Both the position numbers and the translations under genes were made by a program. From IMG/VR virus record IMGVR_UViG_3300049198_000021, positions 96,001-160,000 of that record: a DNA stretch of 64,000 bases. The stretch is one strand, 5' to 3'. Below the pieces are notes generated by a model. The model was not told the DNA's origin. It searched no databases and saw only the letters and a program-made list of their open reading frames with translations. This DNA comes from a virus (lineage: Duplodnaviria; Caudoviricetes). Positions 1 through 64,000 of this stretch are shown piece after piece (the stretch's first letter is position 1; every line of letters starts with the position of its first letter).

Positions 1-774
1 CCCACCGATCCCATCCACGCTGCCGAAAAAGTTGCAGCCAGCCGGCAGCCTCCCAAGCCGGCACCTGTCCTGAAAGCTCAGACCCCCGGTCAGAAAGGTT
101 ACATCCGCAAGCTTACCCAGAACCACCACGACATCCTTTTCGCAGTCGGCCCGGCCGGCACCGGCAAGACCTACGCTGCTGTTCTCGATGCCATCATCAA
201 GTTCCGGCGCGGCGATTGCACCAAGATCATCATCACGCGCCCCATGGTTGGTGCAGGCGGCGAAGAACTGGGCACTCTGCCCGGCGGCGTGATGGAGAAG
301 GTGGCACCGTGGTGCATTCCGCTCCTCGACATCTTCAAGGAGTTCTACACCAAGTATGAGGTCGAGCAGATGCTGGACCGCGAGGAGATCGAGATCGCTC
401 CCCTTGCCATCATGCGTGGTCGCACCTTGAAGAACGCGATCGTGATCGCCGACGAAGCCCAGAACTGCACGATCGAGCAGATGAAGATGCTGATGACGCG
501 TATCGGTTCCGGATCGCGGATGGTCATCACGGGCGACATCGAACAGCACGACCGCCCGCACGGCGCTTCGGGTCTGGCCGACATCATTCGCCGCATCGAC
601 GAAAAGGAAGCGCGGGATCGTTTCGAAGCGTCGCTGCCCGTGTCGATGGCTGAGAGTGATGAGGACGAAGAGCCCCGTCTGCGTCACAGCCGCATCGGCG
701 TCGTCAAGCTCGGCCGTAAGGACGTTGTTCGTCACGATGTGATCGACGACGTTCTGAGCCTCTACGAGGAGTAA
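1..774 (+). CDS. phoH: PhoH-like ATPase (5' truncated by window edge)
   Basis: Frame open from base 1; Walker A GPAGTGKT, IIITRP, LGTLPG, MRGRTL, DEAQN, TRIG, GDIEQHD, VVRH motifs. Confidence 0.93.
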   Translation, partial: PTDPIHAAEKVAASRQPPKPAPVLKAQTPGQKGYIRKLTQNHHDILFAVGPAGTGKTYAAVLDAIIKFRRGDCTKIIITRPMVGAGGEELGTLPGGVMEKVAPWCIPLLDIFKEFYTKYEVEQMLDREEIEIAPLAIMRGRTLKNAIVIADEAQNCTIEQMKMLMTRIGSGSRMVITGDIEQHDRPHGASGLADIIRRIDEKEARDRFEASLPVSMAESDEDEEPRLRHSRIGVVKLGRKDVVRHDVIDDVLSLYEE

Positions 775-878
775 GAAAAAAAGCGGGCGCGGCGTAATTG
801 GGGCAACGCCGCGCCCGCAATAAAAAGCCGGCCGGGGGCGTGGCGGGCTTTTGGTGGATCGGCTCGGGTAAACCGATC
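775..878 (-). ncRNA. Candidate ~100-nt small RNA with three hairpins
   Basis: Minus-strand TTGACG(913-908)-17nt-TACCCA(890-885); three stem-loops; the last is a 13-bp stem followed by a 7-U run. Confidence 0.45.
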
Positions 879-966
879 GTCGTCTGGGTATCGACCGCTT
901 TCTGATTCGTCAAGAACCTTTCCCACACATTAACGATGCCGCCGGCATCCGCTTCAAGGAAATCCC

Positions 967-1134
967 ATGCGTCCTCGCTGGCAAGTCACTTTTCTGCTGC
1001 TAACCCTCCCGATCTGGTTCATCCCGGCGATGATCTACGTCGGCTGGGTGGAAGCCGGGCGCGACATCATCACCAAGGATTTCCCTGTTGGTATTCGGTG
1101 GATGCTCTTTGGTAAGAAGCCTCGCGGCTACTGA
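967..1134 (+). CDS. Small membrane protein (55 aa)
   Basis: AAGGA RBS; MRPRWQVTFLLLTLPIWFIPAMIYVGW hydrophobic segment; abuts the next gene. Confidence 0.6.
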   Translation: MRPRWQVTFLLLTLPIWFIPAMIYVGWVEAGRDIITKDFPVGIRWMLFGKKPRGY

Positions 1135-1136
1135 TC

Positions 1137-1649
1137 ATGGGGACCTTCTTCACTCTCATCGGACAAGCAGTCATCGGTTGGATCATCGCTGATCTGATCG
1201 GTGGCTTTGTGCATTGGTATCTCGATCGCGTCGCCCGGCCGCGCTGGGGTTGGCTGGAGAAGACGGTCTGGGCCCCGAACCGGGTTCACCATGAAGAGCC
1301 GATGGCGTTTACCACGCACAAGTTCTTCTCCCGGAACTCGACCACCTTTGTGGCAGCATCCGTAGCGGCTGGGCTGTGGTTGCTCGTTTTCGGACCATCG
1401 ATGGTCCTGCTCTTCGCCTACATCGGCGGTATGTTGCAGAACGAAGTTCACTATTGGACTCACAAGAAGTCAACCGGGTGGATCAGGGTGTTCCAACAAA
1501 CTGGTATCATCCAGTCAATACCATCTCATGCCCGTCATCACAAACCACCGCAGAACCGAAATTACTGCGTGCTGACCGATTGGTGTAATCCAATTCTGGA
1601 ACGGCTGGATATATGGGGAAGGCTTGAGAGGTATTTCAAGTTGACATAA
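1137..1649 (+). CDS. CarF/TMEM189(PEDS1)-family lipid desaturase
   Basis: ADLIGGFVHWYLD, HHEEP, HYWTH, HARHH, NYCVLTDWCNP motifs plus TM segments. Confidence 0.82.
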   Translation: MGTFFTLIGQAVIGWIIADLIGGFVHWYLDRVARPRWGWLEKTVWAPNRVHHEEPMAFTTHKFFSRNSTTFVAASVAAGLWLLVFGPSMVLLFAYIGGMLQNEVHYWTHKKSTGWIRVFQQTGIIQSIPSHARHHKPPQNRNYCVLTDWCNPILERLDIWGRLERYFKLT

Positions 1650-1669
1650 GTTGGAAAATAGACTATGCT
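1641..1669 (+). promoter_or_regulatory. sigma70-like promoter for the head spike/fibre genes
   Basis: TTGACA-17nt-TATGCT. Confidence 0.6.
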
Positions 1670-1716
1670 TCGCGGAATTATAGCTGCGCCTACCGCAGAC
1701 CTCCCGGAGCATTGAT

Positions 1717-2013
1717 ATGATCGATCCCTATCGTCGGGACACACCGGGCTTGGCTGATCCGGCTAACAACCTGATTCCTATTATTCCTGACGACAACGTT
1801 GACCTACCGGTTGGTATCAAAGCGTTGCGTATCTGGAACCCGAACGAATTTACAGCCACCCTTCACGTCATCACAGTAGTGGGTGATCTGGTTTCTTTTT
1901 CCGTGCCGGCTCTGTCCCTCTGGACGGAGCCTCTTCGCGTTACTCGCATCCTCACCGCCACAACGAACGGTATCGTCCTTCACGGATATACCGATCGCGC
2001 CCTTCCGGAGTAA
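1717..2013 (+). CDS. Head spike base protein (RcGTA Rcc01079-like)
   Basis: DPY..PGL.DPA...I.PDD..DLP...ALR...P.RV.RI..T.T pattern; 98 aa. Confidence 0.7.
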   Translation: MIDPYRRDTPGLADPANNLIPIIPDDNVDLPVGIKALRIWNPNEFTATLHVITVVGDLVSFSVPALSLWTEPLRVTRILTATTNGIVLHGYTDRALPE

Positions 2014-2017
2014 GTCC

Positions 2018-2551
2018 ATGTATGGATCAGGCGTCAGTGCGGGTGGAGGAGGCGGCGGCGCAGGCGGCGTGTCTCCCCGTGCCACCGGCTGGGGCAACTA
2101 TCGGGACACCCAATTTACGAGCGCCGCTCCGTTATCGATCGCAGCAAATACCCGGACCTTGATCCCAAATAACGCTGGGATCAAGGATGAGAGCCAGCTT
2201 CCAGAAGATATGGTCACCTTCTACAATCAGGTGACCAGCCGGATCATCGCCACCAACGGATCAGACTTCATCATCACCGCTCGCATTCGCATGAGACCAA
2301 CGAATGAAAATGCGACTATGGTGAAAATGGAGTTGGAAATTGGCACGACCGGGAACGAGATCATCATCGAGACCGCTCAGCGGACACTCCCGTGGGGTAT
2401 CGGTGCAGAGTCGGCGATGAATTTCACCTTCTCCGGCTACGCTCTGGATACCTTCGCAGCTACCGGGGCCCGTTTGTTCATCACATCCGACGGCCCAATC
2501 GAACTCTACGGCGTGTCCTACGTCATCAAGCGCACTCATAAGGGAGTCTGA
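2018..2551 (+). CDS. Putative head spike/fibre protein
   Basis: Follows the spike base; Gly-rich linker then a beta-rich domain; ATG at 2018 with GGAG upstream. Confidence 0.55.
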   Translation: MYGSGVSAGGGGGGAGGVSPRATGWGNYRDTQFTSAAPLSIAANTRTLIPNNAGIKDESQLPEDMVTFYNQVTSRIIATNGSDFIITARIRMRPTNENATMVKMELEIGTTGNEIIIETAQRTLPWGIGAESAMNFTFSGYALDTFAATGARLFITSDGPIELYGVSYVIKRTHKGV

Positions 2552-2552
2552 T

Positions 2553-2738
2553 ATGCCAACTCCTCTTCCATTTTCTTTTACCGAACGACTTCCCGCGATC
2601 CTCCAGCGGATCAACCCGATGATCGATGTCATCAATGTCCAGAATGCGGCCATTGAAAACCTCGAAGCGGAAGTAACCGACCTCGCTGGCCCGGCCGGTC
2701 CTGATCTAACCTTGCTGTTTGAAAACGGCCTCGTCTAA
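2553..2738 (+). CDS. Small virion/fibre adaptor protein
   Basis: GGAG RBS; coiled-coil-like; C-terminus DLTLLFENGLV resembles the C-terminus of the next protein. Confidence 0.6.
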   Translation: MPTPLPFSFTERLPAILQRINPMIDVINVQNAAIENLEAEVTDLAGPAGPDLTLLFENGLV

Positions 2739-2751
2739 ACTGGAGTAACCT

Positions 2752-3270
2752 ATGTCTCTCGCTGTCCAAGTCCAGTCGCTGGCGACCCGTATCGCTACCG
2801 AATGCAAGTCCATCCGCACGCTCGTCAACGGCAACGCGGCAAACCTCAACGCGCTGACCACGACCGACAAGACCAACCTTGTCGCCGCGCTCAACGAACT
2901 CAAGACCCTCATCGATGGTGTCAGTGCGGCCTCCGGCGCTCAGATCAACGACGCAGCGATCGCGACGACGACCACCTATTCGTCCACCAAGATCGAAGAC
3001 CTCGTTAGTGACGCGCTCGCCAGTGTCCTCAACGGAGCCCCGACGGCTCTCGACACCCTCGACGAACTGGCGAATGCGCTAGGCGACGACGCCAACTTTG
3101 CGGCGACCGTCACCAACAGCCTCGCCAACCGCGTTCGCGTCGATGCCGCACAGGGCTTGACTTCGCCCCAGCAGGCACAGGCGCGTTCCAACATCAGCGT
3201 CTACTCGCAGGCTGAAATCGGCAACCCGGAAACTGACTTCGTTGCGACCTTCAACACTGGTCTGATCTAA
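2752..3270 (+). CDS. Putative head fibre/filament subunit
   Basis: LTTTDKTNLVAALNEL, APTALDTLDELANALGDD and QAQARSNI fibre-type motifs. Confidence 0.7.
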   Translation: MSLAVQVQSLATRIATECKSIRTLVNGNAANLNALTTTDKTNLVAALNELKTLIDGVSAASGAQINDAAIATTTTYSSTKIEDLVSDALASVLNGAPTALDTLDELANALGDDANFAATVTNSLANRVRVDAAQGLTSPQQAQARSNISVYSQAEIGNPETDFVATFNTGLI

Positions 3271-3713
3271 TGTCTCTCGCGTCGCAAGTCTCGGCGCTTG
3301 CCGGCGCTATCCGGGACAAGATCAACACCATGACCCCGCGCCTGCTTCCGGCAGGGGGGACAACCGGTCAGGTCCTCTCGAAGACCAACGCAACCGACTA
3401 CAACGCCCAATGGGTTACACCAGCAGCCGGTCAAGGCGGCAGCGGTATCCCAACTCGGGAGGTGGTTGTTTCGTTCACCCAAGCTGCTTCAAGCAAGACA
3501 GTCGAGGTGGTGGATGCCGCCGCTTTAACAACTCATCGAGTAATTGCGGTTGTATCTGGTGAAGCTCCTCCGGGAGGATATGCAGATCAAGCAGAAATTA
3601 ACCCCGTCATCATTCAAGGCTTGGTTGAAGTCGATGGCACCGTAAAACTGATTGTCTCCAGCGTAAATCATCTCGTCTTTGGTGACTATCTGGTAAACTA
3701 TCACTTGAGCTAA
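3270..3713 (+). CDS. Putative fibre protein
   Basis: N-terminus paralogous to the previous gene; LPAGGTTGQVLSK..TDY..QW fibre motif. Confidence 0.65.
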   Translation: MSLASQVSALAGAIRDKINTMTPRLLPAGGTTGQVLSKTNATDYNAQWVTPAAGQGGSGIPTREVVVSFTQAASSKTVEVVDAAALTTHRVIAVVSGEAPPGGYADQAEINPVIIQGLVEVDGTVKLIVSSVNHLVFGDYLVNYHLS

Positions 3714-3723
3714 GGAATTTGTA

Positions 3724-5148
3724 ATGGCCCTCATTCACGGTGCAGGCGGAACGCCGGTCGATGTTGATGCAAACGGCACTCTCGCAACTGGCCTCTTCGA
3801 TGCGGCTGGTAACCCGATCAGCAAGACTGAGGGTGGCGCTTATTCGTCAAGCCAAGGCTTCTTGCCGATCGGCGGCGTCAACGACGGCGTGTATCGTCCG
3901 ATCCGGGTCGGACGCAGTGGTGGTATTGCTTCCACCAAATACACCCCGCTGATCGAATATCTGCTCTACACGGCGGCTCTCCCGCCCGCGTGGTTGGCTC
4001 CGGCCACCACTATGACTGTGACCCACTCGATCACGGCCGGCACGCTGCTCAACGCCTCGGCGATCGGGACTTTGAACACCAACGCTGCTATCGCCTCAAT
4101 GCAGGCGGTCCCGAAGATGCAGCGGGCTCCGGTTATGTCCCGGACACGCGCTCGCCTCATCAAGGGCGGGACAAACGGCGTCGCTGAAATCGGTGTATGC
4201 TCGACGCAGGCACCGGGTTCCGCGATCGTGCCCAACGGATTCTTCTTCCAGTATGCGGCTGATGGTTCGCTCAAGCCGGTCATCGTGTTCAACTCCGCCG
4301 TGGTGGACGCCGGTGTGGACTTTGTGGCCTCGATCGACTCGACGCGTTACTACACATGGGACATCATTGCCGACGACAACAGCATCAACTTCGTGGTGCA
4401 GGATTCCACCACCGGCGCGATCATCACCGATCAGACACTGAGCATCGGATCGGACGCAAACCGTCTGGGCTCGCTGCCTTACTTCTTCGCTTCTGCTCGG
4501 GCGTATGTGGGCGGTGTCGCCAACGTTGGTGCCGCAACCCAAATCTACGTTGCCGACATGACAGTCGGTATCCTTGATTTGGATGCTGGTAAGCCATGGG
4601 CTCATGCCATGGCGGGTATGGGTAAGGGCAGCGTCGTCAACCCGACCGTCGCTCTGGCTCAGCTTGAGAACTATGCGAACACGGCTGCACCGGCTTCGGC
4701 AACCCTATCGAACACGGCCGCTGGTTACACCACCCTCGGTGGTCAGTTCCAGTTCGCGGCTGTGGCCGGCGCTGAAACCGACTACGCCCTGTTCGCCTTC
4801 ACGGTCCCGGTGGGCGTCAAGCTCAACGTCACTGAAATCAACATCGATACGTTCAACCTCGGCGCGGCAGTTGCGACCAGTGCGACGCTGCTACAGTGGT
4901 TTGCCGGTGTGGACGGGGCGGCCGTAACCTTGGCTTCCAACAACTTCCGTAAGGTTCTCGGCGCTCAGTCGTTCCCGATCGGCGCTGCTATCGGCGCACA
5001 GGCTCCGGTTGTTTCACGTCAGTTCCAGACACCATTGGTCACCAACTCCGGACGTGTCTTCCATGTTGGTCTCAAGATGCCTCTCGGAACTGCCACGGCT
5101 TCCCAGATCATCCGTGGTTTGGTGAGCATCAACGGTTACTTCGAGTAA
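3724..5148 (+). CDS. Putative fibre tip / receptor-binding virion protein
   Basis: 474 aa, Ala/Gly/Thr-rich, beta-rich; ends the fibre gene cluster. Confidence 0.55.
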   Translation: MALIHGAGGTPVDVDANGTLATGLFDAAGNPISKTEGGAYSSSQGFLPIGGVNDGVYRPIRVGRSGGIASTKYTPLIEYLLYTAALPPAWLAPATTMTVTHSITAGTLLNASAIGTLNTNAAIASMQAVPKMQRAPVMSRTRARLIKGGTNGVAEIGVCSTQAPGSAIVPNGFFFQYAADGSLKPVIVFNSAVVDAGVDFVASIDSTRYYTWDIIADDNSINFVVQDSTTGAIITDQTLSIGSDANRLGSLPYFFASARAYVGGVANVGAATQIYVADMTVGILDLDAGKPWAHAMAGMGKGSVVNPTVALAQLENYANTAAPASATLSNTAAGYTTLGGQFQFAAVAGAETDYALFAFTVPVGVKLNVTEINIDTFNLGAAVATSATLLQWFAGVDGAAVTLASNNFRKVLGAQSFPIGAAIGAQAPVVSRQFQTPLVTNSGRVFHVGLKMPLGTATASQIIRGLVSINGYFE

Positions 5149-5150
5149 GT

Positions 5151-5194
5151 CACCGCAATTCTGACTTGACAGTGGTGGAACATTCTGATAGGTT
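5151..5194 (+). promoter_or_regulatory. Promoter with upstream conserved box
   Basis: CACCGCAATTCT-gac-TTGACA-17nt-TAGGTT. Confidence 0.65.
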
Positions 5195-5200
5195 CCTCAC

Positions 5201-5575
5201 TAATCAAATGTAGCATCACGCGCCTAGGCGGCATCTCGTTGTAAGATTGAGACCACAGGGAGGCGAGGCGGAGGTAGTAAGTCCTTGGTCGGACCAAACC
5301 CCGAGACGGACCAAACTGCGATCGAAAAGGCGGATTGTCATTTACCGAAGTGCTTGGTGTGGTAGGTAAGCCCGGTTCCAGTGGGGCCAGATGGGCAAGC
5401 CCCTTCTCACGCGTGGTAGGTCTTACAAGACCGCTCGAAGCGCGGGGATTGTTTCAAGCATCCAAACCAACACGGTAGCCCATAGTGGGTAGCGTTGGTT
5501 TGGCGGGTGGGCTCCCGAAAGCAGCCCTGTCTCCTCCCAGACTGGCCCGGCGGTGAAAGCCGCCGGGTCCTTTTT
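5201..5575 (+). ncRNA. Candidate large structured ncRNA or attenuator leader upstream of portal
   Basis: No credible ORF; promoter at the 5' end, terminator at the 3' end; long-range pairings TTGTAAGA/TCTTACAA, ACCAC/GTGGT, CCAAACCAAC/GTTGGTTTGG. Confidence 0.55.
5544..5575 (+). terminator. Rho-independent terminator
   Basis: GGCCCGGCGGT-GAAA-GCCGCCGGGTC followed by CTTTTT. Confidence 0.75.
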
Positions 5576-5591
5576 CCGGAAGTTCTTCTCC

Positions 5592-7364
5592 TTGGCTGAT
5601 AAAATCACAAAGCGGCAAGCCCGCACCTTCGCTCAGCGACAGGCGCTCTATGCTACGCGTCAGTCCAAGCAGCAGATGATGGAGAATGTCCCGCTCTTCG
5701 CGAACTGGGACTATGCCAACTGGCGCTTGATCTGGCTGGCGATCCGCCATGCCATGATCGGCGAAGTCGAGATCAAGAAGCACGGCACCGAATATCTACC
5801 CCAGCCGGAAGGTATGGACGAAAGCCAGTATTCGGCCTACCTTGATCGCGCTGTTTTCTACAACATGGTCTACCGCACCGTCACCGGCCTCACCGGTGCG
5901 ATCTATCGGCGTGACCCGCGCTTGATGAAAGCCGGCCCCAAGGTCCGCGAGCTTTCGAAGCGCATCTCCAAGGACGGCCTGTCCCTCAAGCTGTTCGCCA
6001 AGGTCATCACGCAGGAAATGCTCTCGACCGGACGCTATGGCGTTCTGGTTGACAAGACCGACGATGCAAACAGCCTGACCGCCAACCCTTACCTCGCGGG
6101 CTACACCTGCGAGAATATCTTGGACTGGACGACGACTGAGATCGATGGCCGGGACGAGTTCGACTACATCCTGCTGCGCGAGTTCAGCGTCGATCGCCGT
6201 TTCTTCGAAATGATCGCTGATCAGGTGGTTCCGAACGCCACCTACGGCCAGTTGTTCACCGTCTACCGGGTCCTCAGGCTCATCTACAACGAGATGGACA
6301 ACCGCTGGGAATACCGGCAGGAACTCTACGCTCGTGGTTCGGCCGACGCCGATCTTTCGGAAGAGCCGATCATCACGACCCCGATGGTATTTGGCGTCCC
6401 GATGAAGCGCATCCCGTTCCGCTTCTTCAATGCCACGACCAATCTAGGCGACATCGAAAAGCCGCCGATCCTCGACATCCTGACGCTCAACCTCTCGCAC
6501 TACAAGAGCTACGCTCAGCTTGAGCATGGCCGCTTCTACACCGCCAACCCGGTCTATTACGTCTCGGGCGGACAGGAAGATGACGAATACCACATCGGCC
6601 CGTCGGTCGTCTGGGAAATCGGCAACGGTGAGAAGGCCGGTATCATCGAGTTCAACGGCTCTGGTATGAAGAGCCTTGAGAACGCCTTGCAGCAAAAGGA
6701 GACGCAGGTCGCTTCGCTGGGTGGTCGGTTGCTGGGCGACTCTTCAACTGCCGGCCAGTCGGACAATCAGGTCAAGCTCAAGGACCGCAACGAAGCGTCC
6801 TTGCTTCTCAACGTCACCACGGTCCTCAACGAGAACTTCACCGAACTGCTGACCATCCTTGGAAACTGGATGAACGAACGCTCGGAAGGTCTGGAGTTCC
6901 GGGTCAACCAAGACTTCCTGCTCGATCAGGCAGCCGCCCGCGAGTTCCGCGCCATCACGATGATGTATCAGGCCGGGCTCATTGGTATCGAGATCATCTA
7001 CGAATACTTCCTCAAGGCGGATGTCATTCCTGAGTATGTGACTCTGGAAATGTTCACCAAGATGCTGGAAGATCAGGCTCAGTTCCCGAACAACCCAGAC
7101 TTCGAAAGCCGCCAGCAAGGGTTCCCGGATGCCCGGACCCAGCGCGCCGACGAACTGGCTCGCGATCTGGACGACAACGAGACCGATCGCCTCGACACCG
7201 AATTGGAATCGGACGAAGCGATCGCCGAAGAGTCCCGCAAGTCAGCCGAGAAGGTTGCCAAGTCACAGCCCAAGATCGCGCCTGTCCCGGCGACTGCCAA
7301 GCAGGCAATGCAAAAAGACGCCCCAGCGGTGGCTCCGGCCCCAAAGCCACAGCCAAAGGCGTAA
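5592..7364 (+). CDS. Portal protein (DUF4055-type); start uncertain (5553/5592/5677)
   Basis: YLP......Y.AYL.RAVFYN, GRYGVLVD, PPILDI..LNLSHY motifs; position ahead of scaffold and capsid. Confidence 0.85.
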   Translation: MADKITKRQARTFAQRQALYATRQSKQQMMENVPLFANWDYANWRLIWLAIRHAMIGEVEIKKHGTEYLPQPEGMDESQYSAYLDRAVFYNMVYRTVTGLTGAIYRRDPRLMKAGPKVRELSKRISKDGLSLKLFAKVITQEMLSTGRYGVLVDKTDDANSLTANPYLAGYTCENILDWTTTEIDGRDEFDYILLREFSVDRRFFEMIADQVVPNATYGQLFTVYRVLRLIYNEMDNRWEYRQELYARGSADADLSEEPIITTPMVFGVPMKRIPFRFFNATTNLGDIEKPPILDILTLNLSHYKSYAQLEHGRFYTANPVYYVSGGQEDDEYHIGPSVVWEIGNGEKAGIIEFNGSGMKSLENALQQKETQVASLGGRLLGDSSTAGQSDNQVKLKDRNEASLLLNVTTVLNENFTELLTILGNWMNERSEGLEFRVNQDFLLDQAAAREFRAITMMYQAGLIGIEIIYEYFLKADVIPEYVTLEMFTKMLEDQAQFPNNPDFESRQQGFPDARTQRADELARDLDDNETDRLDTELESDEAIAEESRKSAEKVAKSQPKIAPVPATAKQAMQKDAPAVAPAPKPQPKA

Positions 7365-7367
7365 TCG

Positions 7368-7544
7368 ATGAGTAACCCGGACTACGACATCCACTTGGAT
7401 CGAGATCAGTTCAATTCTTTGTTCGACGATGATGGAGAGTCCGGGTTCCCTTACGGGGAAGATTTGGATGACATTGAACGTGCTATAGCCGAGGAACTAG
7501 GTCCTTCAAAGCCTAGGAAGAAGAGAAAGAACCCTAAAAAGTAA
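7368..7544 (+). CDS. Small hypothetical protein (acidic N-terminus, basic C-terminus)
   Basis: 58-aa ORF directly after the portal. Confidence 0.5.
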   Translation: MSNPDYDIHLDRDQFNSLFDDDGESGFPYGEDLDDIERAIAEELGPSKPRKKRKNPKK

Positions 7545-7558
7545 CTTTTTTATTCCAT

Positions 7559-7602
7559 CACCGCCATTTTAGCTTGACAGTGCATGGAAAATCTCGTATC
7601 CT
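7559..7602 (+). promoter_or_regulatory. Promoter of the scaffold/capsid operon with conserved box
   Basis: CACCGCCATTTT-agc-TTGACA-17nt-TATCCT. Confidence 0.75.
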
Positions 7603-7835
7603 TGTCGGCACATTGGAATTGAACGCGATTACCGGGGTCCGGAACAACCGCTTCTTCCACTTCCCAAACAACTGGCTCCGGGGGAGCCTTCACCCAATCC
7701 CCCAAGGTTCGGAACAAGAAGTAACGCGCCGGTGCGCCGGCAGTCAGCCTTCTTGTTCTGGGAAATCCTCTGGAGGGTCCGGAGGTCGCGACGTGAGACG
7801 CGTTTATCTCCAGAACCCTCGGTGAGGATTTCTCA

Positions 7836-8624
7836 ATGCCCATTATCAATTTCAATACCCTCGAAGAAGTTCCGGCGGAACTCCGCGAGTATGCCAAGGC
7901 CGACGAAGAGTCCGGTAAGTTCGGCGTCAACGTCGTCCCCAACCAGAAGCTCGTCGAGTTTCGTGAAAAGAATATCGACCTGAGCAAGCGGCTCGAAGCG
8001 GTCACTCCGACCCTCGCCCGAGTTCAGGAAATCGCCGGCGAAGACCTCGATGCCTTCGTCAACGACCTCAACGGTCTCCGTGACATCGCCCAGCGCGTGA
8101 AGGACGGGGAACTCAAGACTGACGACCAGATCGAATCTGCGGTTCAGGATCGCATCAAGGTTCTCCGGGACGGCTACGACGAAAACTCGAAGGCGCTCCG
8201 CAAGGAACTGACCGAATACCAACAGAAGGCCCAGACGCTCACCGAGCGACTGAACCGCACTGTTATCGACAAGGAAGTCACTGCGGCCGTCATCGTGCCG
8301 GAAAGCGGCGTCCAGCCTCAGGCTCTGCCGGACATTCTCCAGCGTGCCTACGGTCTTTTCAAGATCGAGGATGGGCAACTGGTTCCGAAGCGCGGCGAAA
8401 GCGTGATTTACGGCAGCGACGGCGCGAGCCCGATGAGCGTTTCCGAATGGCTCATCAAGCTCCGCGACGAAGCGCCCCACTACTTCAAGGGCAACAATGG
8501 CGGCGGTGCTGCTGGTGGTAAGGAAGAGAAGATTGGCGGCATGACCGCTGCTCAGATCGCCCAGCTTTCGCCCATGCAACGCCTTGAACTGGCGAACAAG
8601 ACCGGCGGCAAAAACGGCCGTTAA
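7836..8624 (+). CDS. Capsid scaffolding protein
   Basis: Coiled-coil; C-terminal APHYFK..GGGA motif; immediately upstream of MCP. Confidence 0.75.
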   Translation: MPIINFNTLEEVPAELREYAKADEESGKFGVNVVPNQKLVEFREKNIDLSKRLEAVTPTLARVQEIAGEDLDAFVNDLNGLRDIAQRVKDGELKTDDQIESAVQDRIKVLRDGYDENSKALRKELTEYQQKAQTLTERLNRTVIDKEVTAAVIVPESGVQPQALPDILQRAYGLFKIEDGQLVPKRGESVIYGSDGASPMSVSEWLIKLRDEAPHYFKGNNGGGAAGGKEEKIGGMTAAQIAQLSPMQRLELANKTGGKNGR

Positions 8625-8750
8625 GGTTAACGACTTCGGTCGGTCGTCAGTTCCCAAGAGATCACCCCGGCTTTGGTAGCCTGTCGGGGTTAGTCAATCA
8701 ACCCCTCAGGCTACCGACGACCAACCACCACTCTCTAGGAGTTTTTCAAT

Positions 8751-9677
8751 ATGCTCACTCTGCACGAGGCATCCAAGCTCGTCGATGGTGATCTCAAGCG
8801 TCAGGCGATCATCGAGATGTTCGCTGGCTCGACCGATCTCATGGCCGCTCTGCCCCTCATGGACATTCCGGGTAACTCGTATAGCTACGCTCAGGAAGCG
8901 AAGCTGCCGAGCGTCGGGTTCCGTGGTTACAACCAAGGCTATGACGCGTCGATCGGCGTGATCAACCCGCAGTCCGAAACCCTCCGCATCGCCGGTGGTG
9001 AACTGGATGTCGATACCGCGCTCGTCAAGACGCACGGCATCGGTGTTCGCACCCGTCAGGAAGCGATGCAGGTCAAGGCAATGGGTGCCAAGATCACCGC
9101 AGCCTTCATCAACGGCGACTCCAGCGATGGCGTTTCGTTCGATGGTCTGCGTGCCCGCGTCAATGGCTACCAGCTTCTGGCTGCCGACGAAGACAGCCCG
9201 GCTGCAAACGGCCCGCTGAGCCTCGCAACGCTCGACGAAGCGATCGACCGTGTGGACAATCCGACCCACATCATCATGTCCAAGCGTATGCGCAACCTGC
9301 TCTCGCAGGCCGCAAAGGACAAGGATGTCGGCGGTGACCTCCAGTGGTCGAAGGACGACTTCGGCCGTCGCGTTGGCTTCTACAACGACTTGCCGATCCT
9401 CATCACTGAGGACGACGACAAGGGCGAGAAGATCATCGACTTCAACGAAGCCGGCCCGGCCGGCGGCGCGGTCAGCCAGTCCGTCTATGTCGTGAGCATG
9501 GGCGACGGCAAGATCGTCGGCCTCCAGAACGGCATCATGGATGTCCGCGATCTGGGCGAAATCGACGCAATGCCGGTTTACCGCACCCGCGTCGAGTGGC
9601 TGATTGCCATGGCCGTCATGCACGGCAAGGCAGTGGCCCGCATCTGGGGCATCACCAACGCGGCGATCGTTCGCTAA
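8751..9677 (+). CDS. Major capsid protein
   Basis: 308 aa; LP.VGFRGYN.GY, GGELDVD, FINGD...FDGL, YRTRVEW motifs; strong RBS; biased codons. Confidence 0.85.
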   Translation: MLTLHEASKLVDGDLKRQAIIEMFAGSTDLMAALPLMDIPGNSYSYAQEAKLPSVGFRGYNQGYDASIGVINPQSETLRIAGGELDVDTALVKTHGIGVRTRQEAMQVKAMGAKITAAFINGDSSDGVSFDGLRARVNGYQLLAADEDSPAANGPLSLATLDEAIDRVDNPTHIIMSKRMRNLLSQAAKDKDVGGDLQWSKDDFGRRVGFYNDLPILITEDDDKGEKIIDFNEAGPAGGAVSQSVYVVSMGDGKIVGLQNGIMDVRDLGEIDAMPVYRTRVEWLIAMAVMHGKAVARIWGITNAAIVR

Positions 9678-9751
9678 GTTGGTGAGGTGGGGGAGGTTTC
9701 GACCTCCCCACTGACCCTCCTCCACCAAACCTTCCTCAGGAGTCCATTACC

Positions 9752-10195
9752 ATGGCAAAGCTCAAGTCCAACTTCAAGTATATGCTCGACGCTGCACCGT
9801 CGATCACTTTCCGCGACGGCTCGGCCGCTGCCCTCACGGCAGACGCCAACACCGCTGCGATCGTTCTCGATACCCTCGACGGCTACTGGAACACCAACAA
9901 CGAACTGGCTGACAGCACGTTCGCTGTCGTGATCAACGTCAACCAACTCGACGAGACCACTGGCGACGAAACCTACGTCCTCAACCTCGTCGCCGGCCCG
10001 GTTGGCTTCGCCACCTCGACCGTCGTTGGCACCGTGACCGTCCGCGAAACCGGCCAGCACGTCATCCTCGTTGATGTCGATACCGTCCGCAAGTCGGTGG
10101 CGAATGCCGAAGCCCTCCGCATCGCGGTGGATGTGACTGGCACCACGCCGATCATCGATTTCACTGCCTTCATCGGCGGCGCGATCATCCGCTAA
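9752..10195 (+). CDS. Capsid decoration / minor capsid protein
   Basis: 147 aa beta-rich protein after MCP; strong RBS. Confidence 0.6.
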   Translation: MAKLKSNFKYMLDAAPSITFRDGSAAALTADANTAAIVLDTLDGYWNTNNELADSTFAVVINVNQLDETTGDETYVLNLVAGPVGFATSTVVGTVTVRETGQHVILVDVDTVRKSVANAEALRIAVDVTGTTPIIDFTAFIGGAIIR

Positions 10196-10201
10196 GTCTT
10201 A

Positions 10202-10227
10202 GAGGGCCGGGTAACACCGGCCCTTTT
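10202..10227 (+). terminator. Rho-independent terminator
   Basis: AGGGCCGG-gtaaca-CCGGCCCT-TTT. Confidence 0.65.
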
Positions 10228-10255
10228 CGGCCCGACCCAGACTTAGGAGTCAATC

Positions 10256-10738
10256 ATGAGCAACCCCAACGTCGTTACGGTTTACAGCCCCGAAGGTGAG
10301 CCGTTCGAAATGAGCCGCGTGAATGCGCGTGACCTTTGCAGCCATCGTGGCTGGTCAATGTCCCCGCTGACCGTTCCCCCGCTCAAGGCTGAGAAGCCGA
10401 CCGAAATCAAGACCGAAACGCCGGTCGCAACCAAGGAAGAAACCCATGCCGAAGATGACCGCGAAGGAAGCGGGAAAACTGACGCCACCGGGGAAACCGA
10501 AGATGGCGAAGGCGAAGGGTCAGAAGGCAGCCCCGGCGGCGAAGCCTCGGAGCCGGAACAAGAAGATGTATTGACCGATACGGCCATCTTCACGACCGAA
10601 GAGCAGTTCGCTGAACTGACCGACCGTGAAGACGTGGTGGCCTATCTGGCAAAGCACTTCCCCGATTTCCGCCCGCACCACAAAGCAGGCCGTGACGGTC
10701 TCGTCGCCAAGGCAATCGAACTCGCAACCAGCGAGTAA
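10256..10738 (+). CDS. Hypothetical protein with acidic linker
   Basis: AGGAG RBS; 160 aa within the head-neck region. Confidence 0.7.
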   Translation: MSNPNVVTVYSPEGEPFEMSRVNARDLCSHRGWSMSPLTVPPLKAEKPTEIKTETPVATKEETHAEDDREGSGKTDATGETEDGEGEGSEGSPGGEASEPEQEDVLTDTAIFTTEEQFAELTDREDVVAYLAKHFPDFRPHHKAGRDGLVAKAIELATSE

Positions 10739-10769
10739 TCAACCCAACAAATACCGCTTCGGCGGCTCC

Positions 10770-10807
10770 GCGCTCGGCACAGGCAAGTCGCCTTGCCGGG
10801 CGCTTTT
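10770..10807 (+). terminator. Rho-independent terminator
   Basis: GCGCTCGGCA...TGCCGGGCGC-TTTT. Confidence 0.5.
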
Positions 10808-10823
10808 CATTTGAGGAATCCAC

Positions 10824-11333
10824 ATGGCACTCGTAGTTGAAGATGGCACCGGTGTGGTCACCGCAAATGCTTATGCCTCTGTCGAAGAGGTGGATGAAAT
10901 TCTGGCTGTCAACATCCACTCGCAGTGGAGCCTAATCGTTGACGTGGAGACCAAGGAAAAGCTGATCCAGTGGTCCAGCCGCATCCTTGACGAACGCGTC
11001 AAATGGTTTGGGAAAAAGACACACGCAACCAGCGGCCGGGCTTGGCCCCGCCGGATGGTCAAAGACCGTGAAGGCATCCTGATCGAGGACAACGTTGTGC
11101 CGCTGGCTGTCAAGGTTGCCACGGCTGAGCTTGCCGATCACCTTCTGTCCGGCGACCCTGAGACCGCCAACACAGGATCGAACATCACAGCCCTGCAAGT
11201 CGATGTCGTCATGATCAAGTTCGACGCTCGTCTCGATGCTGAGCGGTTCCCGCCCAACCTTTCGAAAATCCTCTACGGCCTCGGCTTCATGTCGTTCGGC
11301 CGGGGCGGTCCCAAGAAGATCATCAAGCACTAA
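10824..11333 (+). CDS. Head-tail adaptor (DnaT-like family)
   Basis: MALVVEDGTG...ANAYASV, WPR, VP.AVK.ATAELA motifs. Confidence 0.8.
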   Translation: MALVVEDGTGVVTANAYASVEEVDEILAVNIHSQWSLIVDVETKEKLIQWSSRILDERVKWFGKKTHATSGRAWPRRMVKDREGILIEDNVVPLAVKVATAELADHLLSGDPETANTGSNITALQVDVVMIKFDARLDAERFPPNLSKILYGLGFMSFGRGGPKKIIKH

Positions 11334-11336
11334 GCC

Positions 11337-11720
11337 ATGGCACTGAACGACATCATCAAGCAACAGGTGACCAATGCGTTCACCAATATCCTAGCACCGG
11401 GTGGACTCACTGAGTCCATCACGATGAAGTATTTCGTGGCTGATGGTGTGTTCGACGTTGAAGAAGATACGGCAGAGCCGCAGTTCAACGACGTTCCCGG
11501 CGTCATCGCCCTTGTCGCCAAGCCGACATTCGACGACGTGAAAAACCACAAGGTCATCATGGCTGATATTAAGCTGGTGATCGCCGGTCCACTACTACCA
11601 GCGGAGCCGCAAGCAGACACCGACAAGGTGATCCGTGCGAACGGTGAGGAATGGGATGTCCGTAAGGTCGTCGGCGTTCCGGGCGGATCGGTGTGGCTGG
11701 TCTTCATCTATCGGACCTAA
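11337..11720 (+). CDS. Head closure/stopper protein
   Basis: Size, synteny, P...D.V...G.EW.V motif. Confidence 0.65.
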   Translation: MALNDIIKQQVTNAFTNILAPGGLTESITMKYFVADGVFDVEEDTAEPQFNDVPGVIALVAKPTFDDVKNHKVIMADIKLVIAGPLLPAEPQADTDKVIRANGEEWDVRKVVGVPGGSVWLVFIYRT

Positions 11721-11721
11721 G

Positions 11722-12216
11722 ATGGCCGGCGCACGTCTCGAAGGACGCCAGCAGGCCCACGCAGCCGCGCTGTCATCGATCGAAGCACTGGAACGGAAGT
11801 TCGCTCAGAACATCCAAAATCTGGTGGAAGAGATCGATCACCACATCAAGGCACTGACTCCGGTCAACACCGGTCAGGCAGTTCGCAACTATATCTGGTC
11901 GGTCAACGCACCAAACCCGGTGGTCCACCAAGCGATCAACAACGGGGAAACCGGACGGACCAACCAGATGGCGTTGGGCACTGAACCTCGGCGTGGTGTT
12001 AACGAAGCGGCTGCCGCTGACAGCATGACCACTTTAGGGCTGATGAACAACCCATTCGGGGTGATCTACCTGACCAACAATTCCCCCGACATTGTGGGAC
12101 TTGAAATGGGCATCTTGCCGGGCCCGCCTTTCAAATCACGTTCTCCTCGCGGCATGTTTGGCGTCACGGAAGCCTACTTCAACGCGCTGGTCAAAGCACA
12201 AGGAATACTCAGGTGA
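11722..12216 (+). CDS. Tail completion/neck protein (HK97 gp10-like)
   Basis: TPVNTG...N, IYLTNN, LE.G, S..PRGM motifs. Confidence 0.7.
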   Translation: MAGARLEGRQQAHAAALSSIEALERKFAQNIQNLVEEIDHHIKALTPVNTGQAVRNYIWSVNAPNPVVHQAINNGETGRTNQMALGTEPRRGVNEAAAADSMTTLGLMNNPFGVIYLTNNSPDIVGLEMGILPGPPFKSRSPRGMFGVTEAYFNALVKAQGILR

Positions 12217-12653
12217 GTAAAGAAGCAGAGCGGGTCTATCTGACCAACAAGATGAAGGCTCGGGCCGACGAACTGGGATTCCCTATTTCCTATCCCAACC
12301 ACCAGTTCAACATCCCGGTCAATGAGACATATGGTGAGTTTCACATCATGTCCGGCCCCAAGCCCATCATCGTAGGCGGCGAGGGAAGCGGCCGGGTTCG
12401 GGTGCGCTACGTTGGTATGGTTCAACTGACCGTCTACGTCCCCAAGGATAAGGGAACCAAGAAAGCCGCACTTGCTCAGGATGTGTTCAAGGAAATCTTC
12501 CAGTTTAAGCTCGGGCGAGATGCTGAACAATCGAGCTACAAATTCGGTGTCCTCCAAGATTACAACCCTGAGACTACATCCGGATGGGAGTGTTATGTGG
12601 TTCGAGTGAGTTTCCACAGAGATTCAATCGAGACGGTCCAGATTAGCGAATAA
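12213..12653 (+). CDS. Tail terminator protein
   Basis: I.YPN..F, G.VQLTVYVPK.KG motif; synteny before the tail tube. Confidence 0.7.
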   Translation: MSKEAERVYLTNKMKARADELGFPISYPNHQFNIPVNETYGEFHIMSGPKPIIVGGEGSGRVRVRYVGMVQLTVYVPKDKGTKKAALAQDVFKEIFQFKLGRDAEQSSYKFGVLQDYNPETTSGWECYVVRVSFHRDSIETVQISE

Positions 12654-12682
12654 TTTAGGCAACACCGACATTATGACTGTGT

Positions 12683-12726
12683 GAGCGACATTCTCGCTTG
12701 ACACGTTAACCATTTTCGTTTACCAT
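12683..12726 (+). promoter_or_regulatory. Promoter of the tail operon with conserved box
   Basis: GAGCGACATTCT-cgc-TTGACA-17nt-TACCAT; a second box CACCGACATTAT at 12663. Confidence 0.7.
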
Positions 12727-12806
12727 TGGCGTCTTAATTCCGCCCCTTTGGATGGGGCTGCGTTTAGACGCATCACTCCACCATAACTGAGAAGGGCAAT
12801 TCCAAA

Positions 12807-14600
12807 ATGGCAAACAAGCTGCTCGCCGATAGCAACCGCGCATCGCTCCGCGAGATCATCGAATCCAACGTTGCTTGGGGCGAGACCCCGACTGCCGGCG
12901 TCACCCGCGCCCGTCGTTTCCGCACGTCCTCGATCACAGCCACCAAGGAGACCGTTGAGTCGGAAGAAATCCGCGACGACCGCATGATCTCCTCGGTCAT
13001 CGAAACCGCCGCTATGTCCGGCGGCGAGATCGCTTGGGAGTTCGCAGCCGGCACGGTTGACCTCGACTTGCAGCGCGCCCTCATGGGTGCGTGGTCGCGC
13101 CCGATGGATTGGGACGTCTTCCGTGGTAAGACCGTTTCGGTTACCGCCAACAACAACGTCCGCATCAGCGGCACCGATGTTTCGTCCTACTTCACCGTCG
13201 GTCGCCGCATCCGCCTGAATGGCTTTGTCAACCCGGCAAACAACAACTACCTCCAGATCAGCGCTGTCGCTTTCGCTGGTGGTAACACCGACATCACGGT
13301 TGCTGGCACCACGCTGGTGGCCGAAGCCGGCACGGCTGTTACCAGTGTGGCTGACGCAAACGACGTTATCGTTCTGCGCTCGACTGGCATCCGCTTTGGT
13401 AACAGCGCCAACACCATCGACGGCAACGGCTCGAACCCGTTCGCTGCGGCTATCGCAGCGGGTCAGTTGAAGTCGGGTCAGCGCATCTTCGTCGAAGGTA
13501 TCGGTTACGAGACCGGCACGATCACGGCTGATACTGTGCTTGCTGGCGATAGCGTCACCCTGACCGATGGTGTGGACACCGTGACCCTCGAAGCCGACCT
13601 CGACTTCGATGTCGGTGTCGATGACACCGCGACTGCGGCTAACCTCGCAGCAGCAATCAATGCTCTCCGCCCGACCGGTGCCCTCGCTGTTTCGGCGACC
13701 TCGGCTCTGGGTGTTGTGACCGTGACCAACCTCCGCAAGGATGGTGGTGTCCTGACCGAAGTCGATGCGACCCTCGCGGTTGTGGACTTTGCTGGTGGCT
13801 CGACCACAGCAGGTGGTTTCTACACCGTCGTGTCTCTGACCGATGACGCGATCGTCGTGGACCGTGCTGTGCCTGTTGTGGCTGCCGGCCGCCCGATCAC
13901 CATCAAGGGCTCGATGCTCCGCAATCCGGGCAGCAGCGCTGAAATCACCCCACAGTCGGCAACCATCGAAACCGGCTTCCAAGACGTGAGTCAGTATTTC
14001 ACCGTTGACGGCCTCCGTTGCGGCGGCGTCGAAATGGAAGTCGCGGCCGGCTCAATCGTCACCGGTCAGTCCACCTACATGGGCCGTGAAACCAAGCGTG
14101 CCTCGGTCGAGAAGCTTGCAGGCGCGAGCTACACGGTTCTGGAATCGCCCGCAACCGAAGTCGTCTCGGCGACTGCCAACGTTGGCTCGCTCAGCGTCAA
14201 TGGCATCGAACAGGCAACCGCGATCTCGTCGATCCAGTTCTCGATCGAAGGCAACCTGCGTAACCAGCAGGCGGTCGGGTCGAAGTTCCCGGTCGGTATC
14301 GCTGCTGGTCGTCTCAACCTGACCGGCACGATCGAAGCCTACTTCGCCGACGGCGAAATGTATGACCGCTTCATCAACCACGAAACGGTCAGCCTCGCCT
14401 TCCCGATCATCGATCAGGACAAGAACACCTACTACTTCACCATCCCGGCATTCAAGGTCACCAGCGATCCGATCGCACCGGGCGGCCTCGATCAGGATGT
14501 CATGGAGTCGTTGGAGTTCAGCGCCTTCCGCGACGCGGCAACCGCCTGCATGGTGCAGATCGACCGCTTCTCGTCCACTGCTCCGATTACTGCACTGTAA
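12807..14600 (+). CDS. Major tail tube protein with inserted domains
   Basis: WGETP, ESEEIRDDR, GRLNLTGTIEAYF, YYFTIP tube motifs; 597 aa. Confidence 0.82.
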   Translation: MANKLLADSNRASLREIIESNVAWGETPTAGVTRARRFRTSSITATKETVESEEIRDDRMISSVIETAAMSGGEIAWEFAAGTVDLDLQRALMGAWSRPMDWDVFRGKTVSVTANNNVRISGTDVSSYFTVGRRIRLNGFVNPANNNYLQISAVAFAGGNTDITVAGTTLVAEAGTAVTSVADANDVIVLRSTGIRFGNSANTIDGNGSNPFAAAIAAGQLKSGQRIFVEGIGYETGTITADTVLAGDSVTLTDGVDTVTLEADLDFDVGVDDTATAANLAAAINALRPTGALAVSATSALGVVTVTNLRKDGGVLTEVDATLAVVDFAGGSTTAGGFYTVVSLTDDAIVVDRAVPVVAAGRPITIKGSMLRNPGSSAEITPQSATIETGFQDVSQYFTVDGLRCGGVEMEVAAGSIVTGQSTYMGRETKRASVEKLAGASYTVLESPATEVVSATANVGSLSVNGIEQATAISSIQFSIEGNLRNQQAVGSKFPVGIAAGRLNLTGTIEAYFADGEMYDRFINHETVSLAFPIIDQDKNTYYFTIPAFKVTSDPIAPGGLDQDVMESLEFSAFRDAATACMVQIDRFSSTAPITAL

Positions 14601-14834
14601 TCGTGAGCCCCGGCGGGTTCCCCCGACCCGCCGGCGCGATTTGAGGCAAGGACTTCGGTCCTTGTCCTCCGCCACCCCGGTTAGCCGGTAATAGTCCCCG
14701 GACACAGCCTAGGCTCTGTTCGGACGACGGGTGGAGTATCCAGTTCCCCGACACCGATTTCGCTGGCGAAACGGGGTGCAGCCTTGTCGGGAGGCTGCAT
14801 CCCACCCTCCCGACAACCGACAAGGATTACCCCG

Positions 14835-15236
14835 ATGAACCTCTACGAAGCATTTGAAACCAACCTCGACGACACCGCCAAGGAGTTCCCGCTCTCGGAT
14901 ACGGCGTCGATCACGCTGATGCCGATCGCTGGCGACAAGTCGCGCCGGGCTTTCGAGCGTATGATGGAACCCTACAGCGTCCGTCTCAACGCAGGTGGCA
15001 AGCTCACCGACGAAGAGAACAAGGCACTGAACGTCCGCTTCTACGCCGAGAACATCGTCAAGGGCTGGAAGGGCATCAAGGATCGTGAAGGCAACGAGAT
15101 CGAGTTCAGCGCCGAAGCCGCTACCGCACTCTTCACGGATGACAAGCTGGCTTCCTTCTTCGCTCTGATCATCCGGATGGCCTCGAACGACGCTTCGTTC
15201 GAAGCCAAGAAAGCCGAAGCAGACGAGGGAAACTGA
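14835..15236 (+). CDS. Tail assembly chaperone (G)
   Basis: Between tube and TMP; IVKGWKGI motif; ends on the slippery G GGA AAC. Confidence 0.8.
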   Translation: MNLYEAFETNLDDTAKEFPLSDTASITLMPIAGDKSRRAFERMMEPYSVRLNAGGKLTDEENKALNVRFYAENIVKGWKGIKDREGNEIEFSAEAATALFTDDKLASFFALIIRMASNDASFEAKKAEADEGN

Positions 15237-15664
15237 TAGCCTACCTCAACTGGACGCAGCGTCCGACTTCTAAGAAGGCGGACTGGCTGCGCCAGATTGA
15301 GGCTGAGAAAGGCATCAAGATCAAAACCCTTGAGGACGAACCCGCCCTCTCTCCGCATCTCTACTGGATTTGGAAAGCCTTCACTGACCTCAATAGCCGG
15401 CGACCGGTTGCAGGTATGGGAGGCTTTCTACCCTTCTCCTACACAGAGATCGAAGCATACTGCCGGCTCAAAGGCATTTATTCCCTCGGCGAACGCGAGC
15501 GCTTGCTGCGTCTGCTTGAAGTCCTCGACCACGAGTGGATCAAGGCTTACGTCGAGCGTGAAGAAAAGAAGAACCCTTCTTCGAAAGGCACACCGCCACC
15601 CCCATCCCACTCGCCCCCTCGCGGCGGTGGACGAAAAGCACCCCCTCGAAAACAGGTAGCGTAG
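15227..15664 (+). CDS. Tail assembly chaperone GT extension via -1 frameshift
   Basis: GGGAAAC at 15227-15233; the -1 frame is open to 15664 (W.AF.DL..RR, P.SY.EI.AY). Confidence 0.8.
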   Translation, partial: GKLIAYLNWTQRPTSKKADWLRQIEAEKGIKIKTLEDEPALSPHLYWIWKAFTDLNSRRPVAGMGGFLPFSYTEIEAYCRLKGIYSLGERERLLRLLEVLDHEWIKAYVEREEKKNPSSKGTPPPPSHSPPRGGGRKAPPRKQVA

Positions 15665-15667
15665 CCA

Positions 15668-18600
15668 ATGGATACCCATGGCATGAAGTTTGTCGTTGAC
15701 ACGACTGGAGTCGCGAAAGGTTTTCGCGACTACAAGTCGGCTGTCGATGGCATCTTCGCTTCCCTGACTAAGTTCGAAGCCCACGTCGATAAGACGATGA
15801 AGGGGGTTGCCAAGGCTTCGTCTAACCCACAAGCACTAAACGCATTCAAGAAGGCCGTCAGCGCCTTCGCGAAGGTAGACATCGACACGTCGGCAGCCCG
15901 CAAGCTGTCGGCGCTGTCGGCTGCCATGCAGGGCTTCAAAGCCCCCTCTGCTTCCCAGACGGCAAACACCACAAAATTCTTCAAGGCTCTCTCGAATGGG
16001 ATGCCTGACCTGACGAACGCATATCGTTCGATCAAGGCGATGAACGACATCAAGGCTGCTATGGCAGGGTTCAAAGCCCCGCCGGCTTCTGCGTCCAAGA
16101 ACCTGCTTGCATTCGGACAGGCTATGGCTGCCGCCGCGCCCGGATTCTCGAAGCTCAAGAGCATTGCCGGTATCTCCGGGATCGCCAATGAATTGGCCTC
16201 GATCTCGATCGCCATGTCGCGTCTCAAAGCACCCACTGCCAGCCAAGTTTCCAACATCGGAAACTTGGCCGTTGCGTTGCGTTCTTTCCGGATGGGCAAC
16301 CTCGGAAACGGGCAAGTGCTGTTCAACGCACTGGATGCCATCTCGAAGTTCAAGGCACCTTCGGCTGCTCAAAGCAAGAACCTCCAAGCGTTTGTCACGG
16401 CTCTAGGGAACTTGAAGGTTCCGGCGAACGCTGACGCCCTCGCCGCTGCTCTCACCAAGATCGCAAACGCAGCAACCGGAGCGAGCGGCGCATTGTCGCG
16501 CCTGCGTGGTCAGGTCGGTCCTCTCGGAGGTCAGCTAGGTAATCTAGGCGGTCAAGCGCGTGGCGCTTCGCTCCAGATGATGGGCCTCCAGAACGCCTTT
16601 TCCGGCACGTTCCAAGTTGGTTCTGTGCTGCGCTCGCTGCTGGGTTCGCTCACCATCGCAGAGCTTGGTCGTAGCTACTTCGAAGCAACCAACGGGGCTC
16701 TTGCGTTCCAAGCACAGATGAGTGTCATCAGCAAGGAAGCTGGTTTCGCTAACGCTCAGCTTACCTATGTCAACGAGACTGCCAACAAGTTCGGGATCGA
16801 CTCGCTGGCGGCCGCACAAGGCTTTGCCAAGGTCTCTATCGCAGCCCACAAGTCGGGCCTGTCGGTTATGGACACGCGTCACGTCTTCGAAGGCTTCTCG
16901 ACTTCCATGGCCGTTCTGGGAACGACCACAGCAGGCCAGCAGGATGTCTGGCTCGCCCTGCAACAGGTCATGAACAAGGGCTACCTGTCGGCCGAAGAAC
17001 TCAACCAGCAGCTTAACGAAAAGCTGCCGGGTGCGATGGCTTACGCCACCGAATATGCAAACAGCCTCGGCCTGTCGCTCGAAAAGGGTTTGAAGACTAA
17101 GGCTCTGGATGCTGCCGGTGTTCTGGCTCACATCTCCAAGCGAATGAAGGAAGACTTCGGCCCGGCTGTCGAAGAAGCATTGAAGCGCCCTCAGAATCAG
17201 ATGACGATTCTGCGGAACAACTTCCGCACCTTGTTCCAAGCCATTGGTGAAGCAGGCGGCAACGAGGCATTCGCAAGCCTGCTTAGCAACATCAACGACA
17301 AGATGACTCCAGAAGCCATCCAGCGTTATGCGCAAGCCCTTGCTGTTGGGCTCAAGCGGGCTGTGGATAGCGTCTCGGCGGCGTTCAACTGGCTTTATGA
17401 AAACTGGGATTCGATCAAAGGACCGCTGGCAACTACGCTGAGCCTGATCGGCAAGTTCATGATCGTGTCCTCGGCTCTTCAAATCGGTAACTTCATCGTA
17501 GCTCCGATGATCGCAGCAGGGCGAGCAGCACTTTTCGCTGCCCCGTTGATCATGCAGTTGGTCTACGCGAGCCGGGCTCTGGCAGCTACGAACCTTGCCG
17601 CTTATTATGCTCAACTCGCCCTGATCACCAACCCTCGCGTCGTTGCTGGCGTGCAAGCACTGTCTGTTGCGATGGGGCGTCTCGGTGCAACTCGGATCGG
17701 GGCAGCCGCACTGAGCGGACTGGCCCGTGTTCCCGGATTGGCTCGTGCTGCCACCGTGGCTACCACAGGACTGGCAGCCGCTATCGGCGTCGGTCTGTCC
17801 GCCGCGTGGGGAATTGCTACCCAAGCCGCCGAGGATTCCACCGGTAAGACCATTCAGATCAACTACACTGCCGGTGAGATCATCTCGGGCATCTGGCAGA
17901 CCATGACTGAGTGGATCAGCGAGAAGTGGGACATCGCGATGACCTACGTCGATGCGGCTGCTAAGTGGCTGGGCGACCAGTTGGCGTTCAAGGTCGAAGG
18001 CATCGGCTCGATGTTCGCAAAGCTTGGCTTCGGCATTTACTATGCACTGACCAAGGCACTTGAAGGTGTCATGCGGGCCGCTATCGGCTTTGCGGCCGGT
18101 ATGTATCGCACTATCTCCAGCATTGGTGGGGCGCTTTCCGACCTCTTAGATGGTAACTTCTCAGGAGCAGCGGCGAAAGCTAAGGGCGCTGTTCTGGGTG
18201 AAGACATGATGGCCGGCTTCAAGGGTGCATTCGGTGGAATGCAGTTGGGCGGCGCTGACTTTGAGGCTCAGTATGCTAAGGTCGGGCGCGGCGCTGGTGT
18301 CGTCGCTGATTGGATGAACAGCATGGGAGCTAAGGGCCGTGGCCCAGCAGCCCCGGCTAAGCCGACTCGTGCTGAAATGGATGCTGCCCAGATCGCGGCA
18401 ATGCTGGGTCAACCACAGGCAACCGTCCCGGAAGAAGGTAAGGGCGGCGGCAGCGGCGGTAAGAAGGGTGGCGCGGCAGGCGACTTCGAACGAGACGCTA
18501 AGCGCGTTGAAGGCGCTGTTGACAGCCTCATGCAGAAGCTCCTCGAAAACGACCCGATCAAGGAGCTTAATCAGGAATATATTGAAACCCTGACGAAGCA

Positions 18601-20440
18601 GGCTCACACCCTGTTGAATGCTGATGGTTACAAGCAGTTCATTACGACACTCAAGTCTGAAAGCCAGCAAGGAAAGCTGTCTGTTGAGTCGTTAATCAGC
18701 GCCATGAGCGATCCAAAGAACTTGGATTCCAAGGCGATCGAAGACCTTGCGGCTCGCTATGACGTTAGTGTTTCGCAGATCATCAGCCTTGCCCGCGAAC
18801 AACAGACCGCGTTTGAGGAAATGAAAAAAGAAGCTGTCATCAAGCAGCTTGATAAAGATTTCCGGGGCCTTGCCAAGGGCATGGAACTGGTAGGGGATTC
18901 TGTGCCTGAAATCGCCGAGATGAAGGCGAACATTGATGACCTCACTGGCCTCGCCCGTCTTATCATGCCGGCCGATGAAGGTTTTGCCAAGTTCCTTACA
19001 GACGTGCGGACCGGGGCGATCTCGGCTGCCGACGCATTGGCGAAGCTGCGTGCGATCATGGCTGATCCGGCTCAGATGTCGGCTGAGGCTCGTCAGTTCT
19101 TGGCAAACTCGCCGACCAGTGGGGACGAGATCGCAGACGCCACAGCACGGAAGCTTGAAGCTTCTAAGGACGCAACCCGCGAAGCCAAGCTCGATCTTGA
19201 GTTTGGTGGCCGTCTGCTATCGCAGCGGAGCAATGAAATCAAGCTTCTGCAAATGTCTTCGCAGGAAGCAGAAGTTTACACCACCGTTATGGAGGAAGTG
19301 AACCGGGTCCGTGCCAAGGGTGTGATCGTCTCGCAGGAGCAGATCAACGGCTTGATGGGAGAAGTGCGGGCCCAGCAGCAGCTTGCGAATCAGATGCAGC
19401 GGAACAAGGAGTTCTTCGAGAACAACGGCGTTCGCGGCTACATCAACGACATCAAGAGTGTCGGTGAGTCGATCAACGAACTGGATAAGAACGTCCTCCA
19501 GTCTCTGGAAGACCAATTGTTCAGTCTCGGGACCACCGGTAAGTTCAGCTTCCAAGCGATCTTCGACACCCTGCAACAGGGCTTGATCCGTTTCGCTTCG
19601 CAGAACATCCTCAAGGAAGGTCTGGGTAAGCTCTTCGGTGGTGAACTGGAAGGTGGAACGCCGAGTCTTCTGGGCGGGCTGTTCAAGGCTTTCGGGATCG
19701 AACATGCGGCAGGAACGACGAACCCTCTGGGATCATCGTTTACGAATCCGATGCACGTTGTCATCGATCCAACAACCGGAAACTTACTCTCCGGACTGGG
19801 AACAGTCAAGGTAGGGGAAGGGACTCCTGAGGAGCTAGTCGGGGCCGCTACGGATACCTTGACGAATGGTCTCCGGGAAGCTGGTAACCTCCTCAAGCTC
19901 GACCTTTCACAGGCTGGTAAGGGCCTTGCAGGGGCTCTCTCGCAGTTCATGAGCGGTATGGCTGGCGGCGGCGGCGGCGGCGGCGGCCTGTTAGGCGGCT
20001 TGCTTAACCTCGGCATGGGTCTTCTAGGCGGCGGCGCTGGTGGCATCACCGGTAGTGTGGTCTCCAGCCTGTCGGGCAGCGCGGCGGCTACGATCGCGGC
20101 AAATCCGGGCATCTTCAAGGAAGGTGGTTTCCCCGGCTCCCCGGTGGCACGCACTTCGGTTCATCCGTCGGCGTTCACGAATGCTCCGCACTATGCGGAA
20201 GGCACTCCGAATACCAGCGGTGGTCACCCAGCCATCCTGCATGACAACGAAGCGGTGATCCCGCTCAGCCGTGGCCGCAAGGTTGCTGTTGAGATGAACG
20301 GGGGAAGCCGTGGGCAGACGATCAACAACAACTTCATGATCTCTAGCCCCGATGCGAACTCGTTCCGCAAGAGCGAAACACAGATCGCGACCAAGATGCA
20401 CATGCAGGCAGGTCGAGCCTTCCGCCGCAACCACGGCTAA
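15668..20440 (+). CDS. Tape measure protein
   Basis: 1590 aa Ala-rich; ALQQVMNKGYLSAEELNQQLNE tape-measure domain; C-terminal PAILH.NE.VIP. Confidence 0.92.
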   Translation: MDTHGMKFVVDTTGVAKGFRDYKSAVDGIFASLTKFEAHVDKTMKGVAKASSNPQALNAFKKAVSAFAKVDIDTSAARKLSALSAAMQGFKAPSASQTANTTKFFKALSNGMPDLTNAYRSIKAMNDIKAAMAGFKAPPASASKNLLAFGQAMAAAAPGFSKLKSIAGISGIANELASISIAMSRLKAPTASQVSNIGNLAVALRSFRMGNLGNGQVLFNALDAISKFKAPSAAQSKNLQAFVTALGNLKVPANADALAAALTKIANAATGASGALSRLRGQVGPLGGQLGNLGGQARGASLQMMGLQNAFSGTFQVGSVLRSLLGSLTIAELGRSYFEATNGALAFQAQMSVISKEAGFANAQLTYVNETANKFGIDSLAAAQGFAKVSIAAHKSGLSVMDTRHVFEGFSTSMAVLGTTTAGQQDVWLALQQVMNKGYLSAEELNQQLNEKLPGAMAYATEYANSLGLSLEKGLKTKALDAAGVLAHISKRMKEDFGPAVEEALKRPQNQMTILRNNFRTLFQAIGEAGGNEAFASLLSNINDKMTPEAIQRYAQALAVGLKRAVDSVSAAFNWLYENWDSIKGPLATTLSLIGKFMIVSSALQIGNFIVAPMIAAGRAALFAAPLIMQLVYASRALAATNLAAYYAQLALITNPRVVAGVQALSVAMGRLGATRIGAAALSGLARVPGLARAATVATTGLAAAIGVGLSAAWGIATQAAEDSTGKTIQINYTAGEIISGIWQTMTEWISEKWDIAMTYVDAAAKWLGDQLAFKVEGIGSMFAKLGFGIYYALTKALEGVMRAAIGFAAGMYRTISSIGGALSDLLDGNFSGAAAKAKGAVLGEDMMAGFKGAFGGMQLGGADFEAQYAKVGRGAGVVADWMNSMGAKGRGPAAPAKPTRAEMDAAQIAAMLGQPQATVPEEGKGGGSGGKKGGAAGDFERDAKRVEGAVDSLMQKLLENDPIKELNQEYIETLTKQAHTLLNADGYKQFITTLKSESQQGKLSVESLISAMSDPKNLDSKAIEDLAARYDVSVSQIISLAREQQTAFEEMKKEAVIKQLDKDFRGLAKGMELVGDSVPEIAEMKANIDDLTGLARLIMPADEGFAKFLTDVRTGAISAADALAKLRAIMADPAQMSAEARQFLANSPTSGDEIADATARKLEASKDATREAKLDLEFGGRLLSQRSNEIKLLQMSSQEAEVYTTVMEEVNRVRAKGVIVSQEQINGLMGEVRAQQQLANQMQRNKEFFENNGVRGYINDIKSVGESINELDKNVLQSLEDQLFSLGTTGKFSFQAIFDTLQQGLIRFASQNILKEGLGKLFGGELEGGTPSLLGGLFKAFGIEHAAGTTNPLGSSFTNPMHVVIDPTTGNLLSGLGTVKVGEGTPEELVGAATDTLTNGLREAGNLLKLDLSQAGKGLAGALSQFMSGMAGGGGGGGGLLGGLLNLGMGLLGGGAGGITGSVVSSLSGSAAATIAANPGIFKEGGFPGSPVARTSVHPSAFTNAPHYAEGTPNTSGGHPAILHDNEAVIPLSRGRKVAVEMNGGSRGQTINNNFMISSPDANSFRKSETQIATKMHMQAGRAFRRNHG

Positions 20441-20447
20441 TTTTCCC

Positions 20448-20486
20448 TTGACAGTCACCGCTATTTTGAATAGACGGTGACTGTCA
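20448..20486 (+). promoter_or_regulatory. Promoter with box in spacer, embedded in an inverted repeat
   Basis: TTGACA-gt-CACCGCTATTTT-gaa-TAGACG; arms TGACAGTCACCG/CGGTGACTGTCA. Confidence 0.65.
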
Positions 20487-20498
20487 GAAGGACCCCCT

Positions 20499-21101
20499 AT
20501 GGAAATTGCAAACTTTCACGATGTCCGCTTCCCGGAGGACATTAGCTATGGCTCGTCTGGTGGGCCGGGCTTCAACACCAGCGTCATCGATCTGGCATCC
20601 GGCCACGAACAGCGGAACATCAACTGGTCGTTGGCGCGGGCCAAATACGACGCTTCCTACGGTGTCAAGACCCGAGAGCAAATGGAGGAAGTCCTTGACT
20701 TCTTCTACGCTCGGCGCGGTAAGGCATTCGGTTTCCGCTTCAAGGATTGGATGGACTTCGTTCTTGAGCGTCAATCGATCGGCGCCGCTGGCGGGACCAA
20801 CACCTTGCAAGTGTTCAAGCGCTATGAACCCCTGACCAGCTACTTCTACGACCGTCCGATCTTGAAGATCGTGCCGGGAACCGTTCAGGTCTGGACGAAT
20901 GGAGTCGAACGCTCACCCCTGTTGGTCAACACGGGCACCGGTCTTGTAAACACGACCGGATATGCGGGCCAGACTATCGAAGTGGCTTGCGAGTTCGATG
21001 TCCCGGTCCGCTTTGACACCGACGAAATCAACATCACCCACGACGACTGGGAACTGATGTCGTGGCCCTCCATCCCCCTCATCGAACTGCGTCCGCGATA
21101 A
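20499..21101 (+). CDS. Distal tail protein (DUF2460, GTA g12-like)
   Basis: FHDVRFP, GGPGF.T, FYARRGKAFGFRFKDW.D, EFDVPVRFDTD. Confidence 0.88.
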   Translation: MEIANFHDVRFPEDISYGSSGGPGFNTSVIDLASGHEQRNINWSLARAKYDASYGVKTREQMEEVLDFFYARRGKAFGFRFKDWMDFVLERQSIGAAGGTNTLQVFKRYEPLTSYFYDRPILKIVPGTVQVWTNGVERSPLLVNTGTGLVNTTGYAGQTIEVACEFDVPVRFDTDEINITHDDWELMSWPSIPLIELRPR

Positions 21102-21104
21102 GCC

Positions 21105-21959
21105 ATGAAGTCTATCAGCATTGAACTTTCAAACCATCTGGATGGCGAGGTCACCACCTTGGCGTCATGCTGGCGCGTTGTTCGGCGCGACGGCCGGGAG
21201 TTCTTCTTCACCGATCACGACCAAGACATCGTTTTCGAAGGAGACACCTACGAAGCGGAATCGAGCTACGACCGGACGGCCGTAGCAAACGGCTCAGACA
21301 TGAGCGTCGATAACATGGATGTTTCCGGTATTCTCGATTCCGAGAAGATCAGTGAAGAGGACATGCGAAACGGTTTGTTCAATCGGGCCGATGTCTATAT
21401 CTTCATCGTCAACTGGCAACACCCAGAATATGGGCCGCTCAAGGTCCGGCGTGGTTGGTTTGGTGAGGTCACAATCACTGACACCGGGATGTTCACGACT
21501 GAAATTCGCGGCCTTGCTCAAGCGCTTTCGCACAACTTCATTGAGGTCTATGCGGCGGAGTGTCGGGCTGACTTTGGTGATTTCCGCTGCAAGCTGAATA
21601 TCGCTGATTACGAAATCCCGACCACTGTTTTGGTAGCATTTCAACGCGACTCTTTCGTCCTCCCCGTCGATTTTGTCCCACCGTCGCAGGGCCTCGCGCC
21701 GGGCACTGTCCGCTTCGTTGACGGCCCGAACGCCGGCCGAACGGTCGAGATTACCGGATACAACCCCACAACGCGAACGGTCGAACTGTTTGAAAGCGTG
21801 GGCTACGAAATCACCACCGGGACTCAGATCGTTGTTGCCCCCGGATGCGACGGTTCGCTTGAGCGGTGCAAGCTCTACAACAATGTCATCAACCGCCGTG
21901 CCGAGGATTACGTTCCCGGAAACGACGAACTCATGAAGTATCCCGATGCCCAACAGTGA
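21105..21959 (+). CDS. Baseplate hub (DUF2163, GTA g13-like)
   Basis: TTLA.CW...RRDG..F.FTDHD, CRA.FGD.RC, PGCD....C...NN motifs. Confidence 0.88.
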   Translation: MKSISIELSNHLDGEVTTLASCWRVVRRDGREFFFTDHDQDIVFEGDTYEAESSYDRTAVANGSDMSVDNMDVSGILDSEKISEEDMRNGLFNRADVYIFIVNWQHPEYGPLKVRRGWFGEVTITDTGMFTTEIRGLAQALSHNFIEVYAAECRADFGDFRCKLNIADYEIPTTVLVAFQRDSFVLPVDFVPPSQGLAPGTVRFVDGPNAGRTVEITGYNPTTRTVELFESVGYEITTGTQIVVAPGCDGSLERCKLYNNVINRRAEDYVPGNDELMKYPDAQQ

Positions 21960-22362
21960 TGACTTCATCGCAGCAGCCCGTTCTTATATGGGGGTGCGTT
22001 GGCGGCATCAGGGACGCAACCGGCTAGGGGTTGATTGTGTCGGCCTCGTGCTTTGCAGCCTGTCTGATATTGGTATCCCCGCACCGGACATGCAAGGCTA
22101 CCGACGGACGCCTGACCCGATCTTCGTCGAACACATTCGAAACAATTCGCTACCAGCCGAAGGCACACAGCCGGGAACCCTCGGAATTTTCCGAGACGGA
22201 ACCCAGCCATGTCACGTAGGTATCTTTGCAACTATGCATGGACAAACTTCCTTGATCCACGCCTACGCAGGCACAGGGATCGTCATGGAAGAAGTCTTCA
22301 TCCACGATTGGCCGAAAAAGCTAGTCGAGGTCCGCGCATTCAAGGGACTTGAATACATCTAA
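21946..22362 (+). CDS. NlpC/P60 tail-associated peptidase (GTA g14-like)
   Basis: AARSY.G.RWRHQGR...GVDCVGL, HVGI, IHAY. Confidence 0.88.
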   Translation: MPNSDDFIAAARSYMGVRWRHQGRNRLGVDCVGLVLCSLSDIGIPAPDMQGYRRTPDPIFVEHIRNNSLPAEGTQPGTLGIFRDGTQPCHVGIFATMHGQTSLIHAYAGTGIVMEEVFIHDWPKKLVEVRAFKGLEYI

Positions 22363-25300
22363 TGGGACAACTCGCGACCACCATCGTCGGCGGCGTCGTC
22401 GGCTTCGCGATCGGCGGGCCCTTCGGGGCTCAGGTCGGGATGATGCTTGGCGGCATGATCGGTGCCACGCTGTTTGGTCCGACCGTTCACGGCCCGCGTC
22501 TGAATGATCTCAAGGTCACAGCCTCGACCTACGGTGTTGCGATCCCTGAAATTTACGGGACCGTCCGGGTGGGTGGAAACATGATCTGGACCAGCGGCAT
22601 TAAGGAGACCAAGAAGTCTTCACGCCCCGGTAAAGGCGGCCCGAAGCAAACGACCTATTCCTACGACGCCACTTTTGCTATGGCGTTGTGTAAGGGAGAG
22701 GTCGAAGAAATTCTTCGCATCTGGGCCGATAGCAAAATCATCTACGATAAGACTGGTGGAACGACTCGGGCACCGGCCCCCGCCGGCAGCGACGGCGTTT
22801 TCCAAACCTTGTTCTTGGAAATTCTTACCACCAAGAAGAAGAAGAAGACAATCAATGTCAGGCTTTATCGAGGCGACGAAAACCAACTCCCGGACTCTCT
22901 GATCGAAGCAGATAAGGGAGTGGGGAACGTTTCGGCTCACCGTGGGCTTTCTTATGTTGTGTTCGAGCGGTTGCAGTTGGAGAACTTCGGTAACCGCATC
23001 CCTCAAATGACCTTCGAAGTCACCAAGGCCCGGACCCGTGGTCTGGCGGCCTTACCCGTGCGTGACCGTAGTGGGGTCATCGAGAACACAGCGAACCGAG
23101 ACTGGCTACCTGACTTCGCGTCGGGCCGGTTGCTCAGCTTTGATCGCAGTGGCGACGGCACCAAACTCTACAATATGGCGGACAACACGCTGATTGCAGA
23201 GGACGAGACCATGAATTTTGATCTGACCGATAAGTCCTACAGTCTTATCGAAGGTCAGAACGCCTTACTGGTTGCCAATTTCCCAGCCGGCGTCGGTTTT
23301 TCCTACTACAACACCGGTATTCTGACCAAGATCAACGAATACAACACGGCCAGCGGGACAACCAACATCTGGGACCCGGTGGCTAAGGAAATCACACTAG
23401 CTACAAACGGAAAGATCGGACACGGACGGTTTGTCTCGGGTGTTTCAGGCAGCGTGCATGTCGTCCATACCGATGTGACCGGCACAACCTTCTTGATGGA
23501 CAGTGAAGGGCGTCTCCTTAATGAGTTCGATGCCCCTTTCCAACCTGATGTTTTCCTAGAAGGACGACGCGACGCGTCAAACTCCCAGATCATCGGGTGG
23601 CGGTTTGCCAATGATCAACTCGAAATGTTCGAGGTCAAGACCGATTCGTCGGCGATCTATACGACGATCTTGGAAGCTGGCACTGAGACGTGGGTTCCCC
23701 AAACTGACTTCGCAGTGAGAAGCATCAACCTTAAACCATACCCGGCTGAGAAATTCCAACCACTGGCTCTGGTTTATGACCCAACAGACGACCATTTCTT
23801 CTGTCTTGGTGTTGATCCAGATAAATACAATGACATCGACTCCTTCGGTAACGGGGGCGGAGTCATCGTATTCAAATACTCCTTGGAGACCAATTCCTAC
23901 AAGTTCTTGGTGAAGCACGGCGGGACTCCCGTCCCTCGTGGTCTGACGCAAAACATGCGCGCCTCGCGTCTCGCTGGGGGCACGTTCGGGTGGATAGGTA
24001 AGCCAGCCGTCGGCGATCCAACGGTCAACCAAGTAAGCCTGCAAAATGGTAGTCTGGAAAACCTATTCGAAGCACAGGACGATTTCGGGTCTGGGCTCAC
24101 AGGAGTCGGGGATCAGTATTGGGACGACGAGACGGACAGCATCTTCGCTGATCGTATCGTGGCCGGTGTAACTAACAGCTATCGCCTGCGAGTCAGCGAT
24201 AGCATAGCACAGGTAACGGTTCCGGCGATCGTTGAGGACATCTGCGTCCGGAGCGGCATCTTGGCGCTGGAAGACATCGACATCACAGAGTTGGATGCGT
24301 CACCACTGGTGGGTTACTCCCTCGACCGAATGACAACTGCTCGGGATGCCTTGAAGCAGATGGCTACGGCGTTCCTCTTCGATGGCTATGAGAGCGATTA
24401 CAAGCTCAAGTTCCGCTCGCGTGGTGGTGACACGATCGTCAACATCCCGGAAGACTGGATGGCCCGTGAAGGGGAAGATGGTGTCATCAAAGAGACCATC
24501 ACGCAAGAGCTTGAGATGCCGGTCCGGATCAGCGTCAACTATTACGACATTGCCCGAGACCACCAGCAGAATAGCCAGACGGCGAAGCGCAAGGTTGCCC
24601 CCTATCCGACCATGTGGACGGCCAAGGAAGACCTCATCGACCTGCCCATCACATGGGACGCGGACTCGGCCAAGCAGTGTGCGGACAAGCTGCTCAAGAT
24701 GGCATGGGCAAACCGTGTCGGACACCAGTTCAACTTACCGTGGCGTTATCTGAAATACGATCCGACGGATGTCATCACCATCACGATGGAAAATGAGACG
24801 ACCTACAACCTGCGCCTCACCGAAGCGAACATTGGGTCCAACTTCTCGATCGAAGCACAGGCGGTTAGCGAAGTCGCGACCGCTTATGTCTCGACCGCGA
24901 CTGGTGCCCAAGCGCCGGCTCCCATCCAGACAGTTGAGGGTGATGGGACTGCCTTCCCGATCATCATGAATACGCCGTTGCTGCGTGATGTGGATTACGA
25001 CACCACCGGCTCTTCGATCTGCTATTTCTCGGCAGGGACCAACGAGATCAGCTTCAACGGAGCGGCGGTCTACATTGATGATGGTAGCGACTATCAGGCC
25101 GTGGGTGTCATCGATAACCAAACGACTACGGGATACGCTATTGATGCGCTCCCGAATACGAACAGCTACGAAGCCACTGACGAGACTACAGTCATTCGGG
25201 TGCGTTTGTCTGATCCAAGCATGGAGCTTGAATCGGTCACACAAGACGACATCCTGAACTTCGAAGCCAACTCGGCTTTGATCGGAAACGAGATCATCCA

Positions 25301-25964
25301 GTTCCGTGACGCAACCCTACTACCGACCGGTGAGTGGGCTCTGTCTGGTATTCTCCGCGCCCGGCGGGGCACGAACTATGCTGTGAAGGGACACCAACGA
25401 GGCGAGAACTTCCTGCTGGTCAACAGCCTCTCGACTGGTAAATTCTCCCGCCCGCCTGAGAGCTACGTCACTACCCGGTTGTTCAAGGCAGCCCCCCTGT
25501 CGGTCCCTCTGTCCGATGTGGTTCCGATTTCCGTGGACCTTATCCCGCGTGACCTTATGCCATACACCCCTGAGGCTGTTAAGGTGACCGACGACGCGAC
25601 TGATGTAGTCATAAGCGCCGAACGTCGTTCGCGTGTCACAGCGTCTCTCAGAGACGGTGTAAGCACCATTCACTACAAGGAAGGGGATATGCTCAGCGCC
25701 CGGATCGAGACCAAGGTCTGGTTCGGAAAAGGATTGGCCGATGTCAACTCCGTCGGCGCGGCTGACCTGACACTGACGAGCTACCTCTTTGACGCGGCTG
25801 GGGTGGACATTCCGGTGGAAGCTACATTCCCTGTCGCTTCCATGGGAGCAGAAGATACGGTCCTGATCCAACTCGCTGAGATTGGCGAAGTGACGGGAAC
25901 GCCCAAGTGGGTTCAAGCCACTCGCTACGGAACCGGACTGTGGGACCTTCTCGAATTGTATTGA
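22362..25964 (+). CDS. Tail tip / host-specificity protein (megatron-like), copy 1
   Basis: GPRL.DL.V..STYG..IP..YGT.R, AHRGL.YVVF, FGNRIP, LRARRGT. Confidence 0.85.
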   Translation: MGQLATTIVGGVVGFAIGGPFGAQVGMMLGGMIGATLFGPTVHGPRLNDLKVTASTYGVAIPEIYGTVRVGGNMIWTSGIKETKKSSRPGKGGPKQTTYSYDATFAMALCKGEVEEILRIWADSKIIYDKTGGTTRAPAPAGSDGVFQTLFLEILTTKKKKKTINVRLYRGDENQLPDSLIEADKGVGNVSAHRGLSYVVFERLQLENFGNRIPQMTFEVTKARTRGLAALPVRDRSGVIENTANRDWLPDFASGRLLSFDRSGDGTKLYNMADNTLIAEDETMNFDLTDKSYSLIEGQNALLVANFPAGVGFSYYNTGILTKINEYNTASGTTNIWDPVAKEITLATNGKIGHGRFVSGVSGSVHVVHTDVTGTTFLMDSEGRLLNEFDAPFQPDVFLEGRRDASNSQIIGWRFANDQLEMFEVKTDSSAIYTTILEAGTETWVPQTDFAVRSINLKPYPAEKFQPLALVYDPTDDHFFCLGVDPDKYNDIDSFGNGGGVIVFKYSLETNSYKFLVKHGGTPVPRGLTQNMRASRLAGGTFGWIGKPAVGDPTVNQVSLQNGSLENLFEAQDDFGSGLTGVGDQYWDDETDSIFADRIVAGVTNSYRLRVSDSIAQVTVPAIVEDICVRSGILALEDIDITELDASPLVGYSLDRMTTARDALKQMATAFLFDGYESDYKLKFRSRGGDTIVNIPEDWMAREGEDGVIKETITQELEMPVRISVNYYDIARDHQQNSQTAKRKVAPYPTMWTAKEDLIDLPITWDADSAKQCADKLLKMAWANRVGHQFNLPWRYLKYDPTDVITITMENETTYNLRLTEANIGSNFSIEAQAVSEVATAYVSTATGAQAPAPIQTVEGDGTAFPIIMNTPLLRDVDYDTTGSSICYFSAGTNEISFNGAAVYIDDGSDYQAVGVIDNQTTTGYAIDALPNTNSYEATDETTVIRVRLSDPSMELESVTQDDILNFEANSALIGNEIIQFRDATLLPTGEWALSGILRARRGTNYAVKGHQRGENFLLVNSLSTGKFSRPPESYVTTRLFKAAPLSVPLSDVVPISVDLIPRDLMPYTPEAVKVTDDATDVVISAERRSRVTASLRDGVSTIHYKEGDMLSARIETKVWFGKGLADVNSVGAADLTLTSYLFDAAGVDIPVEATFPVASMGAEDTVLIQLAEIGEVTGTPKWVQATRYGTGLWDLLELY

Positions 25965-25989
25965 CAACCACCGCCATTTTCCCTATACA
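25961..25989 (+). promoter_or_regulatory. Promoter overlapping a stop codon, box in spacer
   Basis: TTGACA-ac-CACCGCCATTTT-ccc-TATACA. Confidence 0.75.
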
Positions 25990-26011
25990 CTCTCCTCATT
26001 TAGGATAGCCG

Positions 26012-26413
26012 ATGCCCAACACACCGCTCCTCAATATCCCGCAGGTTTCAGGCTCCCAGAACAACAAAGAAATCACGATTAACGATGCCGTTCTCGCGTT
26101 GGAAAACGCGATGAGCGCGAACCTCGTGGTTTCCTTGGCGAGCAGCAGCGACGTTACGCTGACCCAAACCCAAGCTACCCGTAACTTCATCTACACCGCC
26201 ACTGGCGCAACAGTGGCAAGCATTCTGCGCTTCCCGAACACAATCGGTGCGGTCAACTTCAATCGGGTCATCTGTGTCCGCAACACCAGTGGAGCCCTGC
26301 TGACTGTGCAATTCGCAACCGGTGCCGGAGCCTCTGTCGAAATCCCAGACGGACAGGCTCGATTGATTCTGGCTATCAACGGGCTGGACATGATTGCGGT
26401 TTCCGCTCCTTAA
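26012..26413 (+). CDS. Short tail-fibre anchor-only protein
   Basis: 133 aa; paralogous over its length to the N-terminus of the 30043 fibre. Confidence 0.75.
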   Translation: MPNTPLLNIPQVSGSQNNKEITINDAVLALENAMSANLVVSLASSSDVTLTQTQATRNFIYTATGATVASILRFPNTIGAVNFNRVICVRNTSGALLTVQFATGAGASVEIPDGQARLILAINGLDMIAVSAP

Positions 26414-26432
26414 TATCAGATAGTCAAAACTC

Positions 26433-29400
26433 ATGGGTCAACTTGTTACCACCATCGTCGGCGGCGTCATCGGCTTCCTTATCGGGGGACCGATGGGTGC
26501 GTCTATTGGTATGGCGCTGGGTGGAATGGTTGGTGCTACGCTGTTTGGTCCTACGATCAAGGGCCCGCGTCTCAATGACCTCAAGGTTTCTTCCTCGACC
26601 TACGGGATTGCGATCCCTGAAATCTACGGCACTGTCCGTCTCAGCACGAACCTGATCTGGACAACCGGGATCAAGGAAACCAAGAAGACGCGCCGCGCCG
26701 GCAAGGGCGGTCCCAAGGTCGAGACTTATTCCTACGATGCATCGTTTGCTTTGGGCCTTTGCAAGGGCCCGATCCGTGAGATTCTTCGCATCTGGGCGGA
26801 CAGTAAACTAATTTACGATGTCAGCAACAACGGAACCCGTAACCCGCTGAACGCGGGTCAATCCGGTATTCTGGCCCCGGTCCTGCTGTCGTTCAGAACG
26901 GGAGGAACCAAGAAAAAGCGGGTAAACCTGCGTATCTATCTGGGGAACGAGGAGCAGCTACCGGATTCGCTTATTGAAGCAGATAAGGGCGTCGGGAATG
27001 TCTCGGCTCACCGGGGCTTGGCCTATGTGGTATTCGAACGCCTCCAGCTTGAAGACTTCGGGAATCGCATCCCTCAGTTCACCATGGAAGTTACCAAAGC
27101 ACCGGCCGAAGCCTTCCCCTCGGTGGAGCAAAAAGAAGGACCGGCAGGCACTGTTGCACAACCGGATGCTAGAAACTGGTTCCCTGATTGGGAAAACGGC
27201 AAGGTTTACTCCAGCATTATTTCTAACGACGCGGAGGATGCTTACACGGAAGTGTTCGACCTCAATACTATGCAGAACATGCAGCGTTGGGATCGATCGA
27301 ATATGTGGTTCACTGGTCGATATGGTTTCGCGCCATGGGCTGGTATATTTATGCAAGACGATGGCGGGGGTAACTCCAGACCACTAGGGGTCTACAGTCT
27401 CAGCACTGGGGCTCGTATCGGCTTGTATGGTCAAAGTTCGCGCTCCCTGTCAGGTTACTATGTAGAATCGGGCCCTGCCCGAGGTGCTTTGGCTGTGGCG
27501 GCCAATTTTGGTAACCAAGCCACAGTGACACTGGATGGCAAGTATATCATGCTGGCCGGCTGGACCCGAGATAATTGGATTCTGACCAGAGGCGGAACAC
27601 CGGTCGGATGGTATGAAGGCGCTTGGTCGCCTTTCCACCTGATGCCCGCTCTTGGGTCGGTGTGGGGATGGCGTAGCGGCAACAGCGGGTTGCAGATTGC
27701 GGACTTCATCAGCGGCGGAATAGGACAATACTCGCTTGCTCCGCCCGACTCAAACGGAAACGTCTTTTGGAGACAGGGCGGTAGCCTTGCCTTCGACACC
27801 ACTCTGCGCCCACTACCCGGTGAGACTTATGTTCCATCGATATGCCTGTTCGATCCCTCGGACGGTCATTTCTTTAGTATTGGGCGATCGAACAACGGCT
27901 CCAGATCAATCCCGGTGGCTTTCAAATACAGCCCAATAACTGGGCTGTATAAATTCATCAATGCCGATCCAGAAATTCTGGTTCCAAATGGACCCATGCA
28001 ATGGTCGCGCCTAAACGGAGGGACTTTCGGTTATATTGCCGACTCCTTAAATCGAAACGTCAAAGTAAACTTACAGCAAATCAACTTACAGAACGGGGAA
28101 ATCGTAAGAGATTCGCGCTACGGAAGCACTTGGGGTGGCCCTATCTATGTAAGAGCGGACCAGCACTGGGATGATGTGAGTTCCAGTATTATTACAACCA
28201 CCAAAGATACCTTCCGTCGCATCTGGTTCAACAGCAACGCTAAGGCAGTTCGTCTGTCTGATGTTGTGCGCGATATTGCTACAAAATCCAATGTCCTGAC
28301 TGTCGATGAACTCGATACCACGAATTTATTCGATCAAGAGATTATTGGTTTCTCTATCGATAGGCAGTCGTCTGCGATGGATGCACTAAAGCTCCTAGCA
28401 ACCGGATATATGTTTGACGCCTACGAGAGCGATTACAAGCTCAAGTTCCGGACGCGTGGGCGAGATTCGGAGGTGGTAATCCCGCAAGACTGGATCGCCC
28501 GGTCTTCCGATGAGTTTATCAAAGAGAACATTGTCCAAGAGCTTGAGATGCCTCTCAAGGTCACGGTGAACTACTATGACACAGCGCGTGATCACCAGCA
28601 AGGCTCGCAGTCGTCGCGCCGCAACGCCGGGCCTTTCCCGACCATGTGGACGGCCAAGGAAGATATTATCGATCTCCCGTTGGTCTGGACACCGGACATG
28701 GCTAAGCAATCAGCAGACAAGCTGCTCAAGATGGCGTGGGCAAATCGTGTCGGCCTGCAATTCACTCTACCTTGGCGCTACCTGAAATACGAACCGTCGG
28801 ACATTATCACGCTCACCACTGATACAGCGACCTATTTCACGCGCCTAACTGAGACCACGATCGGGCAAGATTTCTCGATCGAGGCTTCCGGGGTGACTGA
28901 TAAAGCCAGTGCCTATGTATCGACCAAGGTCGGTAGTCGAGTGGATTCGCCGGAGCAGATTATCGAAGAAGGCTACCCAGCTTTCCCGATCGTGATCAAC
29001 ACCCCGTTGTTACGCGATGAAGACTATGACACCAGCGGAGCCTCTATTTGTTTCGTATCCGCCGGCACGAATGCCTTCACGTTCAGTGGAGCAGCTATCT
29101 ATGTTTACGACGGAATTGAAGACCAACGGATCGGCTTTATTGGTGCTGACACCGTGCGTGGAAGAGTTATCAACGAACTTCCATATACGACCGCATACGA
29201 ATCTACCGACGAAACCACTGTGCTAAAAGTTGTCCTGAACAACCCCAACGACGAGCTTGAGTCAGTGACCCAACTCGATATGCTTAACTTCGACATGAAC
29301 GCAGCTTTGGTGGGTGAGGAAGTTATCCAATTCCGGGATGCTGTGCAGCAACCCGACGGTGAGTGGTGGCTGACTGGTCTCCGCCGGGCCCGGCGCGGAA

Positions 29401-29993
29401 CCAACTATGCGTTACGGAACCACCAGCCGAACGAACTCTTCCTGCTGCTGGAACCTGAGGCGGTTACATCGTTCCCACGCCCGCCTGAGGCTTATGTGAC
29501 AACAACCGAGTTCTTGGCGGTCACACCGGGGCAGTTAATCACAGATGCAATCCCGGTTCTGGCGTCGCTCCAGCCCCGCGATCTCATGCCTTACACCCCT
29601 GAGGACATCAAGATCGACGACGACGGATCGGATGTGACCATTACGGTCCAGCGCCGATCGCGTATCATCGCCCCACTCCGTGACGGAATCAGTAACATCC
29701 ACTTCAAGGAAGGCGCGAAACAGACATCCAAGATCGCATGTCAGATTTGGCCGGGACGTGGCTTTGAGGTGGTAGATACAGCGCTACCGCCAACCTTGGT
29801 TGAGAATGTTTCGATCTTCGATGCTAATGGACAGGACCTACCATTAGAGATCATCTTCCCGCTTTCTACCTTAGGCGCATCAACCGTCTTCCTAGCCCGG
29901 ATCACAGAGCAGGGCGTGGTCGATGGTATTGCCAAGTGGATCAAGTTTGAACGGGTGGGCGCGGGACGTTGGAACCAGACCGAATTTTATTGA
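26433..29993 (+). CDS. Tail tip / host-specificity protein (megatron-like), copy 2
   Basis: Paralog of 22362-25964: conserved N- and C-terminal parts, divergent middle. Confidence 0.85.
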   Translation: MGQLVTTIVGGVIGFLIGGPMGASIGMALGGMVGATLFGPTIKGPRLNDLKVSSSTYGIAIPEIYGTVRLSTNLIWTTGIKETKKTRRAGKGGPKVETYSYDASFALGLCKGPIREILRIWADSKLIYDVSNNGTRNPLNAGQSGILAPVLLSFRTGGTKKKRVNLRIYLGNEEQLPDSLIEADKGVGNVSAHRGLAYVVFERLQLEDFGNRIPQFTMEVTKAPAEAFPSVEQKEGPAGTVAQPDARNWFPDWENGKVYSSIISNDAEDAYTEVFDLNTMQNMQRWDRSNMWFTGRYGFAPWAGIFMQDDGGGNSRPLGVYSLSTGARIGLYGQSSRSLSGYYVESGPARGALAVAANFGNQATVTLDGKYIMLAGWTRDNWILTRGGTPVGWYEGAWSPFHLMPALGSVWGWRSGNSGLQIADFISGGIGQYSLAPPDSNGNVFWRQGGSLAFDTTLRPLPGETYVPSICLFDPSDGHFFSIGRSNNGSRSIPVAFKYSPITGLYKFINADPEILVPNGPMQWSRLNGGTFGYIADSLNRNVKVNLQQINLQNGEIVRDSRYGSTWGGPIYVRADQHWDDVSSSIITTTKDTFRRIWFNSNAKAVRLSDVVRDIATKSNVLTVDELDTTNLFDQEIIGFSIDRQSSAMDALKLLATGYMFDAYESDYKLKFRTRGRDSEVVIPQDWIARSSDEFIKENIVQELEMPLKVTVNYYDTARDHQQGSQSSRRNAGPFPTMWTAKEDIIDLPLVWTPDMAKQSADKLLKMAWANRVGLQFTLPWRYLKYEPSDIITLTTDTATYFTRLTETTIGQDFSIEASGVTDKASAYVSTKVGSRVDSPEQIIEEGYPAFPIVINTPLLRDEDYDTSGASICFVSAGTNAFTFSGAAIYVYDGIEDQRIGFIGADTVRGRVINELPYTTAYESTDETTVLKVVLNNPNDELESVTQLDMLNFDMNAALVGEEVIQFRDAVQQPDGEWWLTGLRRARRGTNYALRNHQPNELFLLLEPEAVTSFPRPPEAYVTTTEFLAVTPGQLITDAIPVLASLQPRDLMPYTPEDIKIDDDGSDVTITVQRRSRIIAPLRDGISNIHFKEGAKQTSKIACQIWPGRGFEVVDTALPPTLVENVSIFDANGQDLPLEIIFPLSTLGASTVFLARITEQGVVDGIAKWIKFERVGAGRWNQTEFY

Positions 29994-30018
29994 CAACCAC
30001 TGCCATTTTAGCTATACA
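29990..30018 (+). promoter_or_regulatory. Promoter overlapping a stop codon, box in spacer
   Basis: TTGACA-ac-CACTGCCATTTT-agc-TATACA. Confidence 0.75.
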
Positions 30019-30042
30019 CTGGCACCCGCATAGAGAGACTTA

Positions 30043-33000
30043 ATGCCAACCACCCCCATCCTCGGTATCACGCAGGTCTCGACTTCCCAAAACGGAAAAG
30101 AGACCACGATCAACGACGCCATCGTGGCGTTGGAAAACGCGACCAACGCAAAGTTGGCCGTGTCGATGGCGGCTGGTAACGTCACGCTCAGCGTCCCGGA
30201 AGCAACACGTAACTTCATTTTCACTGCTGCGGGCGCGACGGCGGCTCGCGAACTGATCTTCCCGACCGAAGTAAACGGGAACCCCTACGACCGAGTCATC
30301 GTGGTTCGCAACCTGAGTGGACACGGGCTGACGGTTCGGTTTGCTTCCGGCGGCGGTGATACAGTCACGATCCCCAATGGTGAATCGCGCTTGATCAGCG
30401 CCGCCGACGGCCTTGACATGAGCGTCGCGGCTGAGCCTCCGAGCGTCATCACGTTCCTGTCGTTGACAGATGCACCAGAGACCTACACCGGCCAGACCGG
30501 AAAGTTCCTGTCGGTCAACGACACCGAGACTGCACTGGAGTTCACAGATGCGGCGGTGTTCCCGACTCTTGTCGGTAACGCAAACCGATTCTTGCGGGTT
30601 AACGCAGGGGCAACCGGTGTTGAGTGGGCCGTCGTCGATTTCGCAGGCACCTTCACCGAACTGACTGATACCCCAGCGAGCTATGCTGGTCAGGGTGGAA
30701 AACTGGTTAGGGTTAATGACCTCGCAACCGGTCTGGAGTTTGTTGATGCAACCGATGCGGAAGCGGTAAACTTCCAACTCGCCAGCCGCTGGCGTCTGCT
30801 CTTGCTTGAGCCGGGTATCTGGCCTGAAAACCCTCCGGGTGTTGGGCCGGGCGATCCTGAGTTCATCGAGCAGACCGATCAGGTAGGTTTCGGAGAGATT
30901 GAGTTTCTGGACCAAGACGACGTTGATCTGACCGGCGGCGGGACTGCATCAGCTTCCAACTTCTTGACCGGCAACGAACCGAGTCGGGCATTCAACAACC
31001 TCACCACACCTGCGGACGGGTGGCTGACGGAAGAAACCTTTGTCGGCGCGGTCTGGATCGAATATGACTTCGGGGCTCCGGTATCCCCGCGTCGCGTGCG
31101 GCTGTCTTCGATCAACACGTTCCCACAATATGGGCCTTCTCGTTTCCTGATTCAGTATTGGGACGGAAGCGCTTGGATCAGCTTGGGCGACCGCTCACCA
31201 GCGCCTTGGGCAACGACCACAACGCAGACTTTCAAGATCAACGGCATCCCGCTCGATGTTCTTGAAGAAGCACCTGCGAATGGTTCGCTGTATGGGCGTA
31301 AAGATGGGGAGTGGTTCAAGATCAACTCGGAAGTCGTGTCGGACAACACGACTACCAGTAATCTGGATGCGACCCAGACTTTCCAATACCGTCGTTACAT
31401 CAACGCAGGCACCAAAATCCTCAACATCCGGGCCAACGTCGATCACCCGATGCCGGCCGATGGTGAGTGGTATATCTACAATGCCAACGGAGCCGCACTG
31501 ACTATCACACCCGCTGTGGGTGTGACTGTCAATGCACCGGCCGAAGGATCGCTGATTGTCCCGCTAAACGGAACGGTGCGGATCAAGCGGATCGCCGTGG
31601 ATGTTTACGATGTGTTCGGCGACACCGTATCGTCGGGAGCAATTGGTGGTGAGGAAATCCCCAGCATCATTGGGAATGCCTCCAAAATCCTTGCCGTAAA
31701 GTCGGACGCGAGCGGACTGGAGTGGATCGCACAAGCAGTCCCATACTCCGATGAGAACGCCCGCGACGCGATCGCCGCCGCGCTGGTGGCCGGCACCAAC
31801 GTTACGATCACCAACAACGACGCTGCCAACACGATCACGATCTCGGCTGCCTCGATCGGCCTAAACGCTGAGGAAGTCCGAGACACTATCGGAGCAGCCC
31901 TTCGCGCCGGGACGAATATGTCTTGGTCGATCAACGACACCGGCGACACGATCACGGTCTCTACCAGTGCCTTGGATGCCGAAGGTGTCCGGGACACAAT
32001 CGGTGCTGCCTTGGTGGCTGGTGCCAATATCGCAATCAGCGTCAACGATACCGCCAACACAATCGCGGTGGCGGCGACCATGGATCAGGAAGTGATCCGG
32101 GACACTATCGCTGATGCCTTGGTGGCTGGCTCCAACATCATCATCACCCATGATGATGTCGCTAACACGATCACCATCGATTCGCTCGGTGGTGGTGGCG
32201 GCGGCGGTCTGGATGCGGAAGCTGTTCGCGATGTGGTTGGAGCGGCTTTGGTGGCTGGCTCGAACATCACAATCAACGTGAACGACGCGGCCGACACCAT
32301 CACGATCGACTCGGCGACCGACCCTGAGGTTGTTCGCGACACGATCGCGTCCGCACTGGTCGCAGGCTCCAACGTCACGATCACGAACAACGACGGGGCC
32401 AACACCATCACCTTCGCGGTGACAATGGATCAGGAAGTCATCCGGGACACGATCGGCGCAACGCTGGTGGCCGGTGCCAACGTCACGATCACGGCCGACG
32501 ACGCAGCCAATACGATCACTATCGCATCGACCGGCGGCGGTGGTGGCGGGACCGACCCGGAAGTCGTTCGTGATACTATCGCGGCGGCGCTGGTTGCTGG
32601 TGCCAACGTCACCATCACACCCAACGATCTGGGAGATACTATCACCATTGCCGCATCCGGCGGTCTGGATGCCGAGGCTGTTCGCGACACGATTGGGAGC
32701 GCGTTGGTGGCAGGCACCAATGTGACTATCGATGTTAACGACGCGGCCAACACGATTACGATCAACTCGGCGACGAACGCAGAAACGATCCGCGACACCA
32801 TGGCAACGGCGCTGGTGGCCGGCTCCAACGTCACGATTACCCCTAACGATGCTGCTGACACAATCACCATTGCAGCGGCGACCGATCAGGAAGTGGTTCG
32901 CGATACGGTTGCAACTGCTCTCGTAGCGGGCCCAAACGTCACCATCACGGTCAACGATGCTGCTGATACGATCACCATTGAAGCAGAAAACGCGGCGAAT

Positions 33001-34422
33001 GATCCAGAGTTCATCCGAGACACCATCGCTGATGCTCTGCTGGCTGGTGATAATGTCACGATCGTTCATAATGATTTTGATAACACGATTACGATCAGTT
33101 CGACCGGAGGCGGCGGTGGCGGCGGTGGTGGCGGAGGCGTCGGCTTAATAACGCCTACAATCAGGACCACACCAACACCACTGTCGTTCAACTCCGCGTC
33201 ACAAGTGGTCGATATACCACCCAGTGCTGTGGTGGGTGATGCTATGTTTCTTTTCTGTTCACACGGTTTTGAAGCAATCACCCCCACTGGATGGTTGGAA
33301 CTTTTCCGAGACACCACGACACTACAGGTTCGGGGAGCGATCTTTCTTCGTATCCTGACCTCGGGGGATATTACGGCAGGGACTGTCACCGTAACCTTCG
33401 CTGGTTCTTTCAACGGGGTTATTCAACCTGTCGTTATTGAGGGAGATACGATTAGCTCGATTCGGGATATTCAGACGGTAGCATCAGGCACTGGCAGCAC
33501 CACGATGCCCCTGATTGCTTATCCGAACGAAACTGACTTGGTTCTGGGCTTTGCGGCCAACCGGGCTACGTCGAACAATACCCTAGACTCTCCGTGGGTA
33601 ACCCTGCGAAGCTTAAACGCAGCATCAGCATCCTCAGTTTTCGGACGGATCAGCAACCCTGATTATGTCGTCACGACTCCAGCCACAGCGTCGTCGGCAG
33701 GATCGGGTTATTTTACCGCGACTGTTGTTCTGGGAGGGAAACAAACACGGACGACCGGCTTCTACGCGATCACGGAAATTGCTACTACCCTTTACGACTT
33801 AGACACGAACGACGCGGGAAGCTATCTCAGATTCACGGCGGCTACTGCCAAGACGATGAGTGTTCGTGCTGATGCGACACATGCACTTCTGGACGATAGT
33901 GAGTGGCATATCCGAAACGCAGGGGCCGGTAACCTGACACTCTCACCGGCCGGCGGTGTTACGATCACGCCCCCGGCAGGTGGATCACTGATCATCCCAC
34001 CAGATGGTGTCGCAACGCTCAAAAGAATTGCAGTGGATACCTTCGATTTGATGGGAACCACCGTGAGTGAAGCTGTCGGCGTCCCGTATGCCCTTCCTTT
34101 TGGGTTTGTCGCCAAGCCTCTTGGAAATGCTACAGTGCTTATCCACGTCTTCACTGAGGATGTTCTGTTTGCGGCTGACTTTGCTCTTTCTCGCGGAGGT
34201 GTTGCAACCAACCCTACTGCTACTGCTTCTCTTTCGATCCGAAAGAATGGAAGCGCCGTGGGTGGAATTGGCATTACCACCGGTGGGGTCGTTTCATTCT
34301 TCACATCCGGCGGGACTCCGGTGTCTTTCGTCGCTGGGGATGTGTTGACCGTGGTGGCTCAAGACCCGGCTGACCTCACCCTTGCTAATTCAGCTTTCAC
34401 CCTACGTGGAACGAGAACCTAA
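30043..34422 (+). CDS. Long tail fibre protein
   Basis: Anchor N-terminus, LTD.P..Y.GQ repeats, discoidin-like domain, 12 internal repeats, Gly hinges. Confidence 0.85.
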   Translation: MPTTPILGITQVSTSQNGKETTINDAIVALENATNAKLAVSMAAGNVTLSVPEATRNFIFTAAGATAARELIFPTEVNGNPYDRVIVVRNLSGHGLTVRFASGGGDTVTIPNGESRLISAADGLDMSVAAEPPSVITFLSLTDAPETYTGQTGKFLSVNDTETALEFTDAAVFPTLVGNANRFLRVNAGATGVEWAVVDFAGTFTELTDTPASYAGQGGKLVRVNDLATGLEFVDATDAEAVNFQLASRWRLLLLEPGIWPENPPGVGPGDPEFIEQTDQVGFGEIEFLDQDDVDLTGGGTASASNFLTGNEPSRAFNNLTTPADGWLTEETFVGAVWIEYDFGAPVSPRRVRLSSINTFPQYGPSRFLIQYWDGSAWISLGDRSPAPWATTTTQTFKINGIPLDVLEEAPANGSLYGRKDGEWFKINSEVVSDNTTTSNLDATQTFQYRRYINAGTKILNIRANVDHPMPADGEWYIYNANGAALTITPAVGVTVNAPAEGSLIVPLNGTVRIKRIAVDVYDVFGDTVSSGAIGGEEIPSIIGNASKILAVKSDASGLEWIAQAVPYSDENARDAIAAALVAGTNVTITNNDAANTITISAASIGLNAEEVRDTIGAALRAGTNMSWSINDTGDTITVSTSALDAEGVRDTIGAALVAGANIAISVNDTANTIAVAATMDQEVIRDTIADALVAGSNIIITHDDVANTITIDSLGGGGGGGLDAEAVRDVVGAALVAGSNITINVNDAADTITIDSATDPEVVRDTIASALVAGSNVTITNNDGANTITFAVTMDQEVIRDTIGATLVAGANVTITADDAANTITIASTGGGGGGTDPEVVRDTIAAALVAGANVTITPNDLGDTITIAASGGLDAEAVRDTIGSALVAGTNVTIDVNDAANTITINSATNAETIRDTMATALVAGSNVTITPNDAADTITIAAATDQEVVRDTVATALVAGPNVTITVNDAADTITIEAENAANDPEFIRDTIADALLAGDNVTIVHNDFDNTITISSTGGGGGGGGGGGVGLITPTIRTTPTPLSFNSASQVVDIPPSAVVGDAMFLFCSHGFEAITPTGWLELFRDTTTLQVRGAIFLRILTSGDITAGTVTVTFAGSFNGVIQPVVIEGDTISSIRDIQTVASGTGSTTMPLIAYPNETDLVLGFAANRATSNNTLDSPWVTLRSLNAASASSVFGRISNPDYVVTTPATASSAGSGYFTATVVLGGKQTRTTGFYAITEIATTLYDLDTNDAGSYLRFTAATAKTMSVRADATHALLDDSEWHIRNAGAGNLTLSPAGGVTITPPAGGSLIIPPDGVATLKRIAVDTFDLMGTTVSEAVGVPYALPFGFVAKPLGNATVLIHVFTEDVLFAADFALSRGGVATNPTATASLSIRKNGSAVGGIGITTGGVVSFFTSGGTPVSFVAGDVLTVVAQDPADLTLANSAFTLRGTRT
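31744..33140 (+). repeat. 12 tandem ~36-43 aa repeats (D.E.VRDTI..ALVAG.NVTIT.ND..NTITI)
   Basis: Counted directly in the translation. Confidence 0.9.
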
Positions 34423-34423
34423 A

Positions 34424-35476
34424 ATGTCGCTACTTAACTATGAACACTTCGACCTATACGGAACTGTATTAGCTAACCTCGTTCTTCGGGGTTACGTAGC
34501 TGTTAGCGGCGCTATCGGAACCGGCACAGTCCGAACAGGCGGCGCTGTTTGGACAGTAGGGCAAGCCGGTGGGGCTAATGCTTCTTTGACATTCCCGTTA
34601 CCGGGGGCAGCAAGAACCGTTTGCGGACAAGGCTGTGCGCTTCGTATTCAAAACGCAGTCAATACTGCGACCGATGCATCGAATAATCCGGGTATATATT
34701 TCGGGGACGCCGCTTCAATCTTTGCGATCCGCTGCATTGTGAATCAAAATAATACGATCACTGTCTATCAAGGGACTACATTGCGTGGGACAAGCGCACC
34801 CAACGTTATTACTGCGGGGACGTGGTTTTGGATCGAAGGCAAGGTCATTACTGGTTCGGGTGTGGCGGGCGCTGGTTCGGTAGAGGTCCGTATCAATGGC
34901 GTATCGATCCTGACCGTGACTGGTTTGACAATAGCCAGCAACATTACTCGTTGTGCCATCGGGACGGCTGGGGCAAATAGTGGTTGGTCCAATATGTTTG
35001 TTGATGACTGGATCATCTGGGATACTGCTGGGAGCCAGAACAACGATTGGTTTGGTGATACGTTCGTTCTTGTCTCCGCGCCCGAATCGGACGGAGCAAC
35101 AAGCGATTGGGTGCCATCCACAGGCACTACTCGTTGGCCCCTGATCGACGAAACAACCCCACTGGATACCGATTTCATTACCGGTAACGCAGTCAACGAC
35201 ACACAGGAATGCAACACAGCCGCAGTCTCTTTGCCGGCCGGAGGCTCAGTTGTTGCGGTGGCGTCTCAGGCACGGGCTCTCAAGACGGACGCAGGTGCAT
35301 CCTCGATTTCGTTGGGAGTAGCTAGTGTTGCATCAAATAACTCCGGACCAGACATAGCTCTCGGGACCGGCGCGTCAGTCCGTTCGCATATTGCTGAACT
35401 GAACCCAGATGGTAACATCGCTTGGACGGTAAGCACAGCCCAAGCAGCCCGATTCAGAGTCCGTAGAACGGCATGA
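34424..35476 (+). CDS. Putative fibre-associated/receptor-binding protein
   Basis: 350 aa; GTWFWIEGKV...VEVRING lectin-like pattern; follows the fibre. Confidence 0.6.
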   Translation: MSLLNYEHFDLYGTVLANLVLRGYVAVSGAIGTGTVRTGGAVWTVGQAGGANASLTFPLPGAARTVCGQGCALRIQNAVNTATDASNNPGIYFGDAASIFAIRCIVNQNNTITVYQGTTLRGTSAPNVITAGTWFWIEGKVITGSGVAGAGSVEVRINGVSILTVTGLTIASNITRCAIGTAGANSGWSNMFVDDWIIWDTAGSQNNDWFGDTFVLVSAPESDGATSDWVPSTGTTRWPLIDETTPLDTDFITGNAVNDTQECNTAAVSLPAGGSVVAVASQARALKTDAGASSISLGVASVASNNSGPDIALGTGASVRSHIAELNPDGNIAWTVSTAQAARFRVRRTA

Positions 35477-35694
35477 GCAATACTCGGGTAACCCAAGGCC
35501 ATAAGGTTATCGTCGCTGCTGGCGGTCAAGCCCCAGCACGAGTTACCCAAGGCCATAAGATCATCGTCGCAGCCGGCGGGACATCCCCCGCTGTGGTGGC
35601 GCAAGCTTGCAAGGTTATTATCTTTTGCCCAAACCGACCCGAGCCGGACCCGGTGACACCGGCTGGGCAGAATTTCATGTCTTCTGTCCCTTAG
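35473..35694 (+). CDS. Small repeat-containing virion protein
   Basis: RVTQGHK.IVAAGG twice plus a degenerate third copy. Confidence 0.6.
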   Translation: MSNTRVTQGHKVIVAAGGQAPARVTQGHKIIVAAGGTSPAVVAQACKVIIFCPNRPEPDPVTPAGQNFMSSVP

Positions 35695-35701
35695 GATAAA
35701 T

Positions 35702-37162
35702 ATGAACCCCGGTATTTTATCATCTCCAATCGTGTTTGGTCTGGTCAACGGGCAGGGTCTAATCCCTGATCCGGTAGCAATCGAATCGGTTTTCAGCGCG
35801 GAGATTAACGCGACCAGCACAGGAACTCGGACGATTAACATCGGACCCGAGTTTGTGGGGCGCTTCTTCGTGGTTTCATGGTTTACTACCAGAGGTGTTG
35901 TTACCGGACTCCCATCCGGTGAGGTTTTTCAAGTTAATGGTGTAGCACATCCTTTTACCAACGTCGGTGAAACTGCATATGGCTTCCAATACCATGCGCT
36001 CGTTGTTGCAGCCGGAACGTCCATGACTCTTCTTTTCAGTAGCTCCAGTGCTGATGTCAGGCGTTTTAATGTCTGGAAAATTGGAACTTCTGAAAATCCG
36101 GGACAAATTGTTGAAGCAGCGACAGTAACCAGCGCCGCTATCACAACGAGTTTGGTAGCGCCCTTGCGCAGCAGTTTTATCACGCCTGACACAAAAGTCA
36201 TCGCTGTGGCCGGGGCACGGCCACAGCTTTCAGGCACTACTTATGAAGGCTCTTGGTTAGTGCCTTCTACGGTAGATCAAGAGACCCACCGAGCAGAGTC
36301 CACAAGAGTTCAGGTCGCCGAAGGGACGGTCCCCGAGGGGGTAACCTCGTTTACGCTTCCAGATACTACACCAACGGCAAGAAGCAAAGCCGCTAGTTAT
36401 TATCAAATAAGGCAAGCACCTCCCACAGAAGGTCCGTTCAATCTCAACGAACTTAACCTGAAATATCGGTTCAATGCTGACTTTGGCTGCTTCCGCGACT
36501 TGGAAGAAATCATTCCGTGCTACGACGGAGACGGAGTAGCGATTTGGAAAAACACTGGGACATCTGTTGACGCCAAGCAAACGATTAAGGCTCGCCGACC
36601 TACCTTAAAAACCGGAGGGGTCAACGGCCATAATTATATTGAGTGTCTTCGGGATAACCAACAACATTTTGAAGACCTCCTTGATCTTCCTCAAGCTAGT
36701 GGTCTTACGGGGTGGACTCCGTTGACGCTGACCATGGTGGTTCAGTTCTACAACTATGATCAAATGAATCCAATTATCAGCGACGGTGGTGATCTTTCAT
36801 ACAAGAGCGATTTCCACATTCGGACAACAGGAATAGCACGATTACACAAAGGGACTGACAATTGTCGATCTGTCCCGGCTAATCAGTTGGTAGTCTTATC
36901 AGCACGTATTAGAAATAATACGAATGCTGATTATATGCTAAACGGAGTTGCAACCACATGCTCAATGGGTGGTAACTCACCATCAGCGGGTCAAACAGTT
37001 ACCCAGTTCCTCCGCTCTACTGGTGTCCTCGGTCCGGGTTACTTCCACGGCCGTCTCTACGAGCTTATGATCTATCACGATACACCAGCGGTAGGGACAC
37101 TAGGTTACGAATCTACGCAGCGTTACTTAATGCAAAAATATGGCATCCCCCTTACATATTGA
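35702..37162 (+). CDS. Putative secondary receptor-binding protein
   Basis: 486 aa, AT-richer; C-terminal ConA/LamG-like pattern (V..WKN.G...A.Q....RP, F.G.LYEL.IY). Confidence 0.6.
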   Translation: MNPGILSSPIVFGLVNGQGLIPDPVAIESVFSAEINATSTGTRTINIGPEFVGRFFVVSWFTTRGVVTGLPSGEVFQVNGVAHPFTNVGETAYGFQYHALVVAAGTSMTLLFSSSSADVRRFNVWKIGTSENPGQIVEAATVTSAAITTSLVAPLRSSFITPDTKVIAVAGARPQLSGTTYEGSWLVPSTVDQETHRAESTRVQVAEGTVPEGVTSFTLPDTTPTARSKAASYYQIRQAPPTEGPFNLNELNLKYRFNADFGCFRDLEEIIPCYDGDGVAIWKNTGTSVDAKQTIKARRPTLKTGGVNGHNYIECLRDNQQHFEDLLDLPQASGLTGWTPLTLTMVVQFYNYDQMNPIISDGGDLSYKSDFHIRTTGIARLHKGTDNCRSVPANQLVVLSARIRNNTNADYMLNGVATTCSMGGNSPSAGQTVTQFLRSTGVLGPGYFHGRLYELMIYHDTPAVGTLGYESTQRYLMQKYGIPLTY

Positions 37163-37169
37163 GGTAAAC

Positions 37170-38003
37170 ATGAAAGTAGTAAATCATCTTCTCGAAGGCG
37201 TCGCGGTCAAGCGATCGCCCAACATCTCTGGTATGATGACACCGACCGGCGCAATCATGCACTACACCGCCAGTGTGAATGCCGCTGGTGCGATCGCAAC
37301 CTTGTGCAATCCATCCGCCAAGGTATCCGCCCATCTGGTGATCGACACCGACGGGACGATCACCCAGCTTGTTCCCTTCAACCGGGTTGCATGGCACGCC
37401 GGTCCATCGAAACTTGGCGGAAGGACGGGGTGTAACAACTTCACCATCGGTTTCGAGTTCGTCAATCCGGGCTTCTTCCGGATCGGTAAGGACGGGACGA
37501 TCATGGATTGGACCGGAAAGACCGCTGTGCCCAAGGCAACGCTGGAACGGTTTGATCTCAGCCTGCGAGCGCCCAACCGCAAGATCGGCGGCGGGACTTT
37601 CATCTGGCCGGGCTACAGCAAGGCCCAGATCAACGCCGGACTGGCAGCACTCCGCGCCATCAAGGAAGCCTACGGGATCACTCTGATCGCCGGCCACGAA
37701 GACATCGACACGCGTGGTTGGAAGACTGATCCGGGCCCGGCCTTCCCCATGGGTGAGTTCAAGGCCGTCGTTCATGGCGGTGAGGATCGATCGGATGGCA
37801 TGAAGCCTGTCAAGAGCCGCTTCCTCGTCAACACGCCGAAGCTCAACGTCCGAGCAGCCCCCAACGGCTCCGGCGCAATCCTGACCACTCTGTCAGGTGG
37901 CTCAGAGGTGGTTGTCATTGAAGACCTCGGCGCATGGAGCCATGTCGAATATGCACCGGGCAAGCGTGGTTATCTCGCCGACCAATTCCTCAAGAAAGGA
38001 TAA
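37170..38003 (+). CDS. Endolysin: N-acetylmuramoyl-L-alanine amidase (Amidase_2) plus SH3b
   Basis: HYTA, SAHLVI, AWHAG, IGFE, GHED, KTDPG; C-terminal LNVRAAP...GY. Confidence 0.9.
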   Translation: MKVVNHLLEGVAVKRSPNISGMMTPTGAIMHYTASVNAAGAIATLCNPSAKVSAHLVIDTDGTITQLVPFNRVAWHAGPSKLGGRTGCNNFTIGFEFVNPGFFRIGKDGTIMDWTGKTAVPKATLERFDLSLRAPNRKIGGGTFIWPGYSKAQINAGLAALRAIKEAYGITLIAGHEDIDTRGWKTDPGPAFPMGEFKAVVHGGEDRSDGMKPVKSRFLVNTPKLNVRAAPNGSGAILTTLSGGSEVVVIEDLGAWSHVEYAPGKRGYLADQFLKKG

Positions 38004-38006
38004 GAC

Positions 38007-38441
38007 ATGGTTCTTCCCGCATTACCCGCAATGGTTGGTATCAAGGCTTTTCTCGGAAGCAAGAAGTTCCTGATCCCAGTAGCCATCATCACCTTGCTTC
38101 TGGCGATTGGCGGCGGCACCTACTTCTACCTCAACCACCAGCAGAAGGAAGCCGTCACAGCAGCGGTGGAAGCGGCTGACAGCAACGCCACCATCCAGAC
38201 CTACGAGACCAAGGAAATCATCAACACCCGGACCATCGAAGTCGATCGCCGCTTCGAAGAACTCCAGCGTCAAACCATCGAGGATTACAACAATGTCCGC
38301 AACCAAATCAACAACGCTCCGCCGGCCGATCTTGCGTCGCCCGCTCCTCCTCTGCTCATTGATACTCTCAATGAGCTTGACCGCTTGCGCCAGCAGAGAC
38401 GCACGGGTGGAGTTCCTGACGCCGACGTTCCGGTCGGATGA
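38007..38441 (+). CDS. Inner-membrane spanin (Rz-like)
   Basis: N-terminal TM plus periplasmic helix; directly after the endolysin. Confidence 0.7.
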   Translation: MVLPALPAMVGIKAFLGSKKFLIPVAIITLLLAIGGGTYFYLNHQQKEAVTAAVEAADSNATIQTYETKEIINTRTIEVDRRFEELQRQTIEDYNNVRNQINNAPPADLASPAPPLLIDTLNELDRLRQQRRTGGVPDADVPVG

Positions 38442-38637
38442 ACTGGTTTGCATGGATGCGCCTGCCGGGCAGCTTCCATCAGACACAGCGCTGGCGATCG
38501 CTATCGAGCGGGTTGTCGGGATCGATGAAGCTGGTGAAGACTGCCGCCAGCGGCTCGATCGGGTGAAGACCAAGATCGAAATCTTCAACGAGGTGGTGGC
38601 GGCAATCAACGCCGGTAAGGAACCGAAAAAGGATTGA
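38293..38637 (+). CDS. Outer-membrane spanin lipoprotein (Rz1-like)
   Basis: Overlaps the Rz gene in another frame; GAGGA RBS; lipobox LTAC. Confidence 0.7.
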   Translation: MSATKSTTLRRPILRRPLLLCSLILSMSLTACASRDARVEFLTPTFRSDELVCMDAPAGQLPSDTALAIAIERVVGIDEAGEDCRQRLDRVKTKIEIFNEVVAAINAGKEPKKD

Positions 38638-38662
38638 CAACCACCGCCATTCTGAATATACA
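38634..38662 (+). promoter_or_regulatory. thyX promoter, box in spacer
   Basis: TTGACA-ac-CACCGCCATTCT-gaa-TATACA. Confidence 0.75.
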
Positions 38663-38752
38663 GTCCGTCTTGCAAGAGCGAAAGGCGGGGGAACGTCACT
38701 CACCTTACGGGGTCACACGTCCCGCCAAGTAGCTCCCGTCCTAGGAACACCA

Positions 38753-39622
38753 ATGACCAAAGCAATTCTCTCGCCTCTGATCAGCGCGACCATTCTCGCC
38801 GACTCCATCTCGCCCGCCGGCGTCCGCTTGACCACCATGGAGTTGGTCTACCCGCGTTTCATTCACTCCGAACTGATGACCCACCGCGTGTTCTCCCGGA
38901 ACGCTTCATCGAGCCGCGCTATCCCGACCAAGCGTGCGATCAAGATGATCCGGGAGAACCCGGCTGTCCCCGCCTCGTGGCGCATGAACCAGCCGGGTAT
39001 GCAAGGCTACGAAGTGGCTTCCGAAGAAACCACGCTGGCTGCTCAGACGATCTGGCTTGCCGCGATGGAAGACGCGATTCGCCATGCCGAAGCCATGGAC
39101 GAACTTGGCATCCACAAGCAGGTGGTCAACCGCATCACCGAACCCTACGCCCACATCAAGGTCGTCCTCACGAGCGTCTACTGGGAAAACTGGGACGGCC
39201 TGCGCCGCCATGGCGCGGCTGACCCCACCATCTGCGCTCTGGCTGAGGCGATCCACGAGGCACGGACCAACTCGGAGCCCCGCGACCTCCCGATGGGTGA
39301 GTGGCATCTTCCCTACATCACCAAGGAAGAGCTTGCGATCCACGGCATCAATCTGTGCAAGAAGATCAGCACTGCCCGGTGTGCCCGCGTCAGCTACAAC
39401 AACCACGACGGCACCAAGACGACTCCGGAAGCCGACCTCAAGCTCCACGATATGCTGCTGGTCGATCAGCCAATCCATGCCAGCCCGGCCGAGCATCAGG
39501 CGACCCCGGACCAGCGCCGGTTCACTGGCTGGGAAAAGCCCGCACTACACGGTAATCTCCCCGGTTGGATTCAATATCGAAAAACCCTGACCGGTGAAAA
39601 CATGGACGCCAGTCTGGGTTAA
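38753..39622 (+). CDS. thyX: Flavin-dependent thymidylate synthase
   Basis: ELMTHRVFSRNASSSRAIP, ARCARVSY, HASPAEHQA. Confidence 0.88.
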   Translation: MTKAILSPLISATILADSISPAGVRLTTMELVYPRFIHSELMTHRVFSRNASSSRAIPTKRAIKMIRENPAVPASWRMNQPGMQGYEVASEETTLAAQTIWLAAMEDAIRHAEAMDELGIHKQVVNRITEPYAHIKVVLTSVYWENWDGLRRHGAADPTICALAEAIHEARTNSEPRDLPMGEWHLPYITKEELAIHGINLCKKISTARCARVSYNNHDGTKTTPEADLKLHDMLLVDQPIHASPAEHQATPDQRRFTGWEKPALHGNLPGWIQYRKTLTGENMDASLG

Positions 39623-39623
39623 C

Positions 39624-39667
39624 CAGCGCGATTCTGGATTGACAGTAAGGCCCGTTCCCGTCATAGG
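39624..39667 (+). promoter_or_regulatory. Possible promoter upstream of ligase, with degenerate box
   Basis: CAGCGCGATTCT-gga-TTGACA; overlaps the hairpin AAGGCCCG...CGGGCCTTT. Confidence 0.45.
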
Positions 39668-39694
39668 GTGCGGGCCTTTCTAATTGGAGACTGA

Positions 39695-41820
<2,126 letters not shown>

Positions 41821-41821
<1 letters not shown>

Positions 41822-42180
41822 TGAGCAGAGCGATGAATTTTCGAGATGAAAGCTCGATTGGCGGGCGCATAACAATAGCGCGCCAGCGGTTGAATTTAAC
41901 TCAGAAGGATGTTGCAGACAAACTCGGTGTCAGCCGCCCCGCCGTAGCAACTTGGGAAAACAACTACGTAGAACCCAAGAGAAAAATTGTGATTACCTTG
42001 GCAGAATTGCTGGATGTAAGCCCCTCATACTTGGTAGACGGGGACGGTGATCGCGGCGGTAATGTAACCCGCCCGTCGTTTGATCAAGCAGTAGCGACGA
42101 TCACAGGAAGAAAGTGGTCGGCTACCGAGGCGGCCGCCCTGAAAGCCCTTATCGACGTATCAACTCAGGTGGTGGCATGA
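41821..42180 (+). CDS. XRE-family HTH regulator
   Basis: LTQKDVADKLGVSRPAVATWENN. Confidence 0.85.
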
Positions 42181-42335
42181 GATTTGGCGACATCGTGACG
42201 ATCCCCAAGCACTCCGATCCCGAAGAACGCTTCGTGGTTCTCAACAGCTTCAACGGGGTGGTGCTGGTATCTTCTGAACGGAACACCTCGTTCTTCACTC
42301 GTGAGGACAACTGCATTCTGGAGGAAGTGGAATGA
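42177..42335 (+). CDS. Small hypothetical protein
   Basis: ATGA coupling on both sides; 52 aa. Confidence 0.55.
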   Translation: MRFGDIVTIPKHSDPEERFVVLNSFNGVVLVSSERNTSFFTREDNCILEEVE

Positions 42336-42538
42336 CCACTCTCGGTGACCGCATAGGAAACACGCGTGTATCTTTGGGTTTGACACAACACGCATTAGCG
42401 CAAAAAGTAGGCGTATTGCGGAGTAATGTATGTTCTTGGGAAAAGAATAGCTACGTCCCCAAAGAAGATATTTTAGTCGCCTTGGCTGAGGCTCTGGGCG
42501 TGAGTTTGTTATATCTGAAAAGCGGAGAAAAATCTTGA
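42332..42538 (+). CDS. XRE-family HTH regulator (Cro-like)
   Basis: LTQHALAQKVGV....VCSWEKN...P. Confidence 0.8.
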   Translation: MTTLGDRIGNTRVSLGLTQHALAQKVGVLRSNVCSWEKNSYVPKEDILVALAEALGVSLLYLKSGEKS

Positions 42539-42756
42539 CCTTCATTATCGGCTCCAAAGAAATCATGCCAACCTTCGTTGTGCGTGAGCCTGAGAAAGGC
42601 CCTCCGCTGTTTGTAGGCGATGTGTTCGACCACTCGACCTATACAGCGGTCGTGGTGGAGCAAATCGACATCGACTATCGGACGATGCCCGTTGAGCGCG
42701 TCGTTACCTATCGGGCCTGCACCCGGCAGGAACTCGAAGAGAACGGATACATCTGA
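42535..42756 (+). CDS. Hypothetical protein
   Basis: Coupled ORF; GGAG RBS. Confidence 0.55.
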   Translation: MTFIIGSKEIMPTFVVREPEKGPPLFVGDVFDHSTYTAVVVEQIDIDYRTMPVERVVTYRACTRQELEENGYI

Positions 42757-42968
42757 TGGCACTCCCGCGCTGCTCCGCCGTCGTCAAGCGTAACCAAGCT
42801 GGTTACGTCATGACCGTCCTTGCCATCTTCCCGACCTCAGAAGAGGCGTGGGAGTGGGCTGAGAATGCCAATGAGTGGTATGGTGCAGATCACCCGCTCA
42901 CGCCGCTGACGGTGACCGATGACATCCTGTCAAGCCCGCCTAAGTTCCCTGTGGAAGCCATGCGGTGA
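42756..42968 (+). CDS. Hypothetical protein
   Basis: Coupled ORF. Confidence 0.55.
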   Translation: MALPRCSAVVKRNQAGYVMTVLAIFPTSEEAWEWAENANEWYGADHPLTPLTVTDDILSSPPKFPVEAMR

Positions 42969-43630
42969 AGCCTGTCGGCTCTCCTCCCAAGGACCTCGGC
43001 CTGATCGATCTCTCGCCTAGCGAGATGATGTTCTGGATGTATCTGCCTATTTCGGTGCCGGGGGATCACAGCTTCCACCTACCAGATAATCTCCGGCACT
43101 TCATCCCGATCATCCGGGGAGCGCGCTGGGATGACCCTGAGCGGTTCTTGGACAACTACGTCTACCTGACCGCCAAGACGCTCTGGGTGGAGGGTGGTTA
43201 TATTGGCAACCGGCCGGGCTGGCACATCGATGGCTACGGCACGGACGATCTGAACTACATCTGGCCTGACCGGGCTCCGACGGTGTTTCTCATCCAGCAG
43301 AACCGGTGGATGCTGTCCGAGGACTGCGACGAATCCCTCAAGCAGATGGCGAAGATCGGCCGGTATGCCGAAGCCTTTGACCACGCTGGGCTGCGCACCT
43401 ATCCGGACAAGCACCTCCTGCGGCTGGACAACACTGTCCTTCACCGCTCGCCGACGGGCTTCGAATCCGGAATGCGGACCTTCGTGAAGGTCTCTCTCAG
43501 CAGCGATCGCTACAACCTCAAAGGCAATTCGGTGAACCACCTGCTGCCTGAGACACACTGGCCTCTCGTCGATCGACAAGAGGTCCGTAACCACCCGGCG
43601 TTCAAGAACTCCGACTTCATCAAGGATTGA
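42965..43630 (+). CDS. Putative 2OG-Fe(II) oxygenase-fold protein
   Basis: WHIDG (HxD), distal LHRSP and RTFVKVS. Confidence 0.55.
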   Translation: MKPVGSPPKDLGLIDLSPSEMMFWMYLPISVPGDHSFHLPDNLRHFIPIIRGARWDDPERFLDNYVYLTAKTLWVEGGYIGNRPGWHIDGYGTDDLNYIWPDRAPTVFLIQQNRWMLSEDCDESLKQMAKIGRYAEAFDHAGLRTYPDKHLLRLDNTVLHRSPTGFESGMRTFVKVSLSSDRYNLKGNSVNHLLPETHWPLVDRQEVRNHPAFKNSDFIKD

Positions 43631-44253
43631 CGATGGGCTATATTATCCAGCAGGCCAACGAGGCGTTCCAGCGGAATCACTATGCGTCCGACGCGATCTT
43701 CTTCTTCGACTTCGATGGCGTCCTTGCCACGCAGTGTGAGGAGAAGATTTTCCGTATGGATGAGCGTCCCATGGAGCGCCGCCGGCTGGAAGAGAAGGCC
43801 CCGTTTGCAGCTATCGATGCTGCTCTATATCCCAGCACCAATTACCTACGCCACATGGTCTTCCAAGGCTATGCGTGGGGAAGCACCCCTGACTGCCACT
43901 GGGAAGCCACTGAGTTCGCTCGCTCGCTCTCTGACAGCGGTGACCCCTATTTCATCGTGACAGCACGGAGCGGCCTCTGGGCGGTCCGACGGATGCTGGA
44001 TTTTACCGAGCAACACCTGATCTACCCACAAGAGGTCTTCTGCCTCGGCCGGGCATCCAAGGCGCTGCTGCTGGCTGAGCTTCGGAAGGACTGGCCTGAT
44101 CGCCAGTTCGTGTTCTTCGAGGACTCCGATCACCACATCGAAGCCTGCCGGGCTCTGGCCGATCCGCTGCTGGAGATCGTGAAGATCGAGTGGCCGACCT
44201 GCACCAAGAATGCTGAGGCTCTTCGTGAGTGCTATCTTGGCCCGGTGATGTAG
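43627..44253 (+). CDS. HAD-superfamily hydrolase
   Basis: FFDFDGVL, IVTAR, K, FFEDS motifs. Confidence 0.7.
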   Translation: MTMGYIIQQANEAFQRNHYASDAIFFFDFDGVLATQCEEKIFRMDERPMERRRLEEKAPFAAIDAALYPSTNYLRHMVFQGYAWGSTPDCHWEATEFARSLSDSGDPYFIVTARSGLWAVRRMLDFTEQHLIYPQEVFCLGRASKALLLAELRKDWPDRQFVFFEDSDHHIEACRALADPLLEIVKIEWPTCTKNAEALRECYLGPVM

Positions 44254-44492
44254 TGGAGACGCTGGGATACCTGTGTCTTGGATACTTGGTAATAGGAGTG
44301 GCCCTGCTAGTAGCCGGCTACATCCTCACCCCACTTATCGAATACGACGGCGACAACGGAATCCTGTTTCGCCTAGGTGATTTCGCTGAGGATGCCATGG
44401 GACAGCTTACGGCCGGATACCTTCTTGCCCTGCCCATTATCATGGTCATCTGCTGCTACCTGACCGGCCGAGCCTTAGGAGAAATTGCGTGA
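44253..44492 (+). CDS. Two-TM membrane protein
   Basis: Two hydrophobic segments. Confidence 0.55.
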   Translation: METLGYLCLGYLVIGVALLVAGYILTPLIEYDGDNGILFRLGDFAEDAMGQLTAGYLLALPIIMVICCYLTGRALGEIA

Positions 44493-44656
44493 AGCGCTAT
44501 CTGATCAACCTCTGGCGTCAGCACAAGGACCCGCTCTATTGCCGGAAGTGTGAGCGCTGGAACATGCGCTTGCCGTGGCGCGATGGGAACTGGGCTTGCG
44601 TTCGCTGTGAGCTTACCAACCCATGCCAATCGATCGATCACTACATGGCGAGATAA
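44489..44656 (+). CDS. Small Zn-finger protein (55 aa)
   Basis: AGGAG RBS, GTG start; CRKC...CVRC. Confidence 0.55.
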   Translation: MKRYLINLWRQHKDPLYCRKCERWNMRLPWRDGNWACVRCELTNPCQSIDHYMAR

Positions 44657-44657
44657 C

Positions 44658-44692
44658 GAAAAAGGCCGCCGGATCACTCCGGCGGCCTTTCC
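44658..44692. terminator. Bidirectional terminator between the converging arms
   Basis: AAAAAGGCCGCCGGA-tcac-TCCGGCGGCCTTT. Confidence 0.85.
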
Positions 44693-44711
44693 CATAGCGT
44701 GCCAACGCTTA

Positions 44712-45467
44712 TTACTGGGGACGAAGCGTCGAGACGACAGCGCCCAAAATGTTGAGGTCCTTCGGGGCGACTTCCTGCTTGTCACCACGCGACCCTTCGA
44801 CCACGACCTTGTTCGACTTGGCGAACGACGGCGCGATCCGGATCACTTCCATCCCGCCATTGGCTTCGATCACGTAGGTATCGAACTCATTCGAGATCGA
44901 CTGGACGCTGGTGTCCACGAAAAGGCGAGTGTCCTGACGCAGGCCGAAGGCGTCGGCATTGTGACCGAGGACATATACCTTGAGCGAGCGAACGCTTTCC
45001 ACGTAGCTTTCCGCCAGCGAGCGCGGCATCGCAAAGGTGCCGCTGGTGTAGTGACCATCCCGGCCGAAAGTGATCTCGTCCACGTTGACCGTGGATTCGG
45101 CCGCGTTCATATCGCCGACGGACTTGACACCATGCTCACCAAAGGCGAGGAACGAAGGCGAAACCTTGAGGACCTTCGCCAATGCTTCGATGATGGGGAT
45201 CGGCGGCATGATCTTGTTGCGCTCGTAAGCGACGATGGTGCCACGGCACTTGTCGGCCGCTTCCGCAAGCTGTTCTTGCGTCACTTCCTCGCGGAGCCGG
45301 GCATATGCCAGCCGCCCGCCGAGCGAATTGAGATCGAGACCGTTGTCTGACCCGGCGAGGTCAGAACGACGTGCAATAGCCGGAACGGCCTGCATCTGAA
45401 TTTTTGCCTTGGATTTCCCAGCGACACGGCCGCCGGGAGGCTTCGTAAGGGTTGCTTGAGCAGCCAT
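44712..45467 (-). CDS. XRE HTH plus C-terminal S24-like domain (CI-like regulator)
   Basis: VTQEQLAEAA....TIVAYERN..P....LAKVL.VSP.FL.FG; GGAGG RBS; own promoter. Confidence 0.75.
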   Translation of the reverse strand: MAAQATLTKPPGGRVAGKSKAKIQMQAVPAIARRSDLAGSDNGLDLNSLGGRLAYARLREEVTQEQLAEAADKCRGTIVAYERNKIMPPIPIIEALAKVLKVSPSFLAFGEHGVKSVGDMNAAESTVNVDEITFGRDGHYTSGTFAMPRSLAESYVESVRSLKVYVLGHNADAFGLRQDTRLFVDTSVQSISNEFDTYVIEANGGMEVIRIAPSFAKSNKVVVEGSRGDKQEVAPKDLNILGAVVSTLRPQ

Positions 45468-45499
45468 GTCTAATTCCTCCAGTTGTTTCGGTGATTCGG

Positions 45500-45544
45500 T
45501 TATTAGTCGAAACAGCGATTCGGTGTCAAGCGAAAATGCAGTCA
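45500..45544 (-). promoter_or_regulatory. Promoter of the CI-like gene with degenerate box
   Basis: TGACTGCATTTT-cgc-TTGACA on the minus strand. Confidence 0.55.
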
Positions 45545-45601
45545 AGATCATTCTTAATGATCTCAACTGCATTTTTCAAACACCCAACAGGAGAAATTGG
45601 A

Positions 45602-45865
45602 TCAGGATTCCAACACACTCCAGTCTTTGGATACATCGCTGTATCCACCAAGCCGCTGTCCAACAGGATCAGCAAGGCTGGCGTCATCCGGCATTAGAAA
45701 GACCTGAGGCACCGTATTTGTTCCGGTCTTCTGATAAAAATCCTGCCGGAGAGTGTCGTCGGTCAGATCGACTTCGGTGTAGTTATGACCCCGCTTCACA
45801 AGTTCCATCTTGAGGAGCGAGCAAAACGGGCAACCGAGCTTGGAGTAGACTACGATCTGCATCAC
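45602..45865 (-). CDS. Glutaredoxin
   Basis: CPFC, TVPQVF, LGGY. Confidence 0.9.
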   Translation of the reverse strand: MMQIVVYSKLGCPFCSLLKMELVKRGHNYTEVDLTDDTLRQDFYQKTGTNTVPQVFLMPDDASLADPVGQRLGGYSDVSKDWSVLES

Positions 45866-46872
45866 ACGTTATCCTCAAACTTGGAAACGAACTTCCACGG
45901 ATCGTTGTCCCACCCGATCACACCACCCTTGGCATACTCGGTCGAGCGGCCCTCGAAGAAGTTGGTGTGGGTGTGAGCAGCCATCATCTCGTCGATCCAC
46001 TCGAAGGGATTGTCCTTCTGCCGATAGATCGGCTTGAGGCCCAACTGAATCATGCGGCGGTCTGCCGTATAGCGGATGTAGGTCTTGGTATCAGCGGCTG
46101 TGATGCCGGCGATCTCACCCATATCGAACATGAGGTCGATGAACCGGTCTTCGAGCTTCACCATTTCCTTGGCGATCTCGCGAATGGCGGCCTTGACATC
46201 ATCGTTCCAGAGCTTCGGGTTCTCCTTGATCATGGTGTGGAACAGCTTGACCATGCACTCGACGTGGAGCGATTCGTCACGCAGCGACCACTCGACGATG
46301 GTGGACATGCCCTTCATCAGGTTACGCCGCTTGAAGCTCAGCAGGACGGCGAAGCTGGAGAAAAGCTGCATACCTTCGCCGAAGGCCGAGAACACCGCCA
46401 GATCGAGCGCCAGACGCTCACGCGGGGTGAACCGGCGACCGTCTACGCCTTCGGTGCGATCGGCGAACATATACTCGTGCTTCTCAGCCATCTCGGCGTA
46501 TTCTGCGAAGGCGCTGTAATCCGACTCCGGCATACCCACGGTGTCGATCAACTGGGAATACGAGTGGATGTGGTTGGCTTCCTGCGTCGCGATCGCCGAG
46601 AGCATCATTCGAATCTCGGTCGGCTTGAACATCGGGATGTAAACATCGAGGTAGCCGTGCGTGATGTCTTCGTCACCCTTGGTGAAGAAGCGGAAAAGCT
46701 GGGTCAGCAGGTTCTTTTCTGATGGGGTCAGCTTCTGGTTCCAGTCGTGGACATCCTCTTGCAAGGGGACTTCGGAAGGAAGCCAGTGCATCTTCTGCAA
46801 AAGATCGTAAGCCTCGAATGCCCATGGATATTGGAACGGCTTGTAGGCGGTGCTTTTCTTGAATACGGACAT
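45862..46872 (-). CDS. nrdB: Ribonucleotide reductase class Ia beta subunit
   Basis: W.P.EV, EANHIHSY, EG..LFSSF, RDESLH, NFFE. Confidence 0.95.
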   Translation of the reverse strand: MSVFKKSTAYKPFQYPWAFEAYDLLQKMHWLPSEVPLQEDVHDWNQKLTPSEKNLLTQLFRFFTKGDEDITHGYLDVYIPMFKPTEIRMMLSAIATQEANHIHSYSQLIDTVGMPESDYSAFAEYAEMAEKHEYMFADRTEGVDGRRFTPRERLALDLAVFSAFGEGMQLFSSFAVLLSFKRRNLMKGMSTIVEWSLRDESLHVECMVKLFHTMIKENPKLWNDDVKAAIREIAKEMVKLEDRFIDLMFDMGEIAGITAADTKTYIRYTADRRMIQLGLKPIYRQKDNPFEWIDEMMAAHTHTNFFEGRSTEYAKGGVIGWDNDPWKFVSKFEDNV

Positions 46873-46880
46873 CAGGTCTC

Positions 46881-47069
46881 TCAGCGATAGGTGTGGTAGC
46901 GGGCGATGATCCTGCGGGGCCAGACGGCAGTGTTGCCGCCGACGTGGAAGGAACCATCCGGGTTGATTAGGGTGACCTCATAGTCGCCAGCGGGGATGAT
47001 GCAGTCAGGCTCATCCCCGAGCGTCACGATGTCACCGACGACCGGGAGGAAGTCGGGATCGATACCCAT
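46881..47069 (-). CDS. Hypothetical protein
   Basis: 62-aa ORF between nrdA and nrdB. Confidence 0.55.
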   Translation of the reverse strand: MGIDPDFLPVVGDIVTLGDEPDCIIPAGDYEVTLINPDGSFHVGGNTAVWPRRIIARYHTYR

Positions 47070-47314
47070 CAGTAGGTCTCTGGCATGACGGTGTGGATCA
47101 TGTCAGCCGGGATGAAGAAATCATCACCGGTAGCGATACATCCCACACGAATCGTCTGGAAGCGGGGGTTGTGCTGTCGCACCCGCGCCCATACAGTTCG
47201 CTTCAAGCGAGGCTCCCGCCCCGGCTTGATGTGAACCGGAGCGGGCTGATGTGGGATTTCGAAGCCGACGATACGGCCGATCAGATTATCCTTCACAGGC
47301 AAGACATCCTTCAT
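47069..47314 (-). CDS. Hypothetical protein
   Basis: ORF overlapping the nrdA 3' end. Confidence 0.5.
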   Translation of the reverse strand: MKDVLPVKDNLIGRIVGFEIPHQPAPVHIKPGREPRLKRTVWARVRQHNPRFQTIRVGCIATGDDFFIPADMIHTVMPETY

Positions 47315-49052
47315 CTTCGGGGACGACAAGCTCCATCTGTGCCACCTTGGTGTTCATGTTCTCGGCCTTCTTGGGGGCCTTGGAGCGAACGTAATACATC
47401 GACTTCGAACCACCGGCCCAAGCCATGAAGTGCAGTTCGAGAAGGTAATCGGCATCGACGTAAGCCGGGACCGAGATGTTGAGGCTCACGCCCTGATCGA
47501 CGAAACCGGCCCGGTCGTTTGCCATCTGGATGGTCAGGCGCTGATCGGTTTCGAAAGCAGTGGCGAACACAGCCTTCTCTTGGGCGGTCAGGAAGTCCAG
47601 TTGCTGGACGGAGCCTTCGTGGAGAAGGATGTCCTTCCAGACTTCCTTGGTGTTCTTGCCCTTGGTTTCGAGCAGACGCACCAGTGCCGGATTCTTGACG
47701 GTGTGCGAACCGGTGAGCGTCTTGTGGATGAAGATGTTCTCCGGCCACTGCTCGATCGAAGGCGAGATCGGACCCTGCGGAACGAAGATCGACGACGAAG
47801 CATTGGGAGCCACAGCCATACGGTGGGAGAAGCGGTGACCGGTCCCGGCCATGTCTGGCGCTTCGCCGCGCTCAGCACCCAGCTTGAGGGATGCCGCCGT
47901 GGTCTTCTTCGCCAAGTCCTCGAACATCATCACGTTGTAGGCGCGGGCGATCTCACTGCCCCAGACGATCCCGTGATCCTGCAAGTAAGTGTGGAGGCCC
48001 ATGCCGCCCAGACCGACAGAGCGTTCCATCTTGGCCGAGTTGACCGCACGCCAGAGTTCCGGGGGAGCCTTCGCGATGAAGTCATCCAGCGTGTTGTCCA
48101 GCATCCGCATCAAGTCTTCGATGAAGAGCGGGTCATCCTTCCACTCATCGTATGCAGCGAGGTTCGGGCTCGACAAGCAGCAGACCGCCGTGCGATCTTC
48201 GGCCGTCGGCAGCATGATCTCGGTGCAGAGATTGGAGTGATTGATCTTGAGGCCCTTATCCTTCAAGGGCTGCGGCAGGGCGCGGTTTGCTGTGTCCTTG
48301 AACAGGATGAACGGCTCGCCGGTCTGGTGACGCGTCTCGACGATCTTCCGCATCAAGGCACGGGCGTTGACCGTCTTCTTGATCTCGCCGGTCTTCGGGC
48401 TGCGGAAATGCCAGTCGGCATCTGCCATGCAGGCGTGCATGAAGTCGTCTGTAATGTTGATCGCGTGGTGGAGGTTCAGAGCCTTGCGGTTAGCGTCGCC
48501 GCCGGACGGCTTACGCATCTCAAGGAACTCATCGGTTTCCGGATGCGAGATGTCGAGATAGGCAGCATAGCTCCCGCGCCGGGTCTTACCCTGCGAGAAG
48601 GCCAGCATGTAGCGATCGAGGATGCAGACAAACGGAATGCCGCCTGACGATGCAGAACCCTTTGAGGTGTCTTCCGGGCCACGCACAGCAATGTATCCAC
48701 CGACGCCGCCGCCGAGGCTGGAGAGCCACGAGGTCTCTTCGTAGTGGGCGTTGATGCCCTTGCGGCTGTCTGCCATGTAGTTGAGGTAGCAGGAGATCGG
48801 CAGACCGCGCTCTGTGCCGCCATTGGACAGAAGCGGGGTCGCGAACATGAACCAGCCCTTGGAGGCATAGTCGTAGAGTCGCTGTGCGTGAGCGGCGTCA
48901 TCGGCGAAGGCAGCCGAGGCACGGGCAAAAGCATGTTGAGGGCTGGTCTCCCCTTCAACCATGTAGCGATCTTGGAGGGTTTCGATAGCGTGCGGGGCGA
49001 GCAGAGCGTCGCGCCCGAGGTCGATGATGACCTCGTTCGGGGAGACTGGCAT
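47286..49052 (-). CDS. nrdA: Ribonucleotide reductase class Ia alpha subunit (no ATP cone)
   Basis: PISC, SNLCTEI, APNASSS, DQG.S.N, SMYY, C-terminal CLACEG. Confidence 0.95.
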   Translation of the reverse strand: MPVSPNEVIIDLGRDALLAPHAIETLQDRYMVEGETSPQHAFARASAAFADDAAHAQRLYDYASKGWFMFATPLLSNGGTERGLPISCYLNYMADSRKGINAHYEETSWLSSLGGGVGGYIAVRGPEDTSKGSASSGGIPFVCILDRYMLAFSQGKTRRGSYAAYLDISHPETDEFLEMRKPSGGDANRKALNLHHAINITDDFMHACMADADWHFRSPKTGEIKKTVNARALMRKIVETRHQTGEPFILFKDTANRALPQPLKDKGLKINHSNLCTEIMLPTAEDRTAVCCLSSPNLAAYDEWKDDPLFIEDLMRMLDNTLDDFIAKAPPELWRAVNSAKMERSVGLGGMGLHTYLQDHGIVWGSEIARAYNVMMFEDLAKKTTAASLKLGAERGEAPDMAGTGHRFSHRMAVAPNASSSIFVPQGPISPSIEQWPENIFIHKTLTGSHTVKNPALVRLLETKGKNTKEVWKDILLHEGSVQQLDFLTAQEKAVFATAFETDQRLTIQMANDRAGFVDQGVSLNISVPAYVDADYLLELHFMAWAGGSKSMYYVRSKAPKKAENMNTKVAQMELVVPEDEGCLACEG

Positions 49053-49092
49053 GAGTTTTGGGTGTCCGTAGATGAAGTGAAAACGGCCGCAC

Positions 49093-49156
49093 AGTATAGC
49101 GAAACTGTCGGTGGTGAGCAAGTGGTATATTTACTGCGCAGCAAATATACCGCTTG
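49093..49156 (-). promoter_or_regulatory. nrdA promoter with box in spacer and adjacent 38-bp palindrome
   Basis: TTGCTC-ac-CACCGACAGTTT-cgc-TATACT. Confidence 0.6.
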
Positions 49157-49163
49157 ACACGAA

Positions 49164-49772
49164 TTAGTGCTGGAGGACGGTGGAGAGGCCCTTGGCTACG
49201 CTGAACCGAGGAAGTGCCAGACCAGTCCCGTAGACCCAACGACCGAACTCCGGGTGGTCCCGTTCGCCGTAGGAGCCGATCTCAATTTCTGCCAGTTCGA
49301 GGTCGAAGCCGATGTCGGTCGCGACAATATCAGGATCGATCCCACTCAGGACTCCGACGACTTCGCGGGCGTCATGCATGACACGATCGACGGTCGCATC
49401 CGGCAATGTAACGAAGAGTTCGGCTTTCATGAAGCCAGTCTGGTAGAAGATGTTCTGGACCGGCTCGTGACGGAAGCAAGGCGTCACGCCGATGTATGCG
49501 CCGGGCTTGAGTCCCATGGACAGGAAGCCTTGCTCAGCCGAGCCTACGAGGTAGTGTGCTTCTTCGAAAGCATCGGTTCCGCCGATCCACTTACCTTCAT
49601 GGTCACGATGGTCAAACCGAGGACAGGCAACGTATGCCGGGAACTGCTGAGGCAGGGTGGCGCGGATCGGTGCCTCAGGAACAAGCCAAGGAACTTCCTT
49701 GTAGACGTAGCCCCGCTTCTGATACTCCGTGACCGCCCGGCCGAGAAGCGCGTAGTCGATCATCGGTGTCAT
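49164..49772 (-). CDS. Stand-alone class II aminoacyl-tRNA synthetase-like catalytic domain
   Basis: GSAEQ, motif 2 PCFRHE..FMKAE, EIGSYG, motif 3 GTGLALPR; no tRNA-binding domain. Confidence 0.7.
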   Translation of the reverse strand: MTPMIDYALLGRAVTEYQKRGYVYKEVPWLVPEAPIRATLPQQFPAYVACPRFDHRDHEGKWIGGTDAFEEAHYLVGSAEQGFLSMGLKPGAYIGVTPCFRHEPVQNIFYQTGFMKAELFVTLPDATVDRVMHDAREVVGVLSGIDPDIVATDIGFDLELAEIEIGSYGERDHPEFGRWVYGTGLALPRFSVAKGLSTVLQH

Positions 49773-49773
49773 A

Positions 49774-50010
49774 TCAGTCGTCATCCTCTTCATCACCGAA
49801 GTCGTCCGGTCCCATGATCCAGTCGCTGCACATCTCACAAAGCTGGGTGCATTCATCGACCCACGGACCGGTGTCACCACATTCCATGCATTCGTCAGGA
49901 TCGGGAATCCGTTCGAGAACCTTGCCGTCCTTGTCAACGAGGAAGCGACCTTCGCCGGTCTCGACGATCTCAGGGTAGAACACTGGTTGGGCCTTGATCT
50001 CAGTCATCAC
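49774..50010 (-). CDS. Hypothetical protein (Cys-rich)
   Basis: CMEC...C.QLC.MC. Confidence 0.55.
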   Translation of the reverse strand: MMTEIKAQPVFYPEIVETGEGRFLVDKDGKVLERIPDPDECMECGDTGPWVDECTQLCEMCSDWIMGPDDFGDEEDDD

Positions 50011-50362
50011 AGTTCTCCTGCCTTACCATAAACTCCGGACAAAGCTCAGAGACCTTGCGGAATTGATCGTGTCGATAATCAGCCCACGGATCGTCTTCGC
50101 CACCAACAAGCCGGACAAAGCCGGTCTGTTCGTTGACGACACGCGCACGGGTGTAGCGTTCGCCTTGGCCGTCATCACGAAAGACGTGATAGTCAGGCGT
50201 TTCGATCCCGGCGTCTTCCATCTCAACCAGCAAGGCTTCGAAGCGATGACGCCATTCCATTGGCATGACTTGCAAGGCGAGCTTGGGAAGCACCAAGTAG
50301 GGCGTCCGGGCGAGCCGCAAGTCAAACGGGCATTGGTGCATGACCATAGCCTCAGCCATCAC
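50000..50362 (-). CDS. Hypothetical protein
   Basis: YLVLP...LQ.MP.EW..RF, DPWADYR. Confidence 0.6.
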   Translation of the reverse strand: MMAEAMVMHQCPFDLRLARTPYLVLPKLALQVMPMEWRHRFEALLVEMEDAGIETPDYHVFRDDGQGERYTRARVVNEQTGFVRLVGGEDDPWADYRHDQFRKVSELCPEFMVRQENCDD

Positions 50363-50645
50363 GATTCTTCCGAGCGCCGGACTCGAAAGCCCGCTGAGTG
50401 ACAGCCGACATCGCGGCGAGGTCTGAGAGGGTAACGGTCGGGTGATGCTTTGCCAGCCATCCCTCGATCGCGCCGATCACATCGGAGAGTTCGACTAGCG
50501 CCATGATCTGAACGTTCTGGTCCAGTGCATCGGCGAACTCGTCGATCTCCTCGTAAATCTTGGAGTCTTCCCCGAAAACACCGCGTGCGATTACCGCCTT
50601 GTGGTATCCGAGGAGCGCTTCGGTTTCTGTTTCGGGTTCAGGCAC
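50352..50645 (-). CDS. Small MazG/HisE-like nucleotide pyrophosphohydrolase
   Basis: KI.EE.DE..DA.....ELSD. Confidence 0.6.
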   Translation of the reverse strand: MPEPETETEALLGYHKAVIARGVFGEDSKIYEEIDEFADALDQNVQIMALVELSDVIGAIEGWLAKHHPTVTLSDLAAMSAVTQRAFESGARKNRDG

Positions 50646-50838
50646 GCTTCTTCATCCTCTTGCGGAACGCACGGTTCTCGACGGACATTGCCTTGCGGCG
50701 CTGGGCGCGATTGAGACCTTCGTAGCGGGTGTCGCGGACATTCTGCCAGCGAATATCAGAAGTGGTATCGTTCGGGTCAGAAACCAAAACGGTGCCGTCG
50801 GTTGTTTCGAAGTCTAGGGTCATGGTTCTCACATTCAT
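50638..50838 (-). CDS. Hypothetical protein
   Basis: NRAQRR basic C-terminus. Confidence 0.5.
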   Translation of the reverse strand: MNVRTMTLDFETTDGTVLVSDPNDTTSDIRWQNVRDTRYEGLNRAQRRKAMSVENRAFRKRMKKRA

Positions 50839-50930
50839 TTCCCAACAACAACATCGATGATAAGCGCAACACCCACGGCACCAATCAGAAGGACAGCGGT
50901 GGCCTGAATCCAAGAAAGCTTTCTATCCAT
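50835..50930 (-). CDS. 31-aa single-TM peptide
   Basis: MDRKLSWIQATAVLLIGAVGVALIIDVVVGK; first ORF after a boxed promoter. Confidence 0.45.
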   Translation of the reverse strand: MDRKLSWIQATAVLLIGAVGVALIIDVVVGK

Positions 50931-50951
50931 TTTCTTTCCCCTTCAAGCCAC

Positions 50952-50980
50952 CGCATATCCAGAATGGCGGTGAGAGTCAA
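50952..50980 (-). promoter_or_regulatory. Promoter with box in spacer
   Basis: TTGACT-ct-CACCGCCATTCT-gga-TATGCG. Confidence 0.65.
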
Positions 50981-50989
50981 ACGAAATCG

Positions 50990-51217
50990 TCAGGTGATGC
51001 GATGAACTCGGGCACCGGGCACAGAACGTTCGATCACCAGTGCGATTTCATCAGCATCCCCGACAAGATCGAGATTTGCTACCACCCCATGAGGAGCATA
51101 AGCAAGCAGCTTGGTCATAGTCGGCGCGTTGGGATCAGACAGGAGGGTGAAGAACAGACGACCGTCCAGATAGACCGGGCCTACATCCTTGTCTTCAAAT
51201 CGAAGAAGGTCCATCAC
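50990..51217 (-). CDS. Hypothetical protein
   Basis: Coupled ORF. Confidence 0.55.
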   Translation of the reverse strand: MMDLLRFEDKDVGPVYLDGRLFFTLLSDPNAPTMTKLLAYAPHGVVANLDLVGDADEIALVIERSVPGARVHRIT

Positions 51218-51345
51218 TTGTCCACTTCGAAGGTGCGCTCATACGTCTCGGCGGGATTTTCGTCGGCGTATTTGCGGGTGACAAACCGGCCAGTGATGGC
51301 CGATACGAAGCGCTTGAAGCGCCGGCGGAGATTGAAGCGGCTCAT
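51214..51345 (-). CDS. 43-aa basic protein (SAITGRFVT..YA..NP..T type)
   Basis: Overlaps its neighbours by 4 nt on both sides. Confidence 0.55.
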   Translation of the reverse strand: MSRFNLRRRFKRFVSAITGRFVTRKYADENPAETYERTFEVDK

Positions 51346-51485
51346 GCGATCATCGCCGGCATGAAGTGGAAGATGAAGTAGTAGATGCCGTAAACGATCA
51401 TCCCCAAGAAGGCGAGCTTCGCGAGGAGGAGGATACAGCCGATCCCTGCCAAGATACCACCAACGGTGCCATCAACATTCGACAT
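51342..51485 (-). CDS. Small membrane protein
   Basis: AAGGA RBS; hydrophobic. Confidence 0.55.
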   Translation of the reverse strand: MSNVDGTVGGILAGIGCILLLAKLAFLGMIVYGIYYFIFHFMPAMIA

Positions 51486-51531
51486 TGTGTTTTCCTTGTG
51501 ATGTGCTGCCCGGCCGAAGCCGGGCAACGGG

Positions 51532-52104
51532 TTATGCCTTGTCGGCGCGGGCCTGTGCGTCGGCGTCGGTGTAGGTGAGGCCCGCGTAGCGGACGCTCAG
51601 CTTGGCGATGTTGGCAGCAAGCACGTCGTCCTGCTCGACACCAGTCATGTGACGGATCACCATCAGGGGGCCTTCCAGCTTCGCCAGAACAGCGATGAAA
51701 GCATCGCGATCGACAGGCTTCTGGTATACCACCACCTTCTTGACCAAATCGAGGATGTCACCGCCGGCAACCGAGATGACAGCAGCCATCTCGATCGGTT
51801 CGGGTGAATACATGAAGGGGATGTCGGCTTCGATCACCTCATCACGGGCCACGCCGAGGTTGGTGCGAAGCTGCTGGAGATAGAACTCCATGTCGCCCAG
51901 TTCTTCGACCAGATTTTCCAGATCAAGCTCGCGGTTGTTGTGAAACTCCAGAAGAGCCAAGCAAATCTCGGACGCTTCGGTAGCAACGCCGGTCCCGGCG
52001 TGCCACAGATCAGCAGTCTCGGCCGTCAATCCGCTGAGGATGTCGGCACCCGGCTTGACCAATGCGCGGACAAGCTCGGGATGGGTGATGGTTTGTTCAG
52101 TCAA
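51532..52104 (-). CDS. MazG-like NTP pyrophosphohydrolase
   Basis: G...EASE, NLVEELGD..FY, NIAKL..RY. Confidence 0.75.
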   Translation of the reverse strand: MTEQTITHPELVRALVKPGADILSGLTAETADLWHAGTGVATEASEICLALLEFHNNRELDLENLVEELGDMEFYLQQLRTNLGVARDEVIEADIPFMYSPEPIEMAAVISVAGGDILDLVKKVVVYQKPVDRDAFIAVLAKLEGPLMVIRHMTGVEQDDVLAANIAKLSVRYAGLTYTDADAQARADKA

Positions 52105-52114
52105 GGTGTGTTCC

Positions 52115-52615
52115 TCAGGCTGCGATCGTGGAAGGAGCGGAATCCGCATTGGCGATTTTCGCCGACCCATTCTGGGCAACGTATTCCTCAGCGAATTTCC
52201 AGACCGCATTGCGGAAATCCACATCAGTGAGAAGGTAACGCATGTAAGTGCCGACCACCTGAGCAGTGGTAGGAAGGCTGTAGCCGGTCGGATCACCACC
52301 TTCGTTGTCCAGCGTGACGTTGTAGCGCCCGGTGGTCAGGTCCTTGTCGGTAAGGGAGATTGTCATCTTGGCCGGAGTTTCAGTCATCGGCATTTCCGGG
52401 TTGTCCCGCGTCATGCTGTCAATCAGGTCGCGACCGAATGCCACAACACCATTCGCAAAGTCCTCCGTGGCGATGATGGTGTTGAGGTAGAACGCTGTGA
52501 AATACGCAGCGGTAGCCTGTCCGTCATCGATCTCGGTCCCAGATGCAGCAAAATCAACCTTGTAGGTCGCTGCTGCCAGATCGATGTCGCTGACAGTCAA
52601 GGTCACAAATGCCAT
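52115..52615 (-). CDS. Hypothetical protein with internal duplication
   Basis: Two copies of T.T..D.DL....Y.V.......T.A. Confidence 0.7.
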   Translation of the reverse strand: MAFVTLTVSDIDLAAATYKVDFAASGTEIDDGQATAAYFTAFYLNTIIATEDFANGVVAFGRDLIDSMTRDNPEMPMTETPAKMTISLTDKDLTTGRYNVTLDNEGGDPTGYSLPTTAQVVGTYMRYLLTDVDFRNAVWKFAEEYVAQNGSAKIANADSAPSTIAA

Positions 52616-52668
52616 AATAAGTTACTCCAGTTTCAGGCAAAATATCCTCCAGCAGGAGGACAGCCCTC

Positions 52669-53256
52669 CTACAGGAAACGTAGCTTGTCGAGAAAGCGCA
52701 TCTGGAACTCTTGGATCGCGAAGGGTTCTTGCCCCGGCGCGGCCCGCCGATTGGTGATCTTTTGACTGGCTGGAAGCGAGGCAATGAGTTCGTCAATCAG
52801 AGCTTCGGATTCGTGTTCCCCCTCAATAGGCTTGATCCAGTCGGCCGTGATGCCGAAGCATACACCACCGGCTGCTTCAACAGCCTTCATTTCATTGGGG
52901 AAGCGCACATCAGTGATCACGGTTTCCCGCCCACTGGTGAGCCCAATCGCAGTGCTGATCCACAGATCATCCGCGATAAGTTGACGACCCCATTCAGTCC
53001 CCAAGGTCTGCATTGCAAACCGAGGGGTCTGTCCGGAAAGATAAGAAGTCGGCATCTCTTTGAGATCGCCTTCCACCATCCGTTCGACAGTGAGAGCATC
53101 CAAACCGCGATAGGTCAAGAAACATCTCAGCATGTCTTTCAGAGCCCCCGCGAACTTGACGTTCTGGTAGCCCCGAGACAGCAGCACGAGAGCCGCTGTA
53201 TCTTTGCCTGATCCCTTCCGGCCAAGGAGGCCGATGAGCTTCGGTGTCGATGTCAT
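52669..53256 (-). CDS. Deoxynucleoside monophosphate kinase
   Basis: GRKGSGKDT, FA..LK, PR..MQ.LGTEWGR, DVRFPNE, HESE. Confidence 0.9.
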   Translation of the reverse strand: MTSTPKLIGLLGRKGSGKDTAALVLLSRGYQNVKFAGALKDMLRCFLTYRGLDALTVERMVEGDLKEMPTSYLSGQTPRFAMQTLGTEWGRQLIADDLWISTAIGLTSGRETVITDVRFPNEMKAVEAAGGVCFGITADWIKPIEGEHESEALIDELIASLPASQKITNRRAAPGQEPFAIQEFQMRFLDKLRFL

Positions 53257-53364
53257 GCTTCTGAGACTTTCTTAATTTTGGCGCAAGTGCTTACGGTGAG
53301 GCGAGGCATACTTGCGGTGAGTTGACGCAACCTTATAGTCTAACTGGCCGTATTCTGCCGTTTA

Positions 53365-53820
53365 TCACGGGATAATGACCAGTCGTTCTCTCGTCTGCTT
53401 CATCCATCTTGCGATGGCTTCATGGTCTTCTGCTGTTCCGTCGTTCTTTAACCGATTCGCCCGATACGACATGACCACGATGTTGCCCTTGACGTAGCCT
53501 CGATCGTTGTTGATACGATCTAAGGAATATGCATGGGGGTCTTGAGGCCCGGCAGAGACTCTTAGAGGCGTCCCGAACACCGGACAGTTGGTTGGTAAAG
53601 GTAGTAGGTCTTCGATTTCGAAGTCGAAAGCTAACCCAAGCTTAGCGGCCCTTGCTCGCGCCCTTCGCCACATACCAGCAGCCGGATTTTTTCGATAATG
53701 TATCTTGATCCATTCGTTAATACATGAACGACAGCGTGCTTGTGTTCCGTCGGTTGATCTCTTATCAGGTGGAAAATCTGATAAAGTCTTCTCCACCTGA
53801 CAGGCCCGGCACATTTTCAT
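53365..53820 (-). CDS. HNH-like (putative homing) endonuclease
   Basis: CxxC..CxxC N-terminus; CPVFG, SLDRINNDRGY..GN.....AN..K; AT-richer than neighbours. Confidence 0.75.
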   Translation of the reverse strand: MKMCRACQVEKTLSDFPPDKRSTDGTQARCRSCINEWIKIHYRKNPAAGMWRRARARAAKLGLAFDFEIEDLLPLPTNCPVFGTPLRVSAGPQDPHAYSLDRINNDRGYVKGNIVVMSYRANRLKNDGTAEDHEAIARWMKQTRERLVIIP

Positions 53821-55145
53821 GCTACAATAACCAACCGCTCAGCCGCTCGTGTAATGGCAGTATAAAGCCACTTATCAGCATCCTCTCGGAACGAGCCGGA
53901 ATCGTCGTGAACGATAACCTCATCCCATTGACTCCCTTGAGCTTTATGACAAGTTATCGCCCATCCGAAATCTAGCTGGTGATCATTGATTCGCGAACGG
54001 AAGGCACGGTCTTTGGTGGTGGTGGCGAAGTTCTTCACACGGCCAAAATGCTCTTCCAAGAGCCCTTGGTAACAGAACATCGAATATGCCTTACCCTCTT
54101 CATCGCGAATCTTGGCAAGGAACCGATCGGCCCCATCAGCAGCCATCCCGTGATCGTCAGCAGAATACACCTGAGTGCCGTTGACAAGGTTCGGGTAGGT
54201 GCGGCTGTTGCGGCACATGATCAGCGGCTCGCCCTTGTGGGGCAGTGTATCGAGGAAGCCACCTTCCTTGCGCATCTTGCTGGTCTGCTTCCAACGGTTC
54301 TTGTTGGTGCCGACAATGACCTGAGCATCGCGATCGAGGTCGAGGGTGTAGATGTCCTTCTTGGGAGGGACGATCAACACGCCGTTACCATAGTCACCAT
54401 AGTCACCGCGCTGGCCCTTGCGAACCAAAGTGGCGAGGTGGATGATCGGGTTGTCGGCCGCCTGCCGGTGGACTTCGGTAAGGAAGGCATCGGGCGAGCC
54501 GTTGAGGAAGCCGGGGTCTTCTCCAACCGGCGGAAGCTGGCCGGGATCGCCCATCACGAGGATGGGAATCTCGAAGTCCATGAGGTCTTCGGCCATCTGC
54601 TCACCGACCATGGAGCCTTCGTCCACCACGATTAGGTGGATGTCAGACTGCACGAGACGCGAGTCGGGATTGAGTGAGAAGCGGAGATCGTTCAGATCGT
54701 AGGCGCGATCGAGGTCGCGGGTGAGGATGTGAATCTTCTTCTCGGCTTCGTGGAGATCAGCCTTCAAGTTGCCCGACGGCGGAGCTACACTACCAGCCTT
54801 GAGCATGGTGACGAAGGTCTTCATCTCAGCCAGTTCGCGCTCCAGCGCCTCGGCCTTCTGCGGCTTGGGCGTGTAGATCAGCGAGTGGATTGTCGAAGGG
54901 TAGACGTTAATGCCCTGAGCCCGGAGCTTGGTTCCCATGACCTTGGCGGCCTTACCAGTCGGCGCACAGAAGGCAACCTGTTCAGGATCAAGCCCAAGGG
55001 CGTCTAGGATGTCAGGCAGGATGGTGGACTTACCGGTGCCTGCGAATCCACACATCACGAACACCTGCTTCATGGCAGTGCTGTTCTTGAACCATTCGCG
55101 GATGCGGCGCACGGCGTCCCCCTGCTGTGGGGAAAGCTCGAACAT
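53817..55145 (-). CDS. RecD/Dda-like SF1B DNA helicase
   Basis: GFAGTGKS, APTGKAA, VDEGSMV, GDPGQLPPV, ITCHKAQGSQW, YTAITRA. Confidence 0.92.
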   Translation of the reverse strand: MFELSPQQGDAVRRIREWFKNSTAMKQVFVMCGFAGTGKSTILPDILDALGLDPEQVAFCAPTGKAAKVMGTKLRAQGINVYPSTIHSLIYTPKPQKAEALERELAEMKTFVTMLKAGSVAPPSGNLKADLHEAEKKIHILTRDLDRAYDLNDLRFSLNPDSRLVQSDIHLIVVDEGSMVGEQMAEDLMDFEIPILVMGDPGQLPPVGEDPGFLNGSPDAFLTEVHRQAADNPIIHLATLVRKGQRGDYGDYGNGVLIVPPKKDIYTLDLDRDAQVIVGTNKNRWKQTSKMRKEGGFLDTLPHKGEPLIMCRNSRTYPNLVNGTQVYSADDHGMAADGADRFLAKIRDEEGKAYSMFCYQGLLEEHFGRVKNFATTTKDRAFRSRINDHQLDFGWAITCHKAQGSQWDEVIVHDDSGSFREDADKWLYTAITRAAERLVIVA

Positions 55146-55154
55146 TGGAGTTCC

Positions 55155-55436
55155 TTAGTCGAAGGTGACCTTGACTTTGTAATTGACATGCTCACCGTTT
55201 ACCCGGTGAAGGGTGTAGGCAATCACAGTGAACATCATCATCAAGATGAAGGTCACAATGATCGATACCACCGTCACCGGGTAAGACAGGAGTCTGAGGA
55301 TCAGCTTGAACGCGAACCGCCCCGCACCCTTGACTTTCTCAGGCTCGTTGATCCAGTAAAGGAGAGTCCCGGCAGACAGCGCGAGAACAGCGAGAGCGAG
55401 CATGAGGGTATAGAGAGAGGAGTCGGTCAGGATCAT
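55155..55436 (-). CDS. Two-TM membrane protein
   Basis: Two hydrophobic segments. Confidence 0.55.
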   Translation of the reverse strand: MILTDSSLYTLMLALAVLALSAGTLLYWINEPEKVKGAGRFAFKLILRLLSYPVTVVSIIVTFILMMMFTVIAYTLHRVNGEHVNYKVKVTFD

Positions 55437-55443
55437 AGCTTGA

Positions 55444-55761
55444 TCAGTCAGCCTTGCCGGGAGCCACGACGACTTCTTCCGGCTTGGAGGTCCGCATCTC
55501 GAACAGGAAAAGACCTGACGCGAGGAGATCACGGAACTCCTGTTCGGCGATCACGAGCGCTCCACGACCACCGACGTTGACGGTGTAAGTCGTGACGGGC
55601 ACGTTGGGGCCGAAGATCACTTCGATGAAGACGTTGCGGCCGGGCCCTTCGACCAAGGCGGCCTGAACGAAAACACCGGGGTGCTTCTCGTAAGGCTGCG
55701 TCAGGGTCGCGTCGGGGAGGCGCGCTAGATAGGCGTTGGAATCTGGGGTCTTGTCACCCAT
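55444..55761 (-). CDS. Hypothetical protein
   Basis: AAGGAG RBS; 105 aa. Confidence 0.7.
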   Translation of the reverse strand: MGDKTPDSNAYLARLPDATLTQPYEKHPGVFVQAALVEGPGRNVFIEVIFGPNVPVTTYTVNVGGRGALVIAEQEFRDLLASGLFLFEMRTSKPEEVVVAPGKAD

Positions 55762-55824
55762 GTGTTGTCTCCTTGGAAGTCGGGCGTGATGGGGAGGACC
55801 GAAGGACAGCCCTCCCCATTAAGC

Positions 55825-56925
55825 TTAATCGAAGTTGCGGACCCGGCGACCACCGGCGGCAGCGCCACGACCACGACGCGGAGCGGGAGCTTCCTCCTCT
55901 TCCTCTTCCTCGGCCGGGGCAGGGGTGCGGCCACGGCGGGGTGCCGGTGCTTCTTCCTCTTCCTCTTCGACCGGGGCAGCAGCCTTGCGGCCACGACGCG
56001 GAGCGGGAGCTTCGGGCTCGTCTTCCTCTTCCTCTTCGACCGGGGCAGCAGCCTTACGGCCACGACGCGGAGCGGGAGCTTCTTCCTCCTCTTCCTCGAC
56101 GGGAGCAGCGGCACGGCGGCCACGACGCGGAGCGGGAGCTTCCTCCTCTTCCTCTTCCTCGACCGGGACAGCGGCGCGACGACCACGGGCCGGGGCCGGT
56201 GCTTCATCTTCCTCTTCTTCCTCGGGCGGCGGAGCGATCGCCTTCTTCTTCTTGGCAGCCGGTGCCGGCTCTTCGAAGTCGTCTTCGTCGTCGAAGTCGC
56301 CATCACCGGTGAGGCCGGCCAGTTCTTCGGCCGTCATCCAGCCAACGATCTTGAGGACCGGCGACCACTTGATCTTGCCGTGCTTCTTGACCTTCGGCAC
56401 ATAGGATTCCGCACCGAGTTCGATGATCGGAAACTCTCCGGGGTGCTGGGCGAACACGCGACCGTAAGCAGCCGAGAGCTTGCGAAGCTGGCGAACCTGA
56501 CCACCGGTCGAGGTCTTCCAGAGGAGCGGGGTGCCGACCGCTTCATCCTGATCGTCGGTGCCATAGCTCTCCAGAACGAGGCTGATGGAAGCGGCTTCGC
56601 GCCAGCCATCATCATCGTCATAGGGGCCATGATCTTCCAGTTCATGTTCCATCGGCGGCTTGCCGTCCACGACGGGAACGAGGATTTCTTCCTCGACCGC
56701 GCTTTCGACCCAGCACATCCAGCCGAACGCGAGGGTCCCCATATCACCGACGACGCGGCTCTTGGCGGGGAGGTCTTCGTCGTCCTGACCGAACGACCAG
56801 CGGCCGTCGTTGCCATTGAACTTGAGGTAGGCACCGTCTGCAACACCCTTGCCGGCTTCCGCCCAAGGGTTTGCACCGGTGGTAGCGACATCACGGCCGC
56901 CGGACTGAGGAACAAGCTGTCCCAT
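55825..56925 (-). CDS. Single-stranded DNA-binding protein with long repetitive tail
   Basis: YLKFNG..G.W, P.IELG..SY..K..G....P...IVGW fold; acidic tail ending in NFD. Confidence 0.7.
   Translation of the reverse strand: MGQLVPQSGGRDVATTGANPWAEAGKGVADGAYLKFNGNDGRWSFGQDDEDLPAKSRVVGDMGTLAFGWMCWVESAVEEEILVPVVDGKPPMEHELEDHGPYDDDDGWREAASISLVLESYGTDDQDEAVGTPLLWKTSTGGQVRQLRKLSAAYGRVFAQHPGEFPIIELGAESYVPKVKKHGKIKWSPVLKIVGWMTAEELAGLTGDGDFDDEDDFEEPAPAAKKKKAIAPPPEEEEEDEAPAPARGRRAAVPVEEEEEEEAPAPRRGRRAAAPVEEEEEEAPAPRRGRKAAAPVEEEEEDEPEAPAPRRGRKAAAPVEEEEEEAPAPRRGRTPAPAEEEEEEEAPAPRRGRGAAAGGRRVRNFD
55862..56224 (-). repeat. Six E6-7-APAP(R/A)RGR-xAAxPV repeats
   Basis: Visible in both protein and DNA. Confidence 0.9.
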
Positions 56926-56977
56926 AGTTACTCCATTCTTAGAGGGGGTTCCGGGCAACCCGCCCGGAGAGGGACGA

Positions 56978-57265
56978 TTACTTCGTCAGGACGTTCTTGA
57001 GGTTCGCGAGAACCTTGGCGGCAGCGACCGCTTCGGCGATTTCAGCGCGGACTTCGGCGGCCTTCAACTCGGCCTGCTCGCGGATGCGAGTGACCTCATC
57101 TTCGGCGTCGGCGAACAGGTCTTCGACCTGCTCTTCGAGGTTGTTCACCCGATCGTCATTCTGGGCGAGGAAGATGTCGAGCTTGGCATCGAGAGCGATG
57201 ACGAAAGCGACGAGGGAATTGCTGCTACGCGCAATGAAACGCAGCAAGAAGGAATTGAGGTTCAT
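56978..57265 (-). CDS. Hypothetical coiled-coil protein
   Basis: 95 aa; downstream of a boxed promoter. Confidence 0.65.
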   Translation of the reverse strand: MNLNSFLLRFIARSSNSLVAFVIALDAKLDIFLAQNDDRVNNLEEQVEDLFADAEDEVTRIREQAELKAAEVRAEIAEAVAAAKVLANLKNVLTK

Positions 57266-57317
57266 GTCGGGAAAACCTTTCGGGAGGTGATTCGGTAGTG
57301 GTTGTTCTGAGACATTC

Positions 57318-57361
57318 TAGCTACACACCGGTAAGGTTAATGTCAAGCCAAAATGTCGGTG
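57318..57361 (-). promoter_or_regulatory. Promoter with upstream box
   Basis: CACCGACATTTT-ggc-TTGACA-17nt-TAGCTA. Confidence 0.7.
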
Positions 57362-57383
57362 GCGGGTAATTAAGCGACGAGGA

Positions 57384-58442
57384 TCAATCCTTGAGCTTGA
57401 CGGTCAGGCGCTCGTATCCGTTGCCTTCGCGTTGGTAGTCGTCGATGCTCTTCCCCAAGTCTTGGAGGTCAGCAGCGAGCGAGAGAGTGTCGAGCGACTT
57501 CTTGCCCGAACACCACGAGTTGCTGATGGTGAACCGGTCATCACCAACACCCTTGGTATCGTGTTCACGAAGAATTTCCTTGATCTCGGCTTCGATCACC
57601 TTCTTCTCGTGTTCGGCATCCTTGGCGGTCGCCGCAAATTCCTTCTGCCGGCCAGCCAGCAGCGCCAGACGATCAAGGATCGCCGGGTCTTCGATCTTGC
57701 GCTTGGCCTTCGGGAAGTTCTCACCGGTGGTGTAGGCACACTCCTGCGTGAACTCGCACAGATTGCACTCGCCGCTGATCTTGCCCTCAGCCATCAGGTC
57801 AGCCGGGTTCTCAGCAGCGAAGATCATCTTGGCGCGCTGCTTGGCAGCCTCGTAGATTTTCGGATCGCGCTTGACGACGTAGGGACGGATGTCTGAAAGC
57901 CACGACGCGTTGAAGTAGACGATCACCGCATACTCCGGCCGGAACTCGGTGAGTTCGTGGATGAGGCCCATCTGGACCTGCACCTGCCCGACGTGGATTT
58001 CCTTGGCTTCCTTGATGTTGGCGCGAGGATCGAACGACTTGTATTCGATCACCAAGTCCTCGGACAGGATGTCATCGATACCAAGCTGAGCGAGGGCGTC
58101 CGGATCGAGCCCGGTTGCCAGACCGTCCGGCGTTGCCGAGAGACGCCCCTTGCGAAGGGTCTCCTGTTCATCACCAGCGTAGAGCAGTTCGGCCCCTTCG
58201 GTCATGATCGCCTGCGTCGCCGGGACAGCGAAGAAGTTTTCGATGATGTCCCCGCGCTTGGCAGCGCCCCAGTCCTGTTCGTGATCGTCGTCAGCGTCAT
58301 ACTGGAACTTCTTGAAGTGGACCTTCCTCAAGCAGGAGAAAGCTTCGGAAGCACCGACCGATGCGTTGCGGTCATACTTCCATTCCTTCTCGTTGGAATC
58401 GGAGAAGGCTTGGAACATGCCGTCGAAATTGAGTGCAGCCAT
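57384..58442 (-). CDS. PD-(D/E)XK exonuclease (Cas4/YqaJ-like)
   Basis: SATPDG, IEYKS, QVQVQM, C..C...C. Confidence 0.78.
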   Translation of the reverse strand: MAALNFDGMFQAFSDSNEKEWKYDRNASVGASEAFSCLRKVHFKKFQYDADDDHEQDWGAAKRGDIIENFFAVPATQAIMTEGAELLYAGDEQETLRKGRLSATPDGLATGLDPDALAQLGIDDILSEDLVIEYKSFDPRANIKEAKEIHVGQVQVQMGLIHELTEFRPEYAVIVYFNASWLSDIRPYVVKRDPKIYEAAKQRAKMIFAAENPADLMAEGKISGECNLCEFTQECAYTTGENFPKAKRKIEDPAILDRLALLAGRQKEFAATAKDAEHEKKVIEAEIKEILREHDTKGVGDDRFTISNSWCSGKKSLDTLSLAADLQDLGKSIDDYQREGNGYERLTVKLKD

Positions 58443-59032
58443 TAGTTGATACTCGCGTCTGGGGCCATGCGGGCAGCAAGGCCATACTTCTCGGAAGTCT
58501 TGTTGAACTTCGCAGCCACAGCGGCGCGTAGATCGATGTTGAACTTCACGCCGATTGCCTGAGAGAACATCAGAGCGGTCCGAAGGGACTCGCTAAGATT
58601 GTTCACTGTGAGGTGGTTTGGGAAAGTGGCTGGAATGTTATCACCCCAGTAAGCTTTCTCGGTCTCCACCATTTCGACACAACCCATGACCTGCCCGATC
58701 GCCCGGCCGAACGAGACCGCGAGTGCATCTGCCTCGTAACTGGTCCAGTCATCAGCGGTGTCGTAACGCTTGATCTCCGGGAGATCGTAGGCGATGGCGA
58801 GCAGATCGAGACAGATGACGGCATCAGCCAGTTCGTCGCTCAGGTCCTGCATGGTAGCCCGCGAGCCGACCATGCCCAGCCGCTCGCGCTCCAGCTTCTT
58901 GACGACGTTCAGCAGTTCACCTGCCTCGCCGAAAAGCTCGATCGCGTAGAACAGCGGGCCGTCTTTGGCTCCATTGGACCATTCAATGCCGCGCTGGACA
59001 TTGGCTTCACGCATGTTGGAGTATTGCATCAC
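58442..59032 (-). CDS. MazG-like NTP pyrophosphohydrolase
   Basis: GEAGEL.NVVKK, DELADAVI, KFNKTS. Confidence 0.8.
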   Translation of the reverse strand: MMQYSNMREANVQRGIEWSNGAKDGPLFYAIELFGEAGELLNVVKKLERERLGMVGSRATMQDLSDELADAVICLDLLAIAYDLPEIKRYDTADDWTSYEADALAVSFGRAIGQVMGCVEMVETEKAYWGDNIPATFPNHLTVNNLSESLRTALMFSQAIGVKFNIDLRAAVAAKFNKTSEKYGLAARMAPDASIN

Positions 59033-59535
59033 TCGTCCTCGTCCTCTTCGTCCTCATCGTCATCGACACCGTGGCCGAACATCATCTCCTCGTGCTGGGC
59101 ACGGAAGGTGGCGAAGTCCTTGAACAGTTCGAGGAGCGGGATGAAATTCTGGATCACGTCCATCGACTTGTCGGCATCGACCATGGACTCGGCGTGGTAG
59201 CGTTCGGTGACATCACATTCACCGTCTTGAAAGATCACAAGAACTGGCTCGTCCTCATCACCTTCATTGACGGTTTCCGAAATGGTGAAATAGATGACGC
59301 CATCCGACACATCGAGATCATCTTCGTCGCCGATTTCGAAGTGGATCATCACGAGGACGAATACCTCGGAGAACGCGTGATGGCTGTGGAAGCTATCGTT
59401 GCCTTCTTGGATGTAGTCCACGTCACCGGCGAAGGCGATTTCCCAATCGCCATTTTCGTAGATGACCACCACCGGTGTGCCCGGCTTGTCAGCGGCTGGA
59501 ATTGTCGTGTTGAGCGTGAGCAGTGATGCGGTCAT
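59029..59535 (-). CDS. Acidic hypothetical protein
   Basis: Coupled ORF; two PV.VI(Y/F)..G segments. Confidence 0.65.
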   Translation of the reverse strand: MTASLLTLNTTIPAADKPGTPVVVIYENGDWEIAFAGDVDYIQEGNDSFHSHHAFSEVFVLVMIHFEIGDEDDLDVSDGVIYFTISETVNEGDEDEPVLVIFQDGECDVTERYHAESMVDADKSMDVIQNFIPLLELFKDFATFRAQHEEMMFGHGVDDDEDEEDEDE

Positions 59536-59909
59536 TAGAGGACTCCCATCCCCTTGGCAGTGCTGAGAACAATGGTGCGGAACAACCGATCCTTGAACTG
59601 CTGCTCGGGCGGTAGTTCTTCAAACGGAACCATGCAGGGGTGCGTCTTGGCTTCCGGGTCCTTGACCTCGCCGTAGACCCAGCCCTCGGTGACCTTCTCA
59701 CGCATCCACGATTCATGGCTTGCGCTGTCACCGGCTTCGGGATTGCCGACCACGAAGCGCACGCCTGCGATAGCGGAATCCTGCTGCCACTTGGGCGCAT
59801 CTTCCCACGCCGGCTGGCTGGTGTCGCCGTTGTATTCGCACCAGACACGATTGACTTCATGACATACCCGTGCGAGATTGACAGCAGCGGTGCCGGAGAT
59901 GTAACCCAT
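59535..59909 (-). CDS. RyR-domain protein
   Basis: H.SWM.EK..EGWVYG.VKD...KTHPC.VPF.ELP. Confidence 0.82.
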   Translation of the reverse strand: MGYISGTAAVNLARVCHEVNRVWCEYNGDTSQPAWEDAPKWQQDSAIAGVRFVVGNPEAGDSASHESWMREKVTEGWVYGEVKDPEAKTHPCMVPFEELPPEQQFKDRLFRTIVLSTAKGMGVL

Positions 59910-59935
59910 TGAGATGACCTTATTGTTGGGGTTGA

Positions 59936-60133
59936 CTACGCGCCGTCGTCGTCGCGGAGTAGATGGAAAGCCGCCTGATCAGGCGTCTTGAACGGCCCGC
60001 GCATGTTGTGGTTGAACATGCTACGGAAATAGAAGGTGCCGCGCTGGTGACCATTGTATTGGTCGGGAACCTCGAACACCTGCCCGATCGGGAAGTGGAG
60101 TTCTGGTTCGATGCGGAGAAGGTTATTCGACAC
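59936..60133 (-). CDS. Hypothetical protein
   Basis: ORF filling the gap; start uncertain. Confidence 0.4.
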   Translation of the reverse strand: MSNNLLRIEPELHFPIGQVFEVPDQYNGHQRGTFYFRSMFNHNMRGPFKTPDQAAFHLLRDDDGA

Positions 60134-60374
60134 GGAGCATGTCCCAGTCATCGTAGCCGAGAACGGCTGGTATAATACGAACAGTCTGCAAGGCTGCATC
60201 GACTGCCGAACGAAGAGCCTGACCGTGGAAGCTGTAGCTCTGAGTCACAGTCTCAATAGCTACTTGGGCGATCGCCTCGGCTTCGGCTTCGTCTGTGGTT
60301 ATGCCTAGGCATTTCCAGCCCTCCCCGTTGGGGTTTCGGCACATCACAGCCCAGACGCTTTCTTGGACGATCAT
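60123..60374 (-). CDS. Hypothetical protein
   Basis: Coupled to the exonuclease stop. Confidence 0.55.
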   Translation of the reverse strand: MIVQESVWAVMCRNPNGEGWKCLGITTDEAEAEAIAQVAIETVTQSYSFHGQALRSAVDAALQTVRIIPAVLGYDDWDMLRVE

Positions 60375-61096
60375 CAGGCAGCCTCACCCACCGCCATGAA
60401 CTCCTCATAGAGAGCGGGTGTGATTTTCCCGGCGCGCTCCAGTCGGCGGACTTCCTTGTCGAAGGCACCAAGCGCGACCAGTTCGTGGAAGACCTTGCGG
60501 GTCCACGAAATATCGACGATAGCGGAGTGGGCATTCTCCATCTCGACCCCGAAGAAGAAGGGCACGGCTTCTTCCAGCTTGGGCCACTTGTAGTTGGTGC
60601 TTCCGACCCGGACGACACCCTTCTTGGGAATCTTACAGATCGGTGTGGCCGTCTTCATCGTGCAGAGGAAGGGCGAGCCGGCGAAGACATCACTCGGAGT
60701 CTTGTGGTTCGGCCGCAGGCGCTGATATTCCCCTTCCATCACCTTCGTATCGAACGCGGTGTTGTGGCAGACAATCAGATCGGCATGTTCCGCCGCGATG
60801 ATGAACATCTCGACCGCATCAGCGATCGGGATACCCTGCTCTTCGCACATCTCGGGCGTGATGCCAGTGACTTCCATCGCCTTGTGTGAGATGATCGACG
60901 GCGGGAGTTCACCGGTGGGGTCTTCGTGGAGATACCAGTTGTCGGGCTTGATAAGCGCGTCGAGCGTGATGACATCAACGCCGTGGCGTTCGAGGATGAA
61001 GCCAAGCTGGGTGATGTTCGGCTGGTGGGTCTCACCAGTCTCGGGGTCCTTCCGGGGGAGGCCGGTGGATTCCACGTCGAAGAAGAGGATGTTCAT
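60374..61096 (-). CDS. DEDDh 3'-5' exonuclease (DnaQ-like)
   Basis: FFDVESTGL, CHNTAFD, AHSAIVD. Confidence 0.88.
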   Translation of the reverse strand: MNILFFDVESTGLPRKDPETGETHQPNITQLGFILERHGVDVITLDALIKPDNWYLHEDPTGELPPSIISHKAMEVTGITPEMCEEQGIPIADAVEMFIIAAEHADLIVCHNTAFDTKVMEGEYQRLRPNHKTPSDVFAGSPFLCTMKTATPICKIPKKGVVRVGSTNYKWPKLEEAVPFFFGVEMENAHSAIVDISWTRKVFHELVALGAFDKEVRRLERAGKITPALYEEFMAVGEAA

Positions 61097-61123
61097 GTCG
61101 GGAGGTGCCTTATTCTGTGAGCA

Positions 61124-61167
61124 GCGTTAACCTAAACAAGTCAATGTGTCAAGCCAAAATGTCGGTG
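61124..61167 (-). promoter_or_regulatory. Promoter with upstream box
   Basis: CACCGACATTTT-ggc-TTGACA-17nt-TAACGC. Confidence 0.7.
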
Positions 61168-61168
61168 A

Positions 61169-61450
61169 TCATTTGTTCAGGTGGACGCCGCCGTGCGGAA
61201 TAACTGGGCTGGCACCGGGACACAGAAACTCGATCAAGGTCTTCTGAGCGTTGAGTTCCTTGAGGCGTTTGATCCCATCGACCACGGCGTCAGCTTGCTC
61301 CGGTGTGAGCGCCAGACATCCGACGGTCTGACCTTCTGCAATGGAACGGATTTCGAACAGCCCGGAGCCCTCGCAGTTGGGGGTGAGTTGGATACAGTCG
61401 CCGCTCACGTTGTCGAAGATGCGGATGCTATATTCAGTGGTCAGTTTCAT
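61169..61450 (-). CDS. Hypothetical protein
   Basis: GGAGG RBS; 93 aa. Confidence 0.6.
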   Translation of the reverse strand: MKLTTEYSIRIFDNVSGDCIQLTPNCEGSGLFEIRSIAEGQTVGCLALTPEQADAVVDGIKRLKELNAQKTLIEFLCPGASPVIPHGGVHLNK

Positions 61451-61638
61451 ACGATGCCCTCCAGAAGAATGATGCCGATGCCTAGAATGATTGCGATGAT
61501 AAGCGCCGTGGCCTTGTTGGGCTTATCATCAGCGAAGCGCGGAAAGGTCCGCCAATGGTGGGGATCGGTGACACTCAGGCGGTAGAAGAGATAGGCGACC
61601 AACAGACCGATGAACGCCTCGACAAAAGTTACTTGCAT
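61447..61638 (-). CDS. Two-TM membrane protein
   Basis: AAGGA RBS; hydrophobic. Confidence 0.55.
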   Translation of the reverse strand: MQVTFVEAFIGLLVAYLFYRLSVTDPHHWRTFPRFADDKPNKATALIIAIILGIGIILLEGIV

Positions 61639-61648
61639 GTTGTGTTCC

Positions 61649-63964
61649 TTAGTGAGTTTCGTGCCAAGCATAACCATTCGAGGAAGATGCATCGACAGGG
61701 AGTGCGAAGTTGAGATATTCACCAGCCCGAGCAGCAGCCGCGACGCAGATCGCCTCGACCTTCTCTTCCAGTCCTTCACGGCAAGCGATCTGAACTTCGT
61801 CGTGGACCCAAGCGCAGAACACGAAGTCTCCGTCCCAGCCGTAAGTCAGGCCCTCGTCGTAGAGCATGTCTTCGATGAAGATCAGCCACCAGTTGGCGAT
61901 CGTCGCACCCATCCCTTGCAGGTCGGTGTTGAGCGCCGCGTGCTTCGAACGAACGAACAGGCGGCGGCCGTCCAGACCTTCGAGGAACTTGCGACCAGCT
62001 TGACGCTGGATGTCTCGGATGACCTTATTCAATGCGGGCAAGTTCTTGAGGAACTTCTGCTTGAGTTCCTTACCAATCTTGGCCTGCTGCACTGGGCTGG
62101 ATAGCGGTGAGATGATCTTCCCGATCTTCTCGTCACCAGCCCCGTAGAGGAATGCGTAGATAAAGGTCTTTGCCGTATCGCGCATATCCAGACCAGCGAG
62201 ACGCTGGTTTTCGGAGTGGATGTCGCCTTCGAGAAGCACCTGCCCGTAAGCACCACCATCATACTTCGCCATTTCGTGAGCAAGGCAGCGAAGTTCGATA
62301 CCAGCCAAGTCGGACCCGACCAGCTTGAAGCCTTCATAGACCGTGAACAGCGAGCGACATTCATAGCCCCAGCCGCCCTTGAGGCCGAGAATGACCACTT
62401 CGACGATCAGGTCACCAGCATCATCACGCTTGAAGAACGGATCGCCATTCTCGTCAACGGACTCAGCAAGTTCTTGCCAGTTATCGCAGCGGACGCCCTT
62501 GTGCATCACAAGCACCGGCCCACCCTTGAAGATAGCATTCGGGCGAATGATACCTCGGGGCTTTTCGATTGGCTTGAGCGCTGAGATTTTTGGCTTCTTC
62601 TTGCGGACGGCCGGCACCTGAGCGAGGTTCGGGAAAGCGTGCGTCGCACGGGTGGTGACCGCGCCGCAGGGATTGACGTAAGCGTGGATGCAACCTGTGG
62701 TCGGATTGTAGACCTTGAGCCAAGCCTGCTTACCGTCGGCCAACTGGCCCATCAGCTTGCGGATCGCGAGCAGATCGGCGAGGTCTTCTGCGACTGGGAA
62801 CCGTTCGACGATACGCCGAAGGATCACGTCGTTCGCTTTGACGTTACCCTTCTCGGTGTAGTCCTCATCCTCAGGTTCCCAACCAAGCTCTTGCAAGCGG
62901 TCGGTAATCTGGGGGCGTGATGTCGGCTTGAACTCCTGCCAGACGATCGGCGTGAAGTGAGCCCCAGCGCTGTAGCGAGCGCGGAGCGGGTCCTTGAAGT
63001 TCAGCGCATCCTTAGGCTTGGTCTCAGGGTAGCCATACCAGCGGCGGTCAGGAACCAGTTCGTCCATCTCGGCGCGCTGCTTGGCAATAGCTTCGCTGGC
63101 CGTCAGGTTGGAATCGAACTTGATGTCAGCGGTTCCCCAGAAGTCAGGGAAGTCTCCGCCATTGACATTTCGGCCGATCGGCGCTGTGTCCATCCGCTTC
63201 TTGGGGATGAAACGTCCGGGGAAGGAAATTGCCAGCTTGGCTTCGAGATTGGCTTGCTCGATCGTCAGTTCGCCGGCGAGCAACTTGGCGCGTGATGCGT
63301 CGAACGGGAATCCGTTCTCCTGCTGCCGGGCCATGAGGTCACCAAGGCGGTGCTGCACATAGACAGCATCAGGCGAAGCCTCACGGCTCTCGATCATCTT
63401 GACGAGGAGCGAGGTAACGTCAACGTCGTTCGAGCAGTAGTCTTCAAGCTCCTGAGTCCATGTGCCCCAGACCCAGCGGCGCATTTCCTCGGAGTCCTTA
63501 GCATAGCCGCGCTCAAGACCGATCGCTTCCTTGATCGCCTTGTAGTCGCCCTTATACATGCCGAGACGCTGACCCCAGCTATCGAGCGTGTGCTTGCCGA
63601 TCAGCTTGCCTTCAAGCTTCCCACCTTCGAACAGCCGGAAGTCCTTGTCCTTCTGGTCGGGGAACATCAGACGGGCGAGGATCAGGGTGTCGCGGATGCG
63701 CGCCTGAGGCTGCCAGCCGAACAGAATCTCCAGCATCGGAATATCATATGCAACAATGTTGTGACCCCAGATTTCCTCAGCGTCGTCCAATAGTGCGAAC
63801 AGCTTCTCGATCGTGTCTTCGCGCTTGTTCTTGCGGAACACAAAACGCTGTCCAGAGTCGTAGTCCCGAACCACAACGCAATGACACACCGTAACCTGAT
63901 CGAGCAGGCCATCGGTTTCCGCGTCGAATACGAGACGACGATATTTTTTCGGCTTGAGCTTCAA
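61649..63964 (-). CDS. polA: T7-like family A DNA polymerase with 3'-5' exonuclease
   Basis: FDAETDGL, GHNI..YD, DLAGIELR, AKTFIYAFLYGAG, WVHDE. Confidence 0.95.
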   Translation of the reverse strand: MKLKPKKYRRLVFDAETDGLLDQVTVCHCVVVRDYDSGQRFVFRKNKREDTIEKLFALLDDAEEIWGHNIVAYDIPMLEILFGWQPQARIRDTLILARLMFPDQKDKDFRLFEGGKLEGKLIGKHTLDSWGQRLGMYKGDYKAIKEAIGLERGYAKDSEEMRRWVWGTWTQELEDYCSNDVDVTSLLVKMIESREASPDAVYVQHRLGDLMARQQENGFPFDASRAKLLAGELTIEQANLEAKLAISFPGRFIPKKRMDTAPIGRNVNGGDFPDFWGTADIKFDSNLTASEAIAKQRAEMDELVPDRRWYGYPETKPKDALNFKDPLRARYSAGAHFTPIVWQEFKPTSRPQITDRLQELGWEPEDEDYTEKGNVKANDVILRRIVERFPVAEDLADLLAIRKLMGQLADGKQAWLKVYNPTTGCIHAYVNPCGAVTTRATHAFPNLAQVPAVRKKKPKISALKPIEKPRGIIRPNAIFKGGPVLVMHKGVRCDNWQELAESVDENGDPFFKRDDAGDLIVEVVILGLKGGWGYECRSLFTVYEGFKLVGSDLAGIELRCLAHEMAKYDGGAYGQVLLEGDIHSENQRLAGLDMRDTAKTFIYAFLYGAGDEKIGKIISPLSSPVQQAKIGKELKQKFLKNLPALNKVIRDIQRQAGRKFLEGLDGRRLFVRSKHAALNTDLQGMGATIANWWLIFIEDMLYDEGLTYGWDGDFVFCAWVHDEVQIACREGLEEKVEAICVAAAARAGEYLNFALPVDASSSNGYAWHETH

Positions 63965-64000
63965 GGGGACTACCTATCGGAGGAGGGTTTTGTTAACCAC

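What the first reader, a model, noticed from the sequence alone, without database searches (positions are those of the whole stretch)
2553..5148. Putative self-polymerising head-filament system with matching end motifs (initiator, repeat unit, cap, tip)
Seen: protein A (61 aa) ends DLTLLFENGLV and protein B (172 aa) ends DFVATFNTGLI. B starts MSLAVQVQSLATRI and protein C (147 aa) starts MSLASQVSALAGAI. So A has only the C-terminal motif, B has both, and C has only the N-terminal motif; a 474-aa beta-rich protein follows. The cluster lies directly downstream of GTA-like head-spike genes, far from the tail genes. Inference: if the C-motif docks onto the N-motif, A nucleates, B chains head-to-tail into a filament of variable length, and C caps it and carries the tip. 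Established: some alphaproteobacterial siphoviruses (phiCbK) carry long head filaments that engage the flagellum. This would be a gene-level assembly logic for such an appendage.
Basis: partly seen in the sequence, partly recalled or inferred. Interest (0 to 1): 0.8.

Follow-up and report, generated by a model that had tools for sequence, protein, structure and literature searches.

The report
Segmented phage fibre with plug-and-socket ends
A large phage of Erythrobacter-type bacteria encodes a fibre made of three separately translated pieces plus a sugar-binding tip; the pieces carry matching end motifs found in many unrelated phages, which most likely join them end to end in a fixed order rather than letting one piece polymerise into a filament.

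Summary
A (61 aa) ends with a C-motif, B (172 aa) has an N-motif and a C-motif, and C (147 aa) starts with the N-motif. In the 176.5-kb genome these motifs occur only at those four termini.

The same gene order and end motifs recur in Caulobacter jumbo phages, Sinorhizobium T4-like phages, actinophages, Pseudomonas phages and Burkholderiales prophages. The motifs are almost always terminal.

End-to-end docking has indirect support:
- N-motifs preceded by a C-motif share a small-residue face that partner-less ones lack.
- A second flavour of the joint changes on both sides together.
- One natural fusion has lost exactly the connector.
- Close relatives swap the tip after residue ~50 of C.

Polymerisation of B is not supported:
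- The A|B and B|C joints have distinct, conserved flavours.
- B and C are translationally coupled.
- B is never duplicated, and its length varies genetically (137–598 aa).

D is a tandem lectin-like protein, probably the receptor-binding tip.

A head location is plausible. The cluster shares an operon with a true homologue of the RcGTA head-spike base, which lies in the head module. This is unproven: in other phages the cassette follows an LtfC-like tail-collar gene, and Bxb1 gp4 shows that gene position does not reveal location. The complex predictor was unavailable.

The parts
1641..1669 (+). Promoter-like site (TTGACA-17-TATGCT) just upstream of the spike-base gene; possible start of the transcription unit running from the base gene through D
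   Evidence: Consensus scan, 10/12 match. The number of promoter-like sites does not exceed the shuffle expectation, so this is weak. No strong terminator-like site until 5544-5569.
1717..2013 (+). 98-aa head-spike base protein (RcGTA Rcc01079 family)
   Evidence: NCBIfam NF048002 at 43.4 bits, cut-off 28. A family profile of 63 sequences matches PDB 6tb9/6tsu 'Head spike base Rcc01079' at E = 2.2e-12 over profile positions 3-86. In related phages the gene sits between phoH and portal.
2015..2551 (+). 178-aa protein with a Gly-rich N-terminus (MYGSGVSAGGGGGG...) and a beta-rich body; candidate head-spike fibre or knob by synteny with rcc01080
   Evidence: phrog_8270. Conserved with the base, A and B in L095/L096 at 69-76% identity. 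Weak similarity to podovirus structural-module proteins. No sequence match to Rcc01080.
2553..2738 (+). Protein A, 61 aa: proximal segment. It has a group-specific N-terminus, a helical stretch, two collagen-like triplets (GPAGPD) and a C-terminal connector motif of the 'A-end' flavour (LTLLFENGLV, 2706-2735).
   Evidence: 79-82% identical in L095/L096. The C-motif HMM built without window sequences scores 15.6 bits. A-type proteins in 12 other loci are listed.
2752..3270 (+). Protein B, 172 aa: fibre shaft. It has the N-motif (2752-2820), the generic phage-fibre repeat (...APTALDTLDELANALGDDANFA...) and a C-motif of the 'B-end' flavour (DFVATFNTGLI, 3235-3267).
   Evidence: phrog_4757 at E = 6e-52, plus about 20 tail-fibre PHROGs. 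A profile matches Bxb1 gp4 'tail collar fibers' (9D93, E = 7e-8) and 80alpha FibU (6v8i). Homologues in 305 phage records.
3270..3713 (+). Protein C, 147 aa: adaptor. It has the N-motif (3270-3341), a foldon-like GQVL-K-DY-W hairpin, and a C-terminal beta domain (about residues 59-147) that pairs with D. Its start codon overlaps B's stop codon (TAATG).
   Evidence: phrog_22680 on residues 5-54. The C-terminal domain matches the 104-aa protein upstream of a D homologue in an unrelated myovirus contig at E = 4e-7. The first ~50 residues are conserved in L095/L096 while the rest is replaced.
3724..5148 (+). Protein D, 474 aa: two tandem concanavalin-A/legume-lectin-like beta-sandwiches; probable sugar-binding distal tip
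   Evidence: AF2 with a 40-sequence alignment: pLDDT 80, pTM 0.74. Foldseek PDB hits to legume lectins, VIP36/ERGIC-53 and SO2946, E about 1e-7, target-normalised TM 0.52-0.61 for the single-domain lectin hits. At least 1,797 homologues of 470-480 aa in metagenomes; none in 50,697 isolated phage records.

Best explanation
Genes 1717-5148 form one operon for an accessory receptor-binding fibre built from separately translated segments.

A (61 aa), B (172 aa) and C (147 aa) are each inferred to form trimers. The inference rests on collagen-like triplets in A-type proteins, heptad spacing in the N-motif, fibre-shaft repeats in B and a foldon-like hairpin in C.

The segments are inferred to join end to end and non-covalently. 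The short amphipathic C-terminal motif of one segment ([DN]-x-x-x-x-F-[EN]-x-[AG]-L-x-stop) packs against the first turns of the N-terminal coiled coil of the next (M-S-L-x3-[IV]-x2-L-A-x-R-I-x2-E-x-K).

The A|B joint and the B|C joint have different, conserved flavours, so assembly is ordered as A-B-C in roughly 1:1:1 ratio. It is not an open-ended B polymer.

C is an adaptor. Its N-terminal ~50 residues dock on B, and its C-terminal beta domain carries D, a tandem lectin-like protein that probably binds a host surface polysaccharide. Relatives exchange this distal part, presumably to change receptor specificity.

In this phage the proximal end (the N-terminus of A, perhaps together with the 178-aa protein) is most likely mounted on the RcGTA-type spike base at the capsid vertices. 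That would give head fibres for reversible first attachment. This last step is the least secure.

Shown: genes, motifs, their conservation and terminal position, junction-specific flavours, tip swapping, the predicted lectin-like fold of D, homology of the base.
Inferred: trimeric state, physical docking, stoichiometry, location on the virion, ligand.
For: 1. Conserved grammar. The A/B/C order with the same terminal motifs occurs in CcrBL9 gp128-130, phiM7 gp76-74, Tanis gp3-5, Touem01 gp44-46, A3Wally gp234-235 and Ralstonia proviruses, and in 80 IMG/VR loci. The motifs are terminal in 70/76 (C) and 128/138 (N) hits.

2. Partner dependence. Ala at N-motif position 11 occurs in 11/12 B-starts with an upstream A and in 36/38 C-starts, but in only 1/21 partner-less B-starts (p = 7e-7 and 2e-12). 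Position 12 is small in 11/12 and 36/38, against 5/21.

3. A second joint flavour changes on both sides. B-ends reading D-x-x-A-x-Y-T-T-A-K-A go with partner starts reading LAQAIGADIK, in 12 loci.

4. Natural fusion P0153 joins the A-like ...PHPVYDD directly to the N-motif helix and lacks exactly the ...LFENGL-stop/MS connector.

5. Ordered assembly rather than polymerisation. Asn at F+2 occurs in 11/12 A-ends and 0/43 B-ends. Phe/Tyr at F-4 occurs in 1/12 A-ends and 37/43 B-ends. No locus has tandem B genes. B|C distance is 12 nt or less in 53/55 junctions, with overlap in 23; the window has TAATG.

6. Module swap. L095/L096 keep the base, the 178-aa protein, A and B (69-93% identity) and the first ~50 residues of C, but have a different C-terminus and a 280-aa protein in place of D.

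7. C-to-D link. C's C-terminal domain matches the small protein upstream of D in a myovirus contig (E = 4e-7).

8. D has a lectin-like fold.

9. Head mounting. The base is homologous to the solved RcGTA head spike base. The base gene is a fixed resident next to portal in related phages, with variable cargo beside it. The genes are tightly packed, with one promoter-like site and no internal strong terminator. The complete genome has no LtfC-like collar gene. In RcGTA the base holds a fibre through the fibre's N-terminal peptide (PMC7296036).
Against:
- The comparative statistics use non-redundant sequences that are not phylogenetically independent. The partner-less B-starts are largely one clade of Burkholderiales proviruses, and the second joint flavour may reflect a single event.
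- 41 loci have B-C without an adjacent A. Two near-complete such proviruses have no A-type protein at all. So the N-motif can function without a C-motif partner, and B must attach to something else there.
- Head location rests on gene adjacency in one phage group only. Spike-base homologues are absent from all other ABC loci examined. Tanis has an LtfC-like tail-collar gene upstream. B's only solved relatives are tail fibres: Bxb1 gp4 and 80alpha FibU.
- By synteny with RcGTA the 178-aa protein, not A, is the expected occupant of the base.
- RcGTA's base binds a single fibre chain, not a trimer.
Confidence: 0.55

Rival explanations
1. One reading: A nucleates on the head, B polymerises head-to-tail through its own C- and N-motifs into a filament of variable length, C caps it and D is the tip, giving a phiCbK-like head filament.
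For: B carries both motifs. In A-less phages the only C-motif in the genome is B's own. The window's B-start is of the 'partner-accepting' type, LATRI. The cluster sits next to a head-spike base gene.
Against: - A-end and B-end flavours are distinct and conserved (FEN in 9/12 A-ends against 0/43 B-ends; Asn at F+2 in 11/12 against 0/43).
- B-start and C-start also differ: Ala9 in 0/37 against 20/36, Phe18 in 25/37 against 3/36.
- In A-less phages the B-start has lost the Ala11/small-12 face that every C-motif-preceded N-terminus keeps.
- B|C translational coupling suggests equimolar synthesis.
- Shaft length varies genetically from 137 to 598 aa with both motifs retained.
- No tandem B genes.
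- The phiCbK head-filament candidate is unrelated, and phiCbK is not among the Caulobacter records hit by B.
Confidence: 0.08
2. The segmented fibre is as described, but it is mounted on the tail or neck (a lateral or collar fibre, as in T5/DT57C LtfA-LtfC or Bxb1 gp4). Its adjacency to the head-spike base gene is only a shared insertion hotspot next to the portal gene.
For: B's shaft matches Bxb1 gp4 'tail collar fibers' and 80alpha FibU. Bxb1 gene 4 is encoded far from the tail genes. Tanis gp2, upstream of its A-type gene, is LtfC-like at 73 bits, and LtfC is a tail collar that holds fibre N-termini (PMC10713586). The closest isolate, XM05, lacks the whole insert. By synteny with RcGTA the base could be fully served by the 178-aa protein.
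Against: The complete genome has no LtfC-like gene. The N-terminus of A is specific to this phage group and travels with the base and the 178-aa gene in all three phages that have it. The six genes are packed as one unit. The tail module already has several large fibre or megatron-like proteins.
Confidence: 0.27
3. The matching ends do not dock on each other. The N-motif is a common plug by which B and C each attach, as alternative fibres, to the same virion site. The C-motif is a folding or trimerisation cap.
For: In A-less phages B's N-motif has no C-motif partner. Shared N-termini among alternative fibres are common in phages (established knowledge of branched and alternative receptor-binding proteins).
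Against: This does not explain several observations: a C-motif is almost always followed within 12 nt by an N-motif gene; N-motif positions 11-12 depend on the presence of an upstream C-motif; both sides change together in the second flavour; fusion P0153 drops the connector. C-type proteins lack any C-motif yet presumably fold.
Confidence: 0.08
4. The motifs are by-products of gene-boundary constraints (ribosome-binding sites, overlapping stop and start codons) or recombination linkers for module shuffling, and have no role at the protein level.
For: The junctions are tightly coupled, and module exchange does occur in this region.
Against: Conservation is at the amino-acid level across hosts of very different G+C content and across phyla. 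It extends 11-24 residues from the boundary. The observed swap point lies about 50 residues inside C, not at the gene boundary.
Confidence: 0.02

Closest known systems
RcGTA head spike (base Rcc01079 plus fibre Rcc01080; Bardy et al. 2020, PMC7296036)
   Same: The 98-aa protein is a sequence homologue of the solved base. In RcGTA a pentamer of base proteins on each capsid penton holds a flexible, lectin-like, polysaccharide-binding fibre through the fibre's N-terminal peptide. Here too a beta-rich protein with a Gly-rich N-terminus follows the base gene, and the system ends in a lectin-like protein.
   Different: RcGTA has a single one-chain fibre. Here four more genes (A-D) follow, encoding a segmented, probably trimeric fibre with terminal connector motifs. 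There is no sequence similarity to Rcc01080. Attachment of A-D to the base is not shown.
T5-like lateral tail fibres (DT57C LtfC collar, LtfA, LtfB; PMC10713586)
   Same: A small beta-sandwich ring protein is encoded next to a fibre whose N-terminal strands plug into it; a trimeric coiled coil then projects outward, with a second fibre protein attached to the first. The Tanis, L090 and L034 versions of the cassette are preceded by LtfC-like genes (a clear match in Tanis, weaker in the other two).
   Different: The window's genome has no LtfC-like gene. The LtfA-LtfB joint is a branch, not a short terminal motif pair. The DT57C system is on the tail.
Mycobacteriophage Bxb1 gp4 'tail collar fibers' (PDB 9D93) and Staphylococcus phage 80alpha FibU (6v8i)
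   Same: They share the central shaft repeat of B (APxALDTLxELAxALGxDxNFA). Bxb1 gene 4 is likewise encoded beside the terminase/head region, away from the tail genes.
   Different: Bxb1 gp4 is a single 356-aa chain with a fused Ig-like anchor. It has no N- or C-connector motif.
T4 long tail fibre (gp34-gp35-gp36-gp37)
   Same: A fibre assembled end to end from separately encoded segments in a fixed order, with the receptor-binding part distal (from established knowledge).
   Different: Proteins are unrelated and the joints are globular or hinge-like, with a monomeric gp35. No short conserved terminal motif pair is shared across joints.
Chain-like fibres of podophages A1002, GP4 and VP1 (PMC13730344)
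   Same: Fibres composed of many small subunits in series.
   Different: Those are dimers threaded on a separate 'rope' protein by beta-augmentation. They are not trimers joined by terminal motifs.
phiCbK head filament (candidate gp76; PMC3556154)
   Same: An alphaproteobacterial siphophage with a related capsid and portal. CcrBL9's MCP and CcrPW's portal are homologous to the window's.
   Different: The candidate is one 2,799-aa Gly-rich protein. The Caulobacter records hit by B are Bertelyvirus-type phages and BL57, not phiCbK.

Membership tests
RcGTA head-spike base (Rcc01079 family, NCBIfam NF048002) | Sequence membership above the curated cut-off | tested here: met
   43.4 bits against a cut-off of 28, E = 3e-11, for ORF 1717-2013.
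RcGTA head-spike base (Rcc01079 family, NCBIfam NF048002) | Homology to the structurally solved base chain | tested here: met
   A profile of 63 family members matches PDB 6tb9/6tba/6tsu/6tui 'Head spike base Rcc01079' at E = 2.2e-12, profile positions 3-86 to chain residues 2-79. It also matches 8cjz 'Spike Base Protein' at E = 0.004.
RcGTA head-spike base (Rcc01079 family, NCBIfam NF048002) | Jellyroll fold | tested here: inconclusive
   The AF2 model from a shallow alignment has pLDDT 57. It is a six- to seven-strand beta protein, but the match to 6tb9 is only Z = 2.3.
RcGTA head-spike base (Rcc01079 family, NCBIfam NF048002) | Pentamer seated on capsid pentons | not testable with these tools
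   Needs cryo-EM. Support is limited to the gene's fixed position beside portal in related phages.
RcGTA head-spike fibre (Rcc01080) | Sequence similarity to Rcc01080, and an N-terminal (Ile/Leu-Gly)n star peptide | tested here: not met
   The 178-aa protein, A and D gave no RcGTA chain at E <= 1. The 178-aa protein has a Gly-rich N-terminus (YGSGVSAGGGGGG), but not the Leu-Gly repeat described in PMC7296036.
T5-type lateral tail fibre system (LtfC collar plus LtfA) | LtfC-like beta-sandwich protein (Pfam PF23926) encoded with the fibre | tested here: not met
   No PF23926 match in the whole 176.5-kb genome at E <= 1, nor in the 98-aa protein. The feature is met in Tanis gp2 (73 bits) and weakly in L090 and L034.
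Generic phage fibre shaft (repeat shared with Bxb1 gp4 and 80alpha FibU; PHROG tail-fibre families) | Central APxALDTLxELAxALGxDxNFA repeat | tested here: met
   B profile against 9d93 gp4 at E = 7e-8 and 6v8i gp68 at E = 3e-4. About 20 tail-fibre PHROGs. Longer relatives carry PF12789, PF18454, PF13884 and PF07484.
T4 fibritin (Pfam Fibritin_C PF07921) | Score above the gathering threshold | tested here: not met
   17.6 bits against a cut-off of 21, E = 0.004. This is only a coiled-coil-like resemblance.
Concanavalin-A-like lectin/LamG jellyroll (protein D) | Fold similarity of each half of the protein to legume-lectin-type beta-sandwiches | tested here: met
   Foldseek E about 1e-7, probability 1.0, target-normalised TM 0.52-0.61 to 4m3c, 3zvx, 1g9f, 2a5z and VIP36, on a model with pLDDT 80. 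Sugar binding itself was not tested.
phiCbK-type head filament (gp76-like) | Very large Gly-rich protein in the head module | tested here: not met
   Nothing of that kind lies in the cluster. The feature is taken from PMC3556154.

The most novel reading that the evidence does not exclude
B really does polymerise. Its C-motif can accept its own N-motif as well as C's, so that A nucleates, B extends and C-D caps. That would give head filaments of variable length on capsid vertices, a gene-encoded nucleate/extend/cap logic for a viral appendage.

The evidence does not strictly exclude this for the window phage. Its B-start is of the partner-accepting type (LATRI), and no binding specificity was measured.
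Probability: 0.08. Interest if true: 0.85.

Novelty: new variant of a known kind. Interest (0 to 1): 0.6.

Why it matters
Multi-segment phage fibres are known (T4, T5-like, branched tailspikes), but their joints are idiosyncratic.

Here a short, recognisable pair of terminal motifs marks the joints of a three-piece fibre cassette. The cassette has spread through siphophages, myophages, jumbo phages and proviruses of Alpha-, Beta- and Gammaproteobacteria and of Actinobacteria. Its proximal 'plug' and distal 'tip' are interchangeable.

If the motifs are a genuine non-covalent connector, three things follow:
1. Many small 'hypothetical' ORFs beside fibre genes could be annotated by rule.
2. It would show how phages re-mount one fibre on different virion sites (capsid spike base here, LtfC-like collar elsewhere).
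3. It would offer a natural plug-and-socket for swapping receptor-binding tips in laboratory phages.

The finding also points to a large, unnamed family of tandem-lectin tip proteins (D). These are abundant in metagenomes and absent from isolated phages.

Tried and rejected
- Fold of the 98-aa base. I submitted a shallow alignment of close relatives before the broad profile search had returned. That gave pLDDT 57 and an uninformative VIA search, with RcGTA base at Z = 2.3, rank 19. The broad sequence profile against the PDB settled the homology instead.
- Literature. Searches for the phiCbK head filament, phiM12 'capsid-related' protein, HbP1, 8CJZ and tail collar fibres did not explain the phiM7 gp75 annotation or identify 8CJZ. 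I found no description of the motif pair.
- A simple Glu (C-motif) to Arg13 (N-motif) salt-bridge covariation was considered and dropped, because there are several exceptions.
- Programmed frameshift fusing the 178-aa ORF to A. This was rejected on inspection: there is no slippery site, and AAGGGAG lies 6 nt before A's ATG, which is an ordinary ribosome-binding site.
- A back-translated DNA pattern for extra C-motifs in A-less proviruses was too strict. It was replaced by fetching two whole proviruses and scanning them with the HMMs.
- Small proteins upstream of the cassette in CcrBL9, phiM7 and Bxb1 gave no spike-base or LtfC assignment by sequence.
- The apparent fusion P0187 looks like a frameshifted gene call, not a real A-B fusion.


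Full report
**What is there.** The window is part of a complete 176.5-kb siphophage genome. It is related to Erythrobacter phages XM05 and vB_EliS-L02 and to Sphingobium phage Lacusarx. Between phoH (1-774) plus a lipid desaturase gene (1137-1649) and the portal gene (5553-7364) lie six tightly packed + strand genes:
- a 98-aa protein (1717-2013)
- a 178-aa protein (2015-2551)
- A (2553-2738, 61 aa)
- B (2752-3270, 172 aa)
- C (3270-3713, 147 aa)
- D (3724-5148, 474 aa)

B's stop codon overlaps C's start codon (TAATG). The other gaps are 1-13 nt and contain ribosome-binding sites. One promoter-like site precedes the 98-aa gene, and there is no strong terminator-like site before 5544. Head genes follow (portal, scaffold, epsilon15-type capsid), and then a GTA-like tail module from about 10.8 kb.

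**Is it more than chance?** I built small HMMs of the N-terminal and C-terminal motifs from homologous cassettes in other phages, leaving the window's own sequences out. I scanned all six frames of the genome with them.
- The N-motif scores 29.5 bits at the B start and 17.1 at the C start; the next best hit scores 5.5.
- The C-motif scores 22.2 bits at the B end and 15.6 at the A end; the next best scores 5.6 (with the window's sequences included).

**The grammar is conserved.** The same arrangement occurs in many phages: the upstream protein ends with the C-motif, a B-type protein carries both motifs, and the downstream protein starts with the N-motif.
- Caulobacter jumbo phage CcrBL9 (gp128/129/130)
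- Sinorhizobium T4-like phage phiM7 (gp76/75/74)
- Gordonia phage Tanis (gp3/4/5)
- Pseudomonas phage Touem01 (gp44/45/46, also just upstream of portal)
- Microbacterium phage A3Wally (gp234/235)
- Ralstonia proviruses, without an A

In 80 further IMG/VR loci, 70 of 76 C-motif hits end within three residues of a stop codon, and 128 of 138 N-motif hits begin at the initiator Met. The architectures are B-C (41 loci), A-B-C (12) and B with a divergent end followed by C (11). There are never two B genes in tandem.

**What the proteins are.**
- B matches phrog_4757 (E = 6e-52) and about twenty tail-fibre PHROGs. Its central repeat matches the solved Bxb1 gp4 'tail collar fibers' (PDB 9D93, the Bxb1 tail tip) and 80alpha FibU. 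Longer relatives carry classic fibre domains.
- A-type proteins have diverse N-terminal parts. These are often beta-strand-rich, with a few collagen-like G-X-Y triplets before the C-motif.
- C has the N-motif helix, a GQVL-K-x-DY-x-W hairpin resembling a foldon, and a beta domain.
- D has at least 1,797 unnamed homologues of uniform length in metagenomes, yet none in 50,697 isolated phage genomes. It folds confidently (pLDDT 80) into two tandem concanavalin-A/legume-lectin-like sandwiches.

**Does the C-motif dock on the N-motif?** The complex predictor was unavailable, so the evidence is comparative.

1. N-motifs preceded by a C-motif share a small-residue face. These are all C-starts, plus B-starts that have an upstream A. 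Ala at position 11 occurs in 36/38 and 11/12 of them. Among B-starts without any A it occurs in 1/21; those have Val followed by Leu/Ile. The contrast holds even between B and C of the same cassette.
2. In twelve loci the joint has a second flavour that differs on both sides. The B-end reads D-x-x-A-x-Y-T-T-A-K-A, and the partner start reads LAQAIGADIK in place of LAxRIGxEVK.
3. One natural fusion protein (P0153) joins an A-like ...PHPVYDD segment directly to the N-motif helix and lacks exactly the ...LFENGL-stop/Met-Ser connector.
4. The hydrophobic spacing fits a helix packing on a coiled coil. The C-motif has F/L-x3-F-x3-L, and the N-motif has heptad-like L3-I7-L10-I14-F18. This is read directly from the sequences and is inference.

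Caveats apply. The sequences are not phylogenetically independent. Two near-complete A-less proviruses contain no A-type protein at all, so a B N-terminus can also function without a C-motif partner.

**Polymer or ordered chain?** The two joints are not alike.
- Asn at F+2: 11/12 A-ends, 0/43 B-ends.
- Phe/Tyr at F-4: 1/12 A-ends, 37/43 B-ends.
- Ala at position 9: 0/37 B-starts, 20/36 C-starts.
- Phe at position 18: 25/37 B-starts, 3/36 C-starts.

B and C are separated by 12 nt or less in 53 of 55 distinct junctions, and overlap in 23. That argues for equimolar synthesis. B-type proteins that keep both motifs range from 137 to 598 aa, so shaft length is set by the gene. In A-less phages B's own N-terminus has lost the partner-accepting face. 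All of this favours a defined A-B-C rod over an open-ended B polymer. B-B binding in the window phage was not measured and cannot be excluded.

**Modularity.** Two close relatives (L095, L096) keep the base, the 178-aa protein, A and B at 69-93% identity, and also the first ~50 residues of C. After that point they have a short C ending in GDVWIDTN (as in phiM7 gp74) and an unrelated 280-aa protein in place of D. [quoted passage not shown] So C is an adaptor between the B shaft and exchangeable tips. This is the usual signature of receptor-binding modules.

**Where on the virion?** The 98-aa protein is a true homologue of the RcGTA head-spike base. It passes the NCBIfam cut-off, and a 63-member profile matches the solved chain at E = 2e-12. 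In RcGTA, a pentamer of this protein sits on each capsid penton and holds one fibre chain by the fibre's N-terminal peptide; that fibre is flexible, lectin-like and binds capsule polysaccharide (PMC7296036 and PMC10218006).

In related phages the base gene sits between phoH and portal, with variable neighbours:
- nothing between the base gene and portal in L097-L099 (in L098 and L099 a 214- or 250-aa ORF lies between phoH and the base gene)
- an unrelated three-gene set in L100
- the 178-A-B-C-D set in the window, L095 and L096

The genome has no LtfC-like collar gene. These points make capsid-vertex mounting the best guess.

It is not shown, however. Spike-base homologues are absent from every other ABC locus examined. 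In Tanis the cassette follows a clear LtfC-like gene (73 bits), and LtfC is the tail collar that grips fibre N-termini in DT57C (PMC10713586). Bxb1 gene 4 lies left of the terminase gene, yet its product is on the tail. By synteny with RcGTA, the 178-aa protein is the expected occupant of the base. The most economical view is that the N-terminal part of A is the variable plug, matching whatever socket a given phage provides.

**Comparison with known systems.** The phiCbK head-filament candidate is a 2,799-aa Gly-rich protein (PMC3556154). The 12 Caulobacter records hit by B are Bertelyvirus-type phages and BL57, not phiCbK. The chain-like fibres of podophage A1002 are dimers strung on a rope protein, which is a different principle (PMC13730344). 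T4 and T5-like fibres are multi-segment but use unrelated joints. I found no description of this motif pair, though my literature access was limited.

**Verdict.** The docking idea is supported indirectly. Polymerisation is unlikely, and head mounting is plausible but open. I file this as a new variant of a known kind: a multi-segment, modular phage receptor-binding fibre.

Noticed in passing
window 3724-5148 (protein D) and loci L088-L091: D belongs to a very large family of uniform length (470-480 aa; at least 1,797 hits). It is unnamed, has no Pfam domain and is absent from 50,697 isolated phage genomes. It is found in myovirus-like and other contigs, always preceded by a small beta protein.
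   Followed up: partly
window 1137-1649: Phage-borne lipid desaturase (Pfam Lipid_desat, E = 9e-33) between phoH and the spike-base gene. It is also present in relative L095 and absent from XM05.
   Followed up: no
window 5149-5552: About 400 nt without a convincing ORF between D and portal, ending in a strong terminator-like hairpin at 5544-5569. Relatives L097-L099 keep a gap of similar size (roughly 400-560 nt) between the base gene and portal.
   Followed up: no
window 22362-25964 and 26433-29993; also 26012-26413 and 30043-34422: Two paralogous tail proteins of about 1,200 aa (both phrog_4271 plus phrog_1101). A 133-aa ORF and the N-terminus of the 1,459-aa protein share phrog_11660/11585. 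This looks like a duplicated distal tail module.
   Followed up: no
L001 (Erythrobacter phage XM05) 8640-9845; window 9752-10195: After the capsid gene XM05 has two paralogues with alike N-termini (MAKLHDKLKYMFDAAP / MAKMNDKIKYMYDAAP), annotated 'tail fiber protein' and 'major tail protein'. By position and size they look more like head decoration proteins. The window has one (phrog_427).
   Followed up: no
L090 6172-9431: A cassette with the same layout but without the N/C motif grammar: LtfC-like 112 aa, an A-like 102 aa with collagen triplets, a 262-aa fibre, a 128-aa C-like adaptor and a D homologue. Alternative joints therefore exist.
   Followed up: partly
L098 5302-5946 and L099 4116-4868: Cys-rich HNH-like ORFs of 214-250 aa lie between phoH and the spike-base gene in two relatives. 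The phoH-portal interval appears to be an insertion hotspot.
   Followed up: no
L002 (CcrBL9) 5112-5507 and 7199-7570: Two paralogous small proteins (gp127, gp132; phrog_240 'head protein') flank the ABC cassette of this Caulobacter jumbo phage. They might be its anchors.
   Followed up: no
PDB 8cjz chain h: A second solved 'Spike Base Protein' (92 aa) matches the spike-base profile (E = 0.004). I could not identify the entry's source.
   Followed up: partly

Follow-up and report, generated by a model that had tools for sequence, protein, structure and literature searches.

The portal gene of this phage is preceded by a promoter, a stretch of ~375 nt and a strong terminator, an arrangement that raises the question of what the intervening RNA is and what it might do. 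The window analysed here is a 64,000-nt stretch of DNA that corresponds to bases 96001-160000 of a 176.5-kb IMG/VR phage record. The nearest isolates to the window phage are the Erythrobacter phages XM05 and vB_EliS-L02, followed by the Sphingobium phage Lacusarx, and these isolates are CbK-like siphophages with a prolate head (PMC9127768). The locus comprises the following parts, in window coordinates:

5151-5194, plus strand: promoter, with an A/T-rich box (5151-5165), the -35 element TTGACA (5166-5171), a 17-nt spacer and the -10 element TAGGTT (5189-5194)
5200-5575, plus strand: inferred transcript of ~375 nt, its start placed 6-8 nt past the -10 element and its end at the U-run
5544-5575, plus strand: intrinsic terminator, with an 11-bp GC-rich stem (5544-5569), a GAAA-type loop and U5
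5592-7364, plus strand: portal gene, with a TTG start and a weak GGAAG Shine-Dalgarno sequence, 16 nt past the terminator U-run

The ORF at 5592-7364 was identified as the portal gene by Pfam DUF4055 and by 91% identity to the XM05 portal, and its TTG start was set by conservation of the N-terminus. The promoter pattern TTGACA-N17-TAGnnT was present in 11/11 homologues examined and the A/T-rich upstream box was also conserved. A scan based on TATAAT missed the TAGGTT promoter, and the promoter call is made from its conservation in all homologues. No terminator-like site within the first 20 kb of the window is stronger than this terminator. Its stem sequences are wholly different among homologues and fold in all of them, with a predicted energy of -19 to -27 kcal/mol for the terminator together with the CU-rich seed region described below. 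The length of the RNA among homologues, taken from the promoter and terminator positions, ranges from 307 to 491 nt. The longest ORF within it encodes only 47 aa, and neither the positions nor the frames of ORFs are conserved in 10 homologues. ARAGORN found no tRNA or tmRNA gene in the window, and no Rfam 15 family matched at gathering thresholds when the whole window was searched. A search of sequencing runs found no run recorded as RNA with this stretch; the runs compared with it were four sets of contigs, three of them probably from DNA. A preliminary description made from the sequence alone had proposed a non-coding RNA with its own promoter and strong terminator, lacking a credible ORF, distinct from tRNA and tmRNA and lying immediately before the portal gene, and had named Rfam as a check. 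All of these proposals are borne out.

The upstream box and -35 element have similar counterparts elsewhere. A second promoter at window 7559-7602 (TTGACA at 7574, TATCCT) precedes the scaffold gene and is followed by a ~230-nt leader with GC-rich hairpins and no terminator (promoter and leader at window 7559-7835), and a similar box and -35 element also occur on the minus strand at G000:14658-14696.

Homologues were gathered by blastn, DNA-pattern scans and portal-anchored searches. Twelve distinct versions were recovered, namely those of the window, L042, L036, L040, XM05, L043, L046, L047, L02 and L074 and the more divergent L054 and Lacusarx (L055). The carriers are the phage isolates XM05, vB_EliS-L02 and Lacusarx as well as metagenomic phage contigs. 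Each of the 12 versions lies directly 5' of a portal gene of at least 66% identity and has the same promoter type and a terminator, with the portal start 10-25 nt beyond the latter. The gene on the 5' side of the RNA varies, being a 474-aa ORF in the window, a small ORF after phoH in XM05 and a lipid-desaturase-like gene in L036, L042 and L047. None of the 185,579 bacterial and archaeal genomes scanned contained the specific pattern, the scan of viral sequences returned already known contigs and no further lineage, and the scan of metagenomes added one new variant, L074. A portal-profile scan found no lineage with a portal identity between 46% and 66%, and phages with a portal identity of 46% or less have short leaders. 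The genome papers of vB_EliS-L02 and Lacusarx and the CtrA-site paper mention neither the RNA nor the stereotyped ribosome-binding site described below, and full-text literature searches returned no description of such an RNA element. Judged by these comparisons, the RNA is a new conserved structured non-coding family in CbK-like siphophages of Sphingomonadales (Erythrobacter and Sphingobium hosts), as had been proposed: it has 12 portal-linked versions and no Rfam family.

Two further contigs differ from these versions. At L041:2800-3000, a portal gene of 85% identity is preceded by the 3' module only (the last ~100 nt), comprising half of the variable hairpin, the small hairpin, the CU motif and the terminator, while by eye the 5' 300 nt appear to be replaced by a coding sequence on the opposite strand. 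L041 may have arisen by natural deletion or recombination, or else may be a chimera of the assembly. A contig from the wastewater run X10 (depth 113) matches window 5355-5451 and 5590-5670 and has 107 different letters in place of 5452-5589, another naturally occurring variant of the 3' module.

The comparison of homologues defined the following elements within the RNA:

5213-5223, plus strand: 5' strand of the closing helix, P1 GCAUCA (5213-5218) and P1b GCGC (5220-5223), from RNAduplex on 10 homologues
5249-5256, plus strand: GAGACCAC box, kept in 9/10 aligned homologues (GGACCAC in L047)
5281-5294, plus strand: P2 hairpin GUCC [UUGGUC] GGAC, with an invariant loop and 5/6 pairs changed on both sides
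5350-5360, plus strand: 3' strand of the closing helix, P1b GUGC (5350-5353) and P1 UGGUGU (5355-5360), from RNAduplex
5365-5401, plus strand: core hairpin, GGU-AA-GCCC-GGUUCC-[AGU]-GGGGCC-AGAU-GGGC-AA-GCC
5405-5448, plus strand: P5 domain, with UCUC/GGGA and CGCGU/GCGCG helices, the conserved internal loop GGUA (5415-5418)/GCUCGAA (5433-5439) and an apical GGUC-loop-GACC (5419-5432)
5449-5456, plus strand: U-rich linker UUGUUUCA, nearly invariant and unpaired in the consensus
5462-5503, plus strand: variable hairpin CCAAACCAAC/GUUGGUUUGG with an inner stem, its 10-bp stem at 5462-5471/5494-5503
5509-5527, plus strand: P3'a hairpin GGGCU/AGCCC with loop CCCGAAAGC, which has compensatory variants in the alignment and is thermodynamically weak
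5527-5538, plus strand: CU-rich CUGUCUCCUCCC containing the seed CUGUCUCCU (5527-5535), nearly invariant across aligned homologues

When the RNA sequence from the window was folded singly, the plus strand was no more stable than its shuffles (z -0.67) and the minus strand gave z -2.3. Since the single-sequence energy is unremarkable, the structural case rests on the comparison of homologues. An RNA from the minus strand was considered and rejected on the orientation of the promoter and terminator and on the abundance of G-U pairs in the covarying helices, which fixes the plus strand. P1 covaries in four lineages, which have GCAUCAUCG/CGAUGGUGU (L047), GCAUCAUCC/GGAUGGUGC (L02), GCAUCC/GGAUGU (L043) and GUGUGC/GCACAU (L074). 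The covariation score of P2 was 0.662 compared to 0.233 in shuffles (0/500). Across 10 sequences, 96-97% of the cells of the core hairpin were paired, and L074 has A-U in place of a G-C pair; P5 was 100% paired with three pairs changed on both sides and was recognisable in Lacusarx (GGAG.../...CUCC). Taken together, the core and P5 were 95.8% paired compared to 30-54% when the partners were slid by 1-3 columns, and four pairs were changed on both sides. The internal loop of P5 may resemble a sarcin-ricin/loop-E motif. The loop of P2, UUGGUC, may form a possible pseudoknot with GACCA of the GAGACCAC box, the bases that would pair never varying in the alignment.

The preliminary description had called the RNA highly structured and had suggested a covariation comparison. 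What stands of that claim is the set of helices with compensatory changes (P1, P2 and core/P5), and what does not is any excess of single-sequence stability. The long interrupted rod that it had drawn (CGCGC 5219/GCGCG 5440, TTGTAAGATT 5239/GGTCTTACAA 5419, ACCAC/GTGGT and GGGAGG/CCTTCTC) would have joined 5219-5265 to 5400-5445 and is not conserved, L040 and L043 being without the complementary 5' sequences. The 3' partners of the rod instead form local compensatory helices, GGUC-loop-GACC at 5419-5432 and CGCGU 5410-5414/GCGCG 5440-5444. The duplicated CGGACCAAAC that it had noted is present, although it is kept in the closest relatives only. The 10-bp stem and the GAAA hairpin, which corresponds to P3'a, were both found in the window.

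Two further pairings were tried and dropped. GGGAGG at 5258-5263 pairing with CCUCCC was unconserved and absent in L040, L043 and L047, and an RNAalifold helix ACCACA/UGUGGU, together with inner helices of the 5' domain, conflicted with the better-supported P1 and P2. In the interior of the 5' domain, the folds of individual homologues disagree.

The 3' module, as judged from its sequence, has the layout of a base-pairing small RNA, with a U-rich linker, hairpins, a CU-rich seed and a terminator. The U-rich linker UUGUUUCA is a putative RNase E or Hfq site. The variable hairpin forms as a short CCGGC-tetraloop in L036, XM05 and L046, is longer in L043 and is absent in L047, L02 and L074. The compensatory variants of P3'a were GGCU/AGCC, GGCC/GGCC, GGUU/GACC and GGUU/AACC. 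The anti-Shine-Dalgarno-like motif of the preliminary description is present as CU-rich CTCCTCCC at 5531-5538. A weak local hairpin (GUCU 5529-5532/AGAC 5539-5542) shows CCUCCC in its loop, and a small hairpin presenting CCUCC was predicted in 9/10 homologues. The seed lies partly within the weak hairpin, and its predicted accessibility is not especially high (mean unpaired probability 0.12-0.63).

The seed CUGUCUCCU is fully complementary to (A)GGAGACAG, a sequence found in the window phage almost only 3-5 nt before the ATG of an ORF, in the form (A)GGAGACAG-acc-ATG, at ~40 non-structural genes. This was examined in an unbiased scan in which every 7-mer of the RNA was compared with its own genome, using ATG-led ORFs of at least 60 codons and a spacing of 3-9 nt. 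The top 7-mer was in the seed. Its complement GGAGACA lay 3-9 nt before an ATG-led ORF in 38/66 copies compared to a base rate of 3.3% (z 24.6), and the outcome was the same in XM05 (z 20.6) and L02 (z 21.5). The RNA thus has the conserved seed expected of a trans-acting small RNA, a 9-nt perfect complement to ~40 sites in its own genome. Among the genomes compared, the form of the seed in the portal leader, the count of GGAGACAG and the count for the reversed control were as follows:

XM05: leader seed CUGUCUCC; GGAGACAG 28; reversed control 2
L02: leader seed CUGUCUCC; GGAGACAG 39; reversed control 5
G003: leader seed CUGUCUCC; GGAGACAG 42; reversed control 2
G004: leader seed CUGUCUCC; GGAGACAG 28; reversed control 3
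G006: leader seed CUGUCUCC; GGAGACAG 27; reversed control 2
G005 (71% complete): leader seed CUGUCUCC; GGAGACAG 7; reversed control 0
phiCbK: leader seed none; GGAGACAG 1; reversed control 1
RcXuper: leader seed none; GGAGACAG 5; reversed control 3
DSS3P8: leader seed none; GGAGACAG 2; reversed control 6
RXM: leader seed different; GGAGACAG 0; reversed control 1
Lacusarx: leader seed variant; GGAGACAG 5; reversed control 2
G002 (L054): leader seed variant; GGAGACAG 2; reversed control 1

No comparably stereotyped ribosome-binding site was found in phiCbK. The genomes that have both the seed and the site are close relatives, and their co-occurrence is therefore not independent evidence. The ACAG extension of the site is presumably unable to pair with the 3' end of the 16S rRNA, assuming a typical alphaproteobacterial 16S that may not be that of the host, and on this assumption general likeness to a Shine-Dalgarno sequence does not explain the match between seed and site.

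In the divergent lineages both partners differ. G002 (L054) has the site AGGGAGAC(AC) and, at the homologous place in the RNA, GUCUCCCU; Lacusarx has the site GGGAGACAC and GUGUCUCC in the RNA, the latter in the region of the variable hairpin; and the leader of RXM has GCUCCUC in a hairpin loop, with GAGGAGC among the most enriched ribosome-binding-site heptamers of that phage. These changes partly track each other and would fit co-evolution, though the matches are short. The cross-specificity is not clean, the G002 site being matched about as well by the seeds of other lineages. An eight-mer scan without background correction was too noisy for the divergent genomes. An RNAduplex comparison of the seed region with crudely called gene starts was uninformative (means -17.9 and -17.7), given a GC-rich background and poor gene calling.

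The genes that carry the site mostly lie apart from the head genes. Outside the 96-160 kb stretch of the window, which holds the head genes, lay 65/68 GGAGAC-led ORFs, and 3/68 lay inside it. The site-bearing genes fall into two cassette types, in which each gene has its own promoter and a stereotyped, near-identical leader of ~25-30 nt:

G000 72-94 kb, plus strand: cassette class one, small ORFs with ...GTGGAAAAAGTGCTTGACCGAATC-N-CTAGA-acgaatca..aacGGAGACAGaccATG
G000 15-65 kb, minus strand: cassette class two, ORFs with TTGACGaaccGGAAGAnnnnTCCTA...cgaatcaGGAGACAG..ATG

Those sampled were of unknown function or encoded an RNA ligase. The genomes of G000, XM05 and L02 each contain 41-57 occurrences of GTTAACCTTAAC and its complement GTTAAGGTTAAC.

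As the most conserved exposed stretch of the RNA is an exact complement of the phage's own ribosome-binding site, the RNA may switch those genes off. This complementarity is the strongest pointer to a function. We consider it an evenly balanced proposition that it is a phage riboregulator blocking translation of the GGAGACAG gene class, combined with a terminator that limits read-through into the portal gene. A strong sigma-70-type promoter would drive the RNA and the intrinsic terminator before the portal would end it. The RNA would then pair with the stereotyped leaders, hide their Shine-Dalgarno sequence and repress the whole gene class. The promoter box of the RNA recurs before the scaffold gene, and repression of the non-structural class would set in once the structural-module promoter is active. 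The pairing, repression as its direction and the timing are inferred from sequence. A bolder version, which we put forward tentatively and hold at somewhat under an even chance, is that one abundant folded RNA with a single seed would silence ~40-65 early and middle genes, the seed and site co-evolving, as an early-to-late translational switch. In that version, the 300-nt 5' domain might constitute a novel fold that binds a protein or the ribosome; more generally, this folded domain may serve stability, protein binding or a second function.

The terminator would pass only a fraction of transcripts into the portal gene, in which case the locus would yield much RNA and little portal mRNA. The gap from the terminator U-run to the portal start is 10-28 nt across homologues (16 nt in the window), and no promoter-like TTGAC was seen just 5' of the portal start when one short-leader homologue was inspected by eye. 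Together these suggest that transcription of the portal must cross the terminator by read-through, and since portal mRNA would have to arise in this way, the locus would also be an attenuator that keeps portal dosage low. The earlier suggestion of an attenuator limiting portal output is thus plausible.

Several points weigh against the riboregulator. The pairing between seed and site is only 8-9 nt, any CU-rich motif complements a Shine-Dalgarno-like sequence so that only the 2-4-nt extension is specific, and the stereotyped site could reflect cassette duplication. Furthermore, the large conserved 5' domain is left unexplained by the model, and L041 keeps the 3' module alone.

One alternative is that the RNA acts only in cis, as a leader of the operon of the portal and structural genes, the CU motif being part of a folded platform. 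Such a leader would sense a metabolite or bind a phage or host factor, in the manner of a riboswitch or of lambda pR'-tR'/Q or HK022 put antitermination, and its terminator would gate the late genes. The RNA is always fused to the portal gene, with the short gap and the lack of a visible TTGAC noted above, and in L041 the hairpin, CU motif and terminator alone precede the portal. In the more distant RXM and L161, too, the portal directly follows a promoter, a hairpin and a U-run, and the separate promoter of the scaffold and capsid genes fits a low portal dosage. As in the lambda pR'-tR' late leader (the '6S' transcript) and HK022 put, a constitutive promoter and a short terminated transcript precede late structural genes. 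In contrast to those systems, however, neither a Q-like factor nor a put-like two-hairpin element was identified, and the portal leader is far larger and more conserved. A terminator is present in every version, and no antiterminator, as a conserved alternative pairing, was seen when the alignment was inspected. The stems of the terminator vary freely and are parted from the conserved core by the variable hairpin, there is no match to an Rfam riboswitch, and a cis-acting leader leaves the exact complementarity to ~40 ribosome-binding sites unexplained. We regard a purely cis-acting role as unlikely.

The seed could instead be directed at the host. In this alternative the RNA would be a phage copy of an anti-Shine-Dalgarno small RNA with an CCUCCUCCC-type alphaproteobacterial seed (mmgR/alpha-r8, RcsR1 or cuckoo/CcsR) and would repress host mRNAs during takeover. 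In E-value mode, Rfam gave weak matches for only the last 50-80 nt of the RNA, which align end to end with anti-Shine-Dalgarno small RNAs, namely RF02278 (Betaproteobacteria toxic sRNA; 24.3 bits, gathering 50), RF02552 (RcsR1; 19.3 bits, gathering 60) and RF00519 (mmgR/alpha-r8; 18.6 bits, gathering 41). UCCUCCCUAGACU is common to XM05 and the mmgR consensus. The layout of these families (RF00519, RF02552, RF02278 and the cuckoo/CcsR type), a CU-rich seed in a loop or single strand before a rho-independent terminator, is shared by the phage RNA, in which CUGUCUCCUCCC at 5527-5538 is predicted to be unpaired or in a loop and is followed by the terminator at 5544-5575, and the expected pairing with ribosome-binding sites is likewise shared. 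However, every score is far below its gathering threshold, and the phage RNA is phage-borne, 4-5 times longer and has a conserved folded 5' domain of ~300 nt. The part that is invariant is CUGUCUCC, which matches the phage site and reaches into the complement of the phage-specific ACAG, rather than the CCUCCC tail, which varies (CCUCCG, CCUUCA and CCUCCU). A host-directed role is for these reasons improbable.

The preliminary description had also offered a structural or decoy RNA, of the phi29 packaging type, a 6S-like decoy of RNA polymerase or an anti-defence sponge, and although the RNA adjoins the portal gene and has a large conserved fold and a strong promoter, we consider this very improbable, as there is no Rfam match to pRNA or 6S RNA, the comparative fold is multi-domain without a 6S rod and central bubble, no defence-related neighbour was seen and the relative vB_EliS-L02 is reported to encode TerS and TerL (PMC9127768).

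Temporal control in large lytic phages is usually put down to proteins such as sigma factors, antiterminators and RegA/RegB. T4 RegA is a translational repressor, and RegB is a nuclease that cuts GGAG in early Shine-Dalgarno sites. The proposed riboregulator would be an RNA counterpart of T4 RegA/RegB: both would shut off many early phage mRNAs post-transcriptionally via their ribosome-binding sites, but the recogniser would be an RNA rather than a protein. Phage RNAs that pair with phage transcripts are known from the operon leaders of P1/P7 (c4) and P4 (CI), where c4 hides a ribosome-binding site; these antisense RNAs are ~77 nt long, have 1-2 targets and act in an immunity circuit. In contrast, the single seed of the present RNA would address ~40 dispersed genes, and it has no match to Rfam C4. 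If the riboregulator reading is true, an RNA that reads the phage-private ribosome-binding site of dozens of genes would be a new kind of gene-class switch and would explain why these phages keep stereotyped leaders. The RNA would also add a sizeable new structured family to the phages of a host group, the Sphingomonadales, in which hardly any riboregulation is known. As three of the carriers (XM05, vB_EliS-L02 and Lacusarx) exist in culture as isolates, the riboregulator idea is directly testable.

Other phages have different elements at the same position. In Citromicrobium phage RXM (L076:1186-1434), a ~210-nt leader with a promoter, a long hairpin and a U-run precedes the portal, and a 7-bp hairpin with GCUCCUCCCUG in its loop lies just before the ATG; this leader is not homologous to the core of the RNA element. 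At L161:1000-1075, where the portal is 40% identical, TTGACA is followed after ~35 nt by a hairpin (GACCGGTCTCTTCGGAGCCGGTC), a T-run and a ribosome-binding site, a minimal promoter-terminator-portal arrangement. The order of promoter, hairpin and portal in RXM and L161 suggests that the portal-attenuator part may be older. In the Rhodobacterales CbK-like phages RcXuper and DSS3P8 (L077:619-850 and L079:975-1318), genes for tRNA-Arg, tRNA-Thr and tRNA-Pro lie 5' of the portal, which makes this position an RNA-gene slot across the group. In phiCbK (L078:1380-1500), a perfectly paired hairpin with the arms GGGGAGGA and UCCUCCCC and, after it, UCCUUCUCC are found just 5' of the annotated portal start.
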